Source of the DNA: a virus
Reading direction: 5' to 3' (one strand)
DNA: 64,000 bases
IMG/VR virus record: IMGVR_UViG_3300005536_000001
Part shown: in pieces, positions 1 to 64,000 of the stretch
Numbering within the stretch: position 1 is the stretch's first letter
How the letters are laid out: the number at the start of each line of letters is the position of its first letter
The notes under the pieces: model-generated
Told to the model about the DNA's origin: nothing
What the model saw: the letters and a program-made list of their open reading frames with translations, nothing else
Databases searched by the model: none
Program-made: the position numbers and the translations under genes

Positions 1-478
1 CCTCACCCTCGATGTTTGCACCGTCGCGCCACACATTGTCAGCACGACCCACCGTGACAGTGACATCATGCTGTCCGCCATGTGCAGTTTCCTTTTGCCA
101 CCGAATGAGCGGTGTGTCAACCCACTGGAGTGCTTCAGGCGAGAACTCACGGCCATCTCCCGTGGTGACGCCTTCCACCACAAGCGTACCACGCCACCGT
201 CGTGCAGCCTCAAATTCAGCCTGCGTCATCAGTGAACCATCACCAACACGGACATGACCATCAGGAATGATGCTCGAGTTGGCGAAAGCCATTTGCTGCG
301 CACTGTATCCACCGGACGATTCTGGCATGCCTTCTGCGGCAGCCATTTCGGCAATGTGCTCCTGCGCGGACGCCTCGGTGTCGTGGCACCCCATTACTTC
401 ATCGGTGTCGTCCTGCACGACTGCGAATGGCTCGCCATTCTCGCACTCAGTGCTGTTCTCAACAATGTGCCACGGCAC
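1..478 (-). CDS. capsid maturation (prohead) protease, N-terminal part; 3' end lies beyond window edge
   Basis: Open at window edge so absent from ORF track. GTG at 478 with GGAGG at 486-490. Translation VPWHIVEN...RWRGTLVVEGVTTGDGREFSPEALQWVDTPLIRWQKETAHGG fits actinophage prohead protease pattern. Position after portal/MuF. Confidence 0.65.
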   Translation of the reverse strand, partial: MPWHIVENSTECENGEPFAVVQDDTDEVMGCHDTEASAQEHIAEMAAAEGMPESSGGYSAQQMAFANSSIIPDGHVRVGDGSLMTQAEFEAARRWRGTLVVEGVTTGDGREFSPEALQWVDTPLIRWQKETAHGGQHDVTVTVGRADNVWRDGANIEGE

Positions 479-562
479 GGGTCCACCTCCTGATGATGAT
501 GTTAGTATATCAACGAGTGGTTACCATTCTGGATTCCACGTTACAGCGAGATCTTTAATTAC

Positions 563-1450
563 TCATTTACCTTTCTCGCCTTCATTCGGCCAGTGCCCCT
601 TTACTTCGTGATACCATTCCGATGTGACGCGTTTAGCCATTTCGTCAGGCATGAACTTCTTGAGGTGACCGTAGAGTGCAGTCCATGGATGCGGGTGGTC
701 AACCCACTTAGCAAGTCCTCTTGGGTCCTTCGTCCAGTAATCCTTAAGGTTGTTCTTATCACCGGACTTACCACCTGCTGCAGTGACCACCAAATCATCA
801 TGCAGCCTGATGTCAGTGATCTCGTGGCCAAACGCGATTCGCACTCGGTCAAACGTCACCGGACCAACACGCTCGCTGATTTCATCAAGCAAATCAGCGC
901 TTGAGTAGGCGATGCAAATATGAGGTTGCCATGGGGTGTGCTGTTCAGGCATATCAAAGCCTACGATGTTTGAAACGATCAATCCACGAGCGTGTGCAAG
1001 ATTCCACACGTAATTATCTTCTGCGTCTCCCACATTAAGAACCCATGCGGGTGACTTACCCTCTGGATTCCAATGTGCTGCACCAAATGCATTTCCACGA
1101 ATGACAGGCATACCCTCTGTGGCATGCACAACACCGTGAAGAATACGCAGCCGCTGCGCGATGTTGATTTCCTCATCGCCCAAATACCATAGCGTGAGAT
1201 GCAAATCCTCAGGTGGCTCTTCACCGTCCAGTGCAAGACGAGTGATGTCAGCATCAGTAGGAATGAGCGCAATCATTCCACCCGTGAATTTATCTTCGTT
1301 TGCGGCCGCCGTGACAGCATCAAGTGGTTCACCATTGAGCCACTTTGCAATTTGCTCGTCGGTGAAGCCCTGATCATCATTCTCAACAACATAGAACGAT
1401 TGCGCATCAGGGTCTTCAAGTGAAGTTGGCGGCTTTTCAGGTGTCGTCAC
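563..1450 (-). CDS. 2H phosphoesterase family protein (LigT / cyclic phosphodiesterase-like) with conserved head-protein C-terminal tail
   Basis: 295 aa ORF. GTG start overlaps MuF stop (GTGA). Two H-x-T/C-x motifs (DLHLTLWYLG, PHICIAYS) after a GGMIALIP strand, as in LigT-like enzymes. C-terminal LKDYWTKDPRGLAKW...GHWPNE tail. Confidence 0.6.
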   Translation of the reverse strand: MTTPEKPPTSLEDPDAQSFYVVENDDQGFTDEQIAKWLNGEPLDAVTAAANEDKFTGGMIALIPTDADITRLALDGEEPPEDLHLTLWYLGDEEINIAQRLRILHGVVHATEGMPVIRGNAFGAAHWNPEGKSPAWVLNVGDAEDNYVWNLAHARGLIVSNIVGFDMPEQHTPWQPHICIAYSSADLLDEISERVGPVTFDRVRIAFGHEITDIRLHDDLVVTAAGGKSGDKNNLKDYWTKDPRGLAKWVDHPHPWTALYGHLKKFMPDEMAKRVTSEWYHEVKGHWPNEGEKGK

Positions 1451-4400
1451 GGCGTGCCACTCCCTGGTACGATGCGAACCTTCATGACTCGCTGATTTGG
1501 CTCAGACCAGTGGGGTTCTACACTGATCACTTCAAACTCAGTGCCCGGCGCGAGAACGAATTCATTCTCATTCGGGTAGTGACTGATCGGCTGGACCCAC
1601 GCCATCTTGGATCCTGCTGGCGCTTCAATCTTGAGATGAACTTGTCCTGACCACGTACCCTCGACAATGCTCGTGCTAATGACACCATCATCACGAATTG
1701 TCTTACCAGCGAGAGCTTCAAGTTGCTCGTTTGAAGTAACACCAAACGTAGCCAAATTGGTCTTGCGATAGAGCTTGATGTTCTCAGTGCTCGGCTTCAT
1801 CGCTGCTTTAATCTGCTTGATCTTAGCGATTGTGGCCGGTGAGCATGCACCAGTTCCGCGCGCACACTTATTGATTTCAGTGTACGAGCCACCGGTGTAG
1901 TTCTTAAGTGCAGCCCGCTGTGCGGCAGTCCAGGGGGGTGGGCTAAGTAGATCCATCCTTTGCTGCATATTAGTCGCCGATGCCTTCGTAAGATTTTTTG
2001 CCGGCAAATTTGACTTTGGGATATTGACTGAAGACTTTGATGCAGCAGCTACGCTTGGTGTGACTGAGCCAACCGGCGCAGAGCCACCCTTCTCCTGCGC
2101 GTACTTCATTCCTGCCTTGGTGCTCAGGAACTTGTTCATCTTTGTGGCAAATGGATTATCAGTCTTCTTTAGAAGTGACTGATCCATGATGTCGAGTGCA
2201 TCGGCCATCGACAACGAAGAATCCTTCTTCGACACTTCAAGTGCAGCATCGTAAATCTTCTTCGTGTCAGTGTGCCATTTCACACCGTTACTGCCGAAAA
2301 TCGACTGGACATACGCCTTCTGAAAAGGTGTAAACGTCTTTGGTCCACTTGGAGCAGATGGAGCAGATGGAGCAGACACAGGATAATTTTCCGTGACTGA
2401 GTTGACATCAGTTTTCACTGACCACCAGTCTGCGGCAAAGCTATCTGCCATCTTAAACGCGCCGTCTTTATCACTCTCCTGGACGACGATCCAGTTACCT
2501 TTACCATCATTAGCACGTATCTTGAACTTTCCTCCTTCACGTGTAAGCTGATACGTGCCAAAAGCATTCATCGCAATTACAGAACCAGACGGATATGAAT
2601 CTTCAAACGTTGCCTGTGTAAGAGTGACCGGCTGGTCAAGCAACGCCTTGTTGCCCATATACACATGCTTTAGTTTATTAGCCGACTTAGTTGAAGTAGA
2701 TGAATTACCCGGTGTGTTTATGCTAGACGGACTAGCGTTTTCTGGCTCATGCCACTCAATAGAAAAGTTTTGCGCCATTGCGAGTGCACCATACTGATTG
2801 GCATTCTCGGTAACGAACCAAGTGCCACTTTTTTCATCAAGTTCAAGAATTTCATACTTACCATTATTACCCCAGGCAATTTTTGTCTTGCCGTCAGGTG
2901 TAATTGCAATTGTGCTGTTTGCTGGGTAATTTTGAAAGAAGAATTCCTGCGCTAGTGTAATAGGCCTGCCTGGTTCCACAGGCGCGTACTTATCAATCGT
3001 CTTAGATGGTGCCGTAGGCGTTGATTTTGGTGTACTTACATTTGGCGCGCCTGGTGCACTTGGTGCAGTTGCCTTTGATCCTGTCTCGACAGGCGCATGC
3101 CACTTAATGTTAAGCTTTGAGACTTCTTCGGCTTCTTTGCCATCAGTAAGCCACTGTGATCCGGTCCAAACTCCAAATTCTGCATTCCACTCTTGGACTG
3201 CAATCGTGTCATTCCAAGATCTCATGATACGCTTCGTACCATCTTCGTTAACTGCCAACACTGTCTTAGGCGGGAAGTTAACGTCCTTAAACATATCTTG
3301 TGTAATGTCGATCGGCTCGCCAGCAGTCATTGGCGATGTGCTCGGAACAGTCTTGGTCTTTTGTGTTGCTAGCTTAGGTGTGTACCACTCCTTGTTGAGC
3401 GACACAATGTCGCTGTACTCATCTCCCTTTTCAAACGATGTTAGAGGTCCCCAACCACCGACCTTCTTGTTCTTCTGAACTTCAAAGTACTTACCATTGA
3501 GTGAAACGACTCGATAGTTGCCGTCCTTTGTCACAGCAATTGTCGAATACTCTGGCACATCACCAGACAATGCATCTATGATCTTAAGAGGCTTATCTGC
3601 CTCAATCAACTCCTTTTCCATCGGAATGGGTGTTATCTTAGCGACAGCGTCAGACGCGACGCCAGTGTTTGATGCTACTGGCTTAGGTGTAGCCGCTGGA
3701 ACTAGTGACTTCTTATCACTCTTTGGTGTACCAACAGACACAGCGACAGGCTCATGCCAATAAGCATCCGCTTTATCGATCGCAGCCTGTGCATCACTCA
3801 TTGATGTTTCGTTATTCTTTACCCACTTATTTTTCGCGTCCATGTGGTGAAAAGAAATCTTATCACCATGCGCAGTAATCTTTTTGGTGCCGAACGTAGA
3901 AATGGCAATGACCGAATCGTCAGGAAACTCATGTGTATCAAGATACTGCTGATCAAGATTGATTTGCTTGCCTGGCTTGATATATTTGACATCGTTCGGC
4001 AAAGTCGTTGCTGCAGACTTAACGGACTTCACTGCTGGTGCAGGTGTCTTCCGTGTAGAAGGAAGTTCGGTGTCATCACCCTTGGCTACCGGCTCATGCC
4101 ACGCCGAGTCAAAGTCGTTAACTTCCTTGTAGGCTTTCGACTTAATGGCCGTCTTCTCGGTCTTCCATGACCCATCGGCCTGCTTCTTATCGAGATCGTA
4201 TGACTTGCCATTCCAGGTGACCTTCTTATCACCATTCTTATTGACAGCAATCGTCGTGCCATCAGCGTGCTTCTTGTGAATAAGCCCGTGCGTGATCTTA
4301 AGCGATGCGCCAGATGCTGTGTCAGTAGCGACTGGTGTCGGTGCGGCTGCTGGAGTAGGTGTAGTCTTCTTATCAGTGGTGACCTTCTTGTCACCATCAT

Positions 4401-5538
4401 CTGTCTTCTTGTCACCAGGCTTTTCCTGATCTGGCTCGTGCCAGTCAGAAGCAAAATCACTGATTTCCTTGTATGCCTTTGACTTGATGACCGTCTTCTT
4501 GGTCTGCCACAGACCATTGTCATCTTTCTCACGAAGGTGATACTTGTTGCCTTCCCACAGGATGTGCTTCTTGCCGTCCTTTGTGACAGCGATAATCGAG
4601 CCGTCAGCCTGCTTCTTATGCACAAGACCATGTGTAATCTTAAGAGACTTGCCAGCCTTAAGACCACGAAGACCCTTACGACCATGATCCTTCTGGTCGT
4701 GCCTACCGCGCAAGTGAAACGCAGTCGCTGCCGCTGCTAGTGGTTCACCGTCAATCATCAAGAACTCCTCATCGGGAATATCCCAACCTAGCGTGCAGCG
4801 ACAAGAAATGGTTTCTTGCGGCGGTCCGGTGGGGTCGTGAGGATACGACATAGCATACCCGCCGACGATGAACTTATCGTCGATGCCAACTTCTTCACCA
4901 TCGATGTGTTCATGCGAAGGACGTGTGCGACTGTCGGTCGTCGCAATCCATTCCTTCGTCGCATTAAGTCCGGTGGCCTTCATCTCAGCGTATGAACCGG
5001 CATTGCTCGCGCCAATCACCTCGGTACGCGCAATGACCTCAGCGCGCGGTGAAGCAAGTTCAGTCGTCTTCATGAGACGATGACGAATCTCAGTAATGCT
5101 TTCACCGGCTTGCATACCAATCAGCATCTGCTGACGTGCGACGTTCCACACGAGATCGCCAATGGAGACAAGTCGATTAATCGCACTCTCGAGAAACAAC
5201 TCAGCAAGACGACTAACAACCTTCGGCACAAGAAACGCAGCGGTGAGTGCAACTGGTTGAGACTGCTGTGGTTGTGTCTGAGTCACCCGAGCAGCCGCTC
5301 GAATCAACTTCCCGTAGGTGTCGTCAGCCGAGTCAACCCACGCGTTACGGAGGTGTTCAATCAGCGCGTCGTTGACAGCAGAGGTCCAGTGGGTTCGAAT
5401 GATCGCGAGATCATTGATGTCTCCCACCTTAGGCATAGTGATATTGACGATCCTAGCAATCGTGCGCCTAATATCAGCAGCGAATCGATCACCACGATCA
5501 TCAAGCTGATCAAGACTAGGACCCGAGACGTGTACCAT
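1447..5538 (-). CDS. MuF-like minor capsid protein fused to seven repeat domains and a C-terminal ADP-ribosyltransferase domain
   Basis: 1363 aa ORF, RBS GAGGAAGG. N-terminal SPP1 gp7/Mu F-like motifs (RTEVIGASNAGSY, TRPSHEHIDGE, ETISCRCTL). Seven ~75 aa repeats each ending W(H/Y/W)xP. C-terminus carries LYRKT, ISTSIV and NENEFVLAPG (R, S-T-S, E-x-E). Confidence 0.9.
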   Translation of the reverse strand: MVHVSGPSLDQLDDRGDRFAADIRRTIARIVNITMPKVGDINDLAIIRTHWTSAVNDALIEHLRNAWVDSADDTYGKLIRAAARVTQTQPQQSQPVALTAAFLVPKVVSRLAELFLESAINRLVSIGDLVWNVARQQMLIGMQAGESITEIRHRLMKTTELASPRAEVIARTEVIGASNAGSYAEMKATGLNATKEWIATTDSRTRPSHEHIDGEEVGIDDKFIVGGYAMSYPHDPTGPPQETISCRCTLGWDIPDEEFLMIDGEPLAAAATAFHLRGRHDQKDHGRKGLRGLKAGKSLKITHGLVHKKQADGSIIAVTKDGKKHILWEGNKYHLREKDDNGLWQTKKTVIKSKAYKEISDFASDWHEPDQEKPGDKKTDDGDKKVTTDKKTTPTPAAAPTPVATDTASGASLKITHGLIHKKHADGTTIAVNKNGDKKVTWNGKSYDLDKKQADGSWKTEKTAIKSKAYKEVNDFDSAWHEPVAKGDDTELPSTRKTPAPAVKSVKSAATTLPNDVKYIKPGKQINLDQQYLDTHEFPDDSVIAISTFGTKKITAHGDKISFHHMDAKNKWVKNNETSMSDAQAAIDKADAYWHEPVAVSVGTPKSDKKSLVPAATPKPVASNTGVASDAVAKITPIPMEKELIEADKPLKIIDALSGDVPEYSTIAVTKDGNYRVVSLNGKYFEVQKNKKVGGWGPLTSFEKGDEYSDIVSLNKEWYTPKLATQKTKTVPSTSPMTAGEPIDITQDMFKDVNFPPKTVLAVNEDGTKRIMRSWNDTIAVQEWNAEFGVWTGSQWLTDGKEAEEVSKLNIKWHAPVETGSKATAPSAPGAPNVSTPKSTPTAPSKTIDKYAPVEPGRPITLAQEFFFQNYPANSTIAITPDGKTKIAWGNNGKYEILELDEKSGTWFVTENANQYGALAMAQNFSIEWHEPENASPSSINTPGNSSTSTKSANKLKHVYMGNKALLDQPVTLTQATFEDSYPSGSVIAMNAFGTYQLTREGGKFKIRANDGKGNWIVVQESDKDGAFKMADSFAADWWSVKTDVNSVTENYPVSAPSAPSAPSGPKTFTPFQKAYVQSIFGSNGVKWHTDTKKIYDAALEVSKKDSSLSMADALDIMDQSLLKKTDNPFATKMNKFLSTKAGMKYAQEKGGSAPVGSVTPSVAAASKSSVNIPKSNLPAKNLTKASATNMQQRMDLLSPPPWTAAQRAALKNYTGGSYTEINKCARGTGACSPATIAKIKQIKAAMKPSTENIKLYRKTNLATFGVTSNEQLEALAGKTIRDDGVISTSIVEGTWSGQVHLKIEAPAGSKMAWVQPISHYPNENEFVLAPGTEFEVISVEPHWSEPNQRVMKVRIVPGSGTP
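2415..4650 (-). repeat. seven tandem in-frame domain repeats inside the MuF-ART gene
   Basis: Units such as LKITHGLVHKKQADGSIIAVTKDGKK...DWHEP, LKITHGLIHKKHADGTTIAVNKNGDKK...AWHEP and five more diverged copies. Copies are separated by P/T/S/A-rich linkers. Confidence 0.8.
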
Positions 5539-7417
5539 TGATTACCTTCCTCGGATTCGCGACAAGTCGTGTATCGTCGTGATTGATGAGTCGCTGCCCG
5601 ATGGACAACTCGCCGCGATCAGTGAGGAAGCACTCGTAATCACCCTTTGTGCCAGGGCGGAATCGCACGCCTTCATAACTGGCATGCGTGAACGGGCAGG
5701 AGAATTGCTTCTCCATGCAGATGAGTGGATGCTTAAGCCGCCAGCTGTCAATCGTGAATTCCATCACGTGACGCATACCAGCTTGCATGATTGCGAACGC
5801 GCGATTCTCAGACGAGAGTGATTCGAATGGTACAGGACTTGGAATCAACGAACCAGCGGGCTTAGGCAACACGCTTTCAATTGCAATACGCTCAAGCTCA
5901 GCAGCCAATGCGGCAGGCGCAGGTGGTTCATCGTTTCCAGTGTTCGGTGGCCCATCGTTTGATGCACCACTATCGCCATCAGACTCAGCGCCAGTCACCA
6001 CTGGACCTTCGGTGGAAACAGCCGCCTGATTCGCCGGCTCTTCAAGTTTGATGCCAGTGAGTTCCTGCAATGCCTGAATGGCAAGAGTCGGGTTTGTTGC
6101 CAGCTTCTTAAGGATCATGTTGGCAAGCTCGGTGTCGTCAGGCGCATCATCCTCGTCAAAACCAGTTTCACGACGAAGAGCAGTGCCCGACAACTCGAAG
6201 CGGTCGTACACATCCTTGGCATTGTCCGACTTGTCTGGCCGCACCATCAATTCAGATGCGTCATACCAAACAACCCAGTCCTCGTAATCTTCGATGCCAG
6301 CAGCACGCATACGCGGGTGCAAGTATCCGGTAGTGAGACCATGAGTAATGATCTCAACATCAGGTGTGATGTAGGTACGAATGGCACCTTCTTCAAGCTG
6401 CCACAATCCCCAGTGATTGACATCACCTGCCTGGAAGAGCAGGTCGGCTGGGACGTTAATCTGTGAAGCCAAACGATTCCGAGCTGAGTCACGCTTTGCG
6501 ATGATGTTATCATCCATCTTAAGCGTGAAGTCAATGTGCTTTACCTTCTCCACGTACTCAGCAGGCACGCGAATTGGAAGCGGGATCAGCGATGATGCTG
6601 AGCCAGGATTCTTGATGGCTTCAGCAGCAGTCTCAATCCATTCACGAATGAACGGGTCAGGCTCATTCATAAATTCAGGACGCACAGGAAAAGTAATCTC
6701 ATCGGGGAAAATGATGAGACCGGCTGACGCAAGACGTGATAGGTACTGTGCCTGAATGTGTCGGTTGACCAACTCAAGTTCACGCATCGCGCTACGCGCG
6801 GAGTACGCGGACGAGTATGGTAGATAATGAAGCCGCTTGTGCGGACGCCAAATACGTGTCACGTATGATGTGGCAACAGGAAGCGTACGCCAAATGACAT
6901 CGGATTCCGTCGATTCATCAGAGATGACTTCATACTCGCGTCCACGACGTCGAATTTCGTCACTCGAGATGACACGCCACTTCTGCCGGTTACCCGTTGT
7001 CTCACCAACAAGCCAGCCCTCAGCGGGCACATCAAGGTACACAGAGAGCGAACCGAGCATTTCGGTCTGTCCGGCGGTGCCACGACAAAGTTCATTCACA
7101 AAGTCAGCCGCTGGACCTACATCGACAATCTCAGGCTCATCTGAACCGGGCTTCAACCTTGCAGCACGAAGCCGCACGCGAGAGATCATGTATGAACGCC
7201 ACGTCACGGAGATGTTGAATTCACCGAGCGTGTCGTAGTAATCCCACAGCTCACGCTGCCAACCATCATACTTTGGCGTTATGCGCGTGCGACCCCGTGC
7301 GATTGTGTTGACCGTCTGAGCAGCGGCGGTCAAAACACGTTCATCACGCGATGGCACAACGAGACGGGTGTCAACTGCCGCATGCTTGCTCTTCTTACGG
7401 CGATCCCACCATACCAT
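5516..7417 (-). CDS. portal protein
   Basis: 633 aa ORF lying between terminase and MuF. N-terminal KYDGWQRELWDYYDTLGEF pattern typical of actinophage portals. Size and synteny fit. Confidence 0.8.
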   Translation of the reverse strand: MVWWDRRKKSKHAAVDTRLVVPSRDERVLTAAAQTVNTIARGRTRITPKYDGWQRELWDYYDTLGEFNISVTWRSYMISRVRLRAARLKPGSDEPEIVDVGPAADFVNELCRGTAGQTEMLGSLSVYLDVPAEGWLVGETTGNRQKWRVISSDEIRRRGREYEVISDESTESDVIWRTLPVATSYVTRIWRPHKRLHYLPYSSAYSARSAMRELELVNRHIQAQYLSRLASAGLIIFPDEITFPVRPEFMNEPDPFIREWIETAAEAIKNPGSASSLIPLPIRVPAEYVEKVKHIDFTLKMDDNIIAKRDSARNRLASQINVPADLLFQAGDVNHWGLWQLEEGAIRTYITPDVEIITHGLTTGYLHPRMRAAGIEDYEDWVVWYDASELMVRPDKSDNAKDVYDRFELSGTALRRETGFDEDDAPDDTELANMILKKLATNPTLAIQALQELTGIKLEEPANQAAVSTEGPVVTGAESDGDSGASNDGPPNTGNDEPPAPAALAAELERIAIESVLPKPAGSLIPSPVPFESLSSENRAFAIMQAGMRHVMEFTIDSWRLKHPLICMEKQFSCPFTHASYEGVRFRPGTKGDYECFLTDRGELSIGQRLINHDDTRLVANPRKVINGTRLGS

Positions 7418-7430
7418 CGCTTTACATCCC

Positions 7431-7769
7431 CTATCGAGTCAAGAATTCCTCAAGGTGCGAGATCAAACTTGCACCTGCCGCGATCGCGAGCCAGACGAGT
7501 AGTGGCGCCGGAACACCGATGGTCAATGCGGTCAAGCTCGTTACAACGGCCGAAGTCCAGACTGGCATGCACCACATGCAGGTCCAGAGGTAGGCAAGCC
7601 AGTAAGGTACCTTCGTCTCTCGTCGAGTGCGATCATTAGCCTGTGGTGTGTATGGATCGGTCAGCTTCTTACGAAGCCAAAGCAGCGGTGGGAAATCATC
7701 TTCCGTGAGAAGCTTTGCGGTGCGGTATGTGACCAAAGTCATCAGCACCAAGAGTACCTCGTTTGACAT
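7431..7769 (-). CDS. membrane protein, DUF1360-like
   Basis: ORF track 7431..7802 trimmed to the ATG at 7769 (RBS AGGGGTG, avoids overlap). Hydrophobic segments and a CMWCMPVW motif. Confidence 0.55.
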   Translation of the reverse strand: MSNEVLLVLMTLVTYRTAKLLTEDDFPPLLWLRKKLTDPYTPQANDRTRRETKVPYWLAYLWTCMWCMPVWTSAVVTSLTALTIGVPAPLLVWLAIAAGASLISHLEEFLTR

Positions 7770-7779
7770 TGTCACACCC

Positions 7780-8046
7780 CTACTTTGCGATGATCGGTGC
7801 AAATGTACCGATCAGTGATACAACCGATGCGATAAGTGTGAGGTAGAGCAACCAACTTCGATCGGCAGTCTTATCCATCTTCGTTTCTACCTGCGTAAGA
7901 CGGTGATTGAACAACGCCATTTGCGGCTCCTGTGCCCGCATGTACGCATCCATCTTACCGTCAAGAATCATCAGAATGTCGTATATTTCTTTTACACCAA
8001 TCTCAACTGAGCCCGAAGCCACTTCGTCACCTCTCTCGGATTCCAT
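7780..8046 (-). CDS. hypothetical protein with C-terminal transmembrane segment
   Basis: ORF track 7780..8094 trimmed to the ATG at 8046, just after the terminase stop. C-terminal WLLYLTLIASVVSLIGTFAPII helix. Confidence 0.45.
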   Translation of the reverse strand: MESERGDEVASGSVEIGVKEIYDILMILDGKMDAYMRAQEPQMALFNHRLTQVETKMDKTADRSWLLYLTLIASVVSLIGTFAPIIAK

Positions 8047-8062
8047 TAACGTATCATAACAG

Positions 8063-9424
8063 CTATCCGATCGAGCGGGACATGGAACCTCCACCTGCGA
8101 ATGAACCCATACCGCGAGGACGCGTGGCTACGATCTTGTTATGCCAAGCAGTCCACACCATAGCGTCAAGTCGGTCGGGTGAGTAATCGAGCTCAGGAGT
8201 CCAGGTGCACAACTGATCCTCAAGCTCTGGGAAAGTACCAACGTGATGCCACTGACCACGAGTGGAAAGTGCTGCAACAGGCTCGGCACGAACACGCTTA
8301 CCACGTGTTGCCACGACCATTTTCACGGGAATGGTGATACCCATTGAAAGCGCCGCGTCTCGGATTGTGACAACGGCCATTTCACCACCGTAGTTCGTCT
8401 CGACAACGATGTCGTCTGCTTCCCAGTCAATCGCCGCCTGGACTGCCCGACGACCCCATCCGGCAGGGCCGAGACGACACGTCATATCGGAAAGAACGAA
8501 ACCTTCAAAGCGCTTTTGCTTACGCTCCTTGACGATCTCATCGATGATGAACTTACCCGCGACGACGATACCTTGCTCACCAGCACCACCCGATGGGTCA
8601 ACACCGACCGTGACGCGTACAAGCTCAGGAGCTTCCTTAACACGGAAGTGATCGATGTCATCGCGTCGCCACAACGCGTTTTCATCCTGATCCATGACTT
8701 CGGCGTACAGTTCCTGTCGACCAATTTGCGTGCCTTCATAGTCCGCAAAAAGTTCGTCTCGAACGTGCTGCTCAAGGTAGGGATTATCGTGAGTCGTTGC
8801 GTGCGTGACAATGACGTTGTGCGGCGTGTTCTTAACAAGCTTCTTGATGAGCAACTTTGGCTTAGGCGTCGTACTCGCGATCCAGCGAGGTGTCTTACCG
8901 GTACGAAGACCAAACCGCATCTGCTCATAGCATTTGTCGAGATGACGCCAAGCCGCGAGTTCTTCAGCCCATACTAGGCATGTGTTACCGCCTGCGCGTA
9001 GACGTTCGATATCATCAGGCGTGGAAGCCCCGAATAGCTTCGCTTGCGAGCCGTTACTCCACTTGATAACAGTGCCGCCTAGACCTCCCGCAATACGAGA
9101 GGTCGGGTCGTTCGGTCCAATCCCCGCCGGCCCCGCGAAACACGCCTGGACAGCGTCTCCAAGCGTCGGACCAATGATACCAATCCAGTGAGGTGTGCTG
9201 CCGGGTAGACACGGCGGGCCCTTCACATGATCGATCACGTATTGCGCACACGTGCGGGTTTTTCCAGAACCACGACCCGCGTTCAAAAGCCAGCCATACC
9301 AGTTTCCAGCTGGTGGAATCTGGTGAGGGCGGGGGTTCCAACCCGGCGGGCGCTCGAGATAACTCATCAAAGCGCGTGCAGAAGCGCCAGCGACTTCGCT
9401 GCGCGTCATTCCACCGGCGGTCAT
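8063..9424 (-). CDS. terminase large subunit
   Basis: 453 aa. Walker A NAGRGSGKT. Nuclease-domain VGVDPSGG. Located upstream of the portal gene. Confidence 0.9.
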   Translation of the reverse strand: MTAGGMTRSEVAGASARALMSYLERPPGWNPRPHQIPPAGNWYGWLLNAGRGSGKTRTCAQYVIDHVKGPPCLPGSTPHWIGIIGPTLGDAVQACFAGPAGIGPNDPTSRIAGGLGGTVIKWSNGSQAKLFGASTPDDIERLRAGGNTCLVWAEELAAWRHLDKCYEQMRFGLRTGKTPRWIASTTPKPKLLIKKLVKNTPHNVIVTHATTHDNPYLEQHVRDELFADYEGTQIGRQELYAEVMDQDENALWRRDDIDHFRVKEAPELVRVTVGVDPSGGAGEQGIVVAGKFIIDEIVKERKQKRFEGFVLSDMTCRLGPAGWGRRAVQAAIDWEADDIVVETNYGGEMAVVTIRDAALSMGITIPVKMVVATRGKRVRAEPVAALSTRGQWHHVGTFPELEDQLCTWTPELDYSPDRLDAMVWTAWHNKIVATRPRGMGSFAGGGSMSRSIG

Positions 9425-9467
9425 TGCGCTATCTTAGCAACAGTGACGTTGCCTTACACGAACGAGA

Positions 9468-9501
9468 GGCTGCGCAGCCACGAGAAAATGACTGCGCAGC
9501 C
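9468..9501 (-). terminator. hairpin after amidase gene (GGCTGCGCAG / CTGCGCAGCC, 10 bp)
   Basis: Two copies of the self-complementary CTGCGCAG motif 14 nt apart. Lies between the amidase stop (9507) and the terminase start (9424). Confidence 0.4.
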
Positions 9502-9506
9502 AGGTG

Positions 9507-10454
9507 CTACAGCGGCTGAGCCGACGGCTTGAGGATCATGTCGAGTCGAGCCAGCGACTTGTCAAGCATTTCCTGCACGTCGGCCTTCGTGACATTCCCG
9601 CCAGTGCCGGAACCCATCTTGTCGAGCTTGCCCGAAATGGCGGAGAGAACACTTTGCATTGCGGCGAAACTGTCCGTCATCGCCTTGAGCTCGGCGGCAT
9701 CACGCGCCTTGGCCTCAGCGGCAGCCTGCCACGTGGCGTCGAACAGGGTCTCGCGCTCGCCGTCAGCCGGGTTCACCGGCGCGTCAGCCGTGATGGACAG
9801 GAACGCGTTGATGCGCTCGACGTTGTGCGCAACGTTGGCGAGCAGAGCCGCTTCGTCAGGGGTCATGTCGTTCTCCTCATTGTTGTATCCGTACCGAATG
9901 AGTCGTGCGATGTCGAGTGCGCCAGGGTCCCAGTGCGAGTCAGGCGCGGGCAGGTGCTGATGCCCAAGCCAACCAGAGAAGTCACGAAGCTGCGCAGGCG
10001 TGATGCGAAGCGGCGAATTCGGTGATGCGATCGTGACACCATCAGTGTCATCAAGCCACTGCTTCTCGATGCTCTCAGGCGGCACACCGAATGCATCGGC
10101 AATCGGCCCAATGACGTCGGCTGCGATGTTGCGGTACGCGATGTCGGGCCAGTTGCGCGTGTCGTGCGCGAAGCCAACCAGCTCAATCTGGACCATGAAG
10201 TCGTCGTCATTGCCGTCCATCGCGGAGTACGATGCAAGGTCCAGTGGGATGTGCTGCTTAGCTTCCCTTGTCCGCCAGTCGTAAATGCCGTGAGGCGGAT
10301 AAGGTGCGTATGCATTAACCGCACCTGCGATGGACGTACCCTCGGTCGTGTGCAGGCAGCACTTGGGATTTTCCACAAATTGGTAAAGCTTGCCGCGTAC
10401 ATCACCACCGAGTGGATTCTTCGCCCACCCGGGCAACCACTGTGATTTGACCAT
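9507..10454 (-). CDS. N-acetylmuramoyl-L-alanine amidase (endolysin component)
   Basis: 315 aa. Amidase_2/PGRP-like motifs CLHTTEGTS and GHQHLPAPDSHWDPG. C-terminal coiled-coil-like region. Confidence 0.75.
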   Translation of the reverse strand: MVKSQWLPGWAKNPLGGDVRGKLYQFVENPKCCLHTTEGTSIAGAVNAYAPYPPHGIYDWRTREAKQHIPLDLASYSAMDGNDDDFMVQIELVGFAHDTRNWPDIAYRNIAADVIGPIADAFGVPPESIEKQWLDDTDGVTIASPNSPLRITPAQLRDFSGWLGHQHLPAPDSHWDPGALDIARLIRYGYNNEENDMTPDEAALLANVAHNVERINAFLSITADAPVNPADGERETLFDATWQAAAEAKARDAAELKAMTDSFAAMQSVLSAISGKLDKMGSGTGGNVTKADVQEMLDKSLARLDMILKPSAQPL

Positions 10455-10462
10455 AATTCCCC

Positions 10463-11155
10463 TTACGCTGCCATCTGAACGGTGATGTCATCGAGTGTGA
10501 CACCGGCCATCAATTGATTGCGGTCGAACCTCGATACCTGTGAGCCAGGCATCGTGACACCAGGAATGATTTCCTCCAAGTCAAACTGGTGAATGGCGGT
10601 GCGTCCGTTAAACGTAAAGCTAGTCTTACCTGCAAATTCGTCAGGTGACTGGCCCTTCGGAGTGGCCCACTTTGCCGTGTGCCCAACCCAGAAACGAACA
10701 CGCGAATCGAGATTATCATCGACGCGTACTTTGTCACGAAGAAAGCTACCCGAACCATAGAGCATCAACGGGACTTCTGAGTGTAGCATGTACGTGGCAA
10801 TGAAGTCACGAGTCCACGCTGCCCAATCAACCTTAGCACTTCCGGCGATGTCATCAGTCGGCTCGATGTCAACAGCCGGAAAGAGATTACCAGGAAGCAT
10901 GAGGCCAAGTGCATCAATGACACTGAGCATGTCAATCGCTTCAGCATACGGTGAACGCTTCACAGCATCAACCCGATAGTACCCACCAGTAACTCGAGTA
11001 CGACTTGCGTTGATAGCATTCGTTCGTGCCATTTTATCGACACAGCCACTTCGCCAGTCCATCGCACCGATGTAGGCGAATTCGACCCAGTCAGGCATCG
11101 CTTCCCAGTTCAGATATCCCTGATAACGTGAGACGTCGATTCCACGAGTCACCAC
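10463..11155 (-). CDS. glycoside hydrolase family 25 muramidase (endolysin component)
   Basis: 230 aa. N-terminal GIDVSRYQG and EFAYIGAM motifs typical of GH25 lysozymes. Confidence 0.8.
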   Translation of the reverse strand: MVTRGIDVSRYQGYLNWEAMPDWVEFAYIGAMDWRSGCVDKMARTNAINASRTRVTGGYYRVDAVKRSPYAEAIDMLSVIDALGLMLPGNLFPAVDIEPTDDIAGSAKVDWAAWTRDFIATYMLHSEVPLMLYGSGSFLRDKVRVDDNLDSRVRFWVGHTAKWATPKGQSPDEFAGKTSFTFNGRTAIHQFDLEEIIPGVTMPGSQVSRFDRNQLMAGVTLDDITVQMAA

Positions 11156-11163
11156 TGGACCTC

Positions 11164-12378
11164 CTACTTACGACCGGGCGTGACAAGCGTGATGTGCGAA
11201 GCCGCAGGAATGTAACCAAACGGGTCAATCACGACGCTACCGCTCGGGAACGTGATGTTGGCGTATTCAGGGTGCTTCGTCGCGATGAAGAAAATGCGTG
11301 CTGTGAAAGACGAGGTGGACATGTACGGGTCCTTGCCCTCAACGATGAAGTCAGTGTGCAAGAACTTGATGCCTGCACCTGCGAGAAGATCAGCGAGTAG
11401 CATCGCGGGAGAACCTGCGGTGGAATTGACGCATGGCTTGTATGTCATACCAAAGATGGTGATTGGTAGTCCAGTGAGGCGCTGCCACTTTACGATGAGA
11501 CTTGCCTGCCACGACGCATGCGCCTGCCGCGCTGAGACGAGATACCCCATCAAGTCGACCGACATGTTGTGCTTGACTGCGAGTGCTGACATGGCAATGT
11601 TGTCACGCGGATGGCACGCTCCGCCATCACCCATTCCAGCGGTGAGATACTTCGTCGAGATGATGCGGTCAGTACCATAGCCGAGGGCGGTCGTCACCTC
11701 ATCGACGTCAGCGCCAGTGTTGTCGCACATTTCCGCCATCGTGTTGGCGAACACAATCTTCATAGTGATGAAGGTGTTGTAGGCCACCTTCGTGAGCTCT
11801 GCCGACGCGATCGAGACCACGCAAGGCGGCGAAGAATGCATGCCCTCATAGAGATCGAGGACCCGCTGTTCGTCACCCGGAGTGTCCACGCCGAGCAACA
11901 CGAATTCCGGGTTGGTGAAGTCATCGATCACGGTGCCCATGGCGATGAAGAACGGGTGATATACAAGTCGAGTGTGCACATTGAGTAGCGGACGAATGTC
12001 TCGATCAACCGTGCCAGGCAGCACAGTGGAGACGATGACAATCGTGATGTTCTTGCCCAGATCACTCGCTGTCTTGGCAATTGCACGCACCGCGTTGATG
12101 AGATAGCCATACTCGAAATCTTCAGGCTCGAAGTCATCATCCATCGCGGTTTCACCGCCAAAGTCAGCGGCATGCGGCGTCTGGACAGCGACGTACACGA
12201 CATCATCAGTGTGCTTGACAACATCATCGAGGGAATTAGTTCGTGACACAAACTTTCCCTCTTCAGTCGCGCCACCGTTGATGTCGTAACCGAGAACATC
12301 ATGCCCACCATACACGTTCAAGGCCCATGCGCACGGTAGCCCCAACTTACCAAGTCCCACCCAGCTGACCGCACTCAC
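11164..12378 (-). CDS. nucleotide-sugar dehydrogenase (UDP-glucose/GDP-mannose dehydrogenase family)
   Basis: 404 aa. Rossmann motif VGLGKLGLPCA. Catalytic-Cys motif GGACHPRDN. Confidence 0.75.
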   Translation of the reverse strand: MSAVSWVGLGKLGLPCAWALNVYGGHDVLGYDINGGATEEGKFVSRTNSLDDVVKHTDDVVYVAVQTPHAADFGGETAMDDDFEPEDFEYGYLINAVRAIAKTASDLGKNITIVIVSTVLPGTVDRDIRPLLNVHTRLVYHPFFIAMGTVIDDFTNPEFVLLGVDTPGDEQRVLDLYEGMHSSPPCVVSIASAELTKVAYNTFITMKIVFANTMAEMCDNTGADVDEVTTALGYGTDRIISTKYLTAGMGDGGACHPRDNIAMSALAVKHNMSVDLMGYLVSARQAHASWQASLIVKWQRLTGLPITIFGMTYKPCVNSTAGSPAMLLADLLAGAGIKFLHTDFIVEGKDPYMSTSSFTARIFFIATKHPEYANITFPSGSVVIDPFGYIPAASHITLVTPGRK

Positions 12379-12980
12379 GAGTTAGTCCTCCTCTTGTACA
12401 ACCCCTTGAACGGCGTTCCATCAACGGTAGACTCTACTGCCACCAGCGAGAGCTGGGGGTACTGAAACACCATCTTCGCAGGGGTCAGAGTATCCTGCAA
12501 GTGACGCTGATGGATGTTCCCGTCTTCCTCACCCTGAGGATAATCATAGGGAACGATCACGTAGTATTCAGTGCACACACGCTCAAAATCAAGCAGCATC
12601 TGCTGTGCGCGCTCGAGATCCAAGTGCTCAAGCACATCGCCAAAAATGACCACATCCCAGTGCGTGCCATCGGGGAATTGCGTGACAACATACGCGGCAT
12701 CACCGATGTACACAGTGTCATACAATTCATGAAGCCTATGTTCTTCGATGTATGGCTCGAAAATCTCGATGGCATCCATCTGTGGGTAATCGGCAAGAAG
12801 CACTCGATACTTACCCTGCCCAGCGCCAACGTCAAGGATGCGAATGTCCAGTGGGTCGTATTGACTCACCTGTCGTCGAACCTGCGCACCCGCCCAATCA
12901 TACGTACTCAGCCAGTTGTTCCGGTATGCATGCGCCATCGCATCCGAAAGATGTTCATTCACAGCTGCTCCACCAGCCAC
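12375..12980 (-). CDS. class I SAM-dependent methyltransferase
   Basis: 201 aa. Motif I ILDVGAGQGKY. Later VIFGDVLEHL. Confidence 0.7.
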   Translation of the reverse strand: MAGGAAVNEHLSDAMAHAYRNNWLSTYDWAGAQVRRQVSQYDPLDIRILDVGAGQGKYRVLLADYPQMDAIEIFEPYIEEHRLHELYDTVYIGDAAYVVTQFPDGTHWDVVIFGDVLEHLDLERAQQMLLDFERVCTEYYVIVPYDYPQGEEDGNIHQRHLQDTLTPAKMVFQYPQLSLVAVESTVDGTPFKGLYKRRTNS

Positions 12981-13933
12981 TTCACAGTCTGCTCAAGACC
13001 ATCATCAAATGAATGGGTTGGACTCCAGTCTTGATTTGGAATAAGCTCTGCGTACTTCGGATCCCAACCCGGTCGTGCATCTTCACCGCGCTGCTTAATG
13101 GTGTATGGTGCTTTACCCATCATATCACCGATGCGATTAACGAGCGACATATTATCCACGTACTCTTGCCCCTGAAGCACGATACGCTCTGGGAACTGAA
13201 ACAAATCACTCGTGTGTTCAGCATCTTCACGAAGAAGCCCGATGATGTGTTCGGTAACATTCTTCACATAGGTGTAATGCCGACCACCAGGGAAATCCGC
13301 GTAGTAATGCACGGGAATTCGAGTACCCTCGTTGATCCAGCGCACAACCTTGGGGATGAAGGCCAGCTCAGACTGCCTCTGGCCAAACATATTGGCGCTA
13401 TTGACAATCGCTACCGGAATTCGGAACGTACGCCTGTACGAGTGACAGATGTCCTCCTGAGACGCCTTAGAGGCGGCATACGGACTGCTTGGCTGGTGAT
13501 CTGCTGGGGCGCAGGGGGACGTCCGTCCGTACACCTCGTCCGTTGACATGTGAATGAATCGACGCGGTCCCGTTTCACGCGCCAATTCAAGCATGTTGAG
13601 CATCAACTGGACATTGTTGCTAATGAAGCCAACAGGGTCTTTAATGCTTGCCTCGACCTGACTCATCGACGCGATGTTCACGATGTAGTCAATGTCACCG
13701 ATAAAATCAAACTGCTGATTGCGAAATGGCACCGAGAGATCATGTGTCATGTGCGAAACACCACGACCAGCCTGTCGCAAATCGGACATAGCCTGCATCG
13801 TTGACCGGACATTCCCGTTATGCCAGGCCTTGAGGGAATCAATGCAGACGACATCCCAGTCAGTCTTCTGCAACACCGTCTCGAGGACATGACTCCCCAC
13901 GAATCCAGCAGTGCCTGTGATAAGTACTCTCAC
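12959..13933 (-). CDS. NAD-dependent sugar epimerase/dehydratase (SDR family)
   Basis: 324 aa. MRVLITGTAGFVGSHV glycine-rich loop. YAASKAS (YxxxK) catalytic motif. Confidence 0.85.
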   Translation of the reverse strand: MRVLITGTAGFVGSHVLETVLQKTDWDVVCIDSLKAWHNGNVRSTMQAMSDLRQAGRGVSHMTHDLSVPFRNQQFDFIGDIDYIVNIASMSQVEASIKDPVGFISNNVQLMLNMLELARETGPRRFIHMSTDEVYGRTSPCAPADHQPSSPYAASKASQEDICHSYRRTFRIPVAIVNSANMFGQRQSELAFIPKVVRWINEGTRIPVHYYADFPGGRHYTYVKNVTEHIIGLLREDAEHTSDLFQFPERIVLQGQEYVDNMSLVNRIGDMMGKAPYTIKQRGEDARPGWDPKYAELIPNQDWSPTHSFDDGLEQTVKWLVEQL

Positions 13934-14586
13934 GTGGAACTCCCCGGGTGATATGAGAAGTAAGGGCTATTGACGACAACACGCGTGTGCTGCTTCGCAG
14001 ACACAGGCACAGATCCCGGCTGCCATGTGCTGTCACCACTGGACGAGTAATATTCGTACATGATGCGATCGATGTAGTGTTCGGTGATGGCGAGACCACG
14101 CATCTGATCACACCACGCAACATCCTCAGGCGGCACAGTCTTTCGGAAATCAGCCTGCTTGGCAAGCTGCAACCTCACTGGATTGAGGTGACTCACATCG
14201 CGATAGTAGCCCTCATGATCATCCCACCAGTGATCAAACTGCAAGCTGTGGTATGTCGGCTTAAGTGGATTCCCGTCGATGTACGTCTGCATCCGCCAGC
14301 CAATGTAATCAACACCGTCAAGTCGGCTCACGATTTCGTCGACGAAATAGTGCGGCACGATGTCGTCATCATCGATGAACGAAACGTACTCACCATCAGC
14401 ACGCTCGATAAGCGATTGCCGAATGTGCGACAGCGAGTGCTCACCATTGTTCCACAACGCTGTGACGATGACATCACCATCGTACTTATCAACCTGTGGC
14501 ATGAGGATATCGATAAGGCGCTTAAACCGATCACCTCGCTGTCCAAGAGTCGCAATCAGGATGTTCCACTTAGGCGACACACGCAC
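13930..14586 (-). CDS. glycosyltransferase (GT-A fold, DxD)
   Basis: 218 aa. WNILIATLGQR N-terminus and VSFIDDDD motif. 4-nt overlap with the downstream gene. Confidence 0.7.
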   Translation of the reverse strand: MRVSPKWNILIATLGQRGDRFKRLIDILMPQVDKYDGDVIVTALWNNGEHSLSHIRQSLIERADGEYVSFIDDDDIVPHYFVDEIVSRLDGVDYIGWRMQTYIDGNPLKPTYHSLQFDHWWDDHEGYYRDVSHLNPVRLQLAKQADFRKTVPPEDVAWCDQMRGLAITEHYIDRIMYEYYSSSGDSTWQPGSVPVSAKQHTRVVVNSPYFSYHPGSST

Positions 14587-14588
14587 TC

Positions 14589-15278
14589 CTAGGCAGTGAA
14601 CGCAGCGATAGCTGCTCGTAGCTTGTTGGCATCCTCGAGACGCTCATGCGCCTTGGAATTGTAAATCGCCTGGACGTTATCCTGCTGATGACGGGCGAGC
14701 CGCTCGTTGTGCGTCGTGTCCCATGGCCCCTTGTTCACAACAGGATGCATGTGCTCGGTGTAGACGTGGTGCAGGTAGGTTCGCCGGCCAATCGTATCAG
14801 CGACTTCAGTGTTCCATGAGTCGTTGTAGTCGGAGCTGAAGTATGGTGGAACCAGGTAGCCTAGTGTGTCAGTCCAGCGGCGATGATAAAAGCCGTGCGT
14901 GGCGAGGTTCGCATCTTGATAGCCATCACGGCCATGGACGAGCACGATCTTGTCGGGAATGCGTGCGAACGCGTCAAGCACGTGTGAGTCCCAGCCTTCC
15001 GATCGGAAGATGATGTCGTCACCACAATGCATGAAGATATCGCTATCCTCATTCGCCTGCATCCAGCAGGCGTTCCACATCTCCGAGAGGATGATGCGCG
15101 GACCAACGACAGCCTTGACGTCAAGACGCTCAGCCATCTCGTAAGATGCCATGTCGTCTTCATCGATGTAGAAGACGAACTCCAGGTCGTCCGGCATTGT
15201 CGCTGTCTTGCGTGCCGAGGTAACCATACGCTGCATGCTGTCGGGACGACCACGCGTGGGGCAAAGAATGCTGATCAT
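14589..15278 (-). CDS. glycosyltransferase-like protein
   Basis: 229 aa. ISILCPTRGRP N-terminus and FVFYIDEDD acidic motif. Confidence 0.6.
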   Translation of the reverse strand: MISILCPTRGRPDSMQRMVTSARKTATMPDDLEFVFYIDEDDMASYEMAERLDVKAVVGPRIILSEMWNACWMQANEDSDIFMHCGDDIIFRSEGWDSHVLDAFARIPDKIVLVHGRDGYQDANLATHGFYHRRWTDTLGYLVPPYFSSDYNDSWNTEVADTIGRRTYLHHVYTEHMHPVVNKGPWDTTHNERLARHQQDNVQAIYNSKAHERLEDANKLRAAIAAFTA

Positions 15279-15297
15279 GTCTTCTCCTTGATGCGAA

Positions 15298-15332
15298 AGT
15301 GCCCGGTCCAGCGGGTTGCTGAACCGGGCACT
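15298..15332 (-). terminator. strong hairpin inside glycosylation operon (possible attenuator or processing site)
   Basis: AGTGCCCGGTCCAGC-GGGTT-GCTGAACCGGGCACT: 14 bp stem with one mismatch. On the minus strand it is followed by UUUCGC and then the RBS AAGGAGAAG of the next gene. Confidence 0.5.
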
Positions 15333-15341
15333 CAGATGAAC

Positions 15342-15974
15342 TTACTTCCAGGCCCTGCCGCTAGTGTGGTTCCCGTGCCAGACCCAGCGCCACGTACGCC
15401 TAGGCGCGTGTACGAACTTCGCGCCTTCACGCAACATCTTCTGCCAGCAGCCCCAGTCCTCGTTGGTTTCGTTCGGCCACTCCTCGGTGCCAGGCTGCGG
15501 GAAGCCACCAACCTTCTCGAGCATTGAGCGCTTCACGAGAACCGTGATGGGAATGAAGTTGCCCTCGGTCATGATGTACCGAGCAGCATCATCACCGAAT
15601 GGAACACCGAGGGGCGAGACGTACTTCCCGTTGTGGAGAACCGAGAGCGGGTCCGGTCCTTCCCACAAGTCAAACCATGGGTACACCAGGTCGGCACCCG
15701 TTGCCTCAGCGGTCTGGAGCAGGAACTCGAGATGATTGGGGTAGATGACATCATCGTCATCGACGAAGGCGATCCAGTCGGTGTCAGGATGCGAGAGCTG
15801 CCACGCCATGTTGCGATTCTTCGCCGCGCCAAGACCTTCGGTGTCGACACGAACGATGATCTCGTCGGCTTGACGTATTTGTGTTTGCACTGACCGAACG
15901 GCACGCTCGAGCATCTCCTCCCGACTAGGAATCGTGGGAATACAAACGGCGATCGTTGCTGCCATGAGTCTCAC
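15342..15974 (-). CDS. glycosyltransferase family 2
   Basis: 210 aa. IAVCIPTIPSR N-terminus. WIAFVDDDDVIYPNHL DxD motif. Confidence 0.8.
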   Translation of the reverse strand: MRLMAATIAVCIPTIPSREEMLERAVRSVQTQIRQADEIIVRVDTEGLGAAKNRNMAWQLSHPDTDWIAFVDDDDVIYPNHLEFLLQTAEATGADLVYPWFDLWEGPDPLSVLHNGKYVSPLGVPFGDDAARYIMTEGNFIPITVLVKRSMLEKVGGFPQPGTEEWPNETNEDWGCWQKMLREGAKFVHAPRRTWRWVWHGNHTSGRAWK

Positions 15975-16162
15975 TTCTCAGGGTCTCGATTGGGAATACC
16001 GAACACAGCACCCAGAGTGACGACGAATGCACCGGCTGCGGTCAACCAATCCGTGAGGTCAATCACCTGATCCTGACTCCCCATCACGAGCGCCGAAATA
16101 AGCGCACCAGCCGCAGCAATCCATGCCTTGGTCGACTCCGGGGAGAACAAAGTCTTGAGCAT
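15971..16162 (-). CDS. two-TM membrane protein (possible holin)
   Basis: ORF track 15971..16252 trimmed to the ATG at 16162, which follows AGGAGG. Helices AWIAAAGALISALVMG and WLTAAGAFVVTLGAVFGI. 4-nt overlap with the next gene. Confidence 0.45.
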   Translation of the reverse strand: MLKTLFSPESTKAWIAAAGALISALVMGSQDQVIDLTDWLTAAGAFVVTLGAVFGIPNRDPEK

Positions 16163-16196
16163 TTCCTGACCTCCTAGACCTTCGACCGACTGGCCG

Positions 16197-16415
16197 TCAG
16201 CCGTCGCTAGATGTCGCTGTCGCCTCTGTCTGGCTGCTAACAGCTTCCCCACTAGGGAAATTACCAGCTACCACCTCGAGTCCGCTAGGGAGGTGACAGC
16301 GACACCTGCACGTCATGTCATTAGGCAGTGGAAACAGACCACAGCGATCGTGCGCACCCTTCGCAGTGCTGTTGCAGAAGCCGGAAACGTACGTGCTAGC
16401 TTTCTTGACCTTCAC
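16197..16415 (-). CDS. Cys-rich hypothetical protein (C..C.C.CH motif)
   Basis: Part of ORF 16197..16514. GTG at 16415 follows GAAAGGTGG. Sequence GFCNSTAKGAHDRCG...CRCRCH. Start is uncertain. Confidence 0.35.
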   Translation of the reverse strand: MKVKKASTYVSGFCNSTAKGAHDRCGLFPLPNDMTCRCRCHLPSGLEVVAGNFPSGEAVSSQTEATATSSDG

Positions 16416-16659
16416 CGTACACCACCTTTCCATCTTCGTCGGTGGCCTGATGCGTGTCCCACTCGCCACTGAGCTCAAGACTGTATGTTTGGCCCCAACC
16501 ACCACACCGAGCACAGATGCCGGGTGTGTCGATCAAGCCACTCTCGACGAGATCAGCGACTGCACTGTGCACACCCTCTTCATCGATCGTTTTCTGTGGA
16601 ATTTCCACTTCCACAGACGCACTTGCGGTTGTGGTGAAGTACACCGTGAATTTAGGCAC
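16396..16659 (-). CDS. hypothetical protein
   Basis: 87 aa ORF, co-oriented. Overlaps the upstream gene by 8 nt. Confidence 0.55.
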   Translation of the reverse strand: MPKFTVYFTTTASASVEVEIPQKTIDEEGVHSAVADLVESGLIDTPGICARCGGWGQTYSLELSGEWDTHQATDEDGKVVYGEGQES

Positions 16660-17020
16660 GTGCCCGTCCCTTCCACTTCATCTTGAAACCGGCAACCCAG
16701 TCACCGCGAAAAGTGAACACTCGCTCGGCACCGTCGATCTCAACCGAAATGGTGTGCCATGGAATATTGCCATCCACTTCAGGATCTTCCACCGTCACGA
16801 GCCAGATCTTAAAGCTCCTCAAAGCATCTTCATAGTCGACGCCCTTCCACGGCAATGGAATGTCATTGATTCCGGCGACCGAGAACACAACATCAAACCA
16901 CAGCTCGGGCTCACCATCATGCGTTGTGACCTGCTGCATTCGACGGGCTTCCAATTCGTTCTTGTACGCACGATGCTCTGCGATCTCAGCGTCCATCCAA
17001 CCCACCGGACTTCTCCTCAC
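16652..17020 (-). CDS. hypothetical protein
   Basis: 122 aa ORF (GTG at 17020; alternative ATG at 16996). Confidence 0.55.
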   Translation of the reverse strand: MRRSPVGWMDAEIAEHRAYKNELEARRMQQVTTHDGEPELWFDVVFSVAGINDIPLPWKGVDYEDALRSFKIWLVTVEDPEVDGNIPWHTISVEIDGAERVFTFRGDWVAGFKMKWKGRARA

Positions 17021-17102
17021 TTGCTTTCCCTATGTTCCTGACGTTTCCTGCTTTCCTAAGTATATCCAACACATACTACACGTGATGTCTAAAGTGTATG
17101 TA

Positions 17103-17186
17103 TCACGTGTACATCCAGAGGATTCCGGTAATCACGAAAATGAGCAACGAAGTGATGGCAATGATTACCCGGAATGCGAGCGACAT
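17103..17186 (-). CDS. 27 aa single-pass membrane micro-protein
   Basis: MSLAFRVIIAITSLLIFVITGILWMYT. The ATG is 1 nt after the upstream stop (TAAAATG). Below the ORF-track size cutoff. Confidence 0.3.
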   Translation of the reverse strand: MSLAFRVIIAITSLLIFVITGILWMYT

Positions 17187-17187
17187 T

Positions 17188-17592
17188 TTAGCTCGACGTG
17201 TCCTCAGCTTTAGGAGTGGGCAGGATGGTGTAGTCACGTACATCATCGGGCAAACCGATAAACGCACTCTTCAACGAGATGAACGACGTGGACTCAGCTG
17301 GTGCCTTAACTGGCGCACCTTGCGGCCTAACATTATGATGCTCGAGAACGACAACGGTGTCGAGTGGGGTGACATATTCACCAACGAGAAGATCATGGAA
17401 GATGTCCTCATCGGTGACAGGCTCAAGACGCTCAGCCTTGTCACGATCTGGAAAGTGCAGGTCCAGCAGGTCGCCGATGAACGTAGGCGGAATGCTGTCA
17501 GGCGTGTGCACGTTGAATCCGCCTTCCCAGCATTCTGCTTCAGTCATCAACGCGTTAAAGATCAACGGCTGTTCCAATTTGAGTTTTGGCAC
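17188..17592 (-). CDS. hypothetical protein
   Basis: ORF track 17188..17610 begins at a TTG that overlaps a TATAAT box. GTG at 17592 follows AGGAGA and is the more likely start. Confidence 0.55.
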   Translation of the reverse strand: MPKLKLEQPLIFNALMTEAECWEGGFNVHTPDSIPPTFIGDLLDLHFPDRDKAERLEPVTDEDIFHDLLVGEYVTPLDTVVVLEHHNVRPQGAPVKAPAESTSFISLKSAFIGLPDDVRDYTILPTPKAEDTSS

Positions 17593-17609
17593 AAGATCTC
17601 CTAAGATCA

Positions 17610-17637
17610 ATTATATCATAAAATGAGAGCGAGTCAC
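17610..17637 (-). promoter_or_regulatory. sigma-70-like promoter GTGACT-16-TATAAT
   Basis: Minus-strand read: -35 at 17632-17637, -10 at 17610-17615. Lies immediately upstream of the AGGAGA RBS. Confidence 0.5.
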
Positions 17638-17779
17638 AGGCTTGCCCGCCACCTATGACCCGCTCTCGGCAACATCGGTCGCGCAGGAACTCTCATGGCA
17701 GGAGATAAGTGATGTCCCCCGATCGAACCTTTACGTGCGGTACTCTTCGTGGTCCACGTTTTGACGCACCGATGTCAAG

Positions 17780-18211
17780 TCAGGTTTGGTCACCAAATTC
17801 AGTGACGCTATCAGGAATCCGAATCGCGCCGTTAGTCCAGGTGTTAGCGTAGCCCCACAGGTCGTGAAGCGAATTCGACGCGCAGAAAAACGTCGCTGCC
17901 TGCCATGACTCAAAACCAAGCAGCTCTTGCGCGATGTAGCGAATGACTTGCGTTGTGCCACTCGGTGTGATCGCATGAGTACCAAAACTTGTTACATCAT
18001 CGCTAGGGTGCCAAACAATCGAGTATCGGTCATCGAGTGCGACGGTCCAGCCGGCCGCGCAGTGCGCAGTCATACACGGGCGATTGCCACGCTGCGTGTG
18101 AATGGCCCACTCACGCTGATCATGCATCTCAGGATGCTCAGTGAGGTGCTCGAGCAACGCACGCAGTCGATCAACATCGATGACAGGCTCATGCACGACG
18201 TCGGTTTCCAT
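17780..18211 (-). CDS. hypothetical protein
   Basis: 143 aa ORF. Contains a CMTAHCAAGW motif. No function recognised. Confidence 0.6.
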   Translation of the reverse strand: METDVVHEPVIDVDRLRALLEHLTEHPEMHDQREWAIHTQRGNRPCMTAHCAAGWTVALDDRYSIVWHPSDDVTSFGTHAITPSGTTQVIRYIAQELLGFESWQAATFFCASNSLHDLWGYANTWTNGAIRIPDSVTEFGDQT

Positions 18212-18602
18212 CTGCTAGCCTCCTCTCTTGAAGCATGGGCTCGAGTCCGTACTTCACGCGAATCGGATTGAGCATGTCGATGTTCTTTTCGCACCAATTG
18301 CGAAAGCGCTCGTCCTCTTCCATCGAGTAAAAGATACCTCGTGTTCGGAGGTGCTGCTCGCAGTAAACTCCGTCGATCCCGCCGCCTTCACGCTTGAGCC
18401 CACGGAAGCGAAACTTACCCTTGTTCTTACAGCGGTACTTTTCTTTGAGCGTTTCAGCGAGGGGCCCAAATCTCGCCTTCATCGGCCGGTCACGATACCC
18501 GGTGCACTGCGCTCTGGGACGCTTGAGGATGAACACCCACGGAATGAGTCCGGTGAGCTCCAGCCGGTACTCCTTAAGTTGCTTCGCGGTGGGCATCCTC
18601 AC
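18189..18602 (-). CDS. hypothetical basic protein
   Basis: 137 aa ORF, co-oriented. 23-nt overlap with the next gene. Confidence 0.55.
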   Translation of the reverse strand: MRMPTAKQLKEYRLELTGLIPWVFILKRPRAQCTGYRDRPMKARFGPLAETLKEKYRCKNKGKFRFRGLKREGGGIDGVYCEQHLRTRGIFYSMEEDERFRNWCEKNIDMLNPIRVKYGLEPMLQERRLADGNRRRA

Positions 18603-18829
18603 TCCTCTCGTACGTACTTGTCGATGATCTCGGTAATCTCGGTGACTGCCCTCTCACGCCTCGCGGCAGCCCCTCGACGCCTCGCGATGTCCGCTGTGGT
18701 ATCCCATGTAGGCTTCGATGCCAGCAAACCCTGTGCAGCTCGGAGGACGAAGAAGGGACGAGCGAGCGCATCCATCAACCGGACGACTCGCTCGACCTCT
18801 TCATCCTCGTGGTCTACTGATGCCACCAC
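18599..18829 (-). CDS. hypothetical protein
   Basis: 76 aa ORF with GTG start. 4-nt overlap downstream. Confidence 0.5.
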   Translation of the reverse strand: MVASVDHEDEEVERVVRLMDALARPFFVLRAAQGLLASKPTWDTTADIARRRGAAARRERAVTEITEIIDKYVREE

Positions 18830-19161
18830 GGTGGTTCACCGTCGACAGCACACACGCGCTCACCCTCTGGACGCTGGTAGTGATTGTCGCGCAACCACTT
18901 CAGTTGATCGATGAGACGATCGACATCATCGAGTTCGATGTGCATCGACACCGAGATCGTCTCACTGCGAGGATCACCCGGGTGCTTCTTCATCACACCG
19001 TTCAACCACACGTGCGGTGAGTCGGCAGCAGATGATTCGTACACCGCGATGCGACCATCGTAGCTGACGCCGAGCGTCGGCATGTGCTTGAAACCGCGGT
19101 TGGTCAGCTCAGGTCGAAGGTGTTCGGGGTAATCCTCGAAGCCAGGAACGGGAACACTCAT
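18814..19161 (-). CDS. hypothetical protein
   Basis: ORF 18814..19182 trimmed to the ATG at 19161, which overlaps the upstream stop (ATGA). Confidence 0.55.
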   Translation of the reverse strand: MSVPVPGFEDYPEHLRPELTNRGFKHMPTLGVSYDGRIAVYESSAADSPHVWLNGVMKKHPGDPRSETISVSMHIELDDVDRLIDQLKWLRDNHYQRPEGERVCAVDGEPPWWHQ

Positions 19162-19490
19162 TCCGCCACCCACGTCTTCCACCTCATTGCCACCTCAACG
19201 GTGGCAAGTGCATCCGGGTCGTCAGACTCGATGAAGTCGAGCAGTTCGTCCCACGTCTTTTGGCCCATATTGACGCGGCCTGAGACAAACCACAGGTCAC
19301 TTTTGAAACCACGTCGAGCGACGTAGTTGTACGACTTGCCGTTGTCGCGGAACCTCTTCGTGAACCGAATCGTATCCGACCTCGGTTCGGCCGGGCGATT
19401 CTTGAGCTTGCCGACTTCCTCGGCCATCGCTCCTAACTGCTCCGACAGCACCGCCATCCGGATTTCAAGCCGTTCCCTACGTGATACCAT
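19158..19490 (-). CDS. hypothetical protein
   Basis: 110 aa ORF. RBS AGGAGAG-N4-ATG. Confidence 0.6.
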   Translation of the reverse strand: MVSRRERLEIRMAVLSEQLGAMAEEVGKLKNRPAEPRSDTIRFTKRFRDNGKSYNYVARRGFKSDLWFVSGRVNMGQKTWDELLDFIESDDPDALATVEVAMRWKTWVAE

Positions 19491-19550
19491 TGTGCTCTCC
19501 TCGCATCTTATTGTCGAGCGCGTGTATCGACCCTACTACGTGAACCTATC

Positions 19551-19988
19551 TCAGTGCCGACGAAGCAAGTCGCCGATTCGAGAAGCGTCACTGACCGTGA
19601 ATTCGGTATTGCGTTCTCCCGGCGGGGTCCAGCCGAGACCGGCGAGCAGTGGCCGTACGCCGCTCCACCACCCCATGTAGCGCTCTCCGAACTTCGCGAA
19701 GAAGTACTCGACCGAATACATCACGTATTCATTCTGAGGCTCAGGGATGACGAGGTTGAGGCCGGCCGAATTGACGAACAGGAACGTCATCCTCGGCACC
19801 GGCTCGACGGTCTGCTCAAGTGGTTGCATCTTCAACAGTGCAACGACGTATCGAGTGTAATCGCCCGGCGCCCAGTAGATCGCGCGTGGTGTGTTGTCCT
19901 CACCCGGCCCAACGTTGTACGCCAGCGTGATGGCGTCGATCGCATTGGCGGTTTTCTTGATCTCTCTCACTGGATCTTCATCCTCCAT
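19551..19988 (-). CDS. hypothetical protein
   Basis: ORF 19551..20078 trimmed to the ATG at 19988, which overlaps the upstream stop (ATGGAGGATGA). Confidence 0.55.
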   Translation of the reverse strand: MEDEDPVREIKKTANAIDAITLAYNVGPGEDNTPRAIYWAPGDYTRYVVALLKMQPLEQTVEPVPRMTFLFVNSAGLNLVIPEPQNEYVMYSVEYFFAKFGERYMGWWSGVRPLLAGLGWTPPGERNTEFTVSDASRIGDLLRRH

Positions 19989-20637
19989 TTCGTTTACGAA
20001 GATCTTCCAGCATCTCACGCTTCTCAGTCTCGATCTTCGTCTGATCGATCTTGAAGTGCTGAGCAAGCATGGTGGCAATGCTAACGCCGTAGGGCGCCCA
20101 ACCTGAACGCTTCACCTCAACGACGTTAGCGCCACCGCATGTCTGGCATGCTTCACCTCGACACGTGTCCATCATCGTGCCATCGCATGCCTCGATATCG
20201 ATCGTCTCGGTCCAGCGCATCAGGCGCACGCCTTGTGTCTCAAGACACTCAAGAAACTCGCCGATTGCCTGTGAAAGCGGTGCAATCTTAGCGAGCTTCT
20301 CGTGCTCGACATACACCTTATCATCTGGACCTGTCATGGTTTCATCCCTGGCTTTGCTCTCAGCACGTGTGCGCAAGCGCTGCTTCGCCGACATGATGCT
20401 GACCCACTTCACGCCAAGGCGCTCAGCAATCTCTTCACGGTCAACACCTGCCGTACGAAGAAGATCTGCCTCAGCGACAAGATCTTCCGCCTTCCATGTC
20501 TTACGCGGGAAGTCAGCGAGTGTACCATCGTTCAAATGTCGACTATGACACGTCGTGCATAGCCCACGACCCGCGTCAGTCATACCGGTGTCACCACCGA
20601 TTTTACGAGCGCATGAACGACACTTCTTTACACCCAT
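19978..20637 (-). CDS. putative zinc-ribbon / HTH DNA-binding protein
   Basis: 219 aa. N-terminal CRSC...CTTCH four-Cys cluster. HTH-like VDREEIAERLGVKWVSIMSAKQR. Second Cys cluster CRGEACQTCGG. Confidence 0.5.
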   Translation of the reverse strand: MGVKKCRSCARKIGGDTGMTDAGRGLCTTCHSRHLNDGTLADFPRKTWKAEDLVAEADLLRTAGVDREEIAERLGVKWVSIMSAKQRLRTRAESKARDETMTGPDDKVYVEHEKLAKIAPLSQAIGEFLECLETQGVRLMRWTETIDIEACDGTMMDTCRGEACQTCGGANVVEVKRSGWAPYGVSIATMLAQHFKIDQTKIETEKREMLEDLRKRNGG

Positions 20638-20654
20638 GCTCTCCTCGTTCCGAT

Positions 20655-20704
20655 GTCCTCATCAGCGTGAGACTTACTCACGGACGCCTCCCGGCGTTTC
20701 GGAC
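20655..20704 (-). ncRNA. type II hammerhead ribozyme, copy A (50 nt)
   Basis: Minus strand: GUCC-GAAAC-GCC-GGGA-GGC-GUC|CGUGAG-UAAGU-CUCACG-CUGAUGA-GGAC. All core nucleotides present. Predicted cleavage between 20683 and 20682. Confidence 0.85.
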
Positions 20705-20710
20705 TGTAAC

Positions 20711-20965
20711 CTACGGGTACTTCTTGCCGATCTCGTATTGCGTAGCGACAGCGAACGACACGCACTTCTTCTTGAACCGATCGGACGCCTTGGTGCGCTC
20801 GCCCTGATCGATCACAAGCAGCCACTCGGTCTTCGCACAGTTGAACACCTGCGGAACGCCCGAGCGCGCGTCATGCTTTTCGATCACGACGCCTGTCACC
20901 GCTTTTGCACAGCCGGCAAGAGCCATCGCGATGATGACAGCGGTGTACATAACTCGTAAGTGCAC
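20711..20965 (-). CDS. lipoprotein
   Basis: 84 aa. GTG start after AGGAGAG. Signal peptide with lipobox LAGC. C-terminus YEIGKKYP is paralogous to the next lipoprotein. Confidence 0.65.
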   Translation of the reverse strand: MHLRVMYTAVIIAMALAGCAKAVTGVVIEKHDARSGVPQVFNCAKTEWLLVIDQGERTKASDRFKKKCVSFAVATQYEIGKKYP

Positions 20966-21021
20966 TTACTCTCCTAGCTTGTCGAGCACGGATCGAGATG
21001 TCAGTGCAACTTCACGTGAAT

Positions 21022-21051
21022 GGGTCGCCGCCACGGATGTGACGGCGACCC
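21022..21051 (-). terminator. hairpin GGGTCGCCG / CGGCGACCC
   Basis: 9-11 bp GC-rich stem directly after the stop of 21058..21291. Confidence 0.5.
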
Positions 21052-21057
21052 ACTTCA

Positions 21058-21291
21058 TCAGCCCCTGTACACGTCACCGATCTTGTACTTGTCGTACGTT
21101 GCCTGGGTCACGCAGACGACCATCTCGCCTGCGTCGCCCGTCTTGGTGAACATGATGAACGGCGTGTCACCCGAGCAGAGCGCTTCGTTGACCGCGCCCT
21201 TCTTGTCAGTGACGTGCGTACGAGTACCCTCGCAGGCAGTGACGCTTGCCAGCGCGGCAATGACCGCGAGTCCAGTGAGGAAAACCTTCAC
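21058..21291 (-). CDS. lipoprotein
   Basis: 77 aa. Signal peptide MKVFLTGLAVIAALASVTAC (lipobox VTAC). C-terminus YKIGDVYRG. Confidence 0.65.
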   Translation of the reverse strand: MKVFLTGLAVIAALASVTACEGTRTHVTDKKGAVNEALCSGDTPFIMFTKTGDAGEMVVCVTQATYDKYKIGDVYRG

Positions 21292-21329
21292 CGAATACCA
21301 CTCCTTGTTTTGGTTTCGCTTACAAGGTA

Positions 21330-21358
21330 ATCTTATCAGGACCCAAGTCGTTATGCAA
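21330..21358 (-). promoter_or_regulatory. promoter TTGCAT-17-TAAGAT
   Basis: Minus-strand read. Member of the repeated early promoter family. Confidence 0.6.
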
Positions 21359-21366
21359 ACAACGCC

Positions 21367-21780
21367 TCAGTCCTCCGAGAAGACGACGTGGTCCATTCCT
21401 TCCCAGTTGTCCACGCCCGCGGCTTCCATGGCCGTCAGACGAGCGTCACGCCGGCGCCACTCCTTGACCTGTTCGGCGCTGACGTACACGCTGTCCCCGG
21501 TCGTGAGGCGCCTGTATGACTGCTCGACCAAGCGCAGCGTCAGCAGCTCTTCATCGTTGGCTAGTGTCCTCACACCCATGTCAGAGAGCGTGTTGGCCCT
21601 GCCGCCGGCAAGCCTCGTCAGCTGGTCGCTCGCCCACTCGGCGAGATCAATGGTCGCAGCCACGGCCTCACTCGGGTAGAAGCGATAGTTATCACAACCG
21701 CGTTCAATGGTGCGCTCCATCCGCACGCTCCCCTCTGCGTGGCCATTCGACTCCACGATCAGCGTGACCTTCACGGACAT
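21367..21780 (-). CDS. hypothetical protein
   Basis: 137 aa ORF. RBS GGGAGA. Confidence 0.6.
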   Translation of the reverse strand: MSVKVTLIVESNGHAEGSVRMERTIERGCDNYRFYPSEAVAATIDLAEWASDQLTRLAGGRANTLSDMGVRTLANDEELLTLRLVEQSYRRLTTGDSVYVSAEQVKEWRRRDARLTAMEAAGVDNWEGMDHVVFSED

Positions 21781-21791
21781 GATATCTCCCT

Positions 21792-21841
21792 GGACTCGTC
21801 AGGACACGCATCACGTGTCGACCCCTCCCGGGGTTTCGTCC
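21792..21841 (-). ncRNA. type II hammerhead ribozyme, copy B (50 nt)
   Basis: GGAC-GAAAC-CCC-GGGA-GGG-GUC|GACACG-UGAUG-CGUGUC-CUGACGA-GUCC. N7 is C, which the consensus allows. Cleavage between 21820 and 21819. Confidence 0.85.
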
Positions 21842-21843
21842 TT

Positions 21844-22185
21844 TCAGTCGAGGTAACCCATTGCTTGGAGCACATCGCCGATGCCAGGCTCTCGTTCGAC
21901 CTCAACGCCATCTTCTTCGATGATCGTGTTGTCCACCTGCGCACGTAGCTCACGAAGCTCTCGACTGAGCCTCGCACGCTCAGCACGCAGCTCGTAGATG
22001 TCCTCGATGAGTGCCGGCACGTCATCGAGCAAACGAATGAGATCGTTTGCCCGGTTCGATGCATCACGCGCGAGGATGTGTGGCACCGCGCGAAAGAGCA
22101 TGCGCCGCACTCGTGCTTCATCACTGAACTTCGAGACCACGCGCTCGTGTCGGGCGAGGATCTTTCTGATATGCGTGCCTTTCAC
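21844..22185 (-). CDS. hypothetical coiled-coil protein
   Basis: 113 aa. GTG start overlaps the upstream stop (GTGA). Confidence 0.6.
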   Translation of the reverse strand: MKGTHIRKILARHERVVSKFSDEARVRRMLFRAVPHILARDASNRANDLIRLLDDVPALIEDIYELRAERARLSRELRELRAQVDNTIIEEDGVEVEREPGIGDVLQAMGYLD

Positions 22186-22571
22186 TCGCCCTCCTCATTC
22201 TTCTCTTCCGCGGATCGCTCCACGTGGAACACGAGGCGTTGCGCAGCACCAGGCTGGCACACCGGGTCGTTGGCGAGGAAGTCGGCGAACTCATCCGGAC
22301 CGAAGACACCCGACATGAACGTGATGTCAGGCGACGTCTCATCGATCCAGTCGCCGTCATGGTGCATGAATGCACCATCACCAAGCCGATGCATTCCAGC
22401 GTGGTTGATTTTACCGGTCATCAGCCAGTAATGCGACCATCCATCACTGTACACCAGGTACGAGCCCGGCGGGACGAGGACCGCAGCGCCGTCGTTGCTC
22501 GTCGAAGTAGGGTCGAGGCTGTACGTGCGAGGAAAGAGCACATCGACCGTGCCGATCTGCGTAGTGCCCAT
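22182..22571 (-). CDS. hypothetical protein
   Basis: 129 aa. ATG overlaps the upstream stop (TAATG). Confidence 0.6.
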   Translation of the reverse strand: MGTTQIGTVDVLFPRTYSLDPTSTSNDGAAVLVPPGSYLVYSDGWSHYWLMTGKINHAGMHRLGDGAFMHHDGDWIDETSPDITFMSGVFGPDEFADFLANDPVCQPGAAQRLVFHVERSAEEKNEEGE

Positions 22572-23026
22572 TACTCGCCCCCGCCAATCAGCTCGACGAG
22601 CTGCGCGATGGCGTCGATTAGTTCATCACGACAACCGGACAATTCCTCGTCCGCTTCTTCCATCGCGTTTTCGGTGCGGGTGACCTCGCTGTCAAGCTCT
22701 TCGAATTCGTCACTCTCGCTATCACCGTCGAACTCTTCACGTGCTTCGTTCGCCGAGTCGAATTCGTCGGACGCGGTGTCAGCGCTTTCCACCGCCGTGG
22801 CAACATCATCGCACTTGCCACTCATCTCGTGGACGTACTCTGTGAGATCATCGATGAGCGCGCGCAACGGAACCACGATCTCAGTCTCGATCTCGGAGAC
22901 ACGCGCCTCAAGCGCTTCCCTCGTCTCGAATCCATCGCCCGTGGGCAAGTCCTTGCCCAAGCCCGTGGTCAGTTCCACACGCGCTTTCTTCAGGATTTCG
23001 ATGAAGGTTTCCGCAACATCGGTCAT
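22571..23026 (-). CDS. highly acidic hypothetical protein
   Basis: 151 aa, rich in D/E. Confidence 0.6.
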   Translation of the reverse strand: MTDVAETFIEILKKARVELTTGLGKDLPTGDGFETREALEARVSEIETEIVVPLRALIDDLTEYVHEMSGKCDDVATAVESADTASDEFDSANEAREEFDGDSESDEFEELDSEVTRTENAMEEADEELSGCRDELIDAIAQLVELIGGGE

Positions 23027-23044
23027 CAGTCTATCCTCACTCTT

Positions 23045-23094
23045 GGCCTCATCAGGCAGCGCGTCACGCTGCGACGTCTCCCGACGTTTCGGCC
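23045..23094 (-). ncRNA. type II hammerhead ribozyme, copy C (50 nt)
   Basis: GGCC-GAAAC-GUC-GGGA-GAC-GUC|GCAGCG-UGACG-CGCUGC-CUGAUGA-GGCC. Cleavage between 23073 and 23072. Confidence 0.85.
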
Positions 23095-23099
23095 TTCAG

Positions 23100-23183
23100 T
23101 TATCGACCACCACATCCCGCGTGACCGCAGCCACCGCAGAAACCGCCGTTACAGCATTCACAACCACATCCGCCATGAATCAT
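23100..23183 (-). CDS. 27 aa Cys/Gly-rich micro-protein
   Basis: MIHGGCGCECCNGGFCGGCGHAGCGGR. RBS AGGAGAG-N4-ATG. The stop lies 5 nt before hammerhead C. Below the ORF-track cutoff. Confidence 0.45.
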   Translation of the reverse strand: MIHGGCGCECCNGGFCGGCGHAGCGGR

Positions 23184-23199
23184 TGCGCTCTCCTAGTGC

Positions 23200-23682
23200 T
23201 CACTTGATCAGTTCAAACCAGACATCCACGGGCGAACCGACGAGGGTCCAGCGGGTGCTCAAGATGTGGCCGGGGCTGCACGCGCACATCGAGCAGCCGG
23301 CCTTCGACGAGAAGTGCATGGTTGGCGGGTCGATGCCAAGTCGGCCAAGCCCGTACGCGTGAAGGAGTGCGATCGGCTCGATGAGCGCCAACTTCACGTC
23401 CTTCAGCGCCTTCGCCTTGAGCGCTCGGTATGCCTTCATGTGCGCGTCGCGCTCGTCTTCGGTGAAGCCGTCACCGTCGCCCCACGCAGGCTTACACGCG
23501 TTCTCGTAGATCTTTTCTTCGAGATCAGGTGCGAACGTAGTGATGGCGCCATACACTCGGGTCAGCGAATTCCAGTGACGATCAGTGTCATGCACTCGCT
23601 TGACGATGATGGCTTTCCAGTCACCCTTGCTGATTTCGGTGCGTCGCGGGTCAACGGCCCGCACGTGCACGTCGTTCTTCAT
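23200..23682 (-). CDS. hypothetical protein
   Basis: 160 aa ORF. Confidence 0.6.
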   Translation of the reverse strand: MKNDVHVRAVDPRRTEISKGDWKAIIVKRVHDTDRHWNSLTRVYGAITTFAPDLEEKIYENACKPAWGDGDGFTEDERDAHMKAYRALKAKALKDVKLALIEPIALLHAYGLGRLGIDPPTMHFSSKAGCSMCACSPGHILSTRWTLVGSPVDVWFELIK

Positions 23683-23696
23683 GCTCTCCTCTTTCC

Positions 23697-23746
23697 GGCC
23701 TCATCAGTGCCAGCATCACTGGCAGACTCCTCACGGAGTTTCGGCC
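23697..23746 (-). ncRNA. type II hammerhead ribozyme, copy D (50 nt)
   Basis: GGCC-GAAAC-UCC-GUGA-GGA-GUC|UGCCAG-UGAUG-CUGGCA-CUGAUGA-GGCC. Cleavage between 23725 and 23724. Confidence 0.85.
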
Positions 23747-23752
23747 TTACAT

Positions 23753-23938
23753 TCAGCACCACTCACTGACCCAGCGTACTTCTTCACGCCTACGAATTGC
23801 GCGACGAATGAGACGCTTGCCACTCTTACCGGACCCCCCACGCGACTTGAAACCACGGTACTCGTAAAAGCCATCGCTAAGATGCGGGTTGTCGACGTGG
23901 AGCGTGCCACGATTGCGTTCGCTTGCCATCATCCCCAT
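23753..23938 (-). CDS. 61 aa basic hypothetical protein
   Basis: ORF 23753..24040 trimmed to the ATG at 23938, which follows GAGGAG. The N-terminal extension in the track runs through ribozyme E. Confidence 0.5.
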   Translation of the reverse strand: MGMMASERNRGTLHVDNPHLSDGFYEYRGFKSRGGSGKSGKRLIRRAIRRREEVRWVSEWC

Positions 23939-23954
23939 GATATTCTCCTCACGT

Positions 23955-24004
23955 GGGCTCATCAGCAGCGGCATCACCGCTGGACACCTCTCGGTGTTTC
24001 GCCC
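23955..24004 (-). ncRNA. type II hammerhead ribozyme, copy E (50 nt)
   Basis: GGGC-GAAAC-ACC-GAGA-GGU-GUC|CAGCGG-UGAUG-CCGCUG-CUGAUGA-GCCC. Cleavage between 23983 and 23982. Confidence 0.85.
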
Positions 24005-24014
24005 TGCACGACCA

Positions 24015-24290
24015 TCAAACCGTAATGCCCATCGACGCAAGCTCGGCCGCGTAACGCTTCGTGAGCTCCGTGTTGATCACCCGGCCGATTTCCCGGGCGC
24101 TCGTTCCACTCGTCGCCGCCAGCTGCTTGATCGCGGTGAACATACCCGCGACCTGCTCGTACATCTCTTCATCACGGCTCACAGTGTGAATCCCGAACTC
24201 GGTCGCCCGCTTGAGCGTGTCAGCCGGGATGTGGTCGAGAGCGGCGAACTGGGCAAGCGAACGAGCATCGGTGTGGGTCGTGATGTCCAT
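24015..24290 (-). CDS. hypothetical protein
   Basis: 91 aa ORF. RBS GGAGAAT. Confidence 0.6.
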   Translation of the reverse strand: MDITTHTDARSLAQFAALDHIPADTLKRATEFGIHTVSRDEEMYEQVAGMFTAIKQLAATSGTSAREIGRVINTELTKRYAAELASMGITV

Positions 24291-24331
24291 GATATTCTCC
24301 GTTTTCGTTTTGCTGTTTTGCTTGTAAGACT

Positions 24332-24360
24332 ACAGTAACAGGCTACTGTGACTAATGCAA
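24332..24360 (-). promoter_or_regulatory. promoter TTGCAT-17-TACTGT
   Basis: Minus-strand read, followed by the conserved AGTCTTA leader. Confidence 0.6.
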
Positions 24361-24430
24361 ACAAGCAAGTCCCACGACTTCAGACATCCCCAGACAGTCA
24401 CACCCGGTTGACCACCAGCAACTACAACCC

Positions 24431-24470
24431 CTGGACCGCTCGGGCTCCCGTAAGAGACTGAGCGGTCCAG
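24431..24470 (-). terminator. hairpin CTGGACCGCTC / GAGCGGTCCAG (11 bp)
   Basis: Directly after the stop of 24478..24666 and upstream of the promoter. Confidence 0.5.
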
Positions 24471-24477
24471 AGGGTAC

Positions 24478-24666
24478 TCAGCGCCACCCGCGGTTGCGGT
24501 AACGACAGTTCTCTTCAGCGTCTTCTCTTGACGTGAACGTGCGCTTCGTGAATGATGCTTGTTCGCCACGAAGATACTTCACGTACTCGCTACGCGCCAC
24601 AACGAGGAGCGCACTCGTGTAGTTTCCCTCGGCATCGGGCTCAAGAATCATCCACGGAGCGTTCAC
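24478..24666 (-). CDS. hypothetical protein
   Basis: 62 aa ORF. Confidence 0.5.
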   Translation of the reverse strand: MNAPWMILEPDAEGNYTSALLVVARSEYVKYLRGEQASFTKRTFTSREDAEENCRYRNRGWR

Positions 24667-24686
24667 GTTCGATCACCACCTATGCG

Positions 24687-24785
24687 TCACTTTTTCTTTG
24701 ATGTCCCGAGAGCGATGAGTGCGGCCACCACCAGCACGATGACAACGATCCCGCCCTTTTGCTCGTTTCCCCACTGGAACAGCAC
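24687..24785 (-). CDS. 32 aa single-pass membrane micro-protein (tentative)
   Basis: VLFQWGNEQKGGIVVIVLVVAALIALGTSKKK. GTG start with no clear RBS. Confidence 0.25.
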   Translation of the reverse strand: MLFQWGNEQKGGIVVIVLVVAALIALGTSKKK

Positions 24786-24796
24786 CTGGGATAAAA

Positions 24797-24991
24797 TCAC
24801 GAGTCGATCACCGCGCCACCCTCGCCCTCCCAGGCATCATGATTGACTTCATCGAACGTGTGAGCAATGAAATCATCCGACGTGGGGCCGTGCTGGTTTC
24901 GTCGCGCCGGCCGACGCAATCCCGCGGTGATGTCAGCGAGGTGATCCGGATGCGTGGGTGTGGAGAGATCGTACATGTGCTGATCGTTCAC
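24797..24991 (-). CDS. hypothetical protein
   Basis: 64 aa ORF. GTG overlaps the upstream stop (GTGA). Confidence 0.5.
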   Translation of the reverse strand: MNDQHMYDLSTPTHPDHLADITAGLRRPARRNQHGPTSDDFIAHTFDEVNHDAWEGEGGAVIDS

Positions 24992-25104
24992 GGCTTCCTC
25001 CGATTCCGAAGCCAGACAACACCTACGATCGTGAGACCGACAACAGCGAAGAACGCCACGTCAGGCCACGATGTGGGGTGATACTCGAAAGAACTCATTT
25101 CCAT
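24988..25104 (-). CDS. 38 aa single-pass membrane micro-protein
   Basis: MEMSSFEYHPTSWPDVAFFAVVGLTIVGVVWLRNRRKP. ATG overlaps the upstream stop. Confidence 0.4.
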   Translation of the reverse strand: MEMSSFEYHPTSWPDVAFFAVVGLTIVGVVWLRNRRKP

Positions 25105-25214
25105 CCGTTCTTGTCGAAAAGCTTGAAGATGACGACGATGACGACGATGATAATGACAACGCCAAGCCCTTGTGATGCCGGAGAGCTTTGGCTGTCTTCG
25201 ATGACCGTGTTCAT
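25095..25214 (-). CDS. 39 aa single-pass membrane micro-protein
   Basis: MNTVIEDSQSSPASQGLGVVIIIVVIVVIFKLFDKNGWK. ATGA overlap with the upstream stop. Confidence 0.4.
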   Translation of the reverse strand: MNTVIEDSQSSPASQGLGVVIIIVVIVVIFKLFDKNGWK

Positions 25215-25327
25215 TTCTTCTTCCCCACGAGAGCCGCAACGACGAGAAGCGCGGCGAGGATGAGCACGAAAGAACCGATCCCATTCAGTGCGGTCGGCTG
25301 TTGGCCCTGTGCGATGAATGCGATCAC
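25211..25327 (-). CDS. 38 aa single-pass membrane micro-protein
   Basis: VIAFIAQGQQPTALNGIGSFVLILAALLVVAALVGKKK. GTGA overlap with the upstream stop. Confidence 0.4.
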   Translation of the reverse strand: MIAFIAQGQQPTALNGIGSFVLILAALLVVAALVGKKK

Positions 25328-25689
25328 TTCTTCGAGCGCTCTCGCTTGCGTGCCCGGCGGTCGGCGGCGTTAACGACCTTCTGCGCGTAGTCGGCCAGCT
25401 CCTGGGCGCGCGTCTTCTTGACCTTGCGCTGCACCTTCACGGTGCGCGTGGCGACCTCGCCAAGCTCATCGGTGTTGACCGACGGGCCAAGTGGCCCGAA
25501 CATATTGTCCTGTGACGTGCCCGCAGTGATCGCAGTGCCGTGCACAGCCGGCTCGAACACCGCCGTGCCGATCGCGACGTACCGCGCGTCGCACTTGCTG
25601 CCGTCACCACGGTGACGAATCACGGGCTTCTTCTCGATGTCACGAACGACAACCACACGTCGCTCGTGCGTGCACTTCAGGTGAGCCAT
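25324..25689 (-). CDS. hypothetical protein with basic C-terminus
   Basis: ORF 25324..25815 trimmed to the ATG at 25689, which follows AAGGAGAG. Confidence 0.55.
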   Translation of the reverse strand: MAHLKCTHERRVVVVRDIEKKPVIRHRGDGSKCDARYVAIGTAVFEPAVHGTAITAGTSQDNMFGPLGPSVNTDELGEVATRTVKVQRKVKKTRAQELADYAQKVVNAADRRARKRERSKK

Positions 25690-25705
25690 GATCTCTCCTT
25701 GTTTC

Positions 25706-26068
25706 CTAGGCCGCGAGCAGGATGATCGCAGCAGCGCGGTGGTAGCAGTTGCGGGACTTGAGTCCGGCGGGGCAGTTGCACGCCGCCGGGTGCGTGAGGT
25801 ATTCAGCAGTGCCATCGGTCGAAACCGAACGGAACACGTTCGGGCGAACCTTCACGATCGCCGCGTCCTCGATCAGGTCCAGGGCCGACTGGACCTGGGC
25901 CGGCTTGAAGTCACTCAAGTCGACGGTCTTCGCTGCCTTGTTGACCTTCGTCTGGCAGGCCGCGCCGCGACCACGCTTGACGGACTTGACGGAGCGAAGC
26001 ATCCGCCCACACTCGAGGCACGGGATCGGAGTGGGGGCCGTGATCGGGGCGGTCGTGGTCGCGTTCAT
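25706..26068 (-). CDS. SWIM zinc-finger protein with N-terminal CxxC...GxGxxC domain
   Basis: 120 aa. CNCPAGLKSRNCYH (CxCxnCxH SWIM motif). N-terminal CLECGRMLRSVKSVKRGRGAAC. Confidence 0.6.
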   Translation of the reverse strand: MNATTTAPITAPTPIPCLECGRMLRSVKSVKRGRGAACQTKVNKAAKTVDLSDFKPAQVQSALDLIEDAAIVKVRPNVFRSVSTDGTAEYLTHPAACNCPAGLKSRNCYHRAAAIILLAA

Positions 26069-26074
26069 AATCTT

Positions 26075-26102
26075 ATCCTAACAGGCGACGGGACTTATGC
26101 AA
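26075..26102 (-). promoter_or_regulatory. promoter TTGCAT-16-TAGGAT; predicted leaderless transcript
   Basis: The -10 box ends 6 nt before the ATG at 26068 and no RBS is possible. Confidence 0.55.
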
Positions 26103-26108
26103 ACAGGC

Positions 26109-26405
26109 TCACGATCCAAAGCGAATGAGGTCTGGATACTGCTCATGGTCAAACGCAACGATGAAGTCAGTGATGGAGCTGCCAAGACCGTACGTGCGTA
26201 GTGCGACGGGCATAGGCGAGAGATCATTGAGCGTGTAGGCACCTACTTGGACGGACACATCCGTCTCAGCACCCACGTAGTTCGCGATGGGACAGTCGGT
26301 CGTGATGTGTCGTCGACCCCTGATGCCTTTCTCGGCGAGCAAGTCGTGAATGCCATCTGCATTGAGTGCGTTGAGCGAATTGATGACTTCTTGAATGGTG
26401 CGCAT
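26109..26405 (-). CDS. hypothetical protein
   Basis: 98 aa ORF. Confidence 0.6.
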   Translation of the reverse strand: MRTIQEVINSLNALNADGIHDLLAEKGIRGRRHITTDCPIANYVGAETDVSVQVGAYTLNDLSPMPVALRTYGLGSSITDFIVAFDHEQYPDLIRFGS

Positions 26406-26406
26406 A

Positions 26407-26679
26407 TTAACCCAATTTCTTACGCTCGATTACATCAAGTGCGCGAGCAACGTTAAAGCTACACGAAAGACAACGCGAGTTGCCACGCTGATTCGCATGA
26501 CCATGATCGGTATTGAAGACGGTCCTCAGCACAGGTGAGACGCGGTGCTCAGGTTCGAGCTCAAGAACGAGATGCGCACGCCTACTACATGTACGACACG
26601 CCAACTTCTGCGCCCTCGTCACCGCATCATGCGAGACGCACAATGCAATGACGAGGTCTTCATGCGTGATGTCAGCCAT
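26407..26679 (-). CDS. hypothetical Cys-containing protein
   Basis: ORF 26407..26754 trimmed to the ATG at 26679, which overlaps the upstream stop (ATGGCTGA). Confidence 0.5.
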   Translation of the reverse strand: MADITHEDLVIALCVSHDAVTRAQKLACRTCSRRAHLVLELEPEHRVSPVLRTVFNTDHGHANQRGNSRCLSCSFNVARALDVIERKKLG

Positions 26680-26950
26680 TACCCGCACCAAAGAACGGTT
26701 CACCGGTGTCGCCCATCTTCTTGGGCAAGTTCCACCAAGAACCACGATCACCAAACTTGTGTGCCTTCATCATGTCGTTGTCATCAGCATACTTCCGAAG
26801 AGCGTCGAGAGTCCACCACGTGTGGCTATCCTCGCAATGAATGCACCCGCCCTCCAAACAGACGACGTCCGGATTCGGATAGCACATCATCACCTGATCA
26901 AACTCTTGCATGACAACGACCGGTGCTTCTTTCCAGTCCATATGATTCAT
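26672..26950 (-). CDS. hypothetical protein
   Basis: 92 aa ORF. 4-nt overlap upstream. Confidence 0.55.
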   Translation of the reverse strand: MNHMDWKEAPVVVMQEFDQVMMCYPNPDVVCLEGGCIHCEDSHTWWTLDALRKYADDNDMMKAHKFGDRGSWWNLPKKMGDTGEPFFGAGNG

Positions 26951-27207
26951 GACCGTGGCACCCTCGACTTCACCGGGTCAACGCTCTCGATGTCTTCCAC
27001 AAGAGCAAGGTGCTTGCCCACGCGCTCAACGAGTGCATCGAGCTCGTCCGACTTGAGCGTCAGTGCCGTCAGCTCGGTGACGGTGCGCTTTGGCTCCCTG
27101 ATCTTCGAGTTGCCGACTCCACCGTAAGTCTCGATCAACTTGTGATCAACACGCTCAACGACGATGCGAGCAACGTAGTGTGATGATTCTTCAATCTGCT
27201 GAGACAC
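26947..27207 (-). CDS. hypothetical protein
   Basis: 86 aa ORF. Confidence 0.55.
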   Translation of the reverse strand: MSQQIEESSHYVARIVVERVDHKLIETYGGVGNSKIREPKRTVTELTALTLKSDELDALVERVGKHLALVEDIESVDPVKSRVPRS

Positions 27208-27215
27208 TTTTCTCC

Positions 27216-27482
27216 TTAGACATGCGCGTGTTCTTTGTCCAATGAGACAACTGACGAATTAATGCCTCCTCCGATGTGCGGTGTTTCCTCCTTCGCACTC
27301 GTCAATTTCATGTGGTGCGTGTTAAGCGTGTCGAATAGTTTCCACAACGCAACGGGAAACAACCCAATCTTCACCATGATGGATGCCGATGCGATTCCCA
27401 AGCAGGTCCAGAGGAACGTCATCAACAGACCCGTCACAAGTGAACTATGTCGACGCTGCCAGCGGCACAGTCGTGTCAGCAC
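27216..27482 (-). CDS. membrane protein
   Basis: 88 aa. GTG follows GGGGG. Arg-rich N-terminus followed by hydrophobic helices. Confidence 0.45.
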   Translation of the reverse strand: MLTRLCRWQRRHSSLVTGLLMTFLWTCLGIASASIMVKIGLFPVALWKLFDTLNTHHMKLTSAKEETPHIGGGINSSVVSLDKEHAHV

Positions 27483-27502
27483 GAAACCCCCAGGAAATCA
27501 GT

Positions 27503-27724
27503 TCACGGTGGGAAGTCAGGAGCGGCGTCGTTGCCTACCTCACGTTCCTTCTTCACAGCGAGACGCATCGCGCCAACGATGATGCCGTTGAACGCAGCCG
27601 TAAGAATCATGACTTCCTCAGCGGTCGTCAAGTCGTGCTTCTTCAGCCACGTCCCAAGCGCAACATCGAGCGCGCGACGTGCCTCATTCACGATTTTAGC
27701 ACGCGGATGCATCTCGTTTGTCAT
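27503..27724 (-). CDS. hypothetical protein
   Basis: ORF 27503..27967 trimmed to the ATG at 27724, which follows GAGGAGAG. Confidence 0.5.
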   Translation of the reverse strand: MTNEMHPRAKIVNEARRALDVALGTWLKKHDLTTAEEVMILTAAFNGIIVGAMRLAVKKEREVGNDAAPDFPP

Positions 27725-27770
27725 GCGACTATCTCTCCTCAGATCCTGTCGTACACGTCCGTCACGTCCG

Positions 27771-28001
27771 TCACGTCGAACGAGAAAACTTCCATTCCTT
27801 CGGCCATCCTGCCTGCACTGCGATGATCTGCAAAGCGCGAATGTCGTGCGGCTCGACCCTGCGGCACATGCCAACAGCGATCTCGCTGGTGCTATGCACG
27901 CAACCATGCTCGCTGTCAACACCTGACTCGTAGTCAAGAATCTCGTTGACGAGCTCGTCGTTGACATTCTCTTGCGCGTGAAGCCATTCCATGAAATTCA
28001 T
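27771..28001 (-). CDS. hypothetical protein
   Basis: ORF 27771..28106 trimmed to the ATG at 28001 (ATGA overlap). Confidence 0.5.
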   Translation of the reverse strand: MNFMEWLHAQENVNDELVNEILDYESGVDSEHGCVHSTSEIAVGMCRRVEPHDIRALQIIAVQAGWPKEWKFSRST

Positions 28002-28234
28002 GCGACCCTCCCTGGGATAACTCCGCCACCACGCGCGACGTGACGGTCTAGTCGTGCAACCACCGTCGCACGGTCTCCTACCGTCCGCAACATGCGCTCG
28101 TGACAAGCCGTCTTCAGCTGTTCATCTGTCATCAGGTGAAACCAGTCGCGTGCCATCACCTGCTTTCGAAAGAGACACAGCAGCTCCTTCGCCTGCTCGG
28201 CGTCAAGCGCTATGATCTCCGGGAGATTGTCCAT
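27998..28234 (-). CDS. hypothetical protein
   Basis: 78 aa ORF. Confidence 0.55.
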   Translation of the reverse strand: MDNLPEIIALDAEQAKELLCLFRKQVMARDWFHLMTDEQLKTACHERMLRTVGDRATVVARLDRHVARGGGVIPGRVA

Positions 28235-28235
28235 A

Positions 28236-28379
28236 TCACATTCCCATCATGTAAGCGAAGAGCGGGCCAAGCGGCTTGACGACACCGAGAACAACACCGG
28301 CGAATGCGGATGTGATGATGGCGTTGACGACGGTCACAGGCCGAATCGGCTGGACGACGTGCGAACGATGGCGGCTCAT
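28236..28379 (-). CDS. 47 aa membrane micro-protein
   Basis: MSRHRSHVVQPIRPVTVVNAIITSAFAGVVLGVVKPLGPLFAYMMGM. RBS AGGAGAG-N4-ATG. First gene after the promoter. Confidence 0.45.
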   Translation of the reverse strand: MSRHRSHVVQPIRPVTVVNAIITSAFAGVVLGVVKPLGPLFAYMMGM

Positions 28380-28417
28380 GATGCTCTCCTATTAATCTTC
28401 ACGGGTTGGTAATGAAG

Positions 28418-28446
28418 ACTTTACCACATCACCTCACAAGTAGCAA
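28418..28446 (-). promoter_or_regulatory. promoter TTGCTA-17-TAAAGT
   Basis: Minus-strand read. Confidence 0.5.
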
Positions 28447-28459
28447 CTAATCACGGGTA

Positions 28460-28747
28460 TCATTCACCGTCCAACTGGGCCCGAACTTCGGGCAGGTTCC
28501 ACAGCTCCTCATATGTCGTGCACTCTGGGTGAAACTCCATCGCCGTTCTAAGATGCTTGTTCACCACACCGGACGCGTAGTCAAGTGCACGCGCAATACT
28601 TGCCTGTGTTTCACCGGCACGAAGACGCCGAAGGATAACGATCTGGTGAAAGGTGAGAGCGTTGCCGCGCGCCTGTTTCGCGATGGCCCTGGGATTATGC
28701 CATGGCTGTGGCTGACGAAGACCGTTGTACTCTCTCCGCCTATTCAC
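28460..28747 (-). CDS. LuxR/GerE-type HTH DNA-binding protein
   Basis: 95 aa. LTFHQIVILRRLRAGETQASIARALDYASGVVNKHL. Confidence 0.6.
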   Translation of the reverse strand: MNRRREYNGLRQPQPWHNPRAIAKQARGNALTFHQIVILRRLRAGETQASIARALDYASGVVNKHLRTAMEFHPECTTYEELWNLPEVRAQLDGE

Positions 28748-29052
28748 TGCTCCAGCAATTCCTGCACGCGAGGAAGGTCCAGGAGTTCCTCACGCGTTTC
28801 AACGTCAAACCGCGCCATCGCACGTACGATGTGCGTGTAGACCGTCTGCCTTGACATGCTAAGCGCTGCGCCTATCGCGCCCGTCTTTTCACCTGTGGCA
28901 ACACGGCGAAGAATGACGGTCTCGATGAGTGTGAGTTCGTCAGTCGGTGTCGCTGGTTTTGGATTGTGCCTGGGTCCGCTCCAACTTTGTGGTCGAGCGG
29001 CAGGTGCATGAAGTGCATCACGCTCGGTGCTCGTCAGTTTGCGCACCATCAA
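28744..29052 (-). CDS. LuxR/GerE-type HTH DNA-binding protein (paralog)
   Basis: 102 aa. LTLIETVILRRVATGEKTGAIGAALSMSRQTVYTHI. Confidence 0.6.
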   Translation of the reverse strand: MMVRKLTSTERDALHAPAARPQSWSGPRHNPKPATPTDELTLIETVILRRVATGEKTGAIGAALSMSRQTVYTHIVRAMARFDVETREELLDLPRVQELLEQ

Positions 29053-29420
29053 CCTTCACCCCACTGGGCAGCCACTTCACCAAGAAGCGTGTAGAGATCG
29101 TCTCCCGCCTCAACGAAAGTGATGAACTTACCTTCGGGCGAATCGTCAGTCTCCAACTCAAGCGTGAGGTAACCGTCGTGATCGGCAATCTTCGCTCGCT
29201 TACACATCTCAGCGAAGAGAGGGGCCGCGGCTTCCGCCTGCTCAAAGTAATTCGTCACCTTGATCGGCTCAGGCGATGCCTTGATCATTACCGTCGTGGC
29301 ATTAACGTCAGCTTTCGAGTACACAACGCACTCTGATGTAGCGTCAGCACCTGGCAATTCACGCATCGCTGCTGCCGCTTGGATGAAGAAGTTGACGCCT
29401 GTATGCTTTTCGTCAGCCAC
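29049..29420 (-). CDS. hypothetical protein
   Basis: ORF 29049..29459 trimmed to the GTG at 29420, which overlaps the upstream stop. Confidence 0.5.
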   Translation of the reverse strand: MADEKHTGVNFFIQAAAAMRELPGADATSECVVYSKADVNATTVMIKASPEPIKVTNYFEQAEAAAPLFAEMCKRAKIADHDGYLTLELETDDSPEGKFITFVEAGDDLYTLLGEVAAQWGEG

Positions 29421-29805
29421 GTCCCTGCCTCGCTCGCTTCTTAGTGGTTGACAATGCAACCTTCTTGACGGAAATCATCTTCCGCTCAGACACTCGCCAG
29501 TGTCCACCCGCGTTCTCCACGCAGGAACAACCGAAGGTACCGTAGCCGGACTGCGTAGAGCGGCCGCAGCGGCAGTACAGCCAGGTGCAGTTGCCCTTCT
29601 CGCAATCAACTGCGATGTCGATGCTCGCGTCGTCAGCAGTACCGCAACACTCGCGCGGTGGGAGGACGTAATCATCGGGAATGAGCGTCGCGAACAGGTC
29701 ATCGATCGCATCATCCTCTTCCTGCTTGCTGTCGAATTCGCGAGCAGGAGGTTGCTCACGCCACTTCATGTTGTCACCAAGCTCGATTTCAAACTCGTCA
29801 GTCAT
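29413..29805 (-). CDS. Cys-rich hypothetical protein
   Basis: 130 aa ORF containing 10 Cys. Confidence 0.55.
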   Translation of the reverse strand: MTDEFEIELGDNMKWREQPPAREFDSKQEEDDAIDDLFATLIPDDYVLPPRECCGTADDASIDIAVDCEKGNCTWLYCRCGRSTQSGYGTFGCSCVENAGGHWRVSERKMISVKKVALSTTKKRARQGRG

Positions 29806-30269
29806 GATCCTCCGCTCGTTCCAGCACTTGCGCCGGCCTTCACGCCAAACCCGCCGCGCGAAATCGTGCTCGTCTTGCCACCCGTGGCAGGCACCTTCGT
29901 CCCTACCGTCTTGCCTGTGTCAGCGACCCTATACGTACGAACATACCCGGCGGGATTTCCTACGGGCATCTTCTGCCCCACCGCGGGAATATCACCACGG
30001 TACGTGCGCGTGTCAAAGATCATGTAGTGGTAACCACCAGCGAAGATGACACCGCCGTCATCGCCGTAATCGCCGCACTGTGAATCGTCGACGCGTGTGA
30101 AGCCATCTGGACTCGTGCACACCGCGAGTGCGTCAGCTTCATCGCCAGCAACTTCACCTGTGGCAACAGCGATGATGCCTATGACGACCGCAAGTGCGCC
30201 TAGTCCTAGGACAGAAACCGCCGCAGCTTCGCCAACGCTTAAGCCAGGGCTACGCCCATAGTATCCCAT
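29802..30269 (-). CDS. membrane-anchored hypothetical protein
   Basis: 155 aa. N-terminal TM helix AAAVSVLGLGALAVVIGIIAVA. Confidence 0.55.
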   Translation of the reverse strand: MGYYGRSPGLSVGEAAAVSVLGLGALAVVIGIIAVATGEVAGDEADALAVCTSPDGFTRVDDSQCGDYGDDGGVIFAGGYHYMIFDTRTYRGDIPAVGQKMPVGNPAGYVRTYRVADTGKTVGTKVPATGGKTSTISRGGFGVKAGASAGTSGGS

Positions 30270-30273
30270 CCTA

Positions 30274-30507
30274 CTATCCTACTTCCTGTGAATCTGCGTG
30301 AATGAGGGGACGTCCCTCAGCGTCGTATGCGCAGGGTCCAGTGGAGCCGCACTGAACGCATGATGAGCCCGTGAGTGAAAGCTTTTCAACGATCTCGTCT
30401 TCGGGCTCGATCATCGGCCCTTCAAACTCAAGCGAAACGTCAAGCACCTCATCCCAAAACTTTTCGTCACTCAACGCAGCTCGGCGATCATGATCGGGGC
30501 AAATCAC
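30274..30507 (-). CDS. hypothetical protein
   Basis: 77 aa. GTG follows GGGAGG. Confidence 0.5.
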   Translation of the reverse strand: MICPDHDRRAALSDEKFWDEVLDVSLEFEGPMIEPEDEIVEKLSLTGSSCVQCGSTGPCAYDAEGRPLIHADSQEVG

Positions 30508-30676
30508 GTGTTGCCTCCCACTGCTCCTGCGCGTCGGTGACGATTCTCGGCGGAATCTCGGCGTCCCGCATGGTCGTGTTCAAGCCAAGGTCAATCTTGA
30601 TTCGCTGCACCTCCAGGTCGGCTAGTCGAACTGCCAACCATCTCCAAACCGGCTTCAGTCTCCCCTGAGCGGGCAT
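30488..30676 (-). CDS. hypothetical protein
   Basis: 62 aa. RBS GAGAGGAGG. Confidence 0.5.
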   Translation of the reverse strand: MPAQGRLKPVWRWLAVRLADLEVQRIKIDLGLNTTMRDAEIPPRIVTDAQEQWEATRDLPRS

Positions 30677-30702
30677 CTGAGACCTCCTCTCAACCGCCTA
30701 AG

Positions 30703-30740
30703 GCCCCGGCCGAAGCAGTTGCCGCTACTTCGGGCGAGGC
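30703..30740 (-). terminator. imperfect GC-rich hairpin (11 of 13 bp)
   Basis: GCCCCGGCCGAAG / CTTCGGGCGAGGC. Lies after the stop at 30765. Confidence 0.35.
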
Positions 30741-30764
30741 GATCAGGAGGAGGTGCTGGGGTAC

Positions 30765-30905
30765 CTAGCTGCCGACGCGAACACCGATAAGGTTACCGAC
30801 GCCGGTGAAGTACGCTTCGAGCAGTGCGAAGTGTCCGGGAATCGCGATCTCGATCAAGAAGAGCCCGCCCACGACGCAGCAGACGATGAAAAGAACCCTC
30901 TTCAC
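30765..30905 (-). CDS. 46 aa membrane micro-protein
   Basis: VKRVLFIVCCVVGGLFLIEIAIPGHFALLEAYFTGVGNLIGVRVGS. GTG follows GAGG. Confidence 0.35.
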   Translation of the reverse strand: MKRVLFIVCCVVGGLFLIEIAIPGHFALLEAYFTGVGNLIGVRVGS

Positions 30906-30915
30906 AGCGCGTACC

Positions 30916-31317
30916 TCACTTATCTTTGAAGAAGTCGGTGACAGTTTGCCCGTCGATGGAGCCTGCCTGAATCAGCGGGCCGTTCACCTCGCCGTTGACG
31001 ACGTTGTGCACGCCCCCCTGGACATGCTCACGCTTCACCGGCGCCGGGCTGGGCTTGATCGCGAAGTCCAGTGGGAGAGTGCTTGCCACCACCTTGTGCT
31101 CACCCGCGGCGAACCACACAGTGAAGCCACCCGGGCGAACCTGATCGCGTAACGTACACGTCGCCTTACGCTGGTTCGATCCTGCAGTGGGGTGCTCGAT
31201 GTGATGGATGCGTACCCACGCACGACCATGCTTCACAAGCATGCCCGCAGCAAGCTCACGCTGCTGGACCTTGACCTTTCGTTCGAACACGCTCTCCTCG
31301 ATTCCTAGGGGTCTCAT
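30916..31317 (-). CDS. hypothetical protein (start uncertain)
   Basis: ORF 30916..31347. The ATG at 31317 lies inside the ribozyme-like CCGAUGA box. Alternative in-frame GTG at 31290 follows GAGGAGAG. Confidence 0.5.
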   Translation of the reverse strand: MRPLGIEESVFERKVKVQQRELAAGMLVKHGRAWVRIHHIEHPTAGSNQRKATCTLRDQVRPGGFTVWFAAGEHKVVASTLPLDFAIKPSPAPVKREHVQGGVHNVVNGEVNGPLIQAGSIDGQTVTDFFKDK

Positions 31318-31364
31318 CGGGCCGGTCTCTTTCCCGGCGACGCCCACGTGCAGGCGTTTCGACC
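31310..31364 (-). ncRNA. hammerhead-like element, copy F (core variant CCGAUGA)
   Basis: GGUC-GAAAC-GCC-(8 nt)-GGC-GUC|GCCGG-(8 nt)-CCGGC-CCGAUGA-GACC. Same architecture as the other copies but with U4 changed to C. Possibly a weak or decayed copy. Confidence 0.4.
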
Positions 31365-31428
31365 AGTTAACGAGTATCCTACCACGTGCATTTCATTCGG
31401 TGAGGAAGGCGACATCGGCCGCCCTCAC

Positions 31429-31662
31429 TCATCGACTGAAACGAAAGTCACCGTGCTCGTGGGAGATCATGAACGCCTCATGCTTGTCGAGATCGACTCC
31501 ACGCATCGATGCGGTCGCGTACGCGCACTCGATGATGATCTCTGCCATCTCTTCAGTCTCGGTCCACTCGCATTCGTACGCGACCGGGAGCGTGATGAGC
31601 GTGTCGATGTCGTTCTGGCGAACGAACGAAACAATGAAGTGGGTAACGGGTGCCTGCGGCAT
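31429..31662 (-). CDS. hypothetical protein (family with 31758 and 32035 genes)
   Basis: 77 aa. RBS AGGAGAG-N4-ATG. Confidence 0.55.
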   Translation of the reverse strand: MPQAPVTHFIVSFVRQNDIDTLITLPVAYECEWTETEEMAEIIIECAYATASMRGVDLDKHEAFMISHEHGDFRFSR

Positions 31663-31704
31663 GATGCTCTCCTGGGTTCCTGTGGTGTTCGTGTTGATAT
31701 GTTT

Positions 31705-31733
31705 ATTGTATCACACTAAATGATGGGGTGCAA
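31705..31733 (-). promoter_or_regulatory. promoter TTGCAC-17-TACAAT
   Basis: Minus-strand read. The -35 box is embedded in the terminator hairpin. Confidence 0.6.
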
Positions 31734-31748
31734 CAGGCACACCCCATC
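31722..31748 (-). terminator. hairpin GATGGGGTG / CACCCCATC (9 bp)
   Basis: Directly after the stop of 31758..31976. Confidence 0.5.
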
Positions 31749-31757
31749 ATCGTGAAA

Positions 31758-31976
31758 TCACGCGAACTGCTTGATGGGCAGGCCGCCAAACTTGATCTCC
31801 ACGAGCGTGTAATCGCGCATATCAAGTTCTGCACCATTGATGAAGTCGTCTGCTTCGCTCATGATGGTAGTCGCATCCAACATGACGGCCAAAGGAACAT
31901 CATCCGAGTCGATGTCAACCGTGATGCGTACCGCGAAAAGGAAGTCGTGACGCCAAACGAGCGTGTACGTGTTCAT
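31758..31976 (-). CDS. hypothetical protein
   Basis: 72 aa. RBS AGGAGAG-N4-ATG. Confidence 0.55.
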   Translation of the reverse strand: MNTYTLVWRHDFLFAVRITVDIDSDDVPLAVMLDATTIMSEADDFINGAELDMRDYTLVEIKFGGLPIKQFA

Positions 31977-32013
31977 CGTGCTCTCCTAACGATCAAGTCG
32001 TTGTGTTAAGACT

Positions 32014-32043
32014 ATTGTATCAGGAAAGCGTGATCTAGTCGAA
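32014..32043 (-). promoter_or_regulatory. promoter TTCGAC-18-TACAAT
   Basis: Minus-strand read. The -35 box overlaps the stop of the upstream gene. Confidence 0.45.
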
Positions 32044-32262
32044 CGAAATGATGACCATCCCGCCGTATGCGATGCTCTTGAGCGTGTAGTCACTCAGGTC
32101 AATATTCATGTCGGCGGCACGGTCGTACGCGTACGCGACGAACGCAGTAAACCCGTCGTCGATGTCCCACGGCATCTTCTCGAAGTCGACCTTCATCACC
32201 AATGAGAAGATGTTGCTGTAGTCGTTCTCAAACACGAGAACGTACGGGGACGTGTTCTTCAT
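32035..32262 (-). CDS. hypothetical protein
   Basis: ORF 32035..32274 (TTG) trimmed to the ATG at 32262, which follows GGAGG and overlaps the upstream stop (TGATG). Confidence 0.55.
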   Translation of the reverse strand: MKNTSPYVLVFENDYSNIFSLVMKVDFEKMPWDIDDGFTAFVAYAYDRAADMNIDLSDYTLKSIAYGGMVIISFD

Positions 32263-32492
32263 CAGAACCTCCAAATCGTCTTTCCATTGCGCGTGATGCA
32301 GTACGCCGAGTACCCGTCAAGCTTGATCTCTGGCTGGTTCGCCGCGACGAGCGCACGCGCGAAGTCAACGATCGCGTTGGCGTGCTCGTCGATGTCGGCC
32401 GGATTCGCCGGGTGGTCAGTCGGCACAAGCGTTTCGAACGCCGGGTTGGTGTCCTTGCGGAACGTGACGTTGTATCGGTACGTGGTGGGCAT
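32262..32492 (-). CDS. hypothetical protein
   Basis: 76 aa. RBS AGGAGAG-N4-ATG. Confidence 0.55.
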   Translation of the reverse strand: MPTTYRYNVTFRKDTNPAFETLVPTDHPANPADIDEHANAIVDFARALVAANQPEIKLDGYSAYCITRNGKTIWRF

Positions 32493-32536
32493 GTTGCTCT
32501 CCTAGGTCACGTGCGAAAGTCCTTCTACTCCCACAA

Positions 32537-32562
32537 GCCGCCACGCACGAATGCGTGACGGC
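32537..32562 (-). terminator. hairpin GCCGCCACGCA-CGAA-TGCGTGACGGC
   Basis: 11 bp with one mismatch and a tetraloop. Lies after the stop of 32582..32821. Confidence 0.45.
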
Positions 32563-32581
32563 GAGGGGAGCGTGTTGTGTG

Positions 32582-32821
32582 CTAGGCCGACGTGATGCGC
32601 GAGATCACTTCGTTCGCGTCACCCGTGTCGAGAGCGTAACGGTTGGCCACGATGACGAGGTCCTCCCGCGTGCCGGTGAACTTGATCTCGGGCCAACCAC
32701 CGGCCGCGTGAACGCCCGTGAAGTCGGCCGTCACATCAGTCTCGTGCACCAGCGCGTCAACCGCGTCGGTCACCTCTTCCTCGGGCCCGAAGCAAACGTC
32801 CAGGGTGAGTGCCTGCATCAT
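32582..32821 (-). CDS. hypothetical protein
   Basis: 79 aa. RBS AGGAGAG. Confidence 0.55.
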   Translation of the reverse strand: MMQALTLDVCFGPEEEVTDAVDALVHETDVTADFTGVHAAGGWPEIKFTGTREDLVIVANRYALDTGDANEVISRITSA

Positions 32822-32856
32822 GCTCTCCTTGTGCTCGTGATTTCGGTACTAAGACT

Positions 32857-32884
32857 ACAGTACTAGGCGACGTGATCAATGCAA
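32857..32884 (-). promoter_or_regulatory. promoter TTGCAT-16-TACTGT
   Basis: Minus-strand read, with the conserved AGTCTTAG leader. Confidence 0.6.
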
Positions 32885-32889
32885 ACGTG

Positions 32890-33075
32890 TCAGAAACTAC
32901 GTGATGTGCAGCGATCGTCGGCTGCCGAGCACGCCCAACACGGATCATCTTCCTCGCACCGCGTATCGACCTCGTTAGGCGTAACGATGTTCGACGTAGG
33001 TGTGGGAGTTTTCACTGGACGTTCGCACGCGCTCAACGCAAGTGCAAGTGCAATGATAACGAAAGCCTTGCGCAT
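32890..33075 (-). CDS. small lipoprotein
   Basis: 61 aa. MRKAFVIIALALALSAC (lipobox LSAC). Four further Cys residues. Confidence 0.6.
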   Translation of the reverse strand: MRKAFVIIALALALSACERPVKTPTPTSNIVTPNEVDTRCEEDDPCWACSAADDRCTSRSF

Positions 33076-33236
33076 CAGTGCGCTTTCTCCAAGTTCTTGA
33101 TTCGCTCAGCGATAACGAGTTCTGACTCTCGTCGTGCGAATTCAGCGAGCACACCCTCAAATGTGAAGTCACCCGCTGTCTGCTTCTCGTAGATCTCACG
33201 CAGCTTCGCAGCGTACTCAGTGATCAACTCGTCCAT
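33075..33236 (-). CDS. 53 aa hypothetical protein
   Basis: MDELITEYAAKLREIYEK... TGATG overlaps at both ends. Below the ORF-track cutoff. Confidence 0.45.
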   Translation of the reverse strand: MDELITEYAAKLREIYEKQTAGDFTFEGVLAEFARRESELVIAERIKNLEKAH

Positions 33237-33661
33237 CACTTGACCGCCTTCTTATTCGCTCGTATGGCCTTCTTCACGCAGTCGCCAGCCAACTCAACCA
33301 TCAGCTGCGCCGGACTCGCATACCCGTGGCACTCCGAGATCTCGGCGTCAAGCTGCATCAACACACGCTCGATTGCGGCGAGTCGAACGGCAATGTCATC
33401 AATCGTGCGTCGCCTCACTTCATCTGGGTCAGCCGGCGGCTTCATATCGATGATGGCGTCAACAACACCACGCTCGTGTTGGAGAAGCAGGACTGCCTCA
33501 TCCCAATCGTCAGTCTGAAGCAACACCGTGAACGTGATATGGATATCCTCAATCATACGATTGCGCAAGCGCTTGGGCTTTTCATCCGGTGCGAGCTGCT
33601 CGCTTGAATTGACCACACCTACGTAACCATCACTACGCTTATACACAAAGTACGCCATCAC
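33236..33661 (-). CDS. hypothetical protein
   Basis: 141 aa. RBS AGGAGAG-N4-ATG. Confidence 0.6.
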   Translation of the reverse strand: MMAYFVYKRSDGYVGVVNSSEQLAPDEKPKRLRNRMIEDIHITFTVLLQTDDWDEAVLLLQHERGVVDAIIDMKPPADPDEVRRRTIDDIAVRLAAIERVLMQLDAEISECHGYASPAQLMVELAGDCVKKAIRANKKAVK

Positions 33662-33735
33662 GCTCTCCTAAGTTCCGCAAGTTCGGGGACCCGGGCCCGT
33701 GGCGGTCCAGAGGGGACACCGGGTCGCTCAAGACA

Positions 33736-33764
33736 ATCATACCACACACGTGTCTGGTTGTCTA
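33736..33764 (-). promoter_or_regulatory. promoter TAGACA-17-TATGAT
   Basis: Minus-strand read. Followed by a GC-rich structured leader (GACCCGG...CCGGGUC). Confidence 0.5.
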
Positions 33765-33917
33765 GGTTAGCTGCACATACACCGTGCCGCCACCGGGCAT
33801 ACGCTTGAAGAAGCGTGCTGGGTTGTTGTACCATGATGCAGAGCGAGTCTCAGGCGTATGCACTGGGTGCTCACCACGAACATCGCACGTTGCGTCGTTG
33901 CACTGGTCTTCCATCAT
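33762..33917 (-). CDS. 51 aa hypothetical protein (tentative)
   Basis: MMEDQCNDATCDVRGEHPVH... The ATG is 6 nt after the upstream stop (TAAGGATGCATG). Confidence 0.3.
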   Translation of the reverse strand: MMEDQCNDATCDVRGEHPVHTPETRSASWYNNPARFFKRMPGGGTVYVQLT

Positions 33918-33923
33918 GCATCC

Positions 33924-34526
33924 TTACTCTCGTTGAAGAATGACACGTCCGAAGTAGATGTCACCCTGCTCAAGAATCTTGAACCCGTGATCGAGCAGGT
34001 AAGGCACAGCAGCACCACACTTGCCATTCCACCCGGGTCCGGTGGTGGGGTCAAGTACTGACGGCAGCACCCACGTGTCATCACATGCGACGATGCCACC
34101 TGGGATGACCCACGGCTCGACAAGCTTCGCAATGGTGAGGTGCGATGCACGACTTGCTTCACGCGAATATGCCTGCCCACGCGCGAGATACTCTCGCTCC
34201 TGGGCGTCCCACATGCCCTCGGTTGCGTGCTCGTAGGGCCAGTCATGGCCGTCAAGCCACGCAAAACCGATGGGCAAATCCCAGTGTTCAAGCACGTGCT
34301 CAGCACCACCAAGATATGCTGTCACGTTAGGAATCTGTCTCGCACGCTCCACCTGTGTCGGCTCCACGTCGATGACATGAACCGGTGGACCCACCCGTGA
34401 GAGAAACGTCGTGGAGCCGTCTCCCACCGAATCACGCTCGGCGCCGACCTCAAGAATGACGCTACTCGTCCCGTAATCCGTCTCGTACGAGACGTCAGTC
34501 GCTCGCTGATACCCGTTTGTTCCCAC
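33924..34526 (-). CDS. putative class I SAM-dependent methyltransferase
   Basis: 200 aa. VILEVGAERDSVGDGST (motif I-like), VHVIDVEP, GGIVACDD. GTG start. Confidence 0.45.
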   Translation of the reverse strand: MGTNGYQRATDVSYETDYGTSSVILEVGAERDSVGDGSTTFLSRVGPPVHVIDVEPTQVERARQIPNVTAYLGGAEHVLEHWDLPIGFAWLDGHDWPYEHATEGMWDAQEREYLARGQAYSREASRASHLTIAKLVEPWVIPGGIVACDDTWVLPSVLDPTTGPGWNGKCGAAVPYLLDHGFKILEQGDIYFGRVILQRE

Positions 34527-34533
34527 GCGGTCG

Positions 34534-34542
34534 ACTATATCA
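34534..34542 (-). promoter_or_regulatory. extended -10 promoter TGATATAGT; predicted leaderless transcript
   Basis: The -10 box ends 7 nt before the GTG at 34526. No -35 box and no RBS. Confidence 0.4.
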
Positions 34543-34543
34543 C

Positions 34544-34579
34544 AAAGGCCCCGGCCCTCCGAGAAGGAGGACCGAGGCC
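34544..34579 (-). terminator. intrinsic terminator (14 bp GC-rich stem plus U tract)
   Basis: Minus strand: GGCCUCGGUCCUCC-UUCUC-GGAGGGCCGGGGCC followed by UUUGUG. Confidence 0.7.
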
Positions 34580-34593
34580 TTCGTGCGTGTCAG

Positions 34594-34908
34594 TTAACAG
34601 CCGCAGCCGGTGTTCTTCGTCTTACCGCAGCGGTAACAGAACTTGTCTTGGGGATCGGGCATGGTGCTCTCCTTGTTTCCGTTGATCTCGTCGTCCATCT
34701 CACCGATCATCTTCGCGAGTACGGCGTGACGGCGAACCTGCACCATCATCAACTTCGTCACCGCAGAGATGAGGTGCGTGGTGCGAACCTCGACCGTGTC
34801 AATCTCGACACCGTCAAGATCGAACACCCGAATCGTCGATGTGCCCGTGATGTCACTCGGGTCGAAATCAATTCGACATAAGTGATGTCGAACACTGGCC
34901 ACAATCAT
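34594..34908 (-). CDS. hypothetical protein with C-terminal CxxC...CGC tail
   Basis: ORF 34594..34926. The track ATG is the AUG of the CUGAUGA box. ATG at 34908 or GTG at 34902 follows GGAGAGG. An internal AAGGAGAGCACCATG precedes the last 22 codons. Confidence 0.55.
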   Translation of the reverse strand: MIVASVRHHLCRIDFDPSDITGTSTIRVFDLDGVEIDTVEVRTTHLISAVTKLMMVQVRRHAVLAKMIGEMDDEINGNKESTMPDPQDKFCYRCGKTKNTGCGC

Positions 34909-34918
34909 CCTCTCCATC

Positions 34919-34980
34919 GGACTCATCAGCGTGCGCTTTACGCACGGACTACATCACCTCACGGTGGTGTAGTTTCGTCC
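34919..34980 (-). ncRNA. type II hammerhead ribozyme, copy G (62 nt)
   Basis: GGAC-GAAAC-UACACCACC-GUGA-GGUGAUGUA-GUC|CGUGCG-UAAAG-CGCACG-CUGAUGA-GUCC. Cleavage between 34947 and 34946. The 5' end abuts a TAG stop. Confidence 0.85.
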
Positions 34981-35156
34981 TAGTAATCTTCATCAATGAC
35001 GGTGATGAGCACCCTACCTGCATCTCCACCCGCTGATGCGATCACTGACTTAAGAACGTTAACCGCATCATTCCCATCAACACCCCACGCAGAAATCTCA
35101 TGCTGCGTGTTATCCTCACGCACAACCAGAAGAACATACTTCGTCGTAGGCATCAT
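34980..35156 (-). CDS. 58 aa hypothetical protein (cassette paralog 1)
   Basis: MMPTTKYVLLVVREDNTQHEISAWGVDGNDAVNVLKSVIASAGGDAGRVLITVIDEDY. RBS AGGAGAG. Bracketed by ribozymes H and G. Confidence 0.5.
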   Translation of the reverse strand: MMPTTKYVLLVVREDNTQHEISAWGVDGNDAVNVLKSVIASAGGDAGRVLITVIDEDY

Positions 35157-35171
35157 GCTCTCCTAACACCT

Positions 35172-35233
35172 GGACTCATCAGCGCGGCAGTAAGCCGCGG
35201 ACCACGTCATCTCCCGATGATGTAGTTTCGTCC
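35172..35233 (-). ncRNA. type II hammerhead ribozyme, copy H (62 nt)
   Basis: GGAC-GAAAC-UACAUCAUC-GGGA-GAUGACGUG-GUC|CGCGGC-UUACU-GCCGCG-CUGAUGA-GUCC. Cleavage between 35200 and 35199. Confidence 0.85.
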
Positions 35234-35406
35234 TAGTAGAGCGCGGCGGTGATCGACTTCACTGCCTCGTTGTTACCGTCAACTGCCTTGATGAAGTGTC
35301 GCACAGTGTCGATGGCGTCATCCTCACTCTCCGCGAAAACGAAAAACTCGTGACTGGCACCGAACGCACCGGTGACAATATTCACCATGTACTTACGATT
35401 CATCAT
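35233..35406 (-). CDS. 57 aa hypothetical protein (cassette paralog 2)
   Basis: MMNRKYMVNIVTGAFGASHEFFVFAESEDDAIDTVRHFIKAVDGNNEAVKSITAALY. RBS AGGAGAG. Bracketed by ribozymes I and H. Confidence 0.5.
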   Translation of the reverse strand: MMNRKYMVNIVTGAFGASHEFFVFAESEDDAIDTVRHFIKAVDGNNEAVKSITAALY

Positions 35407-35423
35407 GCTCTCCTAAACTCTCT

Positions 35424-35486
35424 GGACTCATCAGCATGGCAGCGAGCCATGGACCTGCGTCACCTCCCGGCAATGCGGTTTCGTCC
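35424..35486 (-). ncRNA. type II hammerhead ribozyme, copy I (63 nt)
   Basis: GGAC-GAAAC-CGCAUUGCC-GGGA-GGUGACGCAG-GUC|CAUGGC-UCGCU-GCCAUG-CUGAUGA-GUCC. Cleavage between 35452 and 35451. Confidence 0.8.
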
Positions 35487-35659
35487 TAGCCGTCGATGTC
35501 GACCATCACGTCGTACACGTTCCTGGTGTCGCCACCGAAGGCCTTGGCCATACGCGTCACGACGGCGACCGCAGCTTCCCGGCTCTCAGCGCGCGTGAAC
35601 ACCTCGATTGGCTCGTCGTGCTGGGTAACGAAGATGTGGAGTACGTAGCGCTCGCTCAT
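35486..35659 (-). CDS. 57 aa hypothetical protein (cassette paralog 3)
   Basis: ORF 35486..35722 trimmed to the ATG at 35659, which follows AAGGAGAG. Sequence MSERYVLHIFVTQHDEPIEVFTRAESREAAVAVVTRMAKAFGGDTRNVYDVMVDIDG. Confidence 0.55.
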   Translation of the reverse strand: MSERYVLHIFVTQHDEPIEVFTRAESREAAVAVVTRMAKAFGGDTRNVYDVMVDIDG

Positions 35660-35708
35660 GATTCTCTCCTTGTGTCCTGCACCCGGGCTGTTTTCCGGTG
35701 CTAAGACT

Positions 35709-35738
35709 ACAGTATCAAGCAATCATACGTATGTACAA
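35709..35738 (-). promoter_or_regulatory. promoter TTGTAC-18-TACTGT
   Basis: Minus-strand read, with the conserved AGTCTTAGCACCG leader. Confidence 0.55.
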
Positions 35739-35759
35739 CACAACTTGTGTGAACTTACG

Positions 35760-35933
35760 TCACTTGCCCGGCCTGAGCACCTCCGCCAACACCAGGGCGT
35801 AGAACTGCTCGGACCCCGGTTCGACGCTCGCGTGGATGTCTGAGACAGCCTGTTCGGCCCACGCAGCGAGGTTGGCTCGCAGACCAAGAGGATCATCACC
35901 GATCCAGAGAAGCAACTGGTCACGACTTGACAT
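35760..35933 (-). CDS. 57 aa hypothetical protein (LLxW(I/V)GDD...FYALVLE family)
   Basis: ORF 35760..35963 trimmed to the ATG at 35933. Paralog of 35920..36117. Confidence 0.5.
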   Translation of the reverse strand: MSSRDQLLLWIGDDPLGLRANLAAWAEQAVSDIHASVEPGSEQFYALVLAEVLRPGK

Positions 35934-36117
35934 CTTCGCCACTATCATCACCCCCAAGCACACGCTCGAGAACGAGTGCGTAAAAGCCCTCGCTTCGGTA
36001 CGGCACCGTGCACGTGTCCATGATGAAAATCATCGCGCCGTAAGCAATGTGCTTACGCGAGGTGTCATCACCTACCCAGGCGAGAAGTCGCTCCCGATTT
36101 TTCAGCTTCTCCATCAT
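35920..36117 (-). CDS. hypothetical protein (LLAWVGDD...FYALVLE family)
   Basis: 65 aa ORF. ATG overlaps the upstream stop. Confidence 0.55.
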   Translation of the reverse strand: MMEKLKNRERLLAWVGDDTSRKHIAYGAMIFIMDTCTVPYRSEGFYALVLERVLGGDDSGEDVKS

Positions 36118-36200
36118 CGCCTCCGTGCGCGTCGTACGAGTGCGATCATGATACCCACACTCGAGCCAACGAGTAGCACTGTCCAGAGGATGTTACCCAT
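36114..36200 (-). CDS. 28 aa single-pass membrane micro-protein
   Basis: MGNILWTVLLVGSSVGIMIALVRRARRR. Stop overlaps the next start (ATGATG). Confidence 0.35.
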   Translation of the reverse strand: MGNILWTVLLVGSSVGIMIALVRRARRR

Positions 36201-36208
36201 CAGCCCCG

Positions 36209-36439
36209 TCACCGTTGCCACTTCCCGTGTGTAACACCCTGGTCCAGTGCAACGACAAGAGACCGAATGATGCTGGGCTCATCTGCCTCAGACACCCTCG
36301 GAGCTAGCTTCCGTCCGGCGGTAACAATACCCGTCAGAAAGTCGCGCGACGCCGCGTCGGGCGCAATCAGAAGCGCTGAGCGCAGTAGAAGGTTGGTCGC
36401 AACGCGGAGCGATTCCTTCGGAGCAGGCTTGTTGACCAT
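36209..36439 (-). CDS. hypothetical protein
   Basis: ORF 36209..36466 trimmed to the ATG at 36439, which follows GGGAGAA. The track extension runs into ribozyme J. Confidence 0.55.
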   Translation of the reverse strand: MVNKPAPKESLRVATNLLLRSALLIAPDAASRDFLTGIVTAGRKLAPRVSEADEPSIIRSLVVALDQGVTHGKWQR

Positions 36440-36452
36440 ACGTTCTCCCTCT

Positions 36453-36514
36453 GGACTCGTCAGCACGGGCCTTACCCGTGGACGCGAACGCTTCCCAGCG
36501 TGCGCGTTTCGTCC
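36453..36514 (-). ncRNA. type II hammerhead ribozyme, copy J (62 nt)
   Basis: GGAC-GAAAC-GCGCACGC-UGGGAA-GCGUUCGC-GUC|CACGGG-UAAGG-CCCGUG-CUGACGA-GUCC. Cleavage between 36481 and 36480. Confidence 0.85.
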
Positions 36515-36527
36515 TTAGCCTAGGCTA

Positions 36528-36668
36528 CTAGTACCAGCCCTGCCCTGAGCAGGTGTTGCACTCGTCGCCATCGGGGCTGACGCCCGAGCCACCGCAGTCA
36601 GGACACTTCTTCTTCGGACTGTGTAGTCCCAGTGCCACAGGCAGGGTCAGCACGTTCTCAGGAATCAT
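36528..36668 (-). CDS. 46 aa DnaJ-type zinc-finger micro-protein
   Basis: MIPENVLTLPVALGLHSPKKKCPDCGGSGVSPDGDECNTCSGQGWY (CxxCxGxG twice). RBS GAGGAGAG. Bracketed by ribozymes K and J. Confidence 0.5.
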   Translation of the reverse strand: MIPENVLTLPVALGLHSPKKKCPDCGGSGVSPDGDECNTCSGQGWY

Positions 36669-36685
36669 CTTGCTCTCCTCACATC

Positions 36686-36745
36686 GGACTCATCAGTGCG
36701 GGCTTCACCCGCAGACCCGCTGCCTCACGACTGTGGGTTTCGTCC
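36686..36745 (-). ncRNA. type II hammerhead ribozyme, copy K (60 nt)
   Basis: GGAC-GAAAC-CCACAGUC-GUGA-GGCAGCGG-GUC|UGCGGG-UGAAG-CCCGCA-CUGAUGA-GUCC. Stem III is imperfect. Cleavage between 36714 and 36713. Confidence 0.75.
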
Positions 36746-36755
36746 TGGGCGGTGA

Positions 36756-37013
36756 TCAGCTCGGCTCGACGACCGTGCCGTCGGGGCAAGTGACGGACGT
36801 GAAGTCGTGCAGTGCGATGAAGTCGTATTCACCGCGTGCGCGATCTTCTAGCGCGGTCAAGCACTCCTGCACGTACTCGTACTCGCCAAGCGAAGAGTCC
36901 TCAGTGAGAATGAGCATCTCCGGGACGATGTTTGAATCGACGACAATCGTGGCCGTCTCGGTCGCACAATCGTCGTGCTCGCGCGTGAACGTGACCTTAT
37001 ATGCGTGCATCAT
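36756..37013 (-). CDS. hypothetical protein
   Basis: 85 aa. RBS AGGAGAG. Confidence 0.55.
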   Translation of the reverse strand: MMHAYKVTFTREHDDCATETATIVVDSNIVPEMLILTEDSSLGEYEYVQECLTALEDRARGEYDFIALHDFTSVTCPDGTVVEPS

Positions 37014-37052
37014 GCTCTCCTAAGTTCCTAGGGCATTCGTGGTGCTAAGATA

Positions 37053-37081
37053 AATATATCACAACACGCACTCGGTGTAAA
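37053..37081 (-). promoter_or_regulatory. promoter TTTACA-17-TATATT
   Basis: Minus-strand read. Confidence 0.6.
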
Positions 37082-37095
37082 CAAGCAATATGAGT

Positions 37096-37129
37096 GCCCG
37101 TGCGCCGATCTGTGAGCGCACGCACGGGC
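37096..37129 (-). terminator. GC-rich hairpin GCCCGTGCGC / GCGCACG(CAC)GGGC
   Basis: Lies after the stop of 37141..37407 and immediately upstream of the promoter. Confidence 0.45.
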
Positions 37130-37140
37130 TGCCACGCGAG

Positions 37141-37407
37141 TCAGGCGGCGATCTTCTCCGCCGTGGTGCGGCCCTTGCGAAGAACGATCGGCTTGACACC
37201 GTCGGCCGGGAGACGGACGAGGCGCGTCGGCCGGTCGGCGAGCGACTCGATCGCGACACCAGTCGCGATGAACTTGGCGTCACCCGTGCGGTTGAACGCG
37301 ATGAACTTGTCCATCACGTTCGAGAGGTGGCCGGCGGTCGCCTTCGCGCTCTCCATGATGGTGATGTACTTGCGGTTGACGAAAACCTGGACGGCGTACT
37401 TGGCCAT
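37141..37407 (-). CDS. hypothetical protein
   Basis: 88 aa. RBS AGGAGAG-N4-ATG. Confidence 0.55.
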   Translation of the reverse strand: MAKYAVQVFVNRKYITIMESAKATAGHLSNVMDKFIAFNRTGDAKFIATGVAIESLADRPTRLVRLPADGVKPIVLRKGRTTAEKIAA

Positions 37408-37457
37408 GATGCTCTCCTAAGATCTATTGTGCGTGACGTGAAACGATGTGGTGAAGA

Positions 37458-37724
37458 TCAGGGGGCGGTGATGTACTCGATGCCGTCCCACTGGGCGTCG
37501 ACCTTCAGGCGGTACGTGTCGAACACCTCGCCGTCGATGATCAAGTCCCAGCCCTTGCCGAACGAGCTCTTCGAAACCCTCATCTCACGACGGCTGTCGA
37601 CCTGGACCCGGCTCGTGGTGCCGACCCCGATCAGCGCGTACGACGTGCTGTCGACGCCCACCCAGATGAAATCGCCGGCGCCGGTCTTCTTGGGAACGAA
37701 GCGGGTCGTGGTGGCGATCGCCAT
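37458..37724 (-). CDS. hypothetical protein
   Basis: 88 aa. RBS AAGGAGAG. Confidence 0.55.
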   Translation of the reverse strand: MAIATTTRFVPKKTGAGDFIWVGVDSTSYALIGVGTTSRVQVDSRREMRVSKSSFGKGWDLIIDGEVFDTYRLKVDAQWDGIEYITAP

Positions 37725-37766
37725 GAGTCTCTCCTTGGATCCGGGGTGGTTCGTGGTGATATGATA

Positions 37767-37795
37767 AATCTAACAGGATCCTGCACTCGTGTAAA
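37767..37795 (-). promoter_or_regulatory. promoter TTTACA-17-TAGATT
   Basis: Minus-strand read. Confidence 0.6.
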
Positions 37796-37807
37796 CAGGC
37801 AACGTGA

Positions 37808-38107
37808 TTAATCGTCGAAACGTACTTCGATGATGAACGAATTGCGTGCCTGAGCGCGGTGAAAACCAGCGTACGCGTCTGTGTCCGCGCGTGCAATCTG
37901 CTCGTTACGAGCATCCACCGCGTTGGTCCAGCAGACGTCGGCGAACACCTTCGCTGCTTCCCGTGAATTGGTGGGGAACGTGACATCAACTCGTCGTGCG
38001 ATGCCGAACTGCTGGGTGCGAGTGACCTTCCACCCGCCCTCGATCGTCTGCATGATCGCGATCTTCACAGTCGTTCCGGGGACCGTGACGGAAGTGTTCT
38101 CCTTCAT
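37808..38107 (-). CDS. hypothetical protein
   Basis: 99 aa ORF. Confidence 0.55.
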   Translation of the reverse strand: MKENTSVTVPGTTVKIAIMQTIEGGWKVTRTQQFGIARRVDVTFPTNSREAAKVFADVCWTNAVDARNEQIARADTDAYAGFHRAQARNSFIIEVRFDD

Positions 38108-38147
38108 GTGAGGCTCCAGGGTCTGTGTAGTTGTTGTGCGTAAACTA

Positions 38148-38176
38148 ATCGTATCACACGCGTGTGACTATGTAAA
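38148..38176 (-). promoter_or_regulatory. promoter TTTACA-17-TACGAT
   Basis: Minus-strand read. Confidence 0.6.
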
Positions 38177-38190
38177 CCACCACGTGTGAT

Positions 38191-38391
38191 TTATGCAACG
38201 AGCTTCTCACCGTTGCGGAATTCGGCGATCACGTCGAGCCCGGACTCGTCCATCACCCTGATGAGGCGGCCCGTGAAGGTGCTCTGCGACAGCTCACGCG
38301 CCCGGTCCTCGGCACTCTCGACGCAAAAGCCCTCACCGATGAGCGAACCCATGAGCGTAACGTCATAGCGAATCGCGGTCTTCGTGGGCAT
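38191..38391 (-). CDS. hypothetical protein
   Basis: 66 aa ORF. Confidence 0.5.
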   Translation of the reverse strand: MPTKTAIRYDVTLMGSLIGEGFCVESAEDRARELSQSTFTGRLIRVMDESGLDVIAEFRNGEKLVA

Positions 38392-38430
38392 GTCGTCTCC
38401 CGTGTTCGTGGTGGTTTCCTGCTAGTGACT

Positions 38431-38459
38431 ACTTTATCACGACACCACGTGAATGTAAA
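38431..38459 (-). promoter_or_regulatory. promoter TTTACA-17-TAAAGT
   Basis: Minus-strand read. Confidence 0.6.
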
Positions 38460-38465
38460 CAAGCA

Positions 38466-38497
38466 AAAGTGGGAGACCCCGTAGGATCTCCCACTTT
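38466..38497 (-). terminator. intrinsic terminator AAAGTGGGAGA / TCTCCCACTTT plus U tract
   Basis: 11 bp stem. On the minus strand it is followed by UUUUGCUUG. Confidence 0.7.
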
Positions 38498-38506
38498 CAC
38501 CCGCTC

Positions 38507-38677
38507 CTAGCGATCACGACACAGCGCGTCGAGCACCAGTCGCAGGTCAGAGGCGCGCAACTCCTTGTGGTTCGCCTTGTGGAGCACCTCTTGGTCCACC
38601 CCACCCAACGTCTTGAATTCGTCGAGCCAGGCGCGCACTCGCGTCACCGCATCGCTGACCTTGTCATCGTGTTCCAT
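38507..38677 (-). CDS. 56 aa hypothetical protein
   Basis: MEHDDKVSDAVTRVRAWLDEFKTLGG... RBS AGGAGAG-N4-ATG. Below the ORF-track cutoff. Confidence 0.45.
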   Translation of the reverse strand: MEHDDKVSDAVTRVRAWLDEFKTLGGVDQEVLHKANHKELRASDLRLVLDALCRDR

Positions 38678-38712
38678 GTTGCTCTCCTAAAGTCTTTTAC
38701 GGTGTTAAGACT

Positions 38713-38740
38713 ACAATACTAGGCAATCACACTAATGCAA
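38713..38740 (-). promoter_or_regulatory. promoter TTGCAT-16-TATTGT
   Basis: Minus-strand read, with AGTCTTAACACCG leader. Confidence 0.6.
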
Positions 38741-38746
38741 ACCAGC

Positions 38747-39058
38747 TCAGACACGGGCGGCGAACGTGACGTACATGTCAATCATCGTGGTGACGGCCTT
38801 CGCCTTGCTCGTTTGGACGAAGTTGCTCCGTGCGCAGGTGCGCGTCACGTTGGCAGCCACACGGGCAGCGTTCGTCATCTCCCAGCTCCAGCCCTTCTTG
38901 ACCGTCTGACCCACGCGAATCATGCCAGACATCTTGTACGTGGTGGTCGTGTCCTTGCGGACGGTGCCGATCACGGTCTTGTCCATGGTGACGGTCCAGA
39001 GGGTCTCGCCATCGTAGTCGACCTTGTCGGACTTCGTAACCGTGATCGTGGCAGCCAT
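38747..39058 (-). CDS. hypothetical protein
   Basis: 103 aa. RBS AGGAGAG-N4-ATG. Confidence 0.55.
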   Translation of the reverse strand: MAATITVTKSDKVDYDGETLWTVTMDKTVIGTVRKDTTTTYKMSGMIRVGQTVKKGWSWEMTNAARVAANVTRTCARSNFVQTSKAKAVTTMIDMYVTFAARV

Positions 39059-39095
39059 CGTGCTCTCCTAAGTTCTGGTTTTCGGTGCTAAGACA

Positions 39096-39123
39096 AATCT
39101 ATCACGTCTTCACACTAATGCAA
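39096..39123 (-). promoter_or_regulatory. promoter TTGCAT-16-TAGATT
   Basis: Minus-strand read, with GTCTTAGCACCGAAA leader. Confidence 0.6.
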
Positions 39124-39131
39124 ACAAGAAA

Positions 39132-39157
39132 GTGGGAGAAACTTTCGTCTCTCCCAC
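39132..39157 (-). terminator. intrinsic terminator GTGGGAGA / TCTCCCAC plus U-rich tail
   Basis: 8 bp stem followed on the minus strand by UUUCUUGUUUG. Confidence 0.6.
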
Positions 39158-39172
39158 CGTCTCGCTTACTCG

Positions 39173-39421
39173 TTACTTCTGCGCGTCGTTCTCACGTTGA
39201 CGCGCAAGCGCTTTACGCAAGTTCAACGCGATGATGGAGCCGTACGCGATCGCCGAGACGAGAAAGCCGTACTGCTTCGTCACGATCGCGTAGATGAACC
39301 ACAGGATCTGCGCAGCCGCACCAACGACCCAACCCGCAATCGTGGCGCGGCCTCCTCGTCCCGCGAGATACAGACCGGTGACACCGACGACCATCAAGCC
39401 CCACGACCATAACTGATGCAC
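39173..39421 (-). CDS. three-TM membrane protein
   Basis: 82 aa with GTG start. WGLMVVGVTGLYLAG, IAGWVVGAAAQILWFIYAIV, GFLVSAIAYGSIIAL. Confidence 0.55.
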   Translation of the reverse strand: MHQLWSWGLMVVGVTGLYLAGRGGRATIAGWVVGAAAQILWFIYAIVTKQYGFLVSAIAYGSIIALNLRKALARQRENDAQK

Positions 39422-39456
39422 GTGCTCTCCTTATTCCTACGAGTGGTGCAAGACTA

Positions 39457-39485
39457 ACTCTATCATAAGTCATATTACTGTGCAA
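39457..39485 (-). promoter_or_regulatory. promoter TTGCAC-17-TAGAGT
   Basis: Minus-strand read. Confidence 0.55.
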
Positions 39486-39486
39486 A

Positions 39487-40842
39487 CTATCGCTTGCACA
39501 TATTCGGCTGGACCTTCGTGGAGAACGCCTTGCGGATGATTGGGTCTAGTGAGGTGAACAGCCGTCGCTGGTCGTCGTTATCCTGAGTGTCCCACGTCCA
39601 CCCAAGTGCTCCCTTCGCTCCAGCGCCAACACCACATGATGCCGCCCTCGCACTTCGCATCCCGTTACCCGCTGCTATCGGGTCATTCGCGTACACGTCG
39701 CGGAACGCACCAAGCTCGCCGATGAACCACGGCTTGTTCGTGATGAGATGCGCCTCCGCTGAGCGAAGATCACTCGCCACGTCATACGTACCAGCACGTG
39801 GGTACAGGTGGATATCCACCACGTCGACCGCACCGTACATCGCTGCGATAAGACCGCGTGCCGGGTAACGGTAGTCCAGTGAGACATCACATGCTGTGCT
39901 ACAGCTCGTCATCAACCCGCTTGGGCCGTCTCCCTTACCCACAGCCTGATGGCCATAGAACCCCATCATCAGCTTCCCGTTTGGGTCTCCCTCAAGCAAG
40001 CCTGCCTTCGCCTCAAGCGTGTATCGCACCAGCGTGGCGTCGGCTGCCTGCTGCCGCTCACTTGGGATGCTCATATCGTACGTTCCACCATCAGACGGTG
40101 TGATGGTTCCGCTTGACATGCTCCACGGAAGCTTGTTCGTGGGGTAGTAGGCCTCATTCTCAGCCTCGTATGCGATGATCACGCTGCTGTTCTCCTGCCC
40201 AATGCGTGAAAGCAGGCCCGTGCTGAACTGCTTCAGGTACTCTCGCTTCGCTGCAACGTATCCCGTGTCCATGAAGAGAGCGTTACGTCCCTCGATGTTC
40301 GGCGTCCTTGGCGTCACGCTGCAGGTGCCATTTCCCTGGACGATCCTGAAGTAGAAGCAGTTCTGTGGGAACCTGTACGTCACGGGAATGACGTAAATCT
40401 TGTTCGCAATCGCTCGCTTGACGAAGTCCGCGACATTGTCCATATATGCGGGGTCGTATGAACGCTCGTCCTCAGTGCCCCGGTCAATACCATGAAGGTC
40501 ACCCACCTGCGAATCAAGGGGGCGACCTTCGTCGATGAAGATTCGTACGACGTTGTTACCGTCTGCTACCTGGGCCTTCAGCATCGTCTCCATCGCGTTG
40601 CCGTCGTACTGCCCAGGCTCGAAGTGCGAAAGATACCACACGCCTCCACTGTCGTGCAATCGTAGGTAGTTCGTGCCGCGCAGAATGAATGCGGCTCCGG
40701 TGCTGCTCTTGGTGAAGCCAGTGCTCGAGAAACTGATTCGTGGGAGCGGGGTCACGGCGGGTGCCGCTTCCGCCAGTGGCTGAACGCAAGCGCCCAGTGC
40801 GAGACATGCGAACAGTGCGCTCGCTGTCCGTGTGATCTTCAT
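39487..40842 (-). CDS. secreted lipoprotein, GH5-like glycoside hydrolase
   Basis: ORF 39487..40854 trimmed to the ATG at 40842, which follows GGAGAA. Signal peptide MKITRTASALFACLALGAC (lipobox). TIM-barrel hydrolase-like motifs VVRIFIDEG and IIAYEAENEAYY. Confidence 0.6.
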   Translation of the reverse strand: MKITRTASALFACLALGACVQPLAEAAPAVTPLPRISFSSTGFTKSSTGAAFILRGTNYLRLHDSGGVWYLSHFEPGQYDGNAMETMLKAQVADGNNVVRIFIDEGRPLDSQVGDLHGIDRGTEDERSYDPAYMDNVADFVKRAIANKIYVIPVTYRFPQNCFYFRIVQGNGTCSVTPRTPNIEGRNALFMDTGYVAAKREYLKQFSTGLLSRIGQENSSVIIAYEAENEAYYPTNKLPWSMSSGTITPSDGGTYDMSIPSERQQAADATLVRYTLEAKAGLLEGDPNGKLMMGFYGHQAVGKGDGPSGLMTSCSTACDVSLDYRYPARGLIAAMYGAVDVVDIHLYPRAGTYDVASDLRSAEAHLITNKPWFIGELGAFRDVYANDPIAAGNGMRSARAASCGVGAGAKGALGWTWDTQDNDDQRRLFTSLDPIIRKAFSTKVQPNMCKR

Positions 40843-41001
40843 GCTGTTCTCCATTGCCTATGACATGTGTATTGTGATACCGACGGTAACACATCCCATC
40901 ATTCTCAGCAACAAGAGGCATGCGTGCACCGGCCTTGGGTCCAGTGTGACACTCGCACCAGCAATCCTGTGGACACAGGTACCAGCACGGCTGGGTGCAC
41001 T

Positions 41002-41313
41002 TCAATGGCGCCACGGAACCCATCCTGACTTCACGTTGATGTCGTACTCGCGGTTCCTTCGTGCGTGCAACCGAAATGTCAAGCCGACACGCGTGAATGT
41101 GACATCCCATCCTTCAAGGCGAAGCTTCTTCGCGAACGTGCGAATGAATATGTACACCGCGATGCGGTCAGTGACAGCTGCGAGAACGATGTACGCGATA
41201 AGCCAACTGAGAATCTCCATCACTGCGTCACCTCGCATATCGGCCACGTACATGTCTTTGTCAGACACGGCAGCGGGCCAATAAGCGTTGACCACTGCGA
41301 CTTCTCTGGGCAT
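41002..41313 (-). CDS. membrane protein (start uncertain)
   Basis: 103 aa ORF. TM helix ILSWLIAYIVLAAVTDRIAVYIFI. Confidence 0.45.
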   Translation of the reverse strand: MPREVAVVNAYWPAAVSDKDMYVADMRGDAVMEILSWLIAYIVLAAVTDRIAVYIFIRTFAKKLRLEGWDVTFTRVGLTFRLHARRNREYDINVKSGWVPWRH

Positions 41314-41493
41314 TTCTTACAGGTGCAGGTGTCACACCCTGGATGACGCTCGCAAGGTCCGGGCGCGTCGACGTCGTCATCATCTATGTCGGGCATCGGA
41401 CTACACATCATGCATCAACCATTCACACGACGTCGGCAAATCGGACAATGCCAAATCTGCCACCACTTCAACCTAATCTGACACCAGCTACAC

Positions 41494-41850
41494 TTACGTA
41501 CTCGCATCGTTCTTCCCCATCCTGTTGCGCAACACCTTCAGTCGCGCGAAGTACTGCGGCGCGAGCGTCGGGTACTCGCCGATTTGCTCAAGCAACCACT
41601 CCTCATACTCTTCATCGCTCCAATCCTCGAGCTCCTGCGCGAAGCGATCGTAGTACTGCGATTCATCCACGCAATTCCAGCCTCGAGTGTGCAAGAACGC
41701 GGCAAACCTCTTCACATCGTCTCGAATGAGATCATCGACGAATTCGGTGATCGACTCCTCGCCCGCTGCTGGACCCGAGAACTCTTTCATCACCTTGTCG
41801 ACAATTTCCACCATCGAGTCAAAGATGACGGTGCCGTCGTCGCAACCCAC
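41494..41850 (-). CDS. acidic hypothetical protein
   Basis: 118 aa. GTG overlaps the upstream stop. Confidence 0.55.
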   Translation of the reverse strand: MGCDDGTVIFDSMVEIVDKVMKEFSGPAAGEESITEFVDDLIRDDVKRFAAFLHTRGWNCVDESQYYDRFAQELEDWSDEEYEEWLLEQIGEYPTLAPQYFARLKVLRNRMGKNDAST

Positions 41851-42047
41851 TATTCTGTCTCCTCATTCGTAAACGTGGGATGAATCTCCGGATTCAGCTC
41901 CACGTGCCTCACCATTGCATCATAGAGCTCATCCTCGATGGGAATGATCGAGAGGCTCATGTCATCACCGAGCACGACATCCGCGGGCACAGCGATCTTT
42001 GCCCCGCAATCGGGACACTGATGTCGTAGGACAACTCTGTTGCTCAT
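41850..42047 (-). CDS. hypothetical protein with CPDC motif
   Basis: ORF 41850..42089 trimmed to the ATG at 42047 (ATGA overlap). Confidence 0.5.
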   Translation of the reverse strand: MSNRVVLRHQCPDCGAKIAVPADVVLGDDMSLSIIPIEDELYDAMVRHVELNPEIHPTFTNEETE

Positions 42048-42202
42048 CGCGTTCGCCTGATCCCACAGCTCTCGCACTGCTGCATGCAAAGACCATAGTC
42101 ATTGACACGCTCCCAGGGTGTCCACGTGTAATGTCTACACCAGTACCCAACAGTCAGCCTAAATCTCAATCGCTTGAAGAACTCAAGCCCGAAGATGACC
42201 AT
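42044..42202 (-). CDS. 52 aa hypothetical protein
   Basis: MVIFGLEFFKRLRFRLTVGYWCRHYTWTPWERVNDYGLCMQQCESCGIRRTR. Coupled to neighbours at both ends (TGATG, ATGA). Confidence 0.4.
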   Translation of the reverse strand: MVIFGLEFFKRLRFRLTVGYWCRHYTWTPWERVNDYGLCMQQCESCGIRRTR

Positions 42203-42378
42203 CAGAACTCCCCGCTATGAGTCTTCTCTACAGTGACCTGCACTCCACGCACCGCGGGATCGCGAAGCAGCTTGCGAAGATCGGTCACCATAGTGCGGCC
42301 GTCATCGAGAGTGATCCGGCTTGGGTTCTTACCCTTCACCCCGGGCCAATACTGCACATCAAACGTAATGGGCTTCAT
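42202..42378 (-). CDS. hypothetical protein
   Basis: ORF 42202..42393 trimmed to the ATG at 42378 (ATGA overlap). Confidence 0.5.
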   Translation of the reverse strand: MKPITFDVQYWPGVKGKNPSRITLDDGRTMVTDLRKLLRDPAVRGVQVTVEKTHSGEF

Positions 42379-42470
42379 CGTCGCTGACTCCATAGCACGA
42401 GAGCGATGATGATTACGGACAAGCAGCCCGACAGCAGCACTGCAGTGCCAATGATCTCGAGTGTATTCAT
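42375..42470 (-). CDS. 31 aa single-pass membrane micro-protein
   Basis: MNTLEIIGTAVLLSGCLSVIIIALVLWSQRR. ATGA overlaps at both ends. Confidence 0.4.
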   Translation of the reverse strand: MNTLEIIGTAVLLSGCLSVIIIALVLWSQRR

Positions 42471-42562
42471 CGCCACATGTCCTTAAGATAGTGTCGAATG
42501 ATCAGCAACGTGGCGAGTACACCCACCATAATGCCGATGATCAATACAGCGGTCCAGTGCAT
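42467..42562 (-). CDS. 31 aa single-pass membrane micro-protein
   Basis: MHWTAVLIIGIMVGVLATLLIIRHYLKDMWR. RBS GGGAGATAGG. Confidence 0.4.
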   Translation of the reverse strand: MHWTAVLIIGIMVGVLATLLIIRHYLKDMWR

Positions 42563-42737
42563 GCGCCTATCTCCCATCGTGTTTAGTACATCCACAGCTC
42601 TGCTCCACAGCGTGAGCATCGAAAGCCAGCAGGAAAATCGAATGGATGAGTGATCATCTCTGACATACTATGTGCAGTGATCATCAAGCAGAAGAACTGA
42701 CGAAGTCGCTTCACTTTGGCAACACTATTTCCCTTCA

Positions 42738-42926
42738 TCAATACCCGTTGGTGCCCGTTGCCATTTCAAGTGCAGTCAGCCGACCCCTAATTTCGTCGAG
42801 TGCGCACGAACTAAGCGGTTGCAAAGACGTTGGCCTGATGCCCAACGTAAACTCAATGTTCTCCAGTCGGGCAGCGAACTGCTCCACCCGCTCCGTCAGC
42901 ATGTCGATCTTATCTTCCATGTCCAT
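42738..42926 (-). CDS. hypothetical coiled-coil protein
   Basis: 62 aa ORF. Confidence 0.5.
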   Translation of the reverse strand: MDMEDKIDMLTERVEQFAARLENIEFTLGIRPTSLQPLSSCALDEIRGRLTALEMATGTNGY

Positions 42927-42948
42927 TGCCTGATCCTATCAGGTCTTC

Positions 42949-43635
42949 CTACGGACGAGGATCGTCGTTAATATCCTGCATCTGGTTCGGTGCGATGACG
43001 CGCAAGTGCCCAAGAATTTGCTTTGCCATCTCGCAGATCTCCACATCAGCGTGCTCGCTAAAGCGCATGTGAATCACGTGTCGCCATGCACGAATGTTTC
43101 CCGTGACGACGATGCGCGTCTCGTGTCCGCCTGGGAGCACGGCCCTAGCCGCTTGCCTCGCCTGCTTACGCTTGTAGCCTTCTTTCATCATCGTGTCAAC
43201 GATCTCATCATAAAAAATCTTCGCGTCCTGATGGAAGTGATCGATCTTCTCCACGAGTCCAGAGAGTGACGCATCTCCCATGATGTCTGGTGGAATGATC
43301 ATCTTGCCATACGACTCATCGACGTACCGTTGCGACTGGACAGAAAACGAAAGATGCCTGTGGCGGGTCAGCTCGACGAGCAGATTTCGGCTCACCTCTG
43401 TGAGACGGAACGTCGCACTCGAGTGTTCCATGATCGACGTGTGATCAATCTCAAGGATGTGCTTGAGGTAATCCTCATTGTCCGACGTCTTCGGATTAGG
43501 CCGGTGAAAAGACTGGTAGCATTCGCGGCCACCGAGCTCCGCGAGGTGATCGGCCGCTGCCGTTCCACGCTGATACTCCAAGACCTCAAGTGCAGTAGGC
43601 GTGATGGCCGTGAACGCGAGCAGGTCAACCTTCAT
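42949..43635 (-). CDS. thyX: FAD-dependent thymidylate synthase ThyX
   Basis: 228 aa. ThyX signature RHRHLSFSVQSQRY. Confidence 0.9.
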   Translation of the reverse strand: MKVDLLAFTAITPTALEVLEYQRGTAAADHLAELGGRECYQSFHRPNPKTSDNEDYLKHILEIDHTSIMEHSSATFRLTEVSRNLLVELTRHRHLSFSVQSQRYVDESYGKMIIPPDIMGDASLSGLVEKIDHFHQDAKIFYDEIVDTMMKEGYKRKQARQAARAVLPGGHETRIVVTGNIRAWRHVIHMRFSEHADVEICEMAKQILGHLRVIAPNQMQDINDDPRP

Positions 43636-43772
43636 ACTCGGTACTCCTCTTCATCTTGCTCAACATAACAGCGGCAGTTATCACCGTCAGGTTCTTGACA
43701 CCAGCCACACGGCGTAATGACTTCCTCATCCTCATCATGATTCCCGATGGACCAGTGCAATTCACGCGGCAT
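43632..43772 (-). CDS. 46 aa acidic Cys-containing micro-protein
   Basis: MPRELHWSIGNHDEDEEVITPCGWCQEPDGDNCRCYVEQDEEEYRV. RBS AAGGAGGGGA. ATGA overlap with thyX. Confidence 0.45.
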   Translation of the reverse strand: MPRELHWSIGNHDEDEEVITPCGWCQEPDGDNCRCYVEQDEEEYRV

Positions 43773-43774
43773 AT

Positions 43775-44059
43775 CTACGTCCCCTCCTTAAGCGTCCGCA
43801 CCTCACGCTCGAGATTATGAATCTTCGTGTAGGCACGGTCCAGTCGCTCGACGAGTTTGTCAATGCGCTTATCGCGCACCACATCTTCACGATCTCGCGC
43901 TTGACGGTACTCTTGCAGTGTGTCAATGCGGCGATTGAGAATTACGTTCATCTCATCGTGTGCAATCACATATTCCTGTAGCGCAGCAAGATGCCTATCA
44001 TGCTCAGCAAGGAGCCTGTCAATTACCCTAACAGTCGGTTCTCCTAGTGAGCCACTCAT
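43775..44059 (-). CDS. hypothetical coiled-coil protein
   Basis: 94 aa ORF. Confidence 0.55.
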   Translation of the reverse strand: MSGSLGEPTVRVIDRLLAEHDRHLAALQEYVIAHDEMNVILNRRIDTLQEYRQARDREDVVRDKRIDKLVERLDRAYTKIHNLEREVRTLKEGT

Positions 44060-44202
44060 ACAGTCTTACCCTTCTTCCACCGAACGCAGTATGCGTGACG
44101 CCCAAGTACGACTGCCAACACCTGGGCATGTCGGTCAAGATGGCATCTCAATCCCGCATCAGCAACGACGTACCTATACACACTCCATCGTCCCAAGCTC
44201 AT
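44056..44202 (-). CDS. 48 aa basic hypothetical protein
   Basis: MSLGRWSVYRYVVADAGLRCHLDRHAQVLAVVLGRHAYCVRWKKGKTV. ATGA overlaps at both ends. Confidence 0.4.
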   Translation of the reverse strand: MSLGRWSVYRYVVADAGLRCHLDRHAQVLAVVLGRHAYCVRWKKGKTV

Positions 44203-44507
44203 GTGCCATCCTTACCACAGAACGTACACGTCAAGATCGTGCCATCGGCATTCCACTCGCAGATGCTCTTTACGAACTTACGTGGAACGGTGTCCTCATC
44301 CTCGGGAATCTCGACCTGATGCGTGCACTTTGCGATGATGTGCGCGCATTGAGGATCATCGCAGATGTACAGCTCGAGCGGTCCTAGGTATTTCATCGTC
44401 GCAGACGGGTGCAACCCTTCACACATCTGCACCGACCTGATGACATCGGCCATCGCGTGCTTCATGTCATCGCCTAGCTCGGCAACGGCGTCATCTTCTT
44501 TTGTCAT
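44199..44507 (-). CDS. Cys-rich hypothetical protein
   Basis: 102 aa ORF. Confidence 0.55.
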   Translation of the reverse strand: MTKEDDAVAELGDDMKHAMADVIRSVQMCEGLHPSATMKYLGPLELYICDDPQCAHIIAKCTHQVEIPEDEDTVPRKFVKSICEWNADGTILTCTFCGKDGT

Positions 44508-44929
44508 CGCTTACCTCTCTTCTTAAATGGCTTCGGCCTAGGTCCAGTGGGTGGTGCCTGACGCTTCACACCTTCACCTACCCCATCAATGAATCCCGTG
44601 ATGATGTTTCTTCCGGATGTTATCCAACCGTCCTCTTGCACCTCAACCTTCTCATCTCCCACCATCACATATCTCTTCGCACCTCCATCTCCACCCAGTA
44701 GTTCTCCTCGCTGCTCTAGGATCCGAATTACGTCTCTTCCCAGCGAGACGACTAGCGGCGCGTCTTCACGAATGCGTTGTGTCGCCCGGCACTCCTCAAT
44801 GAGTATACCCAATGCCGTGACGATGCCTACGCCGTATCCCATCGGCATCTCATACGTGGCTCCAACGCCCGGCGCGTCCGTGTCAAGCAGCTCCATCGGA
44901 ATGTCCAGTGAGTCAGCGAGTCGCTGCAT
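44504..44929 (-). CDS. hypothetical protein with basic C-terminus
   Basis: ORF 44504..45016. The ATG at 44929 follows TAAGG and is preferred; alternative ATG at 44953. Confidence 0.5.
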   Translation of the reverse strand: MQRLADSLDIPMELLDTDAPGVGATYEMPMGYGVGIVTALGILIEECRATQRIREDAPLVVSLGRDVIRILEQRGELLGGDGGAKRYVMVGDEKVEVQEDGWITSGRNIITGFIDGVGEGVKRQAPPTGPRPKPFKKRGKR

Positions 44930-44936
44930 GACAACC

Positions 44937-45608
44937 TTATTGCCTGGCTCCATCTCCGTCGTCCTCCCCCTCAGACCTCCCCGGATCGCCCCTGTCCGCA
45001 ACCCCAGGGTCGACAACCCCCGGCGGACTCCAGGTGCCCTGGACCTCTACTGGGGTACCAGACGGGGCCTCTAGTACTAGCAGCTGCCGATGCGCCTCCT
45101 CGAAAGCCAACACCCTCACCGCAGGGTCCAGTGAAAGCTTGTCAAGCACTCGCCCGATGACCTCCGCCACCAGCTGTCCCTCCAACTCGACATTTCGTAC
45201 GAGCCTCTCAGCAACACCCGCGTCGATCGCTGCCTTCGAGACTTTAGCCAGATGCGTCCTCTCGTCTCGGCTTTCCTTCAGCCAGATCCTGACTTCAGCC
45301 GCGCTCTCCTCACCATCATTCCTTCGTGTTGCCTCACGAAGTTGCTCATCAACCCATGCCACTCGCCCGGCGCTCAACCTGACCGTCTTGATCAGTGCTT
45401 CCCATGGCGAGACATTCAGTTCCCGTGCGACGTCCAACGCCATCTCCCACGCTCGATGTTCCTTAGCCTGTCCGTGAATGCGACACGGCCCAAAACCTTT
45501 GTGCTTCGTACCTTCACCGGCTGGCATCCTGCACTCACCGACTCCGCCGCGCTTCGGCTTACGACAGCGTATGACCGCGTTGCGAGCCATCTTACCAGCG
45601 CTAATCAT
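44937..45608 (-). CDS. putative zinc-ribbon DNA-binding protein
   Basis: ORF 44937..45647 trimmed to the ATG at 45608 (ATGA overlap). RCRKPKRGGVGECRMPAGEGTKHKGFGPCRIHG Cys cluster followed by a helical region. Confidence 0.5.
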   Translation of the reverse strand: MISAGKMARNAVIRCRKPKRGGVGECRMPAGEGTKHKGFGPCRIHGQAKEHRAWEMALDVARELNVSPWEALIKTVRLSAGRVAWVDEQLREATRRNDGEESAAEVRIWLKESRDERTHLAKVSKAAIDAGVAERLVRNVELEGQLVAEVIGRVLDKLSLDPAVRVLAFEEAHRQLLVLEAPSGTPVEVQGTWSPPGVVDPGVADRGDPGRSEGEDDGDGARQ

Positions 45609-45949
45609 TCTTGTGAAGACTTCACGCCGCGTGGCAAGAATTCCCACTGTGCATGTTCTCGGTAGCCATCAGCGACAACCTGAATTTCAGGAACCCAATT
45701 TGATGCAGTCGTACTGTCCCAAAATGAAAGAATAGCTATCGTGTCAAGCTTCTTATCATTCTTACGTACAAAGAATGGACCACCCGTCTCAAGTTCTGTG
45801 TCAACACCTTCATACAAGCTATACGTAATGAGAGCGATAAGTTTTTCCGGGTGCGCAACTCCCTTAATCCACGCGACGACATTTGGGACTGGAATCGCCG
45901 AGTCGATGAACCAGTGACAATCAGTGAGATAATCAATGTTCTTACTCAT
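45605..45949 (-). CDS. hypothetical protein (AT-richer gene)
   Basis: 114 aa ORF. First gene after the iteron region. Confidence 0.55.
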   Translation of the reverse strand: MSKNIDYLTDCHWFIDSAIPVPNVVAWIKGVAHPEKLIALITYSLYEGVDTELETGGPFFVRKNDKKLDTIAILSFWDSTTASNWVPEIQVVADGYREHAQWEFLPRGVKSSQE

Positions 45950-46201
45950 GTCCTCAACCTTATCCTATGAGTCTCTCACGGTATTTGCTCAAAAGCAGCC
46001 CTAAACAGCTCTTCGGAGATCAACAAAACTACTACTCTCCAACTGCCATTGTTGATCTCTAACATTAATCCGTTACACCAGTTACAGCAACTCTCCGGTA
46101 GTTCCAAATACGGACGGTAGAGCAGCTATCGCGTAGTCCGTTTGTATTAATCATGTTAGTCTTACCCCCTCGACCGAGCGTATACGGTCAACTGGAGAAT
46201 T

Positions 46202-46228
46202 TGCTGTAACTGCTGTAACTGCTGTAAC
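46202..46228. repeat. three tandem TGCTGTAAC 9-mers
   Basis: Perfect direct repeats in the 470-nt non-coding gap. Confidence 0.9.
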
Positions 46229-46305
46229 GAAGTATAAAAATTATCCTAAAACCCGACTTCAAAGATTCGTATGAGTTTCATTAGTAGGTAACAATACCTA
46301 ATAGT

Positions 46306-46404
46306 CCTGCTGTTACCTACATTCGGCCTGCTGTTACCTACCCGACATCTTGCTGTTACCGCAACAGCTGCTGTTACCGCAGTTGTTACCGCAACTGTTA
46401 CCGC
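46306..46404. repeat. six direct TGTTACC-core iterons (putative replication origin)
   Basis: CCTGCTGTTACCTAC x2, TGCTGTTACCGC x2, TGTTACCGC x2. An inverted GGTAACA lies at 46287-46293. AT-rich flank. Adjacent to the primase/helicase gene. Confidence 0.6.
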
Positions 46405-46419
46405 AAGAAACTCAGTGAT

Positions 46420-48783
46420 TCACGACCTCAAACTGTTCAACCATGACGTAGTTCCATTGGCGAACTTAATGCCTCGATAACCCCGACCCTTCTCCCCATT
46501 AATCGAAATCGCACCTGGCGGCCGCTCAATGCCATGTCCAACAAGTGCCTTACCCAAGACAGCAGCGTTGAACTTATCAACACCGCGCAAGCCATGTTCC
46601 ACAGCCCATCGTTCGTACGCAGCATAAAGATCTTTATTAAAGAGCGCGTCCCCGCTATTGCCCGTCCTAATCAATACATCATCGATGAATTGCCCAACGT
46701 AGTCCTCTTCATCACGATAAGATTGCACATCTGCCTTGATGCTGTCCGGAATTCCGAGTCCGCCAAGCTCGCGGTAACCCTGCAATCCTTCCAGTGCCCA
46801 GCGTAGGATGCCCGACGCTTCCTCCGAGTACAACAAATCTCCATAGCCAGCAATCGCCTTACCAGGCGCAATCTTTCCATGACAGACAACCCGATGCATT
46901 CGATTCCAGACACCATCACTGGGATCCCGAATCGTAGGCTGCCCATTTCCGGCAATCCACAATTTGAACTGCGCGTCGAACTCATAGAAGTTTTTGTTCA
47001 TCTTCCGGGCTTTGACACGCTTTGACCCGGTCAACGCCTTCAGTCGCTCGACGTTAAGCGCCTTACCCTGTCGTGTCTCATCGATGAAGACCAGCCGTGC
47101 TCCTTGGAGATCCGCCAGGATCGTCGGGTGCTGCTCATCACCACCGGTCAACAATGCAGTGGTGGCGGTCTTCGCGTAACTTCCCATCACCATCATAAGC
47201 GGCTCAACGAATGCATTTTTACCGTTACTTCCCGTTCCCTCCATGAAGAAGAACGATCGCGCGCCGACATTACCGGTGAGCGAATATCCAGCAGCACGCT
47301 GCAGGTACGCCATCAGAATGGGATCACCATTACAGACAAAATGTACGTGAGACAACCACCGCTCGAACGGTGCATCCTCGACGTAATCCACTTCAGCCAA
47401 GTGACTACACAGCTCATCTCTCCTTGACTCGCGCAACTTCCCAGTGAGCAAATCCAGTGTGCCGTTGCGTACCACCAGGATATTGGGGTCGCTATCCATA
47501 TCAGTCGTGTTGATAACCAAGCTAGGCTCGGACTCTGCGCCCGCGATCATTGCTTTACGACGAGCTAGACTTTCCGAGTCTCTTGCCCAGTTGAGCCAGC
47601 GGGTGCGGTCATCTCCCTCCGCAGCGATAGCATCAGCACGAATGGCATCGACGACATTCTTAGTGAGTTCCATGACACGGTTCGTGTCGTCGGGACACCA
47701 GCGAACGTCATCCCAGACATACCACTGATCTTCACGCACCGCGTACCTGATGCGATCTCCAAGCAACTGCACCATCCGCATGGAGTTACCCATGTCAGTG
47801 GCGAGTGCTTCACGTGGTGGCAGCTCGTTAACTTCAGTGAGCGCCTGTCCACCAGCGAGTCGCTGTGCGTACGCAAGAGCCCCTGGACCCAAACCCTGCA
47901 TCATTCCACTACTCAAGCCAGGCGAGTAGGTGCGCCGAACCCGATCCACCATCTCGATGATGTCACTCGCGGTCCAGGGTTGCTCACCCGGAACGTTCTC
48001 CATGCGCTGAAGAAGCAGCATCCCAACGCTGATCATCTCGACGCGTCGGAAGTTCCTTGCACGCATAGAGCACATATAGTCGAACAACCGCGCGTTCTGC
48101 TCACCCGGCGGCAGACCGTGCTCGAACATCGCATCGACATTGATGACCTGACCGTCTTGCCCGGTAAGCGGTGAATCATCACCACTGTGATCTTCACCGC
48201 TGCCAGACGTCCGAGGACCACTACCTGCTTGCAGCCCCGCGACCCACTCATCAGGCAGCGCAGGGAACTCCCCCAGTCCGGGGATGTCATCCAAGACCGT
48301 GTTATCCGGCGCGAGCCACTTGTACGTCTCATTGATGTCAGGATGCACAGACGGCCACACCATGGCAAACCGGTGTCCGAAGCGGATGATCTCGACGTTC
48401 GATCCGGTGCCAAGATCCGACTTCCAGTTCAAGCCAGGCGGAACCCGGAAGAACCTGATGCCCGAGCCATCGGTTCTCGCACTGGACCTGGGTGAAAGCG
48501 GCAATACACAATCCAGCTGTGATTCCCACCACTCGATGGTCTCGAGACCCTTACGCCCGTCATATGCATCGACATCGATACCAATGATGTCATCAGGCAT
48601 ACGCAGACCGATGTTATCAGTGCCCCGGACATTCACCCAGTCATCAATGACGGCATCAGTAGGCCATGCACCGTTATACCCGGTGTACCCAGTCGGTGCC
48701 ATTCGTTTACCCACAATAGGCAGCACACCCTGCCAACCAGCATTGCGGTAAAGCTCCGCGGCCTCCCCATACGGCCCCGTCAT
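46420..48783 (-). CDS. bifunctional DNA primase-polymerase / D5-type helicase
   Basis: 787 aa. N-terminal prim-pol motifs (IGLRMPDDIIGIDVDAYDG). C-terminal Walker A MEGTGSNGKN. Confidence 0.85.
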   Translation of the reverse strand: MTGPYGEAAELYRNAGWQGVLPIVGKRMAPTGYTGYNGAWPTDAVIDDWVNVRGTDNIGLRMPDDIIGIDVDAYDGRKGLETIEWWESQLDCVLPLSPRSSARTDGSGIRFFRVPPGLNWKSDLGTGSNVEIIRFGHRFAMVWPSVHPDINETYKWLAPDNTVLDDIPGLGEFPALPDEWVAGLQAGSGPRTSGSGEDHSGDDSPLTGQDGQVINVDAMFEHGLPPGEQNARLFDYMCSMRARNFRRVEMISVGMLLLQRMENVPGEQPWTASDIIEMVDRVRRTYSPGLSSGMMQGLGPGALAYAQRLAGGQALTEVNELPPREALATDMGNSMRMVQLLGDRIRYAVREDQWYVWDDVRWCPDDTNRVMELTKNVVDAIRADAIAAEGDDRTRWLNWARDSESLARRKAMIAGAESEPSLVINTTDMDSDPNILVVRNGTLDLLTGKLRESRRDELCSHLAEVDYVEDAPFERWLSHVHFVCNGDPILMAYLQRAAGYSLTGNVGARSFFFMEGTGSNGKNAFVEPLMMVMGSYAKTATTALLTGGDEQHPTILADLQGARLVFIDETRQGKALNVERLKALTGSKRVKARKMNKNFYEFDAQFKLWIAGNGQPTIRDPSDGVWNRMHRVVCHGKIAPGKAIAGYGDLLYSEEASGILRWALEGLQGYRELGGLGIPDSIKADVQSYRDEEDYVGQFIDDVLIRTGNSGDALFNKDLYAAYERWAVEHGLRGVDKFNAAVLGKALVGHGIERPPGAISINGEKGRGYRGIKFANGTTSWLNSLRS

Positions 48784-48870
48784 CCCTGACCCTCACCGTG
48801 AAGTCGGCGCGTGATACTATCTGCCACGGGTATCTCACCTTTCGGAGGGGTGTCGAGCCTGAGCACAACG

Positions 48871-48938
48871 GTGCCAAGAGCGCGTTCTTTGTTTCGTCCA
48901 ATCCCACTGGACTTGTGCATCGAGCGTGCTCTTGGCAC
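48871..48938. promoter_or_regulatory. 14 bp inverted repeat in the divergent control region
   Basis: GTGCCAAGAGCGCG (48871-48884) and CGTGCTCTTGGCAC (48925-48938), 13 of 14 complementary. Lies between the minus and plus transcription units. Confidence 0.4.
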
Positions 48939-49047
48939 TGCTCGCATCGGGCAGTTTCATCGAAGAGTAGACCTCAAATCTACAACCTCGCTGCCCGCTG
49001 TCTTGATCAGAGAGTACACTTAGGACCTAGGAAAGCAGCCCCTTATT

Positions 49048-49401
49048 ATGGACAAAAACTACCGTCATCAGATGATCCAGATCGCAGCACTCATCGTCAT
49101 TCTTCTCGCAGGCGTAGGTGTCATCCTATCCCTCACCGCATGCACGCCTACGAAGACAGACACCAATCGTTCTTATACCGCGAAAGAACGAGCGTACTTG
49201 TCCGATGTTCAACCAGTTCTCGGTGCTGACGCGGACACTGATCTTGAAGAAAGTTCAGTCATCGCAATCGGCAAGTTGACGTGTCAGCAGCGTGAAGCAG
49301 GTATCTCAACTGAGAGCATCATCGCGGGTCTCACTTCCTCCTGGACAGAACTAGGCGCACGCGTGATGGTCAACGCAGCAGACAAGTATTTCTGCAAGTA
49401 A
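49048..49401 (+). CDS. lipoprotein (DUF732-like)
   Basis: 117 aa. Signal peptide with lipobox LTAC. Two conserved Cys in the mature part. Confidence 0.65.
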   Translation: MDKNYRHQMIQIAALIVILLAGVGVILSLTACTPTKTDTNRSYTAKERAYLSDVQPVLGADADTDLEESSVIAIGKLTCQQREAGISTESIIAGLTSSWTELGARVMVNAADKYFCK

Positions 49402-49493
49402 CACATCATCTCACCGCTGGACACCCGCTTGTTAGAGTTGCCATCGACCGACCCCGCACGACCCCCCGACCGTGCTCCCCCGGGTCGGTCACG

Positions 49494-49534
49494 CTGGCCG
49501 GGTACGTGATTCCAAGATCACAACGCCCGGCCAG
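49494..49534 (+). terminator. long hairpin CTGGCCGGG...CCCGGCCAG with inner GTGAT/ATCAC
   Basis: Lies downstream of the lipoprotein gene and before the next RBS. Confidence 0.45.
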
Positions 49535-49589
49535 CAACCAGCTTATGCTGTACTGCACCACACATAGGAAACTAGGAGAGGACGACACG

Positions 49590-50102
49590 ATGTCAAGCGT
49601 GCTCAACGATCATATGAAGCTTCCCCACGTCCGCAGCGTCGGCCACCGCACCACCTGGACCCTGCCGGTAAGTCGTAGTGAACCGATCGTGATCAACGCC
49701 CGGTTCATCGGCATCGGCTCATCCGCACGGACTCGACACCACAACCATCTGGACGATGCTGAGTTCGCGCAGCCTAAGCACCACTGCAACGCGTGCCGGT
49801 GGTTCGAGACCCGCATCTTTCGCCTCGTGGCATCCGCTGAGGAAGACGGCGAACTCGTGGGATCCAACTACCTACTCCATCACTCGGGTGTCTCGATCGT
49901 GCCTGGGGAAGTAGTGCACTACCGTTACGAAGCGGTTCGCTCACCTCATGAAGTCATCGAGGCGTTCACCATCCGTAAGACTGGGCCATCCGGTGACGCA
50001 CAGCCTCCCTTTCTCACACGCCCGGCGGCACGTGCACTTGCACAGGCCGCTGGGTTCGACACCGACCTCGAGCGTGCCTACACTCAGCGAGCGACGGCAT
50101 GA
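49590..50102 (+). CDS. hypothetical protein
   Basis: ORF 49506..50102 trimmed to the ATG at 49590, which follows AGGAGAGG. Confidence 0.55.
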   Translation: MSSVLNDHMKLPHVRSVGHRTTWTLPVSRSEPIVINARFIGIGSSARTRHHNHLDDAEFAQPKHHCNACRWFETRIFRLVASAEEDGELVGSNYLLHHSGVSIVPGEVVHYRYEAVRSPHEVIEAFTIRKTGPSGDAQPPFLTRPAARALAQAAGFDTDLERAYTQRATA

Positions 50103-50578
50103 ACGAGAAGCTTCCACCGGGTGAGTATGATGTTTCATATGAAGACCTTAAGAAACTAGGTGGCGTTCACACGATCCCCAAGCGTCCCTACGTCAGAAAA
50201 CTTCGACGTGATGACGGTTATTGGACATCTAGTGAGTGGCTCATGTATATGCTTTATCCGTGGATCCTTTCGGATGAGCGCGGTGGCACCGATATTTCTG
50301 CGTTTCGTACGTGGGAAGACGCATACGCGAAAGCGTATGACATGGTCACTGCGATACCAAAGCCAATTGACTTCGCTCGCCTGCGTCAACGATTTACCAC
50401 TGACGCGATGTACCGACTTTTTGGTGCGCATGGCCTCGTAATGCCTAATGAAAGCAAACCCACTGTTCGTTGTGATTGTGGTCATGTCATGATCGTGCAT
50501 GACTACACTTCAGATGGTCTCTACCGCGCTGGTTGCGCAGTGTGCGACTGTAAGAAAACACGCAGTTATACTCAATAG
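50099..50578 (+). CDS. hypothetical protein with C-terminal Cys cluster
   Basis: 159 aa. ATGA overlap. CDCGH...CAVCDC. Confidence 0.55.
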   Translation: MNEKLPPGEYDVSYEDLKKLGGVHTIPKRPYVRKLRRDDGYWTSSEWLMYMLYPWILSDERGGTDISAFRTWEDAYAKAYDMVTAIPKPIDFARLRQRFTTDAMYRLFGAHGLVMPNESKPTVRCDCGHVMIVHDYTSDGLYRAGCAVCDCKKTRSYTQ

Positions 50579-50611
50579 CAAGTTGTTAAACGAATCTAGG
50601 AGAGCACACCA

Positions 50612-51790
50612 GTGGAACAGATCAACGATAAGCTCGTCAACTTCGCGTCCATTCTCGAAGACCAGACACGCAAGCAGGCCGAGCAGACTTCAACGATGCC
50701 GTTCATCCACCCACACGTTACGCTCATGCCCGACGCGCATCTCGGCCGTGGAAGTACCGTCGGCTCCGTGATTCCGACGCTCGGTGCCATCATGCCAGCA
50801 GCGGTCGGCGTGGATATCGGGTGTGGAATGATCGCAGTGCGCACGCAGTTCACCAAGCATGACTTCACGGAATCCGAGAAGTCTCTCACGGCGCTTCGGG
50901 AGCTGATCGAAGCAACCATCCCGACGTCGGCCGGCAAGTACAACACGGAACTCACGAACACCGCCAAGTTGCGCATTGACATCCTCAAGAGGAAGGCTCT
51001 CGAGTCCGCCGAGTTCAACCCGAGCGACTACTCGCACAACTGGGAACTCCAGCTTGGCACTTTGGGTGGCGGCAACCACTTCATCGAGATCACCATCGAC
51101 GAAATGGATCGCGTGTGGCTCTTTCTCCACTCGGGCTCACGCGGTGTTGGCAACAAGATCGCGCAGCGACACATCAAGATCGCGGCGCAGCAGTGCGAGA
51201 AGCGATGGATCAGCCTTCCGAACCCGGACCTCGCGTACCTCGTCGAGGGTGAGCCCGAGTTCTGGCGCTACATCCGCGAGATGCGGTGGGCTCAGGAGTT
51301 CGCATGGATGAACCGCGAAGAGATGATGGATCGTCTCATGCTGTGTGTTGAGGAGTGGAGTGGTGAATCGATCGAGGTGCAGGACACGGTGAACTGTCAC
51401 CATAACTACACCATGTCCGAAAAGCACTTCGGCAAGCAGGTGTGGCTGTCTCGCAAGGGTGCCATTGATGCGTCACTTGGTACCATGGGTCTCATCCCAG
51501 GTTCGATGGGAACGGCATCGTACGTGGTCGAGGGCAAGGGCAATCACGTCTCGCTCAACTCTTCACCACACGGCGCGGGACGCAACTTCTCGCGTAAGGA
51601 GGCACGGAAGATGTTTACGCATGACGATCTTCGTGAAGCGATGAAGGGCATCGAGTATCGTGACTCCGCGGCGTTCGTGGACGAGATCCCCGGCGCGTAC
51701 AAGGACATCGACGTCGTGATGGCCGATTCCACCGATCTCGTCACCGTCAAGCACACGCTTCATCAGATTCTCAATGTGAAGGGCGACTAA
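50612..51790 (+). CDS. rtcB: RNA ligase RtcB (3'-phosphate/2',3'-cyclic phosphate to 5'-OH)
   Basis: 392 aa. GTG follows AGGAGAG. Motifs DAHLGRGSTVGSV, GVDIGCGM, GGGNHFIE, HSGSRGVGN, CHHNY, GSMGTASYVV, SSPHGAGR. Confidence 0.9.
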   Translation: MEQINDKLVNFASILEDQTRKQAEQTSTMPFIHPHVTLMPDAHLGRGSTVGSVIPTLGAIMPAAVGVDIGCGMIAVRTQFTKHDFTESEKSLTALRELIEATIPTSAGKYNTELTNTAKLRIDILKRKALESAEFNPSDYSHNWELQLGTLGGGNHFIEITIDEMDRVWLFLHSGSRGVGNKIAQRHIKIAAQQCEKRWISLPNPDLAYLVEGEPEFWRYIREMRWAQEFAWMNREEMMDRLMLCVEEWSGESIEVQDTVNCHHNYTMSEKHFGKQVWLSRKGAIDASLGTMGLIPGSMGTASYVVEGKGNHVSLNSSPHGAGRNFSRKEARKMFTHDDLREAMKGIEYRDSAAFVDEIPGAYKDIDVVMADSTDLVTVKHTLHQILNVKGD

Positions 51791-51791
51791 C

Positions 51792-51986
51792 GTGTCCGCG
51801 CTCAACCAGACATCACTCTGGGTGATCTTTATCATCCTGACTCTCTTCGCACTCGCGTCAGCTCTTCTCTCGGTGTCGGCACTAACTCAACTGAAGAGCA
51901 CAAAGTCGGTGCTCATTCCAATCGCCGTATTCCTCATCTCGCTGTGCGGTATCATCTTGGTAAACTTAGTGACATCGCCCAACTAA
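51792..51986 (+). CDS. two-TM membrane protein
   Basis: 64 aa. The GTG is 1 nt after the rtcB stop. Confidence 0.5.
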   Translation: MSALNQTSLWVIFIILTLFALASALLSVSALTQLKSTKSVLIPIAVFLISLCGIILVNLVTSPN

Positions 51987-52030
51987 TCCCGATACCTGAT
52001 TTCTAGCCTGCGGAACTGAGGAGAGATACA

Positions 52031-52348
52031 GTGTACGAGGTAGAGATTCAGAACGGACTCGATCTGCTCGACGAGAAGCTTGGCCGTGATGTTTGGCTCT
52101 CCCGAATCGACCCGGCTCGAATTCGCATGTTGAATCCTTGGGGTTGCGTCGCAGCGCAGGCAACGGGCGTAGGTTATGACGGTGCGCTGACTGTGCTTGA
52201 GATCGCGTACTTGACTGATGCTGTGAAGTACGGATTCGAGCTCCAGCACAATCACCTCACAACTCCCATCGTCACGATCCAGGCAAACTGGAAAACACTC
52301 GAGCGTGAGTGGCAGGACACCATTGCTGCCATGAAGTTCCCCGACTAG
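52031..52348 (+). CDS. hypothetical protein
   Basis: 105 aa. GTG follows GAGGAGAG. Confidence 0.55.
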   Translation: MYEVEIQNGLDLLDEKLGRDVWLSRIDPARIRMLNPWGCVAAQATGVGYDGALTVLEIAYLTDAVKYGFELQHNHLTTPIVTIQANWKTLEREWQDTIAAMKFPD

Positions 52349-52364
52349 AAGGGCAACACCAAGC

Positions 52365-53354
52365 ATGCGTAAGTTCATCGCGGCCGGCGTCGTCGGCGTT
52401 CTCTCGCTCGTGCCGGTGATTCTGTGCTCACCATCGGCCAAGTCGCAGGTCACCGACTCGGTACCGAGTGGCGTGTGTAAGATCGACGGTATGTGGAAGT
52501 TCACCGAATCACGTGCGCACTCCCCGGTGCGAGTCCAGGACTTCGTGCCTGACGGTCTCATACTTGACATCACAGGACCGCGTGCGCAACAAGATCCGAC
52601 GACAGTCTCCCCAGCAGGCGGGAAGGTTGCCGGCTATGTGGCCGTCACGCCAACTCTGCTCGCTGATGTTGATATCGCCTCACTGGACTTCGTGCAGTCG
52701 GTCGGCTCAGCAAAGCCGGGCTACCAGCTCGTCGTTGACCGCACGCCTTCCGATCCCGATGATGGCTACGATGGCATTCTCGTCGGTGAACCCAGTGCGT
52801 ATGGCGATATCTGGTGGGCATCAAAGCCATCACGATGGGTTGGTGGTCCGGAGAACATCACCGTACCGACGAACACGGACGTGGACGGGACGCTCGCTGA
52901 TTTCGCCGGGTTTGACCCGGATGCTAAAGTTGTCGCTGTCGGCTTCTCGCTTGGCACCTTGGGTGTCGGCACCGAAGCACGTGGTGTTCTCAAGACGTTG
53001 ACGTTCAATGACAGTGTCTGGAACTTCAGCCTGTGCACTCCAACTGAAACGACTACGACGACTTCACCGACCAGCACGACAACGACCACCTCTACAACCT
53101 CCTCTACCACCGCCACGACAACTACCCCACTGACAACTACCAGTACTACGTCTATGACGTCTGTCGAGAGTTCTACGTCGGCTACAACGTCGACTACGCA
53201 GCCCGCGGTAGTTCCGGTTGGCTCTACCTCTGGACTTGCGAACACGGGAACATCAGAAATTGGCACGTACCTGGGAATCGCAGGATTCCTGATCGCACTC
53301 GGACTTGGTTCGTTCGTTTGGCTGCGTGTCCAGCTCAGGCGCGAACAAGTTTAA
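52365..53354 (+). CDS. cell-wall-anchored surface protein (LAxTG sortase signal)
   Basis: 329 aa. N-terminal signal peptide. Thr/Ser-rich stalk. C-terminal LANTG followed by a hydrophobic helix and an RVQLRREQV tail. Confidence 0.75.
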   Translation: MRKFIAAGVVGVLSLVPVILCSPSAKSQVTDSVPSGVCKIDGMWKFTESRAHSPVRVQDFVPDGLILDITGPRAQQDPTTVSPAGGKVAGYVAVTPTLLADVDIASLDFVQSVGSAKPGYQLVVDRTPSDPDDGYDGILVGEPSAYGDIWWASKPSRWVGGPENITVPTNTDVDGTLADFAGFDPDAKVVAVGFSLGTLGVGTEARGVLKTLTFNDSVWNFSLCTPTETTTTTSPTSTTTTTSTTSSTTATTTTPLTTTSTTSMTSVESSTSATTSTTQPAVVPVGSTSGLANTGTSEIGTYLGIAGFLIALGLGSFVWLRVQLRREQV

Positions 53355-53515
53355 GTCACACAGAATTCGGCATAGCTTAATCACCAGTGATCACGGCCAA
53401 TGTCCCGTGAGAGCGAAAAAGCCTGTGGCCTGACGGACACAGAGATCCAGTGAGTGGTCAACCTGGTGTCGTCTCCATTAACATCAACCTCAAAGTGATC
53501 ACAGGATAGGAAGTC

Positions 53516-54253
53516 ATGTCTCGTCGTCTCATCTCGGTCGTCATGCTTCAGCGCACGCTCAAGGCGCGAGTCAGCACGGTCGTGAACGAAGCATACAAGA
53601 ACGTGCAGAAGGCGCCACTCTTCGCGGGTATCGCGCGTGAGTACACTCCCAAGGCAGAAGAGGGCCAGAAGCTTCCGTCTGAGGCACTTCAGGTCCAGCT
53701 GGTGGCCTCTTCGCTGATCAGTGCCATTGCGACTGATCTCGGTCAGCTGTGGGACCTGACCGCAACGCGTGACGCGGGTAACCAGGTTGCCAAGGGCAAC
53801 GTTGTTGTGCGTGGCCGTGTCATCCTGAACGACGTCTCGAGCAGCAACCTCCTCTTCCTGGAGAAGCAGCTCATCGATGTTCGTACGTTCATCACCGCGT
53901 GCCCCGTGCTCGACACGGCCAAGGAGTGGACGACCGACGAGATCACTGGCATCAGTCGCACCCGGCCGGTCGAAACGACCCGTTCGGAGAAGATCGAGGA
54001 AACGGTCGTCGTGGTGCCGCCCAACGAGCGTCACCCGGCACAGACTCGTGATCGCGTGCGTGACCAGATCGTCGGCACGTGGGCCACGACTCACCTCTCT
54101 GGTGCACTCACGGCGCTCCAGCAGCACAAGCTGATCAATCGCGTGAACGAGCTCATCGACGCGGTGAAGATCGCGCGTGAGGAAGCCAACCTCGTCACCG
54201 TCGAGGACGTGAAGGTCGGCGACGCTCTCTTCGGCTTTCTGCTCGAAGAGTAG
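53516..54253 (+). CDS. hypothetical protein
   Basis: 245 aa ORF lying directly upstream of the tRNA-like cluster. Confidence 0.6.
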   Translation: MSRRLISVVMLQRTLKARVSTVVNEAYKNVQKAPLFAGIAREYTPKAEEGQKLPSEALQVQLVASSLISAIATDLGQLWDLTATRDAGNQVAKGNVVVRGRVILNDVSSSNLLFLEKQLIDVRTFITACPVLDTAKEWTTDEITGISRTRPVETTRSEKIEETVVVVPPNERHPAQTRDRVRDQIVGTWATTHLSGALTALQQHKLINRVNELIDAVKIAREEANLVTVEDVKVGDALFGFLLEE

Positions 54254-54345
54254 CGGGTTTGATAGAGTTTCCTAGTCGACAAACTGCTTGAAAATCTTCG
54301 GACTTCAATCGGTGTTCGTCAGGGGAATGTTCGGGCTGTAAGGTT

Positions 54346-54433
54346 TACACGGGAGCTCACTCGGTTCAGAGCATCCTGGCTGACTGTGGTGGTGAAGCCA
54401 GGAAGGTTGCGGGTTCAAATCCCGTCCGTGTAG
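54346..54433 (+). tRNA. tRNA-like gene with expanded anticodon arm (anticodon not assignable)
   Basis: Acceptor TACACGG/CCGTGTA. D arm GCTC-ACTCGGTTCA-GAGC. T arm GCGGG-TTCAAAT-CCCGT. The anticodon position holds an 8 bp stem (TCCTGGCT/AGCCAGGA) with a 14 nt loop. Confidence 0.45.
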
Positions 54434-54468
54434 CGCGGTACCAACCTCAATCTCATGAAGTGCAAAAA

Positions 54469-54544
54469 CCCAGGACATAGTGCAGGTTCGAACCCTGCCT
54501 CCGGCACTCAAGTCGGAGTAGCCCAAACTGGCAGAGGCGCTGGG
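54469..54544 (+). ncRNA. permuted tRNA-like module 1 (3' half, loop, 5' half)
   Basis: Order along the strand: CCCAG, T arm GCAGG-TTCGAAC-CCTGC, CTCCGGC, loop ACTCAA, GTCGGAG, TA, D arm GCC-CAAACTGGCAGA-GGC, CTGGG. The acceptor and anticodon stems pair across the permutation. Confidence 0.55.
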
Positions 54545-54636
54545 CACGACCTTATCAGCTTCAAGAGTCATCCTGTCGTACCACAACCTCAGCTTAAGCT
54601 TGTGCGATCCCGGATCAATCGGGTGCGACCTAATCA

Positions 54637-54707
54637 GCTCAAGACCCGGGTTCAAATCCCGGGGCAGCCTCTGCGTGGCTGCCTGGTGTTAGCGGTAACA
54701 CGTGAGC
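54637..54707 (+). ncRNA. permuted tRNA-like module 2 (3' half, loop, 5' half)
   Basis: Order along the strand: GCTCA, AGAC, T arm CCGGG-TTCAAAT-CCCGG, GGCAGCC, loop TCTGCGT, GGCTGCC, TG, D arm GTGT-TAGCGGTA-ACAC, G, TGAGC. All four helices are perfect. Confidence 0.6.
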
Positions 54708-54765
54708 GAATTAAACCTGAGTTGCATCCTTAAACGTCGCCGGGTTCGTAATCACAGGCAACAAC

Positions 54766-54837
54766 CGACACGTAGCTCACTTGGCAGAGCAACAGACTAT
54801 TAATCTGTATGAACCGGTTCGAATCCGGTCGTGACAA
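54766..54837 (+). tRNA. tRNA with anticodon loop CTATTAA (anticodon ATT)
   Basis: 72 nt cloverleaf. D arm GCTC-ACTTGGCA-GAGC. Anticodon stem ACAGA/TCTGT. T arm ACCGG-TTCGAAT-CCGGT. Acceptor CGACACG/CGTGACA has C1-A72 and A3-A70 mismatches. Confidence 0.55.
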
Positions 54838-54846
54838 CACTTCTAT

Positions 54847-54882
54847 GGGGGCCGGGCCAGGGTAGGCTCGGTCCCCTCTTTT
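54847..54882 (+). terminator. intrinsic terminator after tRNA cluster
   Basis: GGGGCCGGGCC-AGGGTA-GGCTCGGTCCCC followed by TCTTTT. Confidence 0.65.
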
Positions 54883-54914
54883 AATTCCCACCCGGGATTT
54901 AAATAGGAGAGCGC

Positions 54915-55235
54915 ATGGGAGCTATGATCAGCGAACCCTCTGGACCCCGTGAGCCTGCGGTCAGTGTAGTCAACCTGCCGCCAGTGATCCGAGAACCGGC
55001 CCCAGAACCTCCTCTGCCACTCGAACGACAGGTCGGGGGTAACCACTACCGGGGCTTGGCGATTCAGCCAATCGAGTACATCCTGGCGAACTCACTGGAC
55101 TTCTGCCAAGGTAACGTGATCAAGCTCGTCACTCGGTACCGCGATAAGGGCGGTATCGAGGATCTCAACAAGGCTATCCACTACATCGAATTCATGAAAG
55201 CACAGGCAAATGACGAAGATGCCTCAACCCTCTGA
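54915..55235 (+). CDS. DUF3310-like protein
   Basis: 106 aa. QVGGNHY, IQPIEYI, GNVIKLVTRY, EDLNKAIHYIEF. RBS AGGAGAG. Confidence 0.6.
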   Translation: MGAMISEPSGPREPAVSVVNLPPVIREPAPEPPLPLERQVGGNHYRGLAIQPIEYILANSLDFCQGNVIKLVTRYRDKGGIEDLNKAIHYIEFMKAQANDEDASTL

Positions 55236-55449
55236 TGCGCCTAAGCCCGGCTTCATCCGGGTAAAATACGAGTTGGTGTACACGAGCGATGTTCCACTCA
55301 GTGCTTACCCTGATATGTCAGTGGAAGAAGCCGTCAAGTTCGAACTTGAAAGTGATGTTGAGACAATCATCGAAGCCATCACTGGTTCAGATGGCGCTGA
55401 AGATGATAGACTCATCGTAAGGTGTAATGCAGAGTACATCACCGAGTAA
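55210..55449 (+). CDS. hypothetical protein
   Basis: 79 aa ORF. Overlaps the upstream gene by 26 nt. Confidence 0.5.
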   Translation: MTKMPQPSDAPKPGFIRVKYELVYTSDVPLSAYPDMSVEEAVKFELESDVETIIEAITGSDGAEDDRLIVRCNAEYITE

Positions 55450-55467
55450 CGATCAAAGGAAAGTAAG

Positions 55468-56433
55468 ATGCTCATCATATTGGAAGGGCCGGATTGTAGC
55501 GGAAAATCAACTCTTGCGAGCAAACTAGCGTGTGAACTCGAGAAGCGATTTCCCGATAACACCGTGACTCTTCTCCACAAGGGTCCACCGGAAGTACACC
55601 CACTTGACGAATATGAAACACCCCTGCTGGACTATCGTCCACAGCGAGGTCATCACATCATCTGTGATCGTTGGCATTGGGGTGAAAGTGTTTATCCCAC
55701 AGTGTTGAACCGTCCAACGCTCATGGATGACGGTGTTCGTCTTCACATCGAGATGTTTTTGCGTTCACGCGGTGCCATCGTTGTACACGTGTCGGCCAGC
55801 GACCGTGTACTTGATCAGTGTATCTCTCGTCGCGGTGATGATCTCATCGAGGCAGGTAAGGGACATCAGCTCAACGAATTGTATGAAATCGTTGCGCAAT
55901 CAAGTCTTCTGCCTATCGTCAACGTGGATGGTCGGCACGTGATTGATGACACGATCCAAGCAATCATTCACCGTGCAGGTATCGAGTCGACAGCGGCCGT
56001 GAAGCTAAATCCATTCACGACGTACATCGGACCGCCGTCACCGCGCATGCTTCTTATCGGCGATGTGCGACACCATGTCGATCCTGATGCTTCTGCATCT
56101 GATCCTCGGCCTGCATTCATGCCATATCAGTCAACCTCTGGGCATTTCCTCACTAATGTACTTGCGCGACACGCTGACATTCGCGAACTTCGCACGATGG
56201 GTATTGTCAACGCATGCGATGTGGATGACATCGATCTTCTGCGTCATATGCTCGATAGGCCTACATCGGTTGCTCTTGGACGCAAAGCATTCAAAGCTGC
56301 GCACTGGGCTGACTGGCCGGTGTCACACCCACAATTCATTCGTCGTTTCAAGCACAGCACAGGTTCGACATACGTGAACGATATTCTTGGTCGCGGTCGG
56401 ACAGATTTTTATGATCGTGTTGAAAGGCTCTGA
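55468..56433 (+). CDS. thymidylate-kinase-like dNMP kinase fused to a uracil-DNA-glycosylase-superfamily-like domain
   Basis: 321 aa. N-terminal ILEGPDCSGKST P-loop and CDRWHWGESVY (Tmk-like DR motif). C-terminal LLIGDVRH, FMPYQSTSGHFL, GIVNAC, VALGRKA, VSHPQF, in the order of UDG-superfamily motifs. Confidence 0.6.
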   Translation: MLIILEGPDCSGKSTLASKLACELEKRFPDNTVTLLHKGPPEVHPLDEYETPLLDYRPQRGHHIICDRWHWGESVYPTVLNRPTLMDDGVRLHIEMFLRSRGAIVVHVSASDRVLDQCISRRGDDLIEAGKGHQLNELYEIVAQSSLLPIVNVDGRHVIDDTIQAIIHRAGIESTAAVKLNPFTTYIGPPSPRMLLIGDVRHHVDPDASASDPRPAFMPYQSTSGHFLTNVLARHADIRELRTMGIVNACDVDDIDLLRHMLDRPTSVALGRKAFKAAHWADWPVSHPQFIRRFKHSTGSTYVNDILGRGRTDFYDRVERL

Positions 56434-57302
56434 TGGAACTGAAGCTGAACGACCTGCGCGGCGATTACGTCAAGTTGGTCAATTACATCATCAATAAGGG
56501 TGAAAGCGTTTCAGCACGTGGAATTCCAACACGTGAACTCACTGCAGTGACGTTGATTGTTCCCAACACCCTTGAGCCGCTACTTCCAGTCGGTGTTGGC
56601 CGTGGTGTGAACTTGAAGCTTGCGGCGCTTGAGGCGCTCCAACTCATCTCTGGAACTCCACGCTCCGACCTAGTCAGGGTAGCTGCTCCAACGTTCGAAA
56701 GTGTCCTGGTGGATGCTACGGACCCTGATTACGGTGCCTACGGACCTCGCGTGGTGCAGCAACTCGCGGACTGCATCGAACTTCTCAAGGAGGATCCGTC
56801 CAGTAGGCAAGCCATCGCAGTCATCTGGACCAAAGCTGACCTACGGCACATCGGTGACAAGCCATGCACCGTGTTCTTTCAGTTCCTCATCCGTGAAAGC
56901 GGTCACGGCTTCCCAGCTCTCGAAATGCACACGCATATGCGCAGCCAGGACGTGTGGTTGGGCGTACCGTACGACTTCTTCATGTTCACCCAACTTCAGC
57001 ACACCATCGCATACGAACTGCACATGCCGGTGGGCAGGTACGTGCATCACACGACGAGTCTGCACATCTACGAGCGTGACATCGAAGCAGCGGGTAAGTT
57101 GCACATGCCAACTGATTTCACGTTCATCGATTTGCCGCTCGGCGTATGCTCAGCGAGTCGTGATGCATCCTCACTGGACGTCGCAGCGTATCTCCTCGAG
57201 GGCAACACCACGCAGGAGGAAGATGAAGCCAACCCGTGGTACACCAAACAACTCGACCTGATCGAAGCACTTCTTCCCAATGAAAACGTGGTGTCAGCGT
57301 GA
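56433..57302 (+). CDS. ThyA-family pyrimidine C5 transferase, Asp variant (candidate dCMP hydroxymethylase/methylase)
   Basis: 289 aa. Catalytic KPCTVFFQF. RSQDVWLGVPYDFFMF aligns to the ThyA motif RSCDVFLGLPFNIASY, with Asn replaced by Asp. Start overlaps the upstream stop. Confidence 0.65.
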   Translation: MELKLNDLRGDYVKLVNYIINKGESVSARGIPTRELTAVTLIVPNTLEPLLPVGVGRGVNLKLAALEALQLISGTPRSDLVRVAAPTFESVLVDATDPDYGAYGPRVVQQLADCIELLKEDPSSRQAIAVIWTKADLRHIGDKPCTVFFQFLIRESGHGFPALEMHTHMRSQDVWLGVPYDFFMFTQLQHTIAYELHMPVGRYVHHTTSLHIYERDIEAAGKLHMPTDFTFIDLPLGVCSASRDASSLDVAAYLLEGNTTQEEDEANPWYTKQLDLIEALLPNENVVSA

Positions 57303-57991
57303 GTGACGAAGATAACATCAACGAACAGCGCATCTATGAAGATGATACACAAACGAAGCCAATCGGTTTCGTGTGGCAAGTCAACGTGATATTGCCAAGT
57401 GGTGCAAAAGAAAAGCACTACGCATGGAGTTCGGTGCAAGGATACAAGTCTCCATTCTTCTGCACAACCCGCACAGCTGCCATCGCAGCACTTCGTGAAC
57501 ATTCCAAGTTGCCTGTGAAAAAGACCCGTCCCTCGATGGACCAGACACTTATGCAAATGGCAAAGCTGATGGCAGATCGTGCCACCTGTTCGCGTGCCCA
57601 AGTCGGTGCTGTCATTGTCATTGAGACGAGGCCAGTGTCCAGTGGATACAACGGCACAGCGACCGGACTTCCACATTGCAATCACGCATGCGACTGCACA
57701 AAGCTTCCGACGAACCCTGACCCCAAGCACCATTGGGCTGACTGCAACTCAAGGCAACCTTGCCGATTCAGCGTGCACGCTGAAGCTAATGCCATCGCAT
57801 TCGCCGCGAAAAACGGCGTGTCAACTAATGGTGCTACGTTGTACACGACCATGGCTCCCTGTCTCGAGTGCGCCAAGCTGATCGTGAACGCGGGCATTGT
57901 TCGTGTCGTTGCGGCATCGCAATACCGTGATGATAGCGGTACACGCTTGCTTCATCAGCTCGGTGTGGAAGTACGCGCAGAACTTCTCTAG
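57299..57991 (+). CDS. dCMP deaminase family protein with ~80 aa N-terminal extension
   Basis: 230 aa. HAEANAI and PCLECAKLI zinc motifs. Cys/His-rich insert. GTGA overlap with the upstream gene. Confidence 0.8.
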   Translation: MSDEDNINEQRIYEDDTQTKPIGFVWQVNVILPSGAKEKHYAWSSVQGYKSPFFCTTRTAAIAALREHSKLPVKKTRPSMDQTLMQMAKLMADRATCSRAQVGAVIVIETRPVSSGYNGTATGLPHCNHACDCTKLPTNPDPKHHWADCNSRQPCRFSVHAEANAIAFAAKNGVSTNGATLYTTMAPCLECAKLIVNAGIVRVVAASQYRDDSGTRLLHQLGVEVRAELL

Positions 57992-58013
57992 TGTTAGGAA
58001 CATAGGAACTTAG

Positions 58014-58127
58014 ATGGAAATCATAATCGTTCTTGCGGCAATTGCGTTTTTCTATGGTCTTGGGCGTAGGCATGGTCGTCGTGCTGTGCAGCGTCAGGCA
58101 CGTGTGTTTCTTGACTGGTTGAAATAG
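58014..58127 (+). CDS. 37 aa single-pass membrane micro-protein
   Basis: MEIIIVLAAIAFFYGLGRRHGRRAVQRQARVFLDWLK. Weak RBS AGGAA. Confidence 0.35.
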   Translation: MEIIIVLAAIAFFYGLGRRHGRRAVQRQARVFLDWLK

Positions 58128-58136
58128 GAGCAAGCG

Positions 58137-59933
58137 TTGAGTCTTGATGAAGTCAAGGGCATTCATCTGATCGATAACATCGAGACCGCGTGGGAGTGTC
58201 AAAGATGGATGTCGACATGCGATGAAATTGCAGTCGACACCGAGGGCACCGGTTTGAACACACGTATCGATAAGGTACGTCTTCTCCAGTTCGGTGATCG
58301 ACAGACCGCGTATTGCATTCCCATCGACTTCCCCGGCTGGGGAGCATTCGGCGCAGACATGCTCAAGCGCTTTCAAGGAACGTACGTTGCGCACAACCTG
58401 ACGTATGATGCCGACATGATCCGTGGCACTCTTGGATACTCACTCCCAGAGTCCAGGTGTCATGACACTCGACTTATGTCGCACGTGCTCGAATCAACCG
58501 GCTCCACAGCACTCAAGACTCTTACTCGTCGTCTGGTCGATAGGCGCGCAGGCAACTTCCAGCATCAACTGGACGATGCGATGAAGGCAGGTGGCTGGAA
58601 CTGGGCCACCGTGCCGATCGATCTTGAAGCCTATTGGATGTATGGTGGGCTTGACACCATCCTCACCATGCAGCTCAAGGACGAGCTCTATCCACGGGTG
58701 ATGGCTGAGGCACCTAAGTCATACGAACTTGAACTTGCGGTGTCATGGGTCGCTCGACGCATGGAGAACAAAGGCGTCGTTGTCGATCGTGAGTACACGC
58801 AAAAGTTGATGGATGAACTCGATGCATATGTGAAGTCGGCCGAGAAGTGGTGTCATGACGTTCACGGCATCTCACCGGGTGCCAATGCAAAGGTCATCGA
58901 AAAGCTTCAGTCATTCGGAGTCGAGTTCACCAAGATGACCGGTGGTGGTCAATACTCACTAGACAAGGAGGTTCTCGAGAGCATTGACCACCCGCTAGCA
59001 GCAACTGTTCTCAACCGCCGGCGTGCGCAGAAGATGGTGTCGACCTACCTGGCAAACTATCTTACGATGTCGGAGTGGGATGGCAAGATCCATCCATCGA
59101 TCAACACCGTGGGTGGCACCGATAAGAACCCATTCGAGCCTGGTGGTGGCTCTGGTGTTCGCACGGGTCGCATGTCGATGAGTGACCCTAATCTACAAAA
59201 TGTCCCAATCAGGACTAAGTTCGGGCGAAAAATTCGCAACTGCTTCACTGCATCAATTGATCACCGGTGGGCCAAGGCCGACTTTGGGCAGATCGAAATG
59301 CGGGTCATGGCGCATATGTCCCAAGACCCGGGGATGATTGCTGCGTTTATGACGCCCGGTGACTTCTTCGTTAACATGGGTGTGCAACTTTTTCACGAGC
59401 CGAGTTTCACAAAGGCAGATCCTCGTAGGCAGCTGCTTAAGAACGGTGGCTATGCGAAGATCTATGGCGCAGGCATCCCGAAATTTGCTAAGACCGCAGG
59501 TGTGCCTGAAGATGAAGCCGGACAATTCATGCGGGACTTTGACAAAATGTACAGTCGAGTCCCCGAATGGATTAAGGAAGTTGAGAGTGAAGGCCGTGCC
59601 AATCTCAACTTGACCGGTGAAGCATTCGTGCGTTCACCACTCACTGGACGCAAGCACACTGCTGATGCAGGTAAGCTGTACACCTTGGTTAACTATGAAA
59701 TCCAGGGAACGGCAGGTGAGATTCTTAAGATGAAGATCGTGGAAGCTGATGCCGCCGGACTTGGGCCATACATGACAATTCCCGTGCACGACGAGATCGA
59801 CTTTGACATTCCTAATGATGATTTCGATGACGTCATGCACACCATTGAACTCGTCATGAATGATGATAAACTTCTCACAGTTCCCATTACCTCATCGATT
59901 GGCGTCGGGCAGCGTTGGGGAGAGGTAGAATAG
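58137..59933 (+). CDS. DNA polymerase I (family A) with 3'-5' exonuclease domain
   Basis: 598 aa with TTG start. Exo motif IAVDTEGTGL. Pol motifs ADFGQIEMRVMAH, RQLLKNGGYAKIYG, VHDEIDF. Confidence 0.9.
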   Translation: MSLDEVKGIHLIDNIETAWECQRWMSTCDEIAVDTEGTGLNTRIDKVRLLQFGDRQTAYCIPIDFPGWGAFGADMLKRFQGTYVAHNLTYDADMIRGTLGYSLPESRCHDTRLMSHVLESTGSTALKTLTRRLVDRRAGNFQHQLDDAMKAGGWNWATVPIDLEAYWMYGGLDTILTMQLKDELYPRVMAEAPKSYELELAVSWVARRMENKGVVVDREYTQKLMDELDAYVKSAEKWCHDVHGISPGANAKVIEKLQSFGVEFTKMTGGGQYSLDKEVLESIDHPLAATVLNRRRAQKMVSTYLANYLTMSEWDGKIHPSINTVGGTDKNPFEPGGGSGVRTGRMSMSDPNLQNVPIRTKFGRKIRNCFTASIDHRWAKADFGQIEMRVMAHMSQDPGMIAAFMTPGDFFVNMGVQLFHEPSFTKADPRRQLLKNGGYAKIYGAGIPKFAKTAGVPEDEAGQFMRDFDKMYSRVPEWIKEVESEGRANLNLTGEAFVRSPLTGRKHTADAGKLYTLVNYEIQGTAGEILKMKIVEADAAGLGPYMTIPVHDEIDFDIPNDDFDDVMHTIELVMNDDKLLTVPITSSIGVGQRWGEVE

Positions 59934-59935
59934 CA

Positions 59936-60439
59936 ATGACAATCATCAAACCTCTCGGCCTCATCATTGGTGTCGATCCGGGTACAAGCATGGGCATTCT
60001 TGCGCTTAAACTCCACAACACATACGCAGAACGCATACACTTCCTCCAGACTGACGTTTCGACGGCAGTAAACTGGCTGGAAGAGACACTCTACGCCATC
60101 AACAAGGGTCCAGAGGGTGTACTAATCGCTTGCGAGCGGTACACAGTAACTCCGGAGACCGGAAAGCGAACTCAGCAGCCAACCGCTCTCCAAGCGATTG
60201 GAAGCGTCAAAATTTTCGCTGAGCGGTTTAATGCCCGTCTCGTTATGCAGCCGCCTGCTGATGCAAAGAAGCTTGCGACAAATGAAATGCTCAAACGACT
60301 GGACTTCTACACCACGCCAAAGGAAGTCAACCTACCCGATGCAAACGACGTAAATGACGCAGGACGTCATGCGACACTTGCTCTCGCTCGCTTCAAAGCA
60401 TCCATCTTTGATGCAATGCTTGCCAATTCGGGTGTCTGA
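59936..60439 (+). CDS. RuvC-like Holliday junction resolvase
   Basis: ORF 59915..60439 trimmed to the ATG at 59936, which follows GGGGAGAGG. GLIIGVDPGTSMG and DANDVNDAGRHA motifs. Confidence 0.7.
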   Translation: MTIIKPLGLIIGVDPGTSMGILALKLHNTYAERIHFLQTDVSTAVNWLEETLYAINKGPEGVLIACERYTVTPETGKRTQQPTALQAIGSVKIFAERFNARLVMQPPADAKKLATNEMLKRLDFYTTPKEVNLPDANDVNDAGRHATLALARFKASIFDAMLANSGV

Positions 60440-60498
60440 CCGTCGTGTAATTGCTTGATAGATTCTCCTTAACACGGAATATCGGAAAGGACTATGAC

Positions 60499-60681
60499 AT
60501 GTCTGTCTCAGAAATGGTCACTGCCTGGATAGTTAGCTTGATTGCAGCATTCCTAGCGAATGCCATCGACAAGAAGTCGATCAACACATACTTCAATCGA
60601 ATTCACACCGGAGCCGACATCGAGTGGGCTGTGAGTCTTCGAGAATCAACAGGACGTCACGCACTTCGCGTCGTACGCTAG
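60499..60681 (+). CDS. small membrane protein
   Basis: ORF 60451..60681 trimmed to the ATG at 60499, which follows GGAAAGGA. TM helix VTAWIVSLIAAFLANAI. Confidence 0.45.
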   Translation: MSVSEMVTAWIVSLIAAFLANAIDKKSINTYFNRIHTGADIEWAVSLRESTGRHALRVVR

Positions 60682-60691
60682 GAGAACGTGA

Positions 60692-62620
60692 GTGCCGCTA
60701 GGTGACATTGGTGTTGACGAAAAAGGTAAGCAAGTAATTACCGTCACCACCGAGTGGAATGAAAAAGAATTGATCAAGAAAATCTCTGGTTGTCGGTGGC
60801 TCCCCATCAAGAAAATTTGGTGTGTTCCACCCACCTGGGCTTCTCTTGTGACACTTCGTGGTGTGTTCAAGGAGACGTTTACACTCACCCCAGCACTCAT
60901 CGACTGGGCCTGGGACATCCGTAGAAAGCGTATTGATCCGGCACTTGAGGTTCGTAACTTGCTTGAGTGGCCAGCGATCCCAGGCCTCGATGAGCACCTC
61001 TATCATTATCAAAGGGCTGGCGTCGAGTTCATGCGACGAGCGGGCTCTGGACTGCTTGGCGATGATATGGGTACAGGCAAAAGTCTTCAAACGCTAGCTC
61101 TTAATCTAGCGCATGAACACGAACGTAAAAATGCACTGCCTGCGCTTATCATTTGTCCTAACTCGGTAAAGCGACACTGGGTACGCGAAGTCAGCAAATG
61201 GATGCCCACAGCACACGTGTACAATGTTGAGGGCACCGCGGCGAAGAAGCGCGCGATCCTCAATGAAGCCAAGCAAAACCCGCATTGCATCGTGCTCATG
61301 AACATCGAGTCGGTGCGTTCGTTCACGCGTCTTGCCCCGTTCGGCTCAGTAAAGTTGAAGAAGTGTCGTACATGCGACCCAAAATTTGGTGACGTTAAGC
61401 TGACGACAGCACGGTGTGAAGTACACAAGAAGGAACTCAACGACTTCAACTTTGTCACTGTCACACTTGATGAAGCACATCGTGTGAAAGAACCGAAGTC
61501 TTTGCAAACACGTGCCATTTGGCATGTTATGCATCAGCCAGGTGTTGAGTATCGCTGGGCTCTTACTGGGACACCCGTTGCAAACCATCCGGGTGATCTC
61601 TGGTCCATCATGCACGCGGTGGCACCGGAAGATTTTCCAACTAAGTCCCAATTCGTGGAACGTTACTGCCTGGCTGCGTGGAACGCGTTCGGGAAACTCG
61701 ACATCATCGGCATCAATCCCGACACGCGTGAAGAGCTTTTCAAGCTCCTAGATCCTCGTTTTCGGCGAATGATTAAGGCTATCGTTCTCCCACAACTTCC
61801 ACCTAAGGTACGGCAGACACGGTACGTTGATATGGCTGCATCACAGTCGAAAATGTACGGTGAACTCAAGAGCCGCCTCATTACTCGAACACCTGATGGC
61901 GATCTCTTCATCGCACCATCACATCTTGAGGCATCACTTCGCTTGATGCAGGTCGCGTCATCGTCTGTGAAGATGGTAAAGCGTGACCCGGATGACATCA
62001 CGCAGTGGGATGTCATGCTCGCGGAACCGTCTCCCAAACTCGATGCATTCGAAGAAGTGCTTGAGGAGAAGGGCATCCTCTCACCGTCATACGACGGACC
62101 GCCTGTCATCGTCGCTGCTGAGTTCAAGCAACTGATTAACCTCGCAACGAAGCGTCTTGATAAGCTCGGTGTGCGGTACGCACTCATCACTGGTGATGTA
62201 TCACCACTTGAGCGAGAGCGTTCACTGGACGCGCTTCGTAAGAGACAGGTCAAGGTGCTTCTCTTCACGAATGCCGCAGGTGGTGTTGGTCTTGATATGA
62301 CCGCTGCTGACACACTCATCAACTTGCAGCGCTCGTGGTCTCTCGTGGCGGAGGTCCAGAAGGAAAGCCGCAACCACCGCATTGGCTCCGAAATTCACGA
62401 CTCGATTACGATCATCGACATTGTGATGAAGGACACGCTCGAGGAAGACCAGATTACAAAGCTTCACGAGAAGTTCAATCGACTTGATGAAATCACTCGT
62501 GATCGCGCGGCTCTACTTGCAGCGAACCCGCACGCCGACACATCTATCATCGATGCGCAAGAAGCGCTTGTCTTGAACACCCCGTTGGCGTCCATTCCGT
62601 ACGTCGGCGTCGACGAGTAG
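60692..62620 (+). CDS. SNF2-family helicase
   Basis: 642 aa. GTG follows GGAGAA. DDMGTGKSLQ, TLDEAHRVK, TGTPVANHPGDLWS, NAAGGVGLDMT, QKESRNHRIGS. Confidence 0.9.
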   Translation: MPLGDIGVDEKGKQVITVTTEWNEKELIKKISGCRWLPIKKIWCVPPTWASLVTLRGVFKETFTLTPALIDWAWDIRRKRIDPALEVRNLLEWPAIPGLDEHLYHYQRAGVEFMRRAGSGLLGDDMGTGKSLQTLALNLAHEHERKNALPALIICPNSVKRHWVREVSKWMPTAHVYNVEGTAAKKRAILNEAKQNPHCIVLMNIESVRSFTRLAPFGSVKLKKCRTCDPKFGDVKLTTARCEVHKKELNDFNFVTVTLDEAHRVKEPKSLQTRAIWHVMHQPGVEYRWALTGTPVANHPGDLWSIMHAVAPEDFPTKSQFVERYCLAAWNAFGKLDIIGINPDTREELFKLLDPRFRRMIKAIVLPQLPPKVRQTRYVDMAASQSKMYGELKSRLITRTPDGDLFIAPSHLEASLRLMQVASSSVKMVKRDPDDITQWDVMLAEPSPKLDAFEEVLEEKGILSPSYDGPPVIVAAEFKQLINLATKRLDKLGVRYALITGDVSPLERERSLDALRKRQVKVLLFTNAAGGVGLDMTAADTLINLQRSWSLVAEVQKESRNHRIGSEIHDSITIIDIVMKDTLEEDQITKLHEKFNRLDEITRDRAALLAANPHADTSIIDAQEALVLNTPLASIPYVGVDE

Positions 62621-62632
62621 GAGACACCACCC

Positions 62633-64000
62633 TTGTATGCAGCAGATGAACTCACTGGTGCACTCGTTCTTCAGGTGCGTACTCAACACAAGGTGTCACG
62701 TGCGAAGTTCAGCACTCTTGCTGGACTGACAGGAAAAAGTACAGCGCATCTCTACAACATCGAGACGAAAGACTCGTGGAAGCCAGGCGATCGTGATCGA
62801 GTTGCGCGTGCGCTCAATGACATCGTAGCGAACGGTCCGGCTGCAAAAGCACCACTTAAGACAACGGTGCCAAAGCCGCCGCCACCCCCTTCGGGCCCTA
62901 TCATGTTGTCCTCCCTGGACCTCCCTGACGACACCGAAGATACCCTGGCACAGGTATTGCCGGCTGAAGAAGGCGCACAGCTCTATCACTATGCTCTGCC
63001 CATTATTGACCCGTATCCAGAAGCCCAGGACGGTGTCTACCGAATCTCGAACTCCGAACTCCAGACATACAAGCGGTGTAAGCGTAAGTGGTGGCTTGGC
63101 TGGTACCGCGAACTCACGCTGAAGACCGAATCTTACACCGGAGTGCGCTCTACTGGCACACGCATTCACCGTGCATTGGCAGCGTGGTATGTTCCCGAAG
63201 GTGAGCAGCGAGTCGATCCACGTGATGCACTTGAACGTGTGATCGTCGAAGACTGGACGTCCATCAGGAACCTCGCCGCAGAGCGCGATGCCACCGATGA
63301 ACGTCTTGCTGAGTTCGCCACCGAGTTTTCAGCGAGTTGCAACCTCGAACGTGCAATGGTGGAGGGATACGTCCAGTGGCTTGAAGAGACTGGTGCTGAC
63401 TCAGATCTTCGCATCATCGCGTCAGAAACTCCACTCGTTGCGGACATCACCGTTCCAATGCGTGACACGAGTGATGAGCGCGAAGTGCAGCTGATCGGTC
63501 TTCTTGACACTCGTGCGTATCGTGTCACCGACGGTGTTCGCGTGTTCATCGACCATAAGACTGTGGGATCTCTGACCGCTCCCATTCTCACGCTTCCGCA
63601 AAACGAACAGATGCTCCACTATCACATCTTGGAAATGCTGGCATCAAAGGAAGGTGAAGAGCATTGTGATGGTGCTCTTTACAACATGCTTCGCCGTGTA
63701 AAGCGAAGTGCTAAAGCTAAGCCACCGTTCTACGATCGCATCGAGGTGAGGCACAACCCGTACGAACTCGAGTCCTATCGTCGTCGCTTGCTCGCAACAA
63801 CACGTGAGGTGCTTGAAACAATCGACGCCTTGGACCGCGGGCAACACCATCTCGATATTGTGTACCCGACGCCCAATGGCGATTGTTCTTGGTCGTGTGA
63901 TTTCTCGGCCATCTGCAATATGTTCGATGATGGATCCAGTGGAGCAAATGATATGCTTGATGCGCTCTACAAGAAGAACAACCCGCGTGATCGTTACGAT
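62633..64000 (+). CDS. Cas4/RecB-family PD-(D/E)xK exonuclease with N-terminal HTH-like region; 3' end beyond window
   Basis: Open to the window end so absent from the ORF track. TTG at 62633 follows GGAGA. ISNSELQTYKRCKRKWWLGWY, IDHKT, and a C-terminal CSWSCDFSAIC iron-sulfur-type Cys cluster. Confidence 0.7.
   Translation, partial: MYAADELTGALVLQVRTQHKVSRAKFSTLAGLTGKSTAHLYNIETKDSWKPGDRDRVARALNDIVANGPAAKAPLKTTVPKPPPPPSGPIMLSSLDLPDDTEDTLAQVLPAEEGAQLYHYALPIIDPYPEAQDGVYRISNSELQTYKRCKRKWWLGWYRELTLKTESYTGVRSTGTRIHRALAAWYVPEGEQRVDPRDALERVIVEDWTSIRNLAAERDATDERLAEFATEFSASCNLERAMVEGYVQWLEETGADSDLRIIASETPLVADITVPMRDTSDEREVQLIGLLDTRAYRVTDGVRVFIDHKTVGSLTAPILTLPQNEQMLHYHILEMLASKEGEEHCDGALYNMLRRVKRSAKAKPPFYDRIEVRHNPYELESYRRRLLATTREVLETIDALDRGQHHLDIVYPTPNGDCSWSCDFSAICNMFDDGSSGANDMLDALYKKNNPRDRYD

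Follow-up and report, generated by a model that had tools for sequence, protein, structure and literature searches.

The 64-kb stretch of viral DNA analysed here (the window) carries ten canonical type II hammerhead ribozymes and one degenerate copy, all on the coding strand and all intergenic, and three of the canonical copies (G, H and I) alternate with a tandem series of diverged paralogous genes. These hammerheads are probably active elements in the intergenic spacers of early and accessory operons of a tailed dsDNA phage, where they would cut transcripts co-transcriptionally into monocistronic mRNAs. The motifs possess the conserved core and the three helices that define hammerheads (Rfam clan CL00010) and occur far above chance expectation, with 10-11 copies lying within about 16 kb of one phage.

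Sequence and structure of the hammerheads

The catalytic core is intact in all ten canonical copies (C3 U4 G5 A6 N7 G8 A9, G12 A13 A14, A15.1-U16.1, C17 and G10.1-C11.1), each of which contains CUGA[U/C]GA, GAAA and GUC at the predicted cleavage site. Topology is type II throughout, with stem II open and stems I and III closed by loops, and stem II has exactly 4 bp in every copy. Two structural subfamilies can be distinguished on the minus strand, one with a short stem III at 20-24 kb and one with a long, mismatched stem III at 34.9-36.7 kb. To the former belong the copies at 23951..24006, 23693..23748 and 23041..23096 (76, 79.3 and 76 bits with the covariance model R1, respectively), the copy at 21788..21843 (core CUGACGA; 78.7 bits), and the copy at 20651..20706, in which the stem II strands GUCC and GGAC are swapped (75.4 bits). 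The latter comprises G, H and I together with the copies at 36682..36747 (66.8 bits), upstream of a zinc-finger micro-gene, and 36449..36516 (core CUGACGA; 68.3 bits). R1 was built from these ten copies, which it recovered with scores of 64-79 bits (E 1e-16 to 1e-20); the match ranking after them in 128 kb was the degenerate eleventh copy (31300..31372, minus strand; 27.5 bits, E 1.3e-5), whose core, CCGAUGA, departs from the conserved one through U4C and which is probably weak or inactive.

Covariation in the ten-copy alignment is extensive: 96.6% of cells are paired and compensatory changes occur in 15 of 21 pairs, including all six pairs of stem I, with the closing pairs A15.1-U16.1 and G10.1-C11.1 invariant. 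None of 500 shuffles matched the observed value, and slid alignments gave 25-42% paired. When folded individually, nine of the ten copies adopt the three-way junction as their MFE structure, the exception being 23041-23096. The upstream stop codon lies within 13 nt of the hammerhead start in nine copies (about 105 nt away for 23041-23096), and a start codon with a Shine-Dalgarno sequence follows the hammerhead end by 11-18 nt in all ten. Of 240 type II hammerheads surveyed in 119 viral loci (IMG/VR), 81% have an upstream stop at -8 to +10 nt and 90% a Shine-Dalgarno sequence and start codon within 80 nt; 57 single ORFs of 46-523 aa in IMG/VR loci are each exactly flanked by two hammerheads.

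At gathering thresholds, the sole Rfam match in the window was a tRNA. The Hammerhead_II model (RF02276) gave best scores of 27.6, 24.9 and 20.8 bits against a gathering threshold of 37, confined to short-stem copies, and a permissive scan left G, H and I unreported as Hammerhead_II. These sub-threshold scores are due to features built into the model, namely a longer stem I and a 3' tail, rather than to the core. An Rfam 'type III' match across an ORF combined halves of two neighbouring ribozymes and was rejected because its junction strands are not contiguous; neither type I or type III hammerhead candidates nor other ribozyme classes were detected in the window. Fast natural hammerheads usually have a tertiary contact between loop I and stem II, or a pseudoknot. 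Inspection of loop I (consensus URANG) against the stem II flanks revealed no 4-bp complementarity and no pseudoknot, while an unpaired invariant A precedes stem II. Contacts of another kind may exist; with none recognised, activity at physiological Mg2+ is therefore assumed.

These two features, the scores below the Rfam gathering thresholds and the lack of a recognised tertiary contact, might be expected of inactive relics or chance look-alikes, a reading that is hardly credible given perfect cores in ten copies, pervasive compensatory change, retention of the hammerheads in relatives 8-10% diverged, and an identical core pattern in at least 120 viral contigs.

Organization of the three-gene array

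Hammerheads G (34915..34982), H (35168..35235) and I (35420..35488) are all of type II and on the minus strand, with predicted cleavage between 34947 and 34946, 35200 and 35199, and 35452 and 35451, and with R1 scores of 70.2, 65.2 and 64.0 bits, respectively. The fold z-score of G is -4.1, and the MFE folds of H and I are themselves hammerheads. Inspection of the sequence gives the same 5'-to-3' order in all three: an A, the 5' strand of stem II (GGAC), GAAAC, the stem III hairpin with a GNRA loop, GUC immediately before the cleavage site, a stem I hairpin of 6 bp with a 5-nt loop, CUGAUGA, and the 3' strand of stem II (GUCC). Hammerhead I has a lengthened stem III with a bulged A and an A.C mismatch.

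The earlier note had described this region as three unit-length ribozyme-gene cassettes. Its spacing of 253 and 252 nt between predicted cleavage sites can be read straight from the sequence, and the TAG stop indeed meets the next ribozyme, sharing one base with stem II (CTAGGACGAAAC) in each case, with G, H and I each beginning at the stop codon of a 57-58 aa ORF. An AGGAGAG Shine-Dalgarno sequence follows stem II by 7-10 nt. The start context, proposed to be a conserved AGGAGAGCAUCAUG, is not uniform: it reads AGGAGAGCAUGAUG after H and I, AGGAGAGAAUCAUG at the first ORF and GGAGAGGAUGAUUGUG after G. As for the three units, two are bounded by ribozymes as described (35451-35200 and 35199-34947), whereas the most upstream ORF (35659-35486) has a promoter-like leader instead, with no R1 match before it. 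The array start at 35722 corresponds to a spurious upstream TTG, the likely start being the ATG at 35659.

Both of the additional bracketed genes proposed at that time are exact. The unit at 23982..23725 (258 nt) holds a basic 61-aa ORF (minus strand, stop 23753, start near 23938) between hammerheads 23951-24006 and 23693-23748, and the unit at 36713..36481 (233 nt) holds a 46-aa CxxCxGxG micro-protein (36528..36668, minus strand) with a hammerhead on either side and a match to Pfam DnaJ_CXXCXGXG (E 1e-5, below the family cut-off). A 160-aa gene is likewise bracketed, by hammerheads 23693-23748 and 23041-23096.

Sequence reading places a putative promoter, TTGTAC-N18-TACTGT, followed by a conserved leader, GTCTTAGCACCGGAAAAC, at the head of the three-gene array (35660..35745, minus strand). 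The leader motif also occurs at 39079-39094, 38696-38711 and 32840-32855 (5 matches against 0.99 expected), and the same arrangement of promoter-like element and leader is found in a relative, L002. The first paralog would need no upstream ribozyme because it lies directly behind this leader.

Directly downstream of hammerhead G lies a gene of about 102 aa (34594..34905, minus strand), in place of which relatives carry an unrelated 44-aa gene. The hammerhead at 21788..21843 immediately precedes a gene encoding a T7 gp5.9-like RecBCD-inhibitor domain (21367-21780; Pfam PF25708, E 1.3e-9). Portal, terminase, primase and polymerase genes mark the window as that of a tailed phage. It is a soil phage, and a megablast search against isolated phages found no relative.

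Paralogous ORFs

The array encodes, in order of transcription, ORF3 (57 aa; 35486..35659), with no upstream hammerhead, ORF2 (57 aa; 35233..35406), between hammerheads I and H, and ORF1 (58 aa; 34980..35156), between H and G, all on the minus strand. That these are diverged paralogs, as previously suggested, is confirmed by alignment: amino-acid identity is 23-27%, the proteins are collinear over their full length, and Smith-Waterman z-scores against 2000 shuffles are 4.2, 4.5 and 7.1. The duplication of cassettes is also borne out, with 49-54% nucleotide identity among the ORFs and 68-78% identity among ribozymes G, H and I, which are one another's closest relatives. Since three consecutive units carry paralogous ORFs, the 57-58 aa genes arose through tandem duplication of ORF plus ribozyme. 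Within-locus paralogous ORF pairs were not found in other hammerhead arrays by BLASTP at E<=1e-3, a search that misses the window's own paralogs too.

A profile of the three paralogs finds further relatives of 57-60 aa; ORF3 has a near-identical metagenome protein (P0001), and for the protein P0007 no viral locus was found. An AlphaFold2 model of ORF1 (pLDDT 93.7) has a beta-beta-alpha-beta fold, and Foldseek searches with this confident model against PDB and BFVD returned nothing significant (best E 0.056 and 0.013, respectively). The sub-significant matches are generic small beta-beta-alpha-beta proteins, including the phage inhibitors T7 Gp2 and Dmd, a resemblance of the predicted structure that is only suggestive. 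Pfam and PHROGs searches with the paralogs and the other bracketed ORFs gave nothing but the weak DnaJ zinc-finger match.

Copy number and mosaic junctions among relatives

Paralog units number one in L134, two in L001-L008, and three in the window and L129-L132; L001-L008 and L129-L133 derive from soil and rhizosphere samples. Hammerheads are conserved in relatives diverged by 8-10%, and in relatives of 92% identity the orthologous ribozymes keep their fold through compensatory changes. For example, in the orthologues of hammerhead H from L129-L131, a U-A pair of stem III has become C-G, a compensatory change, a G-C pair of stem I has become G.U, and H17 has changed from C to U.

Such variation raises the question of whether the intergenic repeats of about 60-70 bp act at the DNA level, as homology patches for gene shuffling, duplication and deletion, with RNA cleavage secondary or incidental. 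In keeping with this idea, the window and L129-L132 differ from L001-L008, which lack ORF2, by exactly one hammerhead-to-hammerhead unit. The ribozyme of L001-L008 is chimeric, with a stem III like that of copy I and a stem I matching that of copy H, and identity jumps from about 78% to about 98% between the two stems. A second gene-plus-hammerhead indel is represented by an additional 37-aa gene and hammerhead in L002, and similarity blocks end at 36753, 36448, 35240 and 34919, all of which are hammerhead edges. However, selection is clearly on RNA structure, because the catalytic core alone is fixed and the stems change by covariation. Moreover, the hammerhead strand is always sense, homology patches would require neither a perfect catalytic core nor GUC as cleavage triplet, gene boundaries are in any case the usual place for mosaic junctions in phages, and the two members of a neighbouring tandem paralog pair (35760-35963 and 35920-36117) are not separated by a ribozyme. 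A DNA-level role is thus unlikely to be the primary explanation and is best treated as a side-effect compatible with mRNA processing.

Proposed processing into single-gene mRNAs

According to the preferred reading, in which the hammerheads process operon transcripts into single-gene mRNAs, the operon would first be transcribed, with the three-paralog array read from the promoter-like element at about 35745-35700. Each ribozyme of 56-69 nt would then fold locally and cut after GUC. Because stems I and III are both closed hairpins, the products would be held together by the 4-bp stem II alone and would fall apart, rendering cleavage effectively irreversible; the invariant 4-bp length of stem II favours this release. 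Every cistron would thereby acquire its own mRNA, beginning with a 5' hydroxyl, the stem I hairpin, single-stranded CUGAUGAGUCC and the Shine-Dalgarno sequence, and ending with the stop codon, the GNRA-capped stem III hairpin and a terminal 2',3'-cyclic phosphate. General knowledge of RNA decay suggests that the 5'-OH and the terminal hairpins would stabilise such mRNAs, the ends resisting 5'-monophosphate-dependent RNase E/J and 3' exonucleases. Expression of each gene may in this way be uncoupled from that of its neighbours, providing a natural counterpart of synthetic ribozyme insulators, and since gene and ribozyme form a self-contained unit, the two could behave as a portable cassette.

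Where the stop codon overlaps stem II, a terminating ribosome might hinder folding. An alternative reading is that the elements serve as conditional switches, with cleavage modulated, for example, by terminating ribosomes, by Mg2+, or by binding of a phage or host protein to the extended stem III with its conserved A.C mismatch, such that the ratio of polycistronic to monocistronic RNA would shift during infection. The overlap or abutment of stop codon and stem II in most copies, the division into subfamilies with a short or a long mismatched stem III, and the single U4C variant are consistent with such control, and regulated cleavage was raised for phage variants by Perreault et al. (PMC3088659). 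Nevertheless, these are minimal ribozymes with canonical cores and no ligand-binding or extra domain, and none of the sequence data require regulation, leaving conditional switching quite unlikely.

RtcB and the question of circular RNAs

The window also encodes an RtcB RNA ligase (50612..51790, plus strand; Pfam PF01139, 391.7 bits, E 7e-117), in which the catalytic Cys and His columns are invariant (alignment A6). RtcB ligates 2',3'-cyclic phosphate or 3'-phosphate ends to 5'-OH ends, which are exactly the ends of hammerhead products. Double cleavage, as the earlier note pointed out, would by hammerhead chemistry yield RNAs of 252-253 nt with such ends. The phage's own ligase could reverse or rewire the cuts; it is a possible partner of the ribozyme products, or it may simply be a tRNA-repair enzyme. 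Actinophages with closely packed genes commonly encode RtcB, and in the window its gene lies 3 kb from a tRNA gene, a position that fits the usual tRNA-repair role.

A very unlikely alternative to mRNA processing is that double-cleavage units become circular, re-ligated or spliced RNA, through sealing by the phage RtcB, hammerhead self-ligation, or RtcB-mediated rejoining of flanking pieces. Circles of about 250 nt, each with a ribosome-binding site, an ORF and a stop codon, would be predicted to serve as exonuclease-resistant, translatable mini-mRNAs. Apart from the co-resident ligase, the folding of the excised units agrees with this prediction: in both, MFE and centroid structures pair GUCC with GGAC across the ORF and rebuild a nicked three-way junction. 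The fold z-scores of these units are just -2.9 and -1.8, and stem II is limited to 4 bp in every one of the ten copies; the additional long-range pairing that spans ORF2 in the window is disrupted in L129-L131, with no compensatory change. Lacking a ribozyme on its 5' side, the first paralog cannot form a circle, the span of 46 to 523 aa among units elsewhere indicates no size constraint, and the short contig L133 is collinear rather than permuted. Perreault et al. searched for products of circularisation or splicing in tandem phage hammerheads and detected none (PMC3088659).

Type II hammerheads also lie within 10 kb of the closest non-trivial relative of this RtcB (L144, 73% identity); by contrast, only one of 80 RtcB-centred viral loci (1.41 Mb, +/-10 kb) carries hammerheads, a frequency that led to rejection of a general RtcB-hammerhead association, and type I or III candidates were absent from these 80 loci. 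RtcB was absent from 134 hammerhead-centred loci, a comparison without statistical power. The more specific proposal, that RtcB and the hammerheads together seal single-gene RNAs into circular, exonuclease-resistant, translatable mRNAs or rejoin operon pieces in new combinations, is very improbable; if true, it would represent a protein-coding counterpart, encoded by a DNA phage, of viroid-like and retrozyme circles.

Comparison with known systems

Hammerheads between phage genes have already been described, and the idea of circular products is likewise not new (PMC3088659). In prophages, clustered hammerheads flank individual genes or small groups of genes (Perreault et al. 2011, PLoS Comput Biol, PMC3088659), and tandem arrangements are found in Clostridium scindens, Azorhizobium caulinodans and Agrobacterium tumefaciens (PMC3088659). 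Three tandem phage arrangements were cleaved in vitro at every site and one was cleaved in E. coli; circular and spliced products of clustered phage hammerheads were considered but none was detected, and processing to single-gene mRNAs was proposed as their role (PMC3088659). The present phage likewise has several sense-strand hammerheads bracketing genes in one operon, and in both cases natural type II (and other) hammerheads occur in phage DNA and anti-defence genes are bracketed (ardA in the earlier clusters, the gp5.9-like RecBCD-inhibitor domain here). What sets the window apart is the high density of hammerheads in one phage, a 4-bp stem II throughout with no detectable pseudoknot and scores under the Rfam type II threshold, the tandem paralogous units, and an RtcB ligase encoded in the same genome. 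New here are the variation of unit copy number (1, 2 or 3) among relatives and the mosaic junction inside a ribozyme.

Synthetic ribozyme insulators (RiboJ and related) were reportedly described by Lou et al. in 2012. As with RiboJ-type insulators, a ribozyme situated just before the ribosome-binding site would strip upstream RNA and leave a 5'-OH and a 5' hairpin. Those insulators are engineered from a satellite-RNA hammerhead and used singly, whereas the phage elements are natural and arrayed, and would in addition provide the preceding cistron with a 3' hairpin.

Viroid-like satellite RNAs and plant and animal retrozymes are hammerhead-bounded circular RNAs (de la Pena et al., PMC4918200, PMC7229834, PMC7761336). 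They share with the array tandem units of a few hundred nucleotides between hammerheads and monomers with 5'-OH and 2',3'-cyclic phosphate ends that can be circularised by RtcB-type or tRNA ligases. However, the equivalence in architecture that had been drawn is not supported, given the old, diverged paralogs, the type II ribozymes and a first paralog without an upstream ribozyme. In those RNAs, the hammerheads are of type III (plants and infectious RNAs) or type I (animals), the repeats are near-identical, and the sequences are non-coding or replicative, adopt compact rod-like or branched folds and spread via RNA replication or retrotransposition. Here, in contrast, the units are protein-coding and diverged and sit inside a dsDNA phage operon, and neither a conserved end-joining structure nor replication or reverse-transcription machinery was seen. 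Among the proteins scanned with Pfam or PHROGs, a set covering only part of the small ORFs, no reverse transcriptase was found.

By analogy, phage morons and integron cassettes are also small accessory genes gained, lost and duplicated as units between conserved boundaries. A promoter and a terminator mark the ends of a moron, and attC DNA sites recombined by IntI those of an integron cassette, whereas the boundary here is a catalytic RNA motif. An integron-like attC reading of the repeats was rejected because the bases that are conserved belong to the hammerhead core and the orientation is sense in every case; the attC core (GTTRRRY) was not seen in the repeats, and no integrase was present among the proteins scanned.

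Implications

Since 2011 there has been no settled answer to why hammerheads are so numerous in phages, and, because Rfam thresholds pass over the copies described here, arrays of this kind are probably under-annotated. This genome offers a compact test bed, with ten canonical copies, two structural subfamilies, variants of one, two and three units, a co-resident RtcB, and a natural negative control in the ribozyme-free paralog expressed directly from the promoter leader. The constant 4-bp length of stem II suggests that these elements could provide natural, compact and fast-releasing insulator parts. Their study could reveal whether cleavage insulates and stabilises single-gene mRNAs for small early and anti-defence proteins, and whether ribozyme-delimited genes constitute a cassette system that aids phage mosaicism.

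Layout of the ribozyme-gene array

The source of the window is a tailed dsDNA phage, with portal, large terminase, primase and DNA polymerase encoded (PHROG matches). Its portal shares only ~30% identity with actinophage portals, and a megablast search against isolated phages found no close relative. A block of sugar-modifying genes (10463-15974, minus strand), comprising a UDP-glucose dehydrogenase-like protein, an NAD-dependent epimerase/dehydratase, two family 2 glycosyltransferases and a methyltransferase, adjoins the structural genes; a GH25 lysozyme was noted along with it.

The array itself, on the minus strand, is headed by an AT-rich promoter-like stretch with a conserved leader (35745-35660), followed by ORF3 (57 aa, 35659-35486), type II hammerhead I (35488-35420), ORF2 (57 aa, 35406-35233), type II hammerhead H (35235-35168), ORF1 (58 aa, 35156-34980) and type II hammerhead G (34982-34915); a gene of ~102 aa, 3' of hammerhead G, comes last. 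ORF3, the first paralog, is preceded by the promoter leader without a ribozyme. Hammerheads G, H and I share one order: A-GGAC, GAAAC, a stem III hairpin closed by a GNRA loop, GUC with the cleavage site at its 3' end, a stem I hairpin of 6 bp with a 5-nt loop, CUGAUGA and GUCC. The predicted cleavage sites lie at 34947/34946, 35200/35199 and 35452/35451. The spacing of 253 and 252 nt claimed in the earlier note is exact on the sequence, as are the two further bracketed units that it listed, 23982-23725 (258 nt) and 36713-36481 (233 nt); only small corrections to its observation were needed.

The motif GTCTTARCACCGRAAA recurs at 35692-35707, 39079-39094, 38696-38711 and 32840-32855 (all minus strand) and at 8205-8222 of the viral contig L002. 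These sites stand directly 3' of sigma-70-like -35/-10 hexamers (five matches, with 0.99 expected) and head gene blocks without a hammerhead; the motif resembles a conserved promoter or transcript-leader element.

Structural support for the hammerheads

A pattern scan of the window revealed ten hammerhead elements, all intergenic and all on the minus strand. When these copies were aligned, 96.6% of the cells in the hand-drawn hammerhead structure were paired, with compensatory changes at 15 of 21 pairs, including 6/6 in stem I and two in stem II. None of 500 shuffles reached these pairing and covariation values, and pairing was 25-42% in a control in which the 3' partners were slid by 1-3 columns. 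Nine copies have the hammerhead junction as their minimum-free-energy fold, the exception being 23041-23096. A covariance model built from the ten copies, applied to the whole window with filters off, scored them at 64-79 bits and returned a single additional match at E < 0.1 (31300-31372, 27.5 bits). Under Rfam's Hammerhead_II model the best score, 27.6 bits, fell short of the cut-off (37 bits), and none of G, H and I was called type II; with these models below threshold, routine annotation would overlook such hammerheads.

The eleventh element (31300-31372, minus strand) follows a stop codon and precedes a GAGGAGAG ribosome-binding site. Its core is CCGAUGA (U4C), its stem I has 5 bp and its loop I 8 nt. 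Because of the core change, it is probably a crippled copy, either decaying or a slow variant.

Two subfamilies can be distinguished. The five copies at 34.9-36.7 kb (34915-36747, minus strand) have a stem III of 10-11 bp with an internal mismatch, often A.C, and the five at 20.6-24.0 kb (20651-24006, minus strand) have a stem III of 5 bp; mean identity is ~0.68 within each subfamily and 0.56 between them. In all ten copies stem II is exactly 4 bp, with an invariant unpaired A on its 5' side.

Cassette duplication and copy-number variation

ORF1-3 can be aligned over their whole length (23-27% identity), with Smith-Waterman z-scores of 4.2, 4.5 and 7.1, bearing out the suggestion that they are diverged paralogs. 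A three-ORF profile recovered near-identical proteins from soil and rhizosphere metagenomes and remoter relatives of 57-60 aa (P0004 and P0006-P0009). An AlphaFold2 model based on the small paralog alignment has a beta-beta-alpha-beta fold (pLDDT 93.7), for which Foldseek found no significant structural neighbour in PDB or BFVD; the ORFs likewise match no Pfam or PHROG family. Given the profile relatives and the confident model, the ORFs are judged to encode real small folded proteins, typical of phage early genes.

The proposed duplication of whole cassettes also held on alignment: ribozymes G, H and I are mutually closest (68-78% identity), and the ORFs, alignable over their full length, show 49-54% nucleotide identity. 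This pattern shows that ORF and ribozyme were duplicated as one unit, with the ribozyme under tighter constraint. Just upstream of the array lies a second tandem paralog pair (35760-35963 and 35920-36117, minus strand; 67 and 65 aa), which shares LL.W.GDD ... FYALVL..VL and has no hammerhead between its members; tandem duplication here is therefore not peculiar to ribozyme cassettes.

Copy number of the paralog cassette varies among related viral contigs, with one copy in the remoter relative L134 (a paralog, then a hammerhead, 3001-3248), two in L001-L008 (e.g., L001 9911-9990) and three in the window (34915-35488) and L129-L132. Between the window and L001-L008, which are ~91-93% identical to it, the difference amounts to exactly one unit running from hammerhead to hammerhead. 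In the one internal ribozyme of these contigs, stem III resembles that of copy I and stem I is the same as in copy H, and identity jumps from ~78% to ~98% between the two stems. The hammerhead of the two-copy form is, on this alignment, a chimera of copies I and H, which puts a junction of recombination beside the cleavage site. Similarity blocks stop at hammerhead edges (36753, 36448, 35240 and 34919). In L002 the zinc-finger gene is followed by one more gene (37 aa), which has a further hammerhead of its own (8673-8948), and the upstream hammerhead there has a weakened stem II, with UGAU for GGAC. The copy H orthologue of L129-L131 has changed at several places with its fold preserved: both partners of a stem III pair are replaced (U-A to C-G), a stem I pair has gone from G-C to G.U, and the cleavage triplet reads GUU for GUC, a substitution permitted by the hammerhead consensus.

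Proposed processing of the transcript and possible fate of the released units

The best-supported reading is co-transcriptional self-cleavage, in which the operon RNA would be cut by its own hammerheads during transcription into monocistronic mRNAs. With stems I and III both hairpins, the topology implies that the cleaved products would be held by stem II alone; its 4 bp, together with the invariant unpaired A, would favour rapid release and make the cut effectively irreversible. At its 5' end the downstream mRNA would carry a hydroxyl and then the stem I hairpin; the upstream one would close with the stem III hairpin, bearing a cyclic phosphate. In bacterial RNA decay, RNase E and RNase J sense a 5'-monophosphate and hairpins block 3' exonucleases, so both kinds of end would be expected to protect. 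The arrangement is like that of synthetic ribozyme insulators, and the ribozyme-free promoter leader before the first paralog is as this processing model predicts.

Alternatively, the released units might be circularised, a possibility to which we give only a slim chance. RtcB ligates 2',3'-cyclic phosphate and 5'-OH ends, which are those made by hammerheads, and this RNA ligase is encoded in the same window (50612-51790, plus strand; Pfam PF01139, 391.7 bits). In addition, for either excised unit, both the minimum-free-energy fold and the centroid fold rebuild the nicked junction by GUCC-GGAC pairing across the ORF. However, the joining helix is only 4 bp long, and its apparent extension in unit I-H, which carries ORF2, is broken in L129-L131 with no compensation. 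The units are old diverged paralogs, not identical repeats, and the first paralog is not excisable; the analogy with viroid-like RNAs and retrozymes drawn in the earlier note finds no support in these points, while its ribozymes, duplication and predicted discrete RNAs stand. Of 50,697 phage records, 710 include RtcB, and most of these come from actinophages. The best match has 60% identity and is set among tightly packed genes; the closest isolated homologues belong to cluster-K-like mycobacteriophages. Among 80 RtcB-centred IMG/VR loci (1.41 Mb, up to 10 kb on either side), type II hammerheads were present in one, the close relative L144, and a general RtcB-hammerhead linkage was rejected on this count. 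No type I/III candidates were found in these 80 loci, and seven in hammerhead-centred loci. Moreover, contig L133 (515 nt) follows the genome order without permutation, and a tRNA-Asn gene 3 kb from RtcB fits the usual tRNA-repair role of the ligase. This sole tRNA gene (54766-54838, plus strand), downstream of RtcB, has an unusual AUU anticodon with A at position 34.

Hammerhead-bounded genes across viruses

The hammerhead-bracketed gene architecture is already in the literature. Perreault et al. (2011; PMC3088659) described prophage hammerheads as often multiple and flanking individual genes or short gene blocks, demonstrated cleavage of three tandem arrangements in vitro and of one in E. 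coli, proposed processing to single-gene mRNAs, and sought circular or spliced products but found none. A 2019 review still gave the function of phage hammerheads as open. In IMG/VR, the pattern GGACGAAAC-N20-50-CTGATGAGTCC matched at least 120 contigs, a lower bound, and of these the first 80 loci yielded 147 hammerheads with the covariance model; a structural scanner found up to ten ribozymes per 5-6 kb array (e.g., L099 and L116). For 240 type II hammerheads in 119 loci, an upstream stop codon lay -8 to +10 nt from stem II in 81%, and a Shine-Dalgarno sequence with a start codon followed within 80 nt downstream in 90%. Two hammerheads exactly bracketed 57 single ORFs of 46-523 aa. The specifics worth noting here are the tandem duplication of the unit with its copy-number polymorphism, the mosaic junction within a ribozyme and the co-resident RtcB.

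As to cargo, the gene at 21367-21780 (minus strand), directly downstream of hammerhead 21788-21843, encodes a T7 gp5.9-like RecBCD-inhibitor domain (PF25708, E 1.3e-9), suggesting anti-defence functions among ribozyme-delimited genes. A DUF932 protein of ~320 aa repeatedly stands immediately 3' of a type II hammerhead, in L014, L017, L020 (PF06067, E 4e-65), L024, L036 and about ten other IMG/VR loci, its carriers being unrelated viral contigs; ardA has been reported in a hammerhead-flanked position (Perreault et al. 2011; PMC3088659). On this evidence, the genes set between hammerheads resemble early or anti-defence cargo.

What the first reader, a model, noticed from the sequence alone, without database searches (positions are those of the whole stretch)
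54469..54707. Two tRNA-like modules with circularly permuted topology about 3 kb downstream of rtcB
Both modules present the tRNA parts in the order 3' half, short loop, 5' half.

Module 1 reads: CCCAG (54469-54473), a perfect T arm, acceptor 3' strand CTCCGGC, a 6 nt loop, acceptor 5' strand GTCGGAG, a D arm, and CTGGG (54540-54544).

Module 2 reads: GCTCA (54637-54641), a T arm, GGCAGCC, a 7 nt loop, GGCTGCC, D arm GTGT/ACAC with a GG-containing loop, and TGAGC (54703-54707).

In each module the 7 bp acceptor stem and the 5 bp anticodon stem are complementary across the permutation. The acceptor stem is closed by a loop and the molecule is open where the anticodon loop should be. Neither 5' acceptor strand has a downstream partner in normal gene order.

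Two readings are possible:
- tRNA-mimic domains of YrlA-type bacterial Y RNAs. As I recall, these have this connectivity and lie next to rtcB in enterobacteria.
- Permuted tRNA genes that need end-joining in the anticodon loop, which would make them RtcB substrates.

No canonical 7 nt anticodon loop can be assembled from the flanks.
Basis: partly seen in the sequence, partly recalled or inferred. Interest (0 to 1): 0.8.

Follow-up and report, generated by a model that had tools for sequence, protein, structure and literature searches.

The report
Paired tRNA-mimic RNAs beside DUF7873 gene
The two "inside-out" tRNA-like modules are real, conserved non-coding RNAs of the bacterial Y-RNA (YrlA) type, but they travel with an uncharacterised protein gene (DUF7873) in hundreds of bacteria and phages rather than with the usual Ro60 partner, which points to a tRNA-mimic RNA-protein system that has not been described.

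Summary
Both modules (54469-54544 and 54637-54707) fold as circularly permuted cloverleaves. Standard tRNA finders miss them, and no such module appeared in 50 shuffles of the window.

Across 24 homologous modules, 94% of cells are paired against 56% in shuffles, and all 17 base pairs show compensatory changes.

The connectivity is that of the YrlA tRNA-like domain. A model trained on these modules finds the Ro60-linked YrlA of mycobacteriophage Bxz1.

The flanks form long, covarying stems and there is no anticodon loop. The "permuted tRNA joined by RtcB" reading is therefore not supported. RtcB lies within 3 kb in only 4 of 160 related loci.

- **No Ro60.** No Ro60/TROVE gene was found in about 81 kb of this 95-kb phage genome.
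- **Constant neighbour.** The modules form an ordered pair (Y1, Y2) directly downstream of a DUF7873 gene in about 156 of 160 sampled loci, drawn from at least 543 bacterial species genomes and 361 viral contigs. In phages the unit is often inside tRNA clusters.
- **DUF7873 fold.** The AlphaFold2 model is confident but matches no known fold.

Best reading: a Ro60-independent, YrlA-like RNA pair with DUF7873 as candidate partner. I class it as a new variant of a known kind.

The parts
53516..54253 (+). DUF7873 (PF25283) gene, 245 aa. It is the conserved upstream neighbour of the RNA pair and the candidate protein partner.
   Evidence: Pfam E 1.9e-77. AlphaFold2 model pLDDT 90.7, with no Foldseek match at E<=1e-3 in PDB or BFVD. 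No PDB sequence homologue. No PHROGs, PADLOC or NCBIfam hit. About 156 of 160 homologous loci carry the modules just downstream.
54260..54268 (+). TGATAGAGT, a conserved element resembling an extended -10 promoter, directly after the DUF7873 stop codon. It is the putative start of the RNA operon (inferred).
   Evidence: TAGAGT is conserved in five of the six lineages aligned in A3; L012 reads TAGGGT. The sigma-70 consensus scan found nothing, so this reading rests on conservation only.
54346..54432 (+). Element A: a collinear tRNA-like RNA with a 7-bp 'anticodon' stem and an oversized loop carrying conserved UGUGGUGG. It is specific to this phage family and a few others.
   Evidence: Rfam tRNA partial match, 23.1 bits against a gathering score of 29. 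Compensatory changes in the acceptor and anticodon stems. An analogue lies at L180 3836-3914.
54435..54584 (+). Y1 RNA (approximate ends). Basal helix GCGGUAC 54435-54441 with GUACCAC 54578-54584. Mid helix GUG 54460-54462 with CAC 54545-54547.
   Evidence: Fold. Model R1, trained only on Y2 copies, hits 54466-54547 at 28.6 bits, E 3e-5. The closing stem is present with a different sequence in all 11 Y1 copies I read. The outer helices are read by eye, with partial covariation in L003, L012 and L013.
54469..54544 (+). Module 1: the permuted cloverleaf head of Y1. It carries U8, G18G19 (54530-54531), T54-T55-C56 (54487-54489) and A58 (54491). N73-N74 is AC.
54598..54759 (+). Y2 RNA (approximate ends). 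A long bulged stem: GCUUGUGCGA 54598-54607 with 54746-54759; an inner 9-bp helix 54621-54629 with 54720-54728; UAAU with AUUA. It carries the conserved motifs AUCAAUCG (54614-54621) and UUAAACG (54730-54736).
   Evidence: RNAalifold on 3 sequences and on 10 sequences; the inner helix has 2-5 sequences with changes on both sides at eight of its nine pairs. Motif enrichment downstream against upstream: UUAAAYG 96 against 4 and AUCRAYYG 76 against 15 of 160 loci. Motif positions.
54637..54707 (+). Module 2: the permuted cloverleaf head of Y2. It carries G18G19 (54694-54695), T54-T55-C56 (54651-54653) and A58 (54655). N73-N74 is UC.
   Evidence: (z -3.23).
54766..54838 (+). Collinear tRNA that closes the array. 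The anticodon is ATT here and the acceptor stem has non-canonical pairs.
   Evidence: ARAGORN. Rfam tRNA 57.7 bits. The anticodon loop differs among close relatives.
54847..54886 (+). Intrinsic terminator: a 12-bp G+C-rich stem followed by a T run. It ends the RNA operon.
   Evidence: Conserved in all relatives.
50612..51790 (+). RtcB RNA ligase gene. It is context only, not a conserved partner of the modules.
   Evidence: Pfam and PHROGs. RtcB lies within 3 kb in only 4 of 160 DUF7873 loci. It is absent from the syntenic position in L012.

Best explanation
The two modules are the tRNA-like heads of two YrlA-class (Y-RNA-like) non-coding RNAs: Y1 (about 54435-54584) and Y2 (about 54598-54759).

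Shown:
- Each RNA pairs its 5' and 3' flanks into the 'anticodon' stem and a longer bulged stem.
- Each acceptor stem is closed by a loop, and there is no anticodon, so they cannot decode.
- Together with the upstream DUF7873 gene they form a conserved three-part unit, DUF7873-Y1-Y2, found in many Actinomycetota, some other phyla and many phages. In phages the unit is usually inside tRNA gene clusters.

Inferred:
- They are made from a roughly 600-nt RNA-only operon (element A, Y1, Y2, tRNA). It would start at a conserved element resembling an extended -10 promoter just after DUF7873 and end at the terminator at 54847-54886.
- Y1 and Y2 act as protein-bound tRNA mimics. The conserved stem motifs (AUCRAYYG and UUAAAYG) would dock a protein, most likely DUF7873 in the place of Ro60. 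The L-shaped head would engage tRNA-recognising factors, such as processing, modification or repair enzymes, or host anticodon nucleases.
- The 7-bp acceptor stem, the near-universal N73-C74, and NCCA encoded in 28% of copies suggest that RNase P cuts the acceptor loop and a CCA end is made, as shown experimentally for M. smegmatis YrlA.
For: Structure:
- Minimum-free-energy folds reproduce both cloverleaves.
- 94.2% of cells are paired, all 17 pairs have compensatory changes, and the covariation score is 0.928 against 0.218 in shuffles.
- Closing stems are present with different sequences in 11 Y1 and 14 Y2 copies.
- The inner helix of the Y2 stem covaries.

Class:
- Rfam YrlA aligns the same element order.
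- Model R1 finds the Ro60-linked YrlA of Bxz1 at 31.8 bits and finds Y1 copies it was not trained on. The Bxz1 score lies within the range R1 gives tRNA-tRNA junctions, so it is suggestive only.
- Published YrlA anatomy, and RNase P cleavage with CCA addition in M. smegmatis, are in PMC4201824.

Linkage to DUF7873:
- 143 of 160 loci have a module in the strict scan, 96 of them exactly two. Only 8 hits lie elsewhere in 1.07 Mb.
- The covariance model recovers 13 of the 17 loci that the strict scan missed.
- 75 of 80 bacterial loci have modules.
- Annotated examples are Phendrix, Mimi, Keelan, Klebsiella phage KpLz-2_45, Pseudanabaena phage PA-SR01, Vibrio phage D472 and a Rhizobium phage, plus Nonomuraea and Streptomyces chromosomes.
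- Y1 and Y2 are distinct paralogues: N73 is A in Y1 and U or G in Y2.

No Ro60:
-.
- No Arthrobacter, Klebsiella, Pseudanabaena or Rhizobium phage record matches Ro60.

Same functional neighbourhood as Ro60:
- 3 of 80 viral loci have a Pfam-confirmed TROVE gene within 3 kb, one of them with a PNKP phosphatase gene as well.
- Syntenic Gordonia phages carry either a Ro-like gene (Forza) or DUF7873 with Y1 and Y2 (Phendrix) in the same tRNA cluster.

Operon: terminator and conserved leader.
Against: - There are no expression, end-mapping or binding data of any kind. The role of DUF7873 rests on gene-RNA adjacency alone.
- DUF7873 has a near-neutral pI of 6.4 and no recognisable RNA-binding fold.
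- A host-encoded Ro60, or a Ro60 gene in the roughly 14 kb of the phage genome I did not see, cannot be excluded.
- The window's own copies lack an encoded CCA (ACUCAA and UCUGCGU), so acceptor-loop cleavage is uncertain here.
- Module 1 alone folds only marginally better than shuffles (z -1.5).
- Model R1 also scores tRNA-tRNA junctions up to about 35 bits. Similarity scores to YrlA are therefore not specific on their own.
- The outer helices of Y1 were read by eye.
Confidence: 0.7

Rival explanations
1. These are classical Ro60-dependent YrlA RNAs. They are bound by a Ro60/Rsr supplied by the host, or encoded in the unseen part of the phage genome. DUF7873 is an accessory factor or merely a neighbour.
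For: - The connectivity is the same as YrlA, and the models cross-detect each other.
- UUAAACG also follows the D arm of the Ro60-linked Bxz1 YrlA.
- 3 of 80 viral DUF7873 loci have a TROVE gene within 3 kb on the same strand.
- About 14 kb of the 95-kb genome was not inspected.
Against: - No TROVE gene in about 81 kb of the genome.
- Complete phage genomes with the unit show no Ro60 match, including Arthrobacter, Klebsiella, Pseudanabaena and Rhizobium phages.
- The Ro60-binding motif GNCGAAN0-1G is absent from 54254-54900 and is not enriched downstream of DUF7873 (74 against 70 loci).
- The tight, ordered linkage is to DUF7873, not to Ro60.
Confidence: 0.2
2. These are free tRNA-shaped decoys. 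The RNAs act without a dedicated protein, as competitive inhibitors or sponges for host tRNA-targeting nucleases or tRNA-modifying enzymes. Having no anticodon loop, they cannot themselves be cut.
For: - They keep tRNA tertiary-contact nucleotides but have no anticodon loop.
- They sit inside phage tRNA islands.
- Competitive inhibition of an anticodon nuclease has been proposed for Salmonella YrlA (PMC7790460).
- RtcB and PNKP genes are occasional neighbours.
Against: - The unit is equally conserved in bacterial chromosomes with no phage context.
- The conserved stem motifs and the obligatory DUF7873 neighbour argue for a protein-bound particle.
- This rival overlaps the best explanation rather than excluding it.
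Confidence: 0.15
3. These are circularly permuted tRNA genes. The transcript ends are joined in the anticodon loop by RtcB, and the acceptor loop is removed to yield decoding tRNAs.
For: - The 3' half precedes the 5' half.
- The acceptor stems are 7 bp, and some relatives encode NCCA.
- RtcB lies 2.7 kb upstream.
Against: - The flanks extend the 5-bp stem into long covarying helices rather than into loop halves or a bulge-helix-bulge motif.
- No conserved 7-nt loop sequence is available from the flanks.
- RtcB is near only 4 of 160 loci and is missing at the syntenic place in L012.
- The same RNAs occur in bacterial chromosomes without RtcB nearby.
- From general knowledge, bacteria lack the tRNA splicing endonuclease that such genes need in algae and archaea.
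Confidence: 0.03
4. These are decayed or rearranged tRNA gene remnants, or chance complementarity in a tRNA-rich region.
For: - They lie next to a tRNA and a tRNA-like element.
- The covariance model also scores junctions between tandem tRNAs.
Against: - No hits in 50 shuffles.
- All 17 pairs covary across phyla.
- The order and position after DUF7873 are conserved in about 156 of 160 loci, including chromosomes with no tRNA genes nearby.
Confidence: 0.01

Closest known systems
YrlA (Rfam RF02553), the tRNA-like bacterial Y RNA bound by Ro60/Rsr (Chen et al. 2014, PMC4201824). Examples: Salmonella rsr-yrlBA-rtcBA, M. smegmatis, mycobacteriophage Bxz1.
   Same: - The order of elements is the same: 5' stem strand, variable region, T arm, acceptor-like stem closed by a loop, D arm, 3' stem strand.
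- tRNA tertiary-contact nucleotides are kept (U8, G18G19, T54-T55-C56, A58).
- More than one Y RNA per locus, sometimes co-transcribed with a tRNA.
- The 7-bp acceptor stem with N73-C74 is as in M. smegmatis YrlA, which RNase P cleaves and which receives CCA.
- YrlA also occurs in phage tRNA regions.
- The two kinds of model cross-detect each other at 20-37 bits.
   Different: - There is no Ro60/TROVE gene nearby in this genome or in most related loci.
- The constant neighbour is DUF7873.
- The Ro60-site motif GNCGAAN0-1G is absent. AUCRAYYG and UUAAAYG are conserved instead.
- The RNAs always come as an ordered pair of two tRNA-like paralogues (Y1 with A73, Y2 with U or G73), not as one tRNA-like YrlA plus a hairpin-like YrlB.
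- Scores are below the Rfam gathering score.
Circularly permuted tRNA genes (Cyanidioschyzon merolae and other algae; Thermofilum pendens). This comparison is from general knowledge.
   Same: The 3' half (T arm and acceptor 3' strand) is encoded upstream of the 5' half (acceptor 5' strand and D arm), with a short intervening sequence between the acceptor strands.
   Different: Those genes yield true tRNAs through a circular intermediate made at a bulge-helix-bulge motif, and they have a complete anticodon loop. Here there is no anticodon loop and no such motif, the stem is long and closed, and the bacterial or phage context lacks a splicing endonuclease.
Two-piece (permuted) tmRNA (Rfam RF04321 and related families).
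   Same: The gene order is T arm, acceptor 3' strand, (N)CCA, loop, acceptor 5' strand, and the flanks pair into a long helix. Phendrix Y1 gives a weak match (19.3 bits).
   Different: There is no tag reading frame and there are no pseudoknots. The window copies have a genuine D arm and no G3-U70 pair. The window gives no tmRNA_permuted match at E<=10.
Deinococcus radiodurans Yrn1 and Yrn2 (Ro60-bound Y RNAs made as a polycistronic precursor with tRNA-Asp; PMC4201824).
   Same: Several Y-type RNAs and a tRNA come from one transcript. Yrn1 resembles tRNA and keeps an anticodon-like arm, as element A does.
   Different: They depend on Ro60, carry the Ro60-binding box, and are restricted to Deinococcus.

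Membership tests
YrlA / bacterial Y RNA (RF02553; Chen et al. 2014) | A tRNA-like domain in the order T stem-loop, acceptor-like stem-loop, D stem-loop, inside a stem formed by the RNA's 5' and 3' parts | tested here: met
   (94.2% paired; all 17 pairs covary). Rfam YrlA aligns module 1 to model positions 30-81 in this register.
YrlA / bacterial Y RNA (RF02553; Chen et al. 2014) | Score at or above the Rfam gathering threshold (69 bits) | tested here: not met
   Module 1 scores 18.4 bits and module 2 gives no hit. The Phendrix and Mimi homologues score 37.1 and 32.9 bits. Control: the Ro60-linked Bxz1 YrlA also scores only 32.5 bits, so this threshold is a poor discriminator for actinophage copies.
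YrlA / bacterial Y RNA (RF02553; Chen et al. 2014) | Encoded within about 4 kb of a Ro60/TROVE gene on the same strand | tested here: not met
   No TROVE domain among the window ORFs scanned, which included all ORFs of 450 aa or more. tblastn with the Bxz1 and Forza Ro60 proteins finds nothing at E<=1 in the window, L023 or L024, together about 81 of 95 kb. The Pfam lists of the flanking genes show no TROVE. Only 3 of 160 related loci have TROVE within 3 kb.
YrlA / bacterial Y RNA (RF02553; Chen et al. 2014) | GNCGAAN0-1G motif near the 5' end (proposed Ro60 contact) | tested here: not met
   No match in 54254-54900, while the Bxz1 control region has one. The motif is not enriched downstream of DUF7873: 74 against 70 of 160 loci. 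A different motif, AUCRAYYG, occupies the 5' stem strand.
YrlA / bacterial Y RNA (RF02553; Chen et al. 2014) | Physical binding by Ro60/Rsr; tRNA-type modifications (pseudouridine 55, dihydrouridine) | not testable with these tools
   Needs immunoprecipitation and modification mapping.
Circularly permuted tRNA gene | The 3' half is encoded upstream of the 5' half, with complementary acceptor strands | tested here: met
Circularly permuted tRNA gene | The transcript ends can be joined to give a canonical 7-nt anticodon loop (bulge-helix-bulge or equivalent) and a decoding tRNA | tested here: not met
   The flanks continue as covarying helices. No conserved loop halves are present. RtcB is not co-conserved.
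Canonical tRNA | A collinear cloverleaf recognised by ARAGORN or Rfam RF00005 | tested here: not met
   Only 54766-54838 is called. At E<=10 the only other RF00005 match is element A, not the modules.
Two-piece tmRNA | A tag reading frame and pseudoknots downstream of the acceptor 5' piece; G3-U70 alanine identity pair | tested here: not met
   No tmRNA or tmRNA_permuted hit in the window at E<=10. The acceptor pairs at 3:70 are C-G (Y1) and C-G (Y2) by direct reading.
DUF7873-Y1-Y2 unit (defined here) | Two permuted tRNA-like modules on the same strand within about 0.5 kb downstream of a PF25283 gene. The first has N73 = A and the second has N73 = U or G. | tested here: met
   In the window, DUF7873 ends at 54253. 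Y1 head is at 54469-54544 (AC) and Y2 head at 54637-54707 (UC).

The most novel reading that the evidence does not exclude
DUF7873 is the dedicated protein partner of a distinct, Ro60-independent class of paired Y-like tRNA-mimic RNAs (Y1 and Y2). Together they would form a widespread but undescribed ribonucleoprotein, found in Actinomycetota and other bacteria and in the tRNA islands of many phages. RNase P would nick its RNAs in the acceptor loop so that they carry CCA ends. The particle would work in tRNA surveillance or repair, or in countering tRNA-targeting defence systems, as a functional alternative to Ro60 with YrlA.
Probability: 0.45. Interest if true: 0.85.

Novelty: new variant of a known kind. 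Interest (0 to 1): 0.72.

Why it matters
Bacterial Y RNAs have so far been defined by their Ro60 partner and were searched for only in genomes that carry a TROVE domain.

Here the same tRNA-mimic design is tied almost invariably to a different, structurally novel protein. The unit occurs in at least 543 bacterial species genomes and at least 361 viral contigs, and in phages it often sits inside tRNA clusters.

If DUF7873 binds these RNAs, three things follow:
- Y-RNA-type particles would extend beyond Ro60.
- A large domain of unknown function would gain a first functional handle.
- There would be a tractable system for asking what the tRNA-like head is for, which has been open since 2014. Suitable systems are the SEA-PHAGES phages Phendrix, Keelan and Mimi, and Streptomyces.

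It also has a practical side. These RNAs are currently unannotated, or are overwritten by spurious small CDSs in phage records.

Tried and rejected
- **DNA similarity to phages.** megablast and blastn of the region against GenBank phages found no match. Relatives had to be found through the DUF7873 protein instead.
- **Rfam at gathering score.** It found nothing but the tRNA.
- **Function of DUF7873.** I tried PHROGs, PADLOC, NCBIfam, PDB sequence and profile searches, and Foldseek against PDB and BFVD. Nothing was significant. The weak Cas7/RAMP Foldseek rows have TM scores below 0.2 and I disregarded them.
- **Promoter.** The sigma-70 scan found none.
- **Outer stem of Y1.** RNAalifold on MAFFT-aligned Y1 flanks did not recover it because the flanks are not aligned structurally. 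I read the helices by eye instead.
- **Specificity of model R1.** It cross-hits junctions between tandem tRNAs at up to about 35 bits, so I did not use its scores alone as evidence of homology.
- **Forza YrlA.** I found no full YrlA upstream of the Forza Ro-like gene, only a T arm with a 4-bp stem.
- **Mutual exclusivity of Ro60 and DUF7873.** I considered this and rejected it as a strict rule, because 3 of 80 viral loci have both.
- **Trailing tRNA as part of the unit.** Rejected, because its identity varies freely across families.
- **Literature.** No held paper mentions DUF7873. The Sim et al. 2020 review was not held, and searches did not turn up Burroughs and Aravind 2016, so a prior mention there cannot be excluded.
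Full report
**1. The observation**

- Module 1: CCCAG 54469-54473; T arm GCAGG-TTCGAAC-CCTGC 54482-54498; acceptor 3' strand CTCCGGC 54499-54505; loop ACTCAA; acceptor 5' strand GTCGGAG 54512-54518; UA; D arm; CTGGG 54540-54544.
- Module 2: GCTCA 54637-54641; T arm CCGGG-TTCAAAT-CCCGG 54646-54662; GGCAGCC; loop TCTGCGT; GGCTGCC 54677-54683; D arm GTGT/ACAC; TGAGC 54703-54707.

Both keep nucleotides that build the tRNA L-shape: U8, G18G19, T54-T55-C56 and A58.

RNAfold returns exactly these permuted cloverleaves. The z-score is -3.2 for module 2 and only -1.5 for module 1.

ARAGORN and Rfam at gathering score see only a collinear tRNA at 54766-54838.

A strict pattern scan finds just these two sites in the window and none in 50 shuffles.

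**2. Genome context**

The window is part of an uncultured phage. It encodes:
- terminase, 8063-9424;
- primase-polymerase, 46420-48783;
- RtcB, 50612-51790;
- thymidylate synthase and dCMP deaminase;
- family A DNA polymerase;
- an SNF2 helicase.

It shares no nucleotide similarity with isolated phages. Its DNA polymerase is at most 36% identical to those of actinophages.

The same genome is a 95,029-bp contig. Together with two flanking loci I inspected about 81 kb of it.

The gene directly upstream of the RNA region is a 245-aa DUF7873 protein (PF25283, E 2e-77).

**3. The region is a four-element RNA operon**

Between the DUF7873 stop codon (54253) and a strong intrinsic terminator (54847-54886) lie four elements:
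- Element A (54346-54432), a collinear tRNA-like RNA with an oversized anticodon arm. Rfam tRNA gives 23 bits.
- Y1, which carries module 1.
- Y2, which carries module 2.
- A tRNA.

Relatives at 58-99% DUF7873 identity (L001-L004, L012-L014) keep all four elements, the linkers, and a leader element TGATAGAGT that resembles an extended -10 promoter. Every stem carries compensatory substitutions in the diverged relatives.

**4. The modules are closed by long stems and have no anticodon loop**

In Y2 the 5-bp 'anticodon' stem continues through several helices:
- UAAU with AUUA;
- a 9-bp inner helix;
- a conserved asymmetric internal loop, AUCAAUCG at 54614-54621 on the 5' side and UUAAACG at 54730-54736 on the 3' side;
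- an outer helix reaching about 54598 and 54759.

The inner helix shows 2-5 sequences with changes on both sides at eight of its nine pairs, across ten genomes from different phyla.

In Y1 the stem continues as GUG with CAC across an A-rich bulge, down to a basal GCGGUAC with GUACCAC helix (54435-54441 with 54578-54584). I read this by eye, with partial covariation.

In 11 Y1 and 14 Y2 copies from unrelated genomes the closing stem is present with a different sequence each time.

On a model-fitted alignment of 24 modules:
- 94.2% of cells pair, against 55.7% in shuffles;
- all 17 pairs show changes on both sides;
- the covariation score is 0.928 against 0.218;
- sliding the partners drops pairing to 34-49%.

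The alignment leans towards the model, but the T arm and acceptor columns were already aligned by MAFFT, and the sequences of the closing stems were read independently.

**5. What travels with the modules**

DUF7873 homologues in GenBank phages are each followed by an unannotated gap of 300-700 nt. The phages include Gordonia phages Phendrix, GodonK and Keelan, Arthrobacter phage Mimi, Klebsiella jumbo phage KpLz-2_45, Pseudanabaena phage PA-SR01, Vibrio phage D472 and Rhizobium phage RHph_Y1_11. That gap holds one or two permuted modules. The same is true in Nonomuraea and Streptomyces chromosomes.

In a wider sample I took 80 of at least 543 bacterial species genomes and 80 of 361 viral contigs.
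- 143 of 160 loci have a strict module within 1.5 kb downstream on the same strand, and 96 have exactly two.
- Only 8 strict hits lie anywhere else in 1.07 Mb.
- The covariance model recovers 13 of the 17 loci that the strict scan missed.
- The two copies are distinct paralogues: N73 is A in the first and U or G in the second, and N74 is almost always C.
- 28% encode NCCA directly after the 7-bp acceptor strand.
- The motifs UUAAAYG and AUCRAYYG are enriched downstream against an upstream control: 96 against 4 and 76 against 15 loci.

In phages the unit usually sits inside tRNA clusters.

By contrast, RtcB lies within 3 kb in only 4 of 160 loci, three of which are this phage's own family. The relative L012 has no RtcB at the syntenic position.

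**6. Relation to YrlA and Ro60**

Chen et al. 2014 (PMC4201824) define YrlA by four features:
- a T stem-loop, an acceptor-like stem-loop and a D stem-loop in this order;
- a stem formed by the 5' and 3' parts of the RNA;
- a GNCGAAN0-1G motif;
- a location within 4 kb of Ro60 on the same strand.

They also showed that M. smegmatis YrlA, which has a 7-bp acceptor stem, is cut by RNase P and receives CCA.

Results for the first two features:
- The architecture is met.
- Rfam YrlA aligns module 1 in register (18.4 bits).
- It aligns the Phendrix and Mimi Y2 copies over the full model (37.1 and 32.9 bits).
- The gathering score of 69 bits is missed. So is it by the Ro60-linked YrlA of Bxz1, at 32.5 bits, which makes that failure uninformative.
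- Model R1, trained only on Y2 copies, finds Bxz1 YrlA at 31.8 bits. It also scores tRNA-tRNA junctions to about 35 bits, so I treat the Bxz1 hit as suggestive only.

Results for the other two features:
- GNCGAAN0-1G is absent from the window RNA region and present in the Bxz1 control.
- It is not enriched downstream of DUF7873.
- No Ro60 gene was found in the window or the flanks inspected.
- No Arthrobacter, Klebsiella, Serratia, Pseudanabaena, Rhizobium, Ralstonia or Microcoleus phage record matches Ro60 at E<=1e-3, although phages of these hosts carry DUF7873.

The two systems nevertheless touch.
- Three of 80 viral loci have a Pfam-confirmed TROVE gene within 3 kb. One of them has the order Ro60, PNKP phosphatase, DUF7873, Y1, Y2.
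- The syntenic Gordonia phages Forza and Phendrix carry alternative units in the same tRNA cluster. Forza has a Ro-like gene. Phendrix has DUF7873 with Y1 and Y2.

**7. DUF7873**

The AlphaFold2 model is confident (pLDDT 90.7, pTM 0.75). It matches nothing in PDB or BFVD at E<=1e-3, and no sequence or profile hit is informative. It is not a HEAT-repeat ring with a vWA domain like Ro60. Its pI is 6.4. The only evidence for a role with the RNAs is the near-universal gene-RNA linkage.

**8. Mechanism**

Shown:
- There are two structured, conserved RNAs with permuted tRNA-like heads on long stems.
- They have no anticodon.
- They are linked to DUF7873 rather than to Ro60 or RtcB.

Inferred:
- They are transcribed as one RNA operon and processed into separate RNAs.
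- The stem motifs dock a protein, with DUF7873 the prime candidate.
- The head engages tRNA-recognising factors.
- RNase P nicks the acceptor loop and a CCA end is formed. This rests on N73-C74 conservation, the encoded NCCA in relatives, and the M. smegmatis precedent.

The biological role is open. Possibilities are tRNA surveillance or repair in tRNA islands, and a decoy for anticodon nucleases as suggested for Salmonella YrlA (PMC7790460).

**9. Verdict**

The YrlA-type reading is supported in architecture, but three membership features fail (Ro60 neighbour, Ro60-site motif, Rfam threshold). I therefore file it as a new variant of the Y-RNA kind, the DUF7873-Y1-Y2 unit, and not as a YrlA member.

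The reading as a permuted tRNA gene matured by RtcB is not supported.

No held paper mentions DUF7873. Two relevant papers could not be read or found.

Noticed in passing
window 54346-54432 (+): Element A is a collinear tRNA-like RNA (acceptor TACACGG/CCGTGTA, normal D and T arms). Its 'anticodon' arm is a 7-bp stem with a 14-25-nt loop of variable length that carries conserved UGUGGUGG. Both stems covary in relatives. A similar element precedes Y1 in L180 3836-3914. It is not a decoding tRNA, and its function is unknown.
   Followed up: partly
window 54766-54838 (+); L001 6252-6324; L003 6245-6316; L012-L014: The body of the trailing tRNA is conserved, but the 5' half of its anticodon loop differs between near-identical relatives: CTATTAA (att, window), CTTCTAA (tct), CTTATAA (tat) and CACTTAA (L012). 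The acceptor stem keeps an A2-A71 mismatch, and a G7-A66 mismatch in some relatives, with a compensatory change at 4:69. This could be anticodon switching under selection, or a non-standard tRNA.
   Followed up: partly
window 54444-54456 and 54585-54599; L012 about 6895-6915; L021 3300-3320; L018 3325-3350: A short repeated linker motif, RACUNA (AGACUCAGACUCAG, AAACUCAAACUCAA, ACCUCAAUCUCA), lies before Y1 and between Y1 and Y2 in very distant genomes. It may be a processing or protein-binding site.
   Followed up: no
L009 6259-6504 (Gordonia phage Keelan gene 126); L018 3425-3520 (Vibrio phage D472): Annotated 'hypothetical protein' CDSs overlie the Y1 and Y2 modules. These are probably over-annotation of RNA genes.
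   Followed up: partly
L167 59-3984 (IMGVR_UViG_3300044735_000037): The gene order here is Ro60 (TROVE with vWA), PNKP-type phosphatase, DUF7873, Y1, Y2, then three tRNA-Leu genes. This is a rare locus that joins the Ro60 system and the DUF7873 unit.
   Followed up: partly
L022 (Gordonia phage Forza) against L007 (Phendrix): These phages have syntenic tRNA clusters. Forza carries a Ro-like gene at the head of the cluster and nothing between tRNA-Asp and tRNA-Leu. Phendrix carries DUF7873 with Y1 and Y2 between tRNA-Asp and tRNA-Leu, and no Ro60 in the 45 kb examined.
   Followed up: partly
window 1447-5538 (-): A 1363-aa protein combines a phage Mu-F-like head-morphogenesis domain with a C-terminal ADP-ribosyltransferase toxin domain. 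It is a polyvalent, probably virion-delivered effector.
   Followed up: no
window 11164-13933 (-); L023 15522-18924: The phage encodes UDP-glucose/GDP-mannose dehydrogenase, an NAD-dependent epimerase/dehydratase, a nucleotidyltransferase, a SIS-domain protein and glycosyltransferases. This looks like a sugar-nucleotide pathway, possibly for modifying DNA or the cell surface.
   Followed up: no
L018 1435-1539 and 1820-1924 (Vibrio phage D472): Further T-arm-containing elements (…GAGG TTCGATT CCTCT…) lie under tiny annotated CDSs upstream of DUF7873. They may be additional tRNA-like RNAs. They appeared only in the relaxed scan.
   Followed up: no
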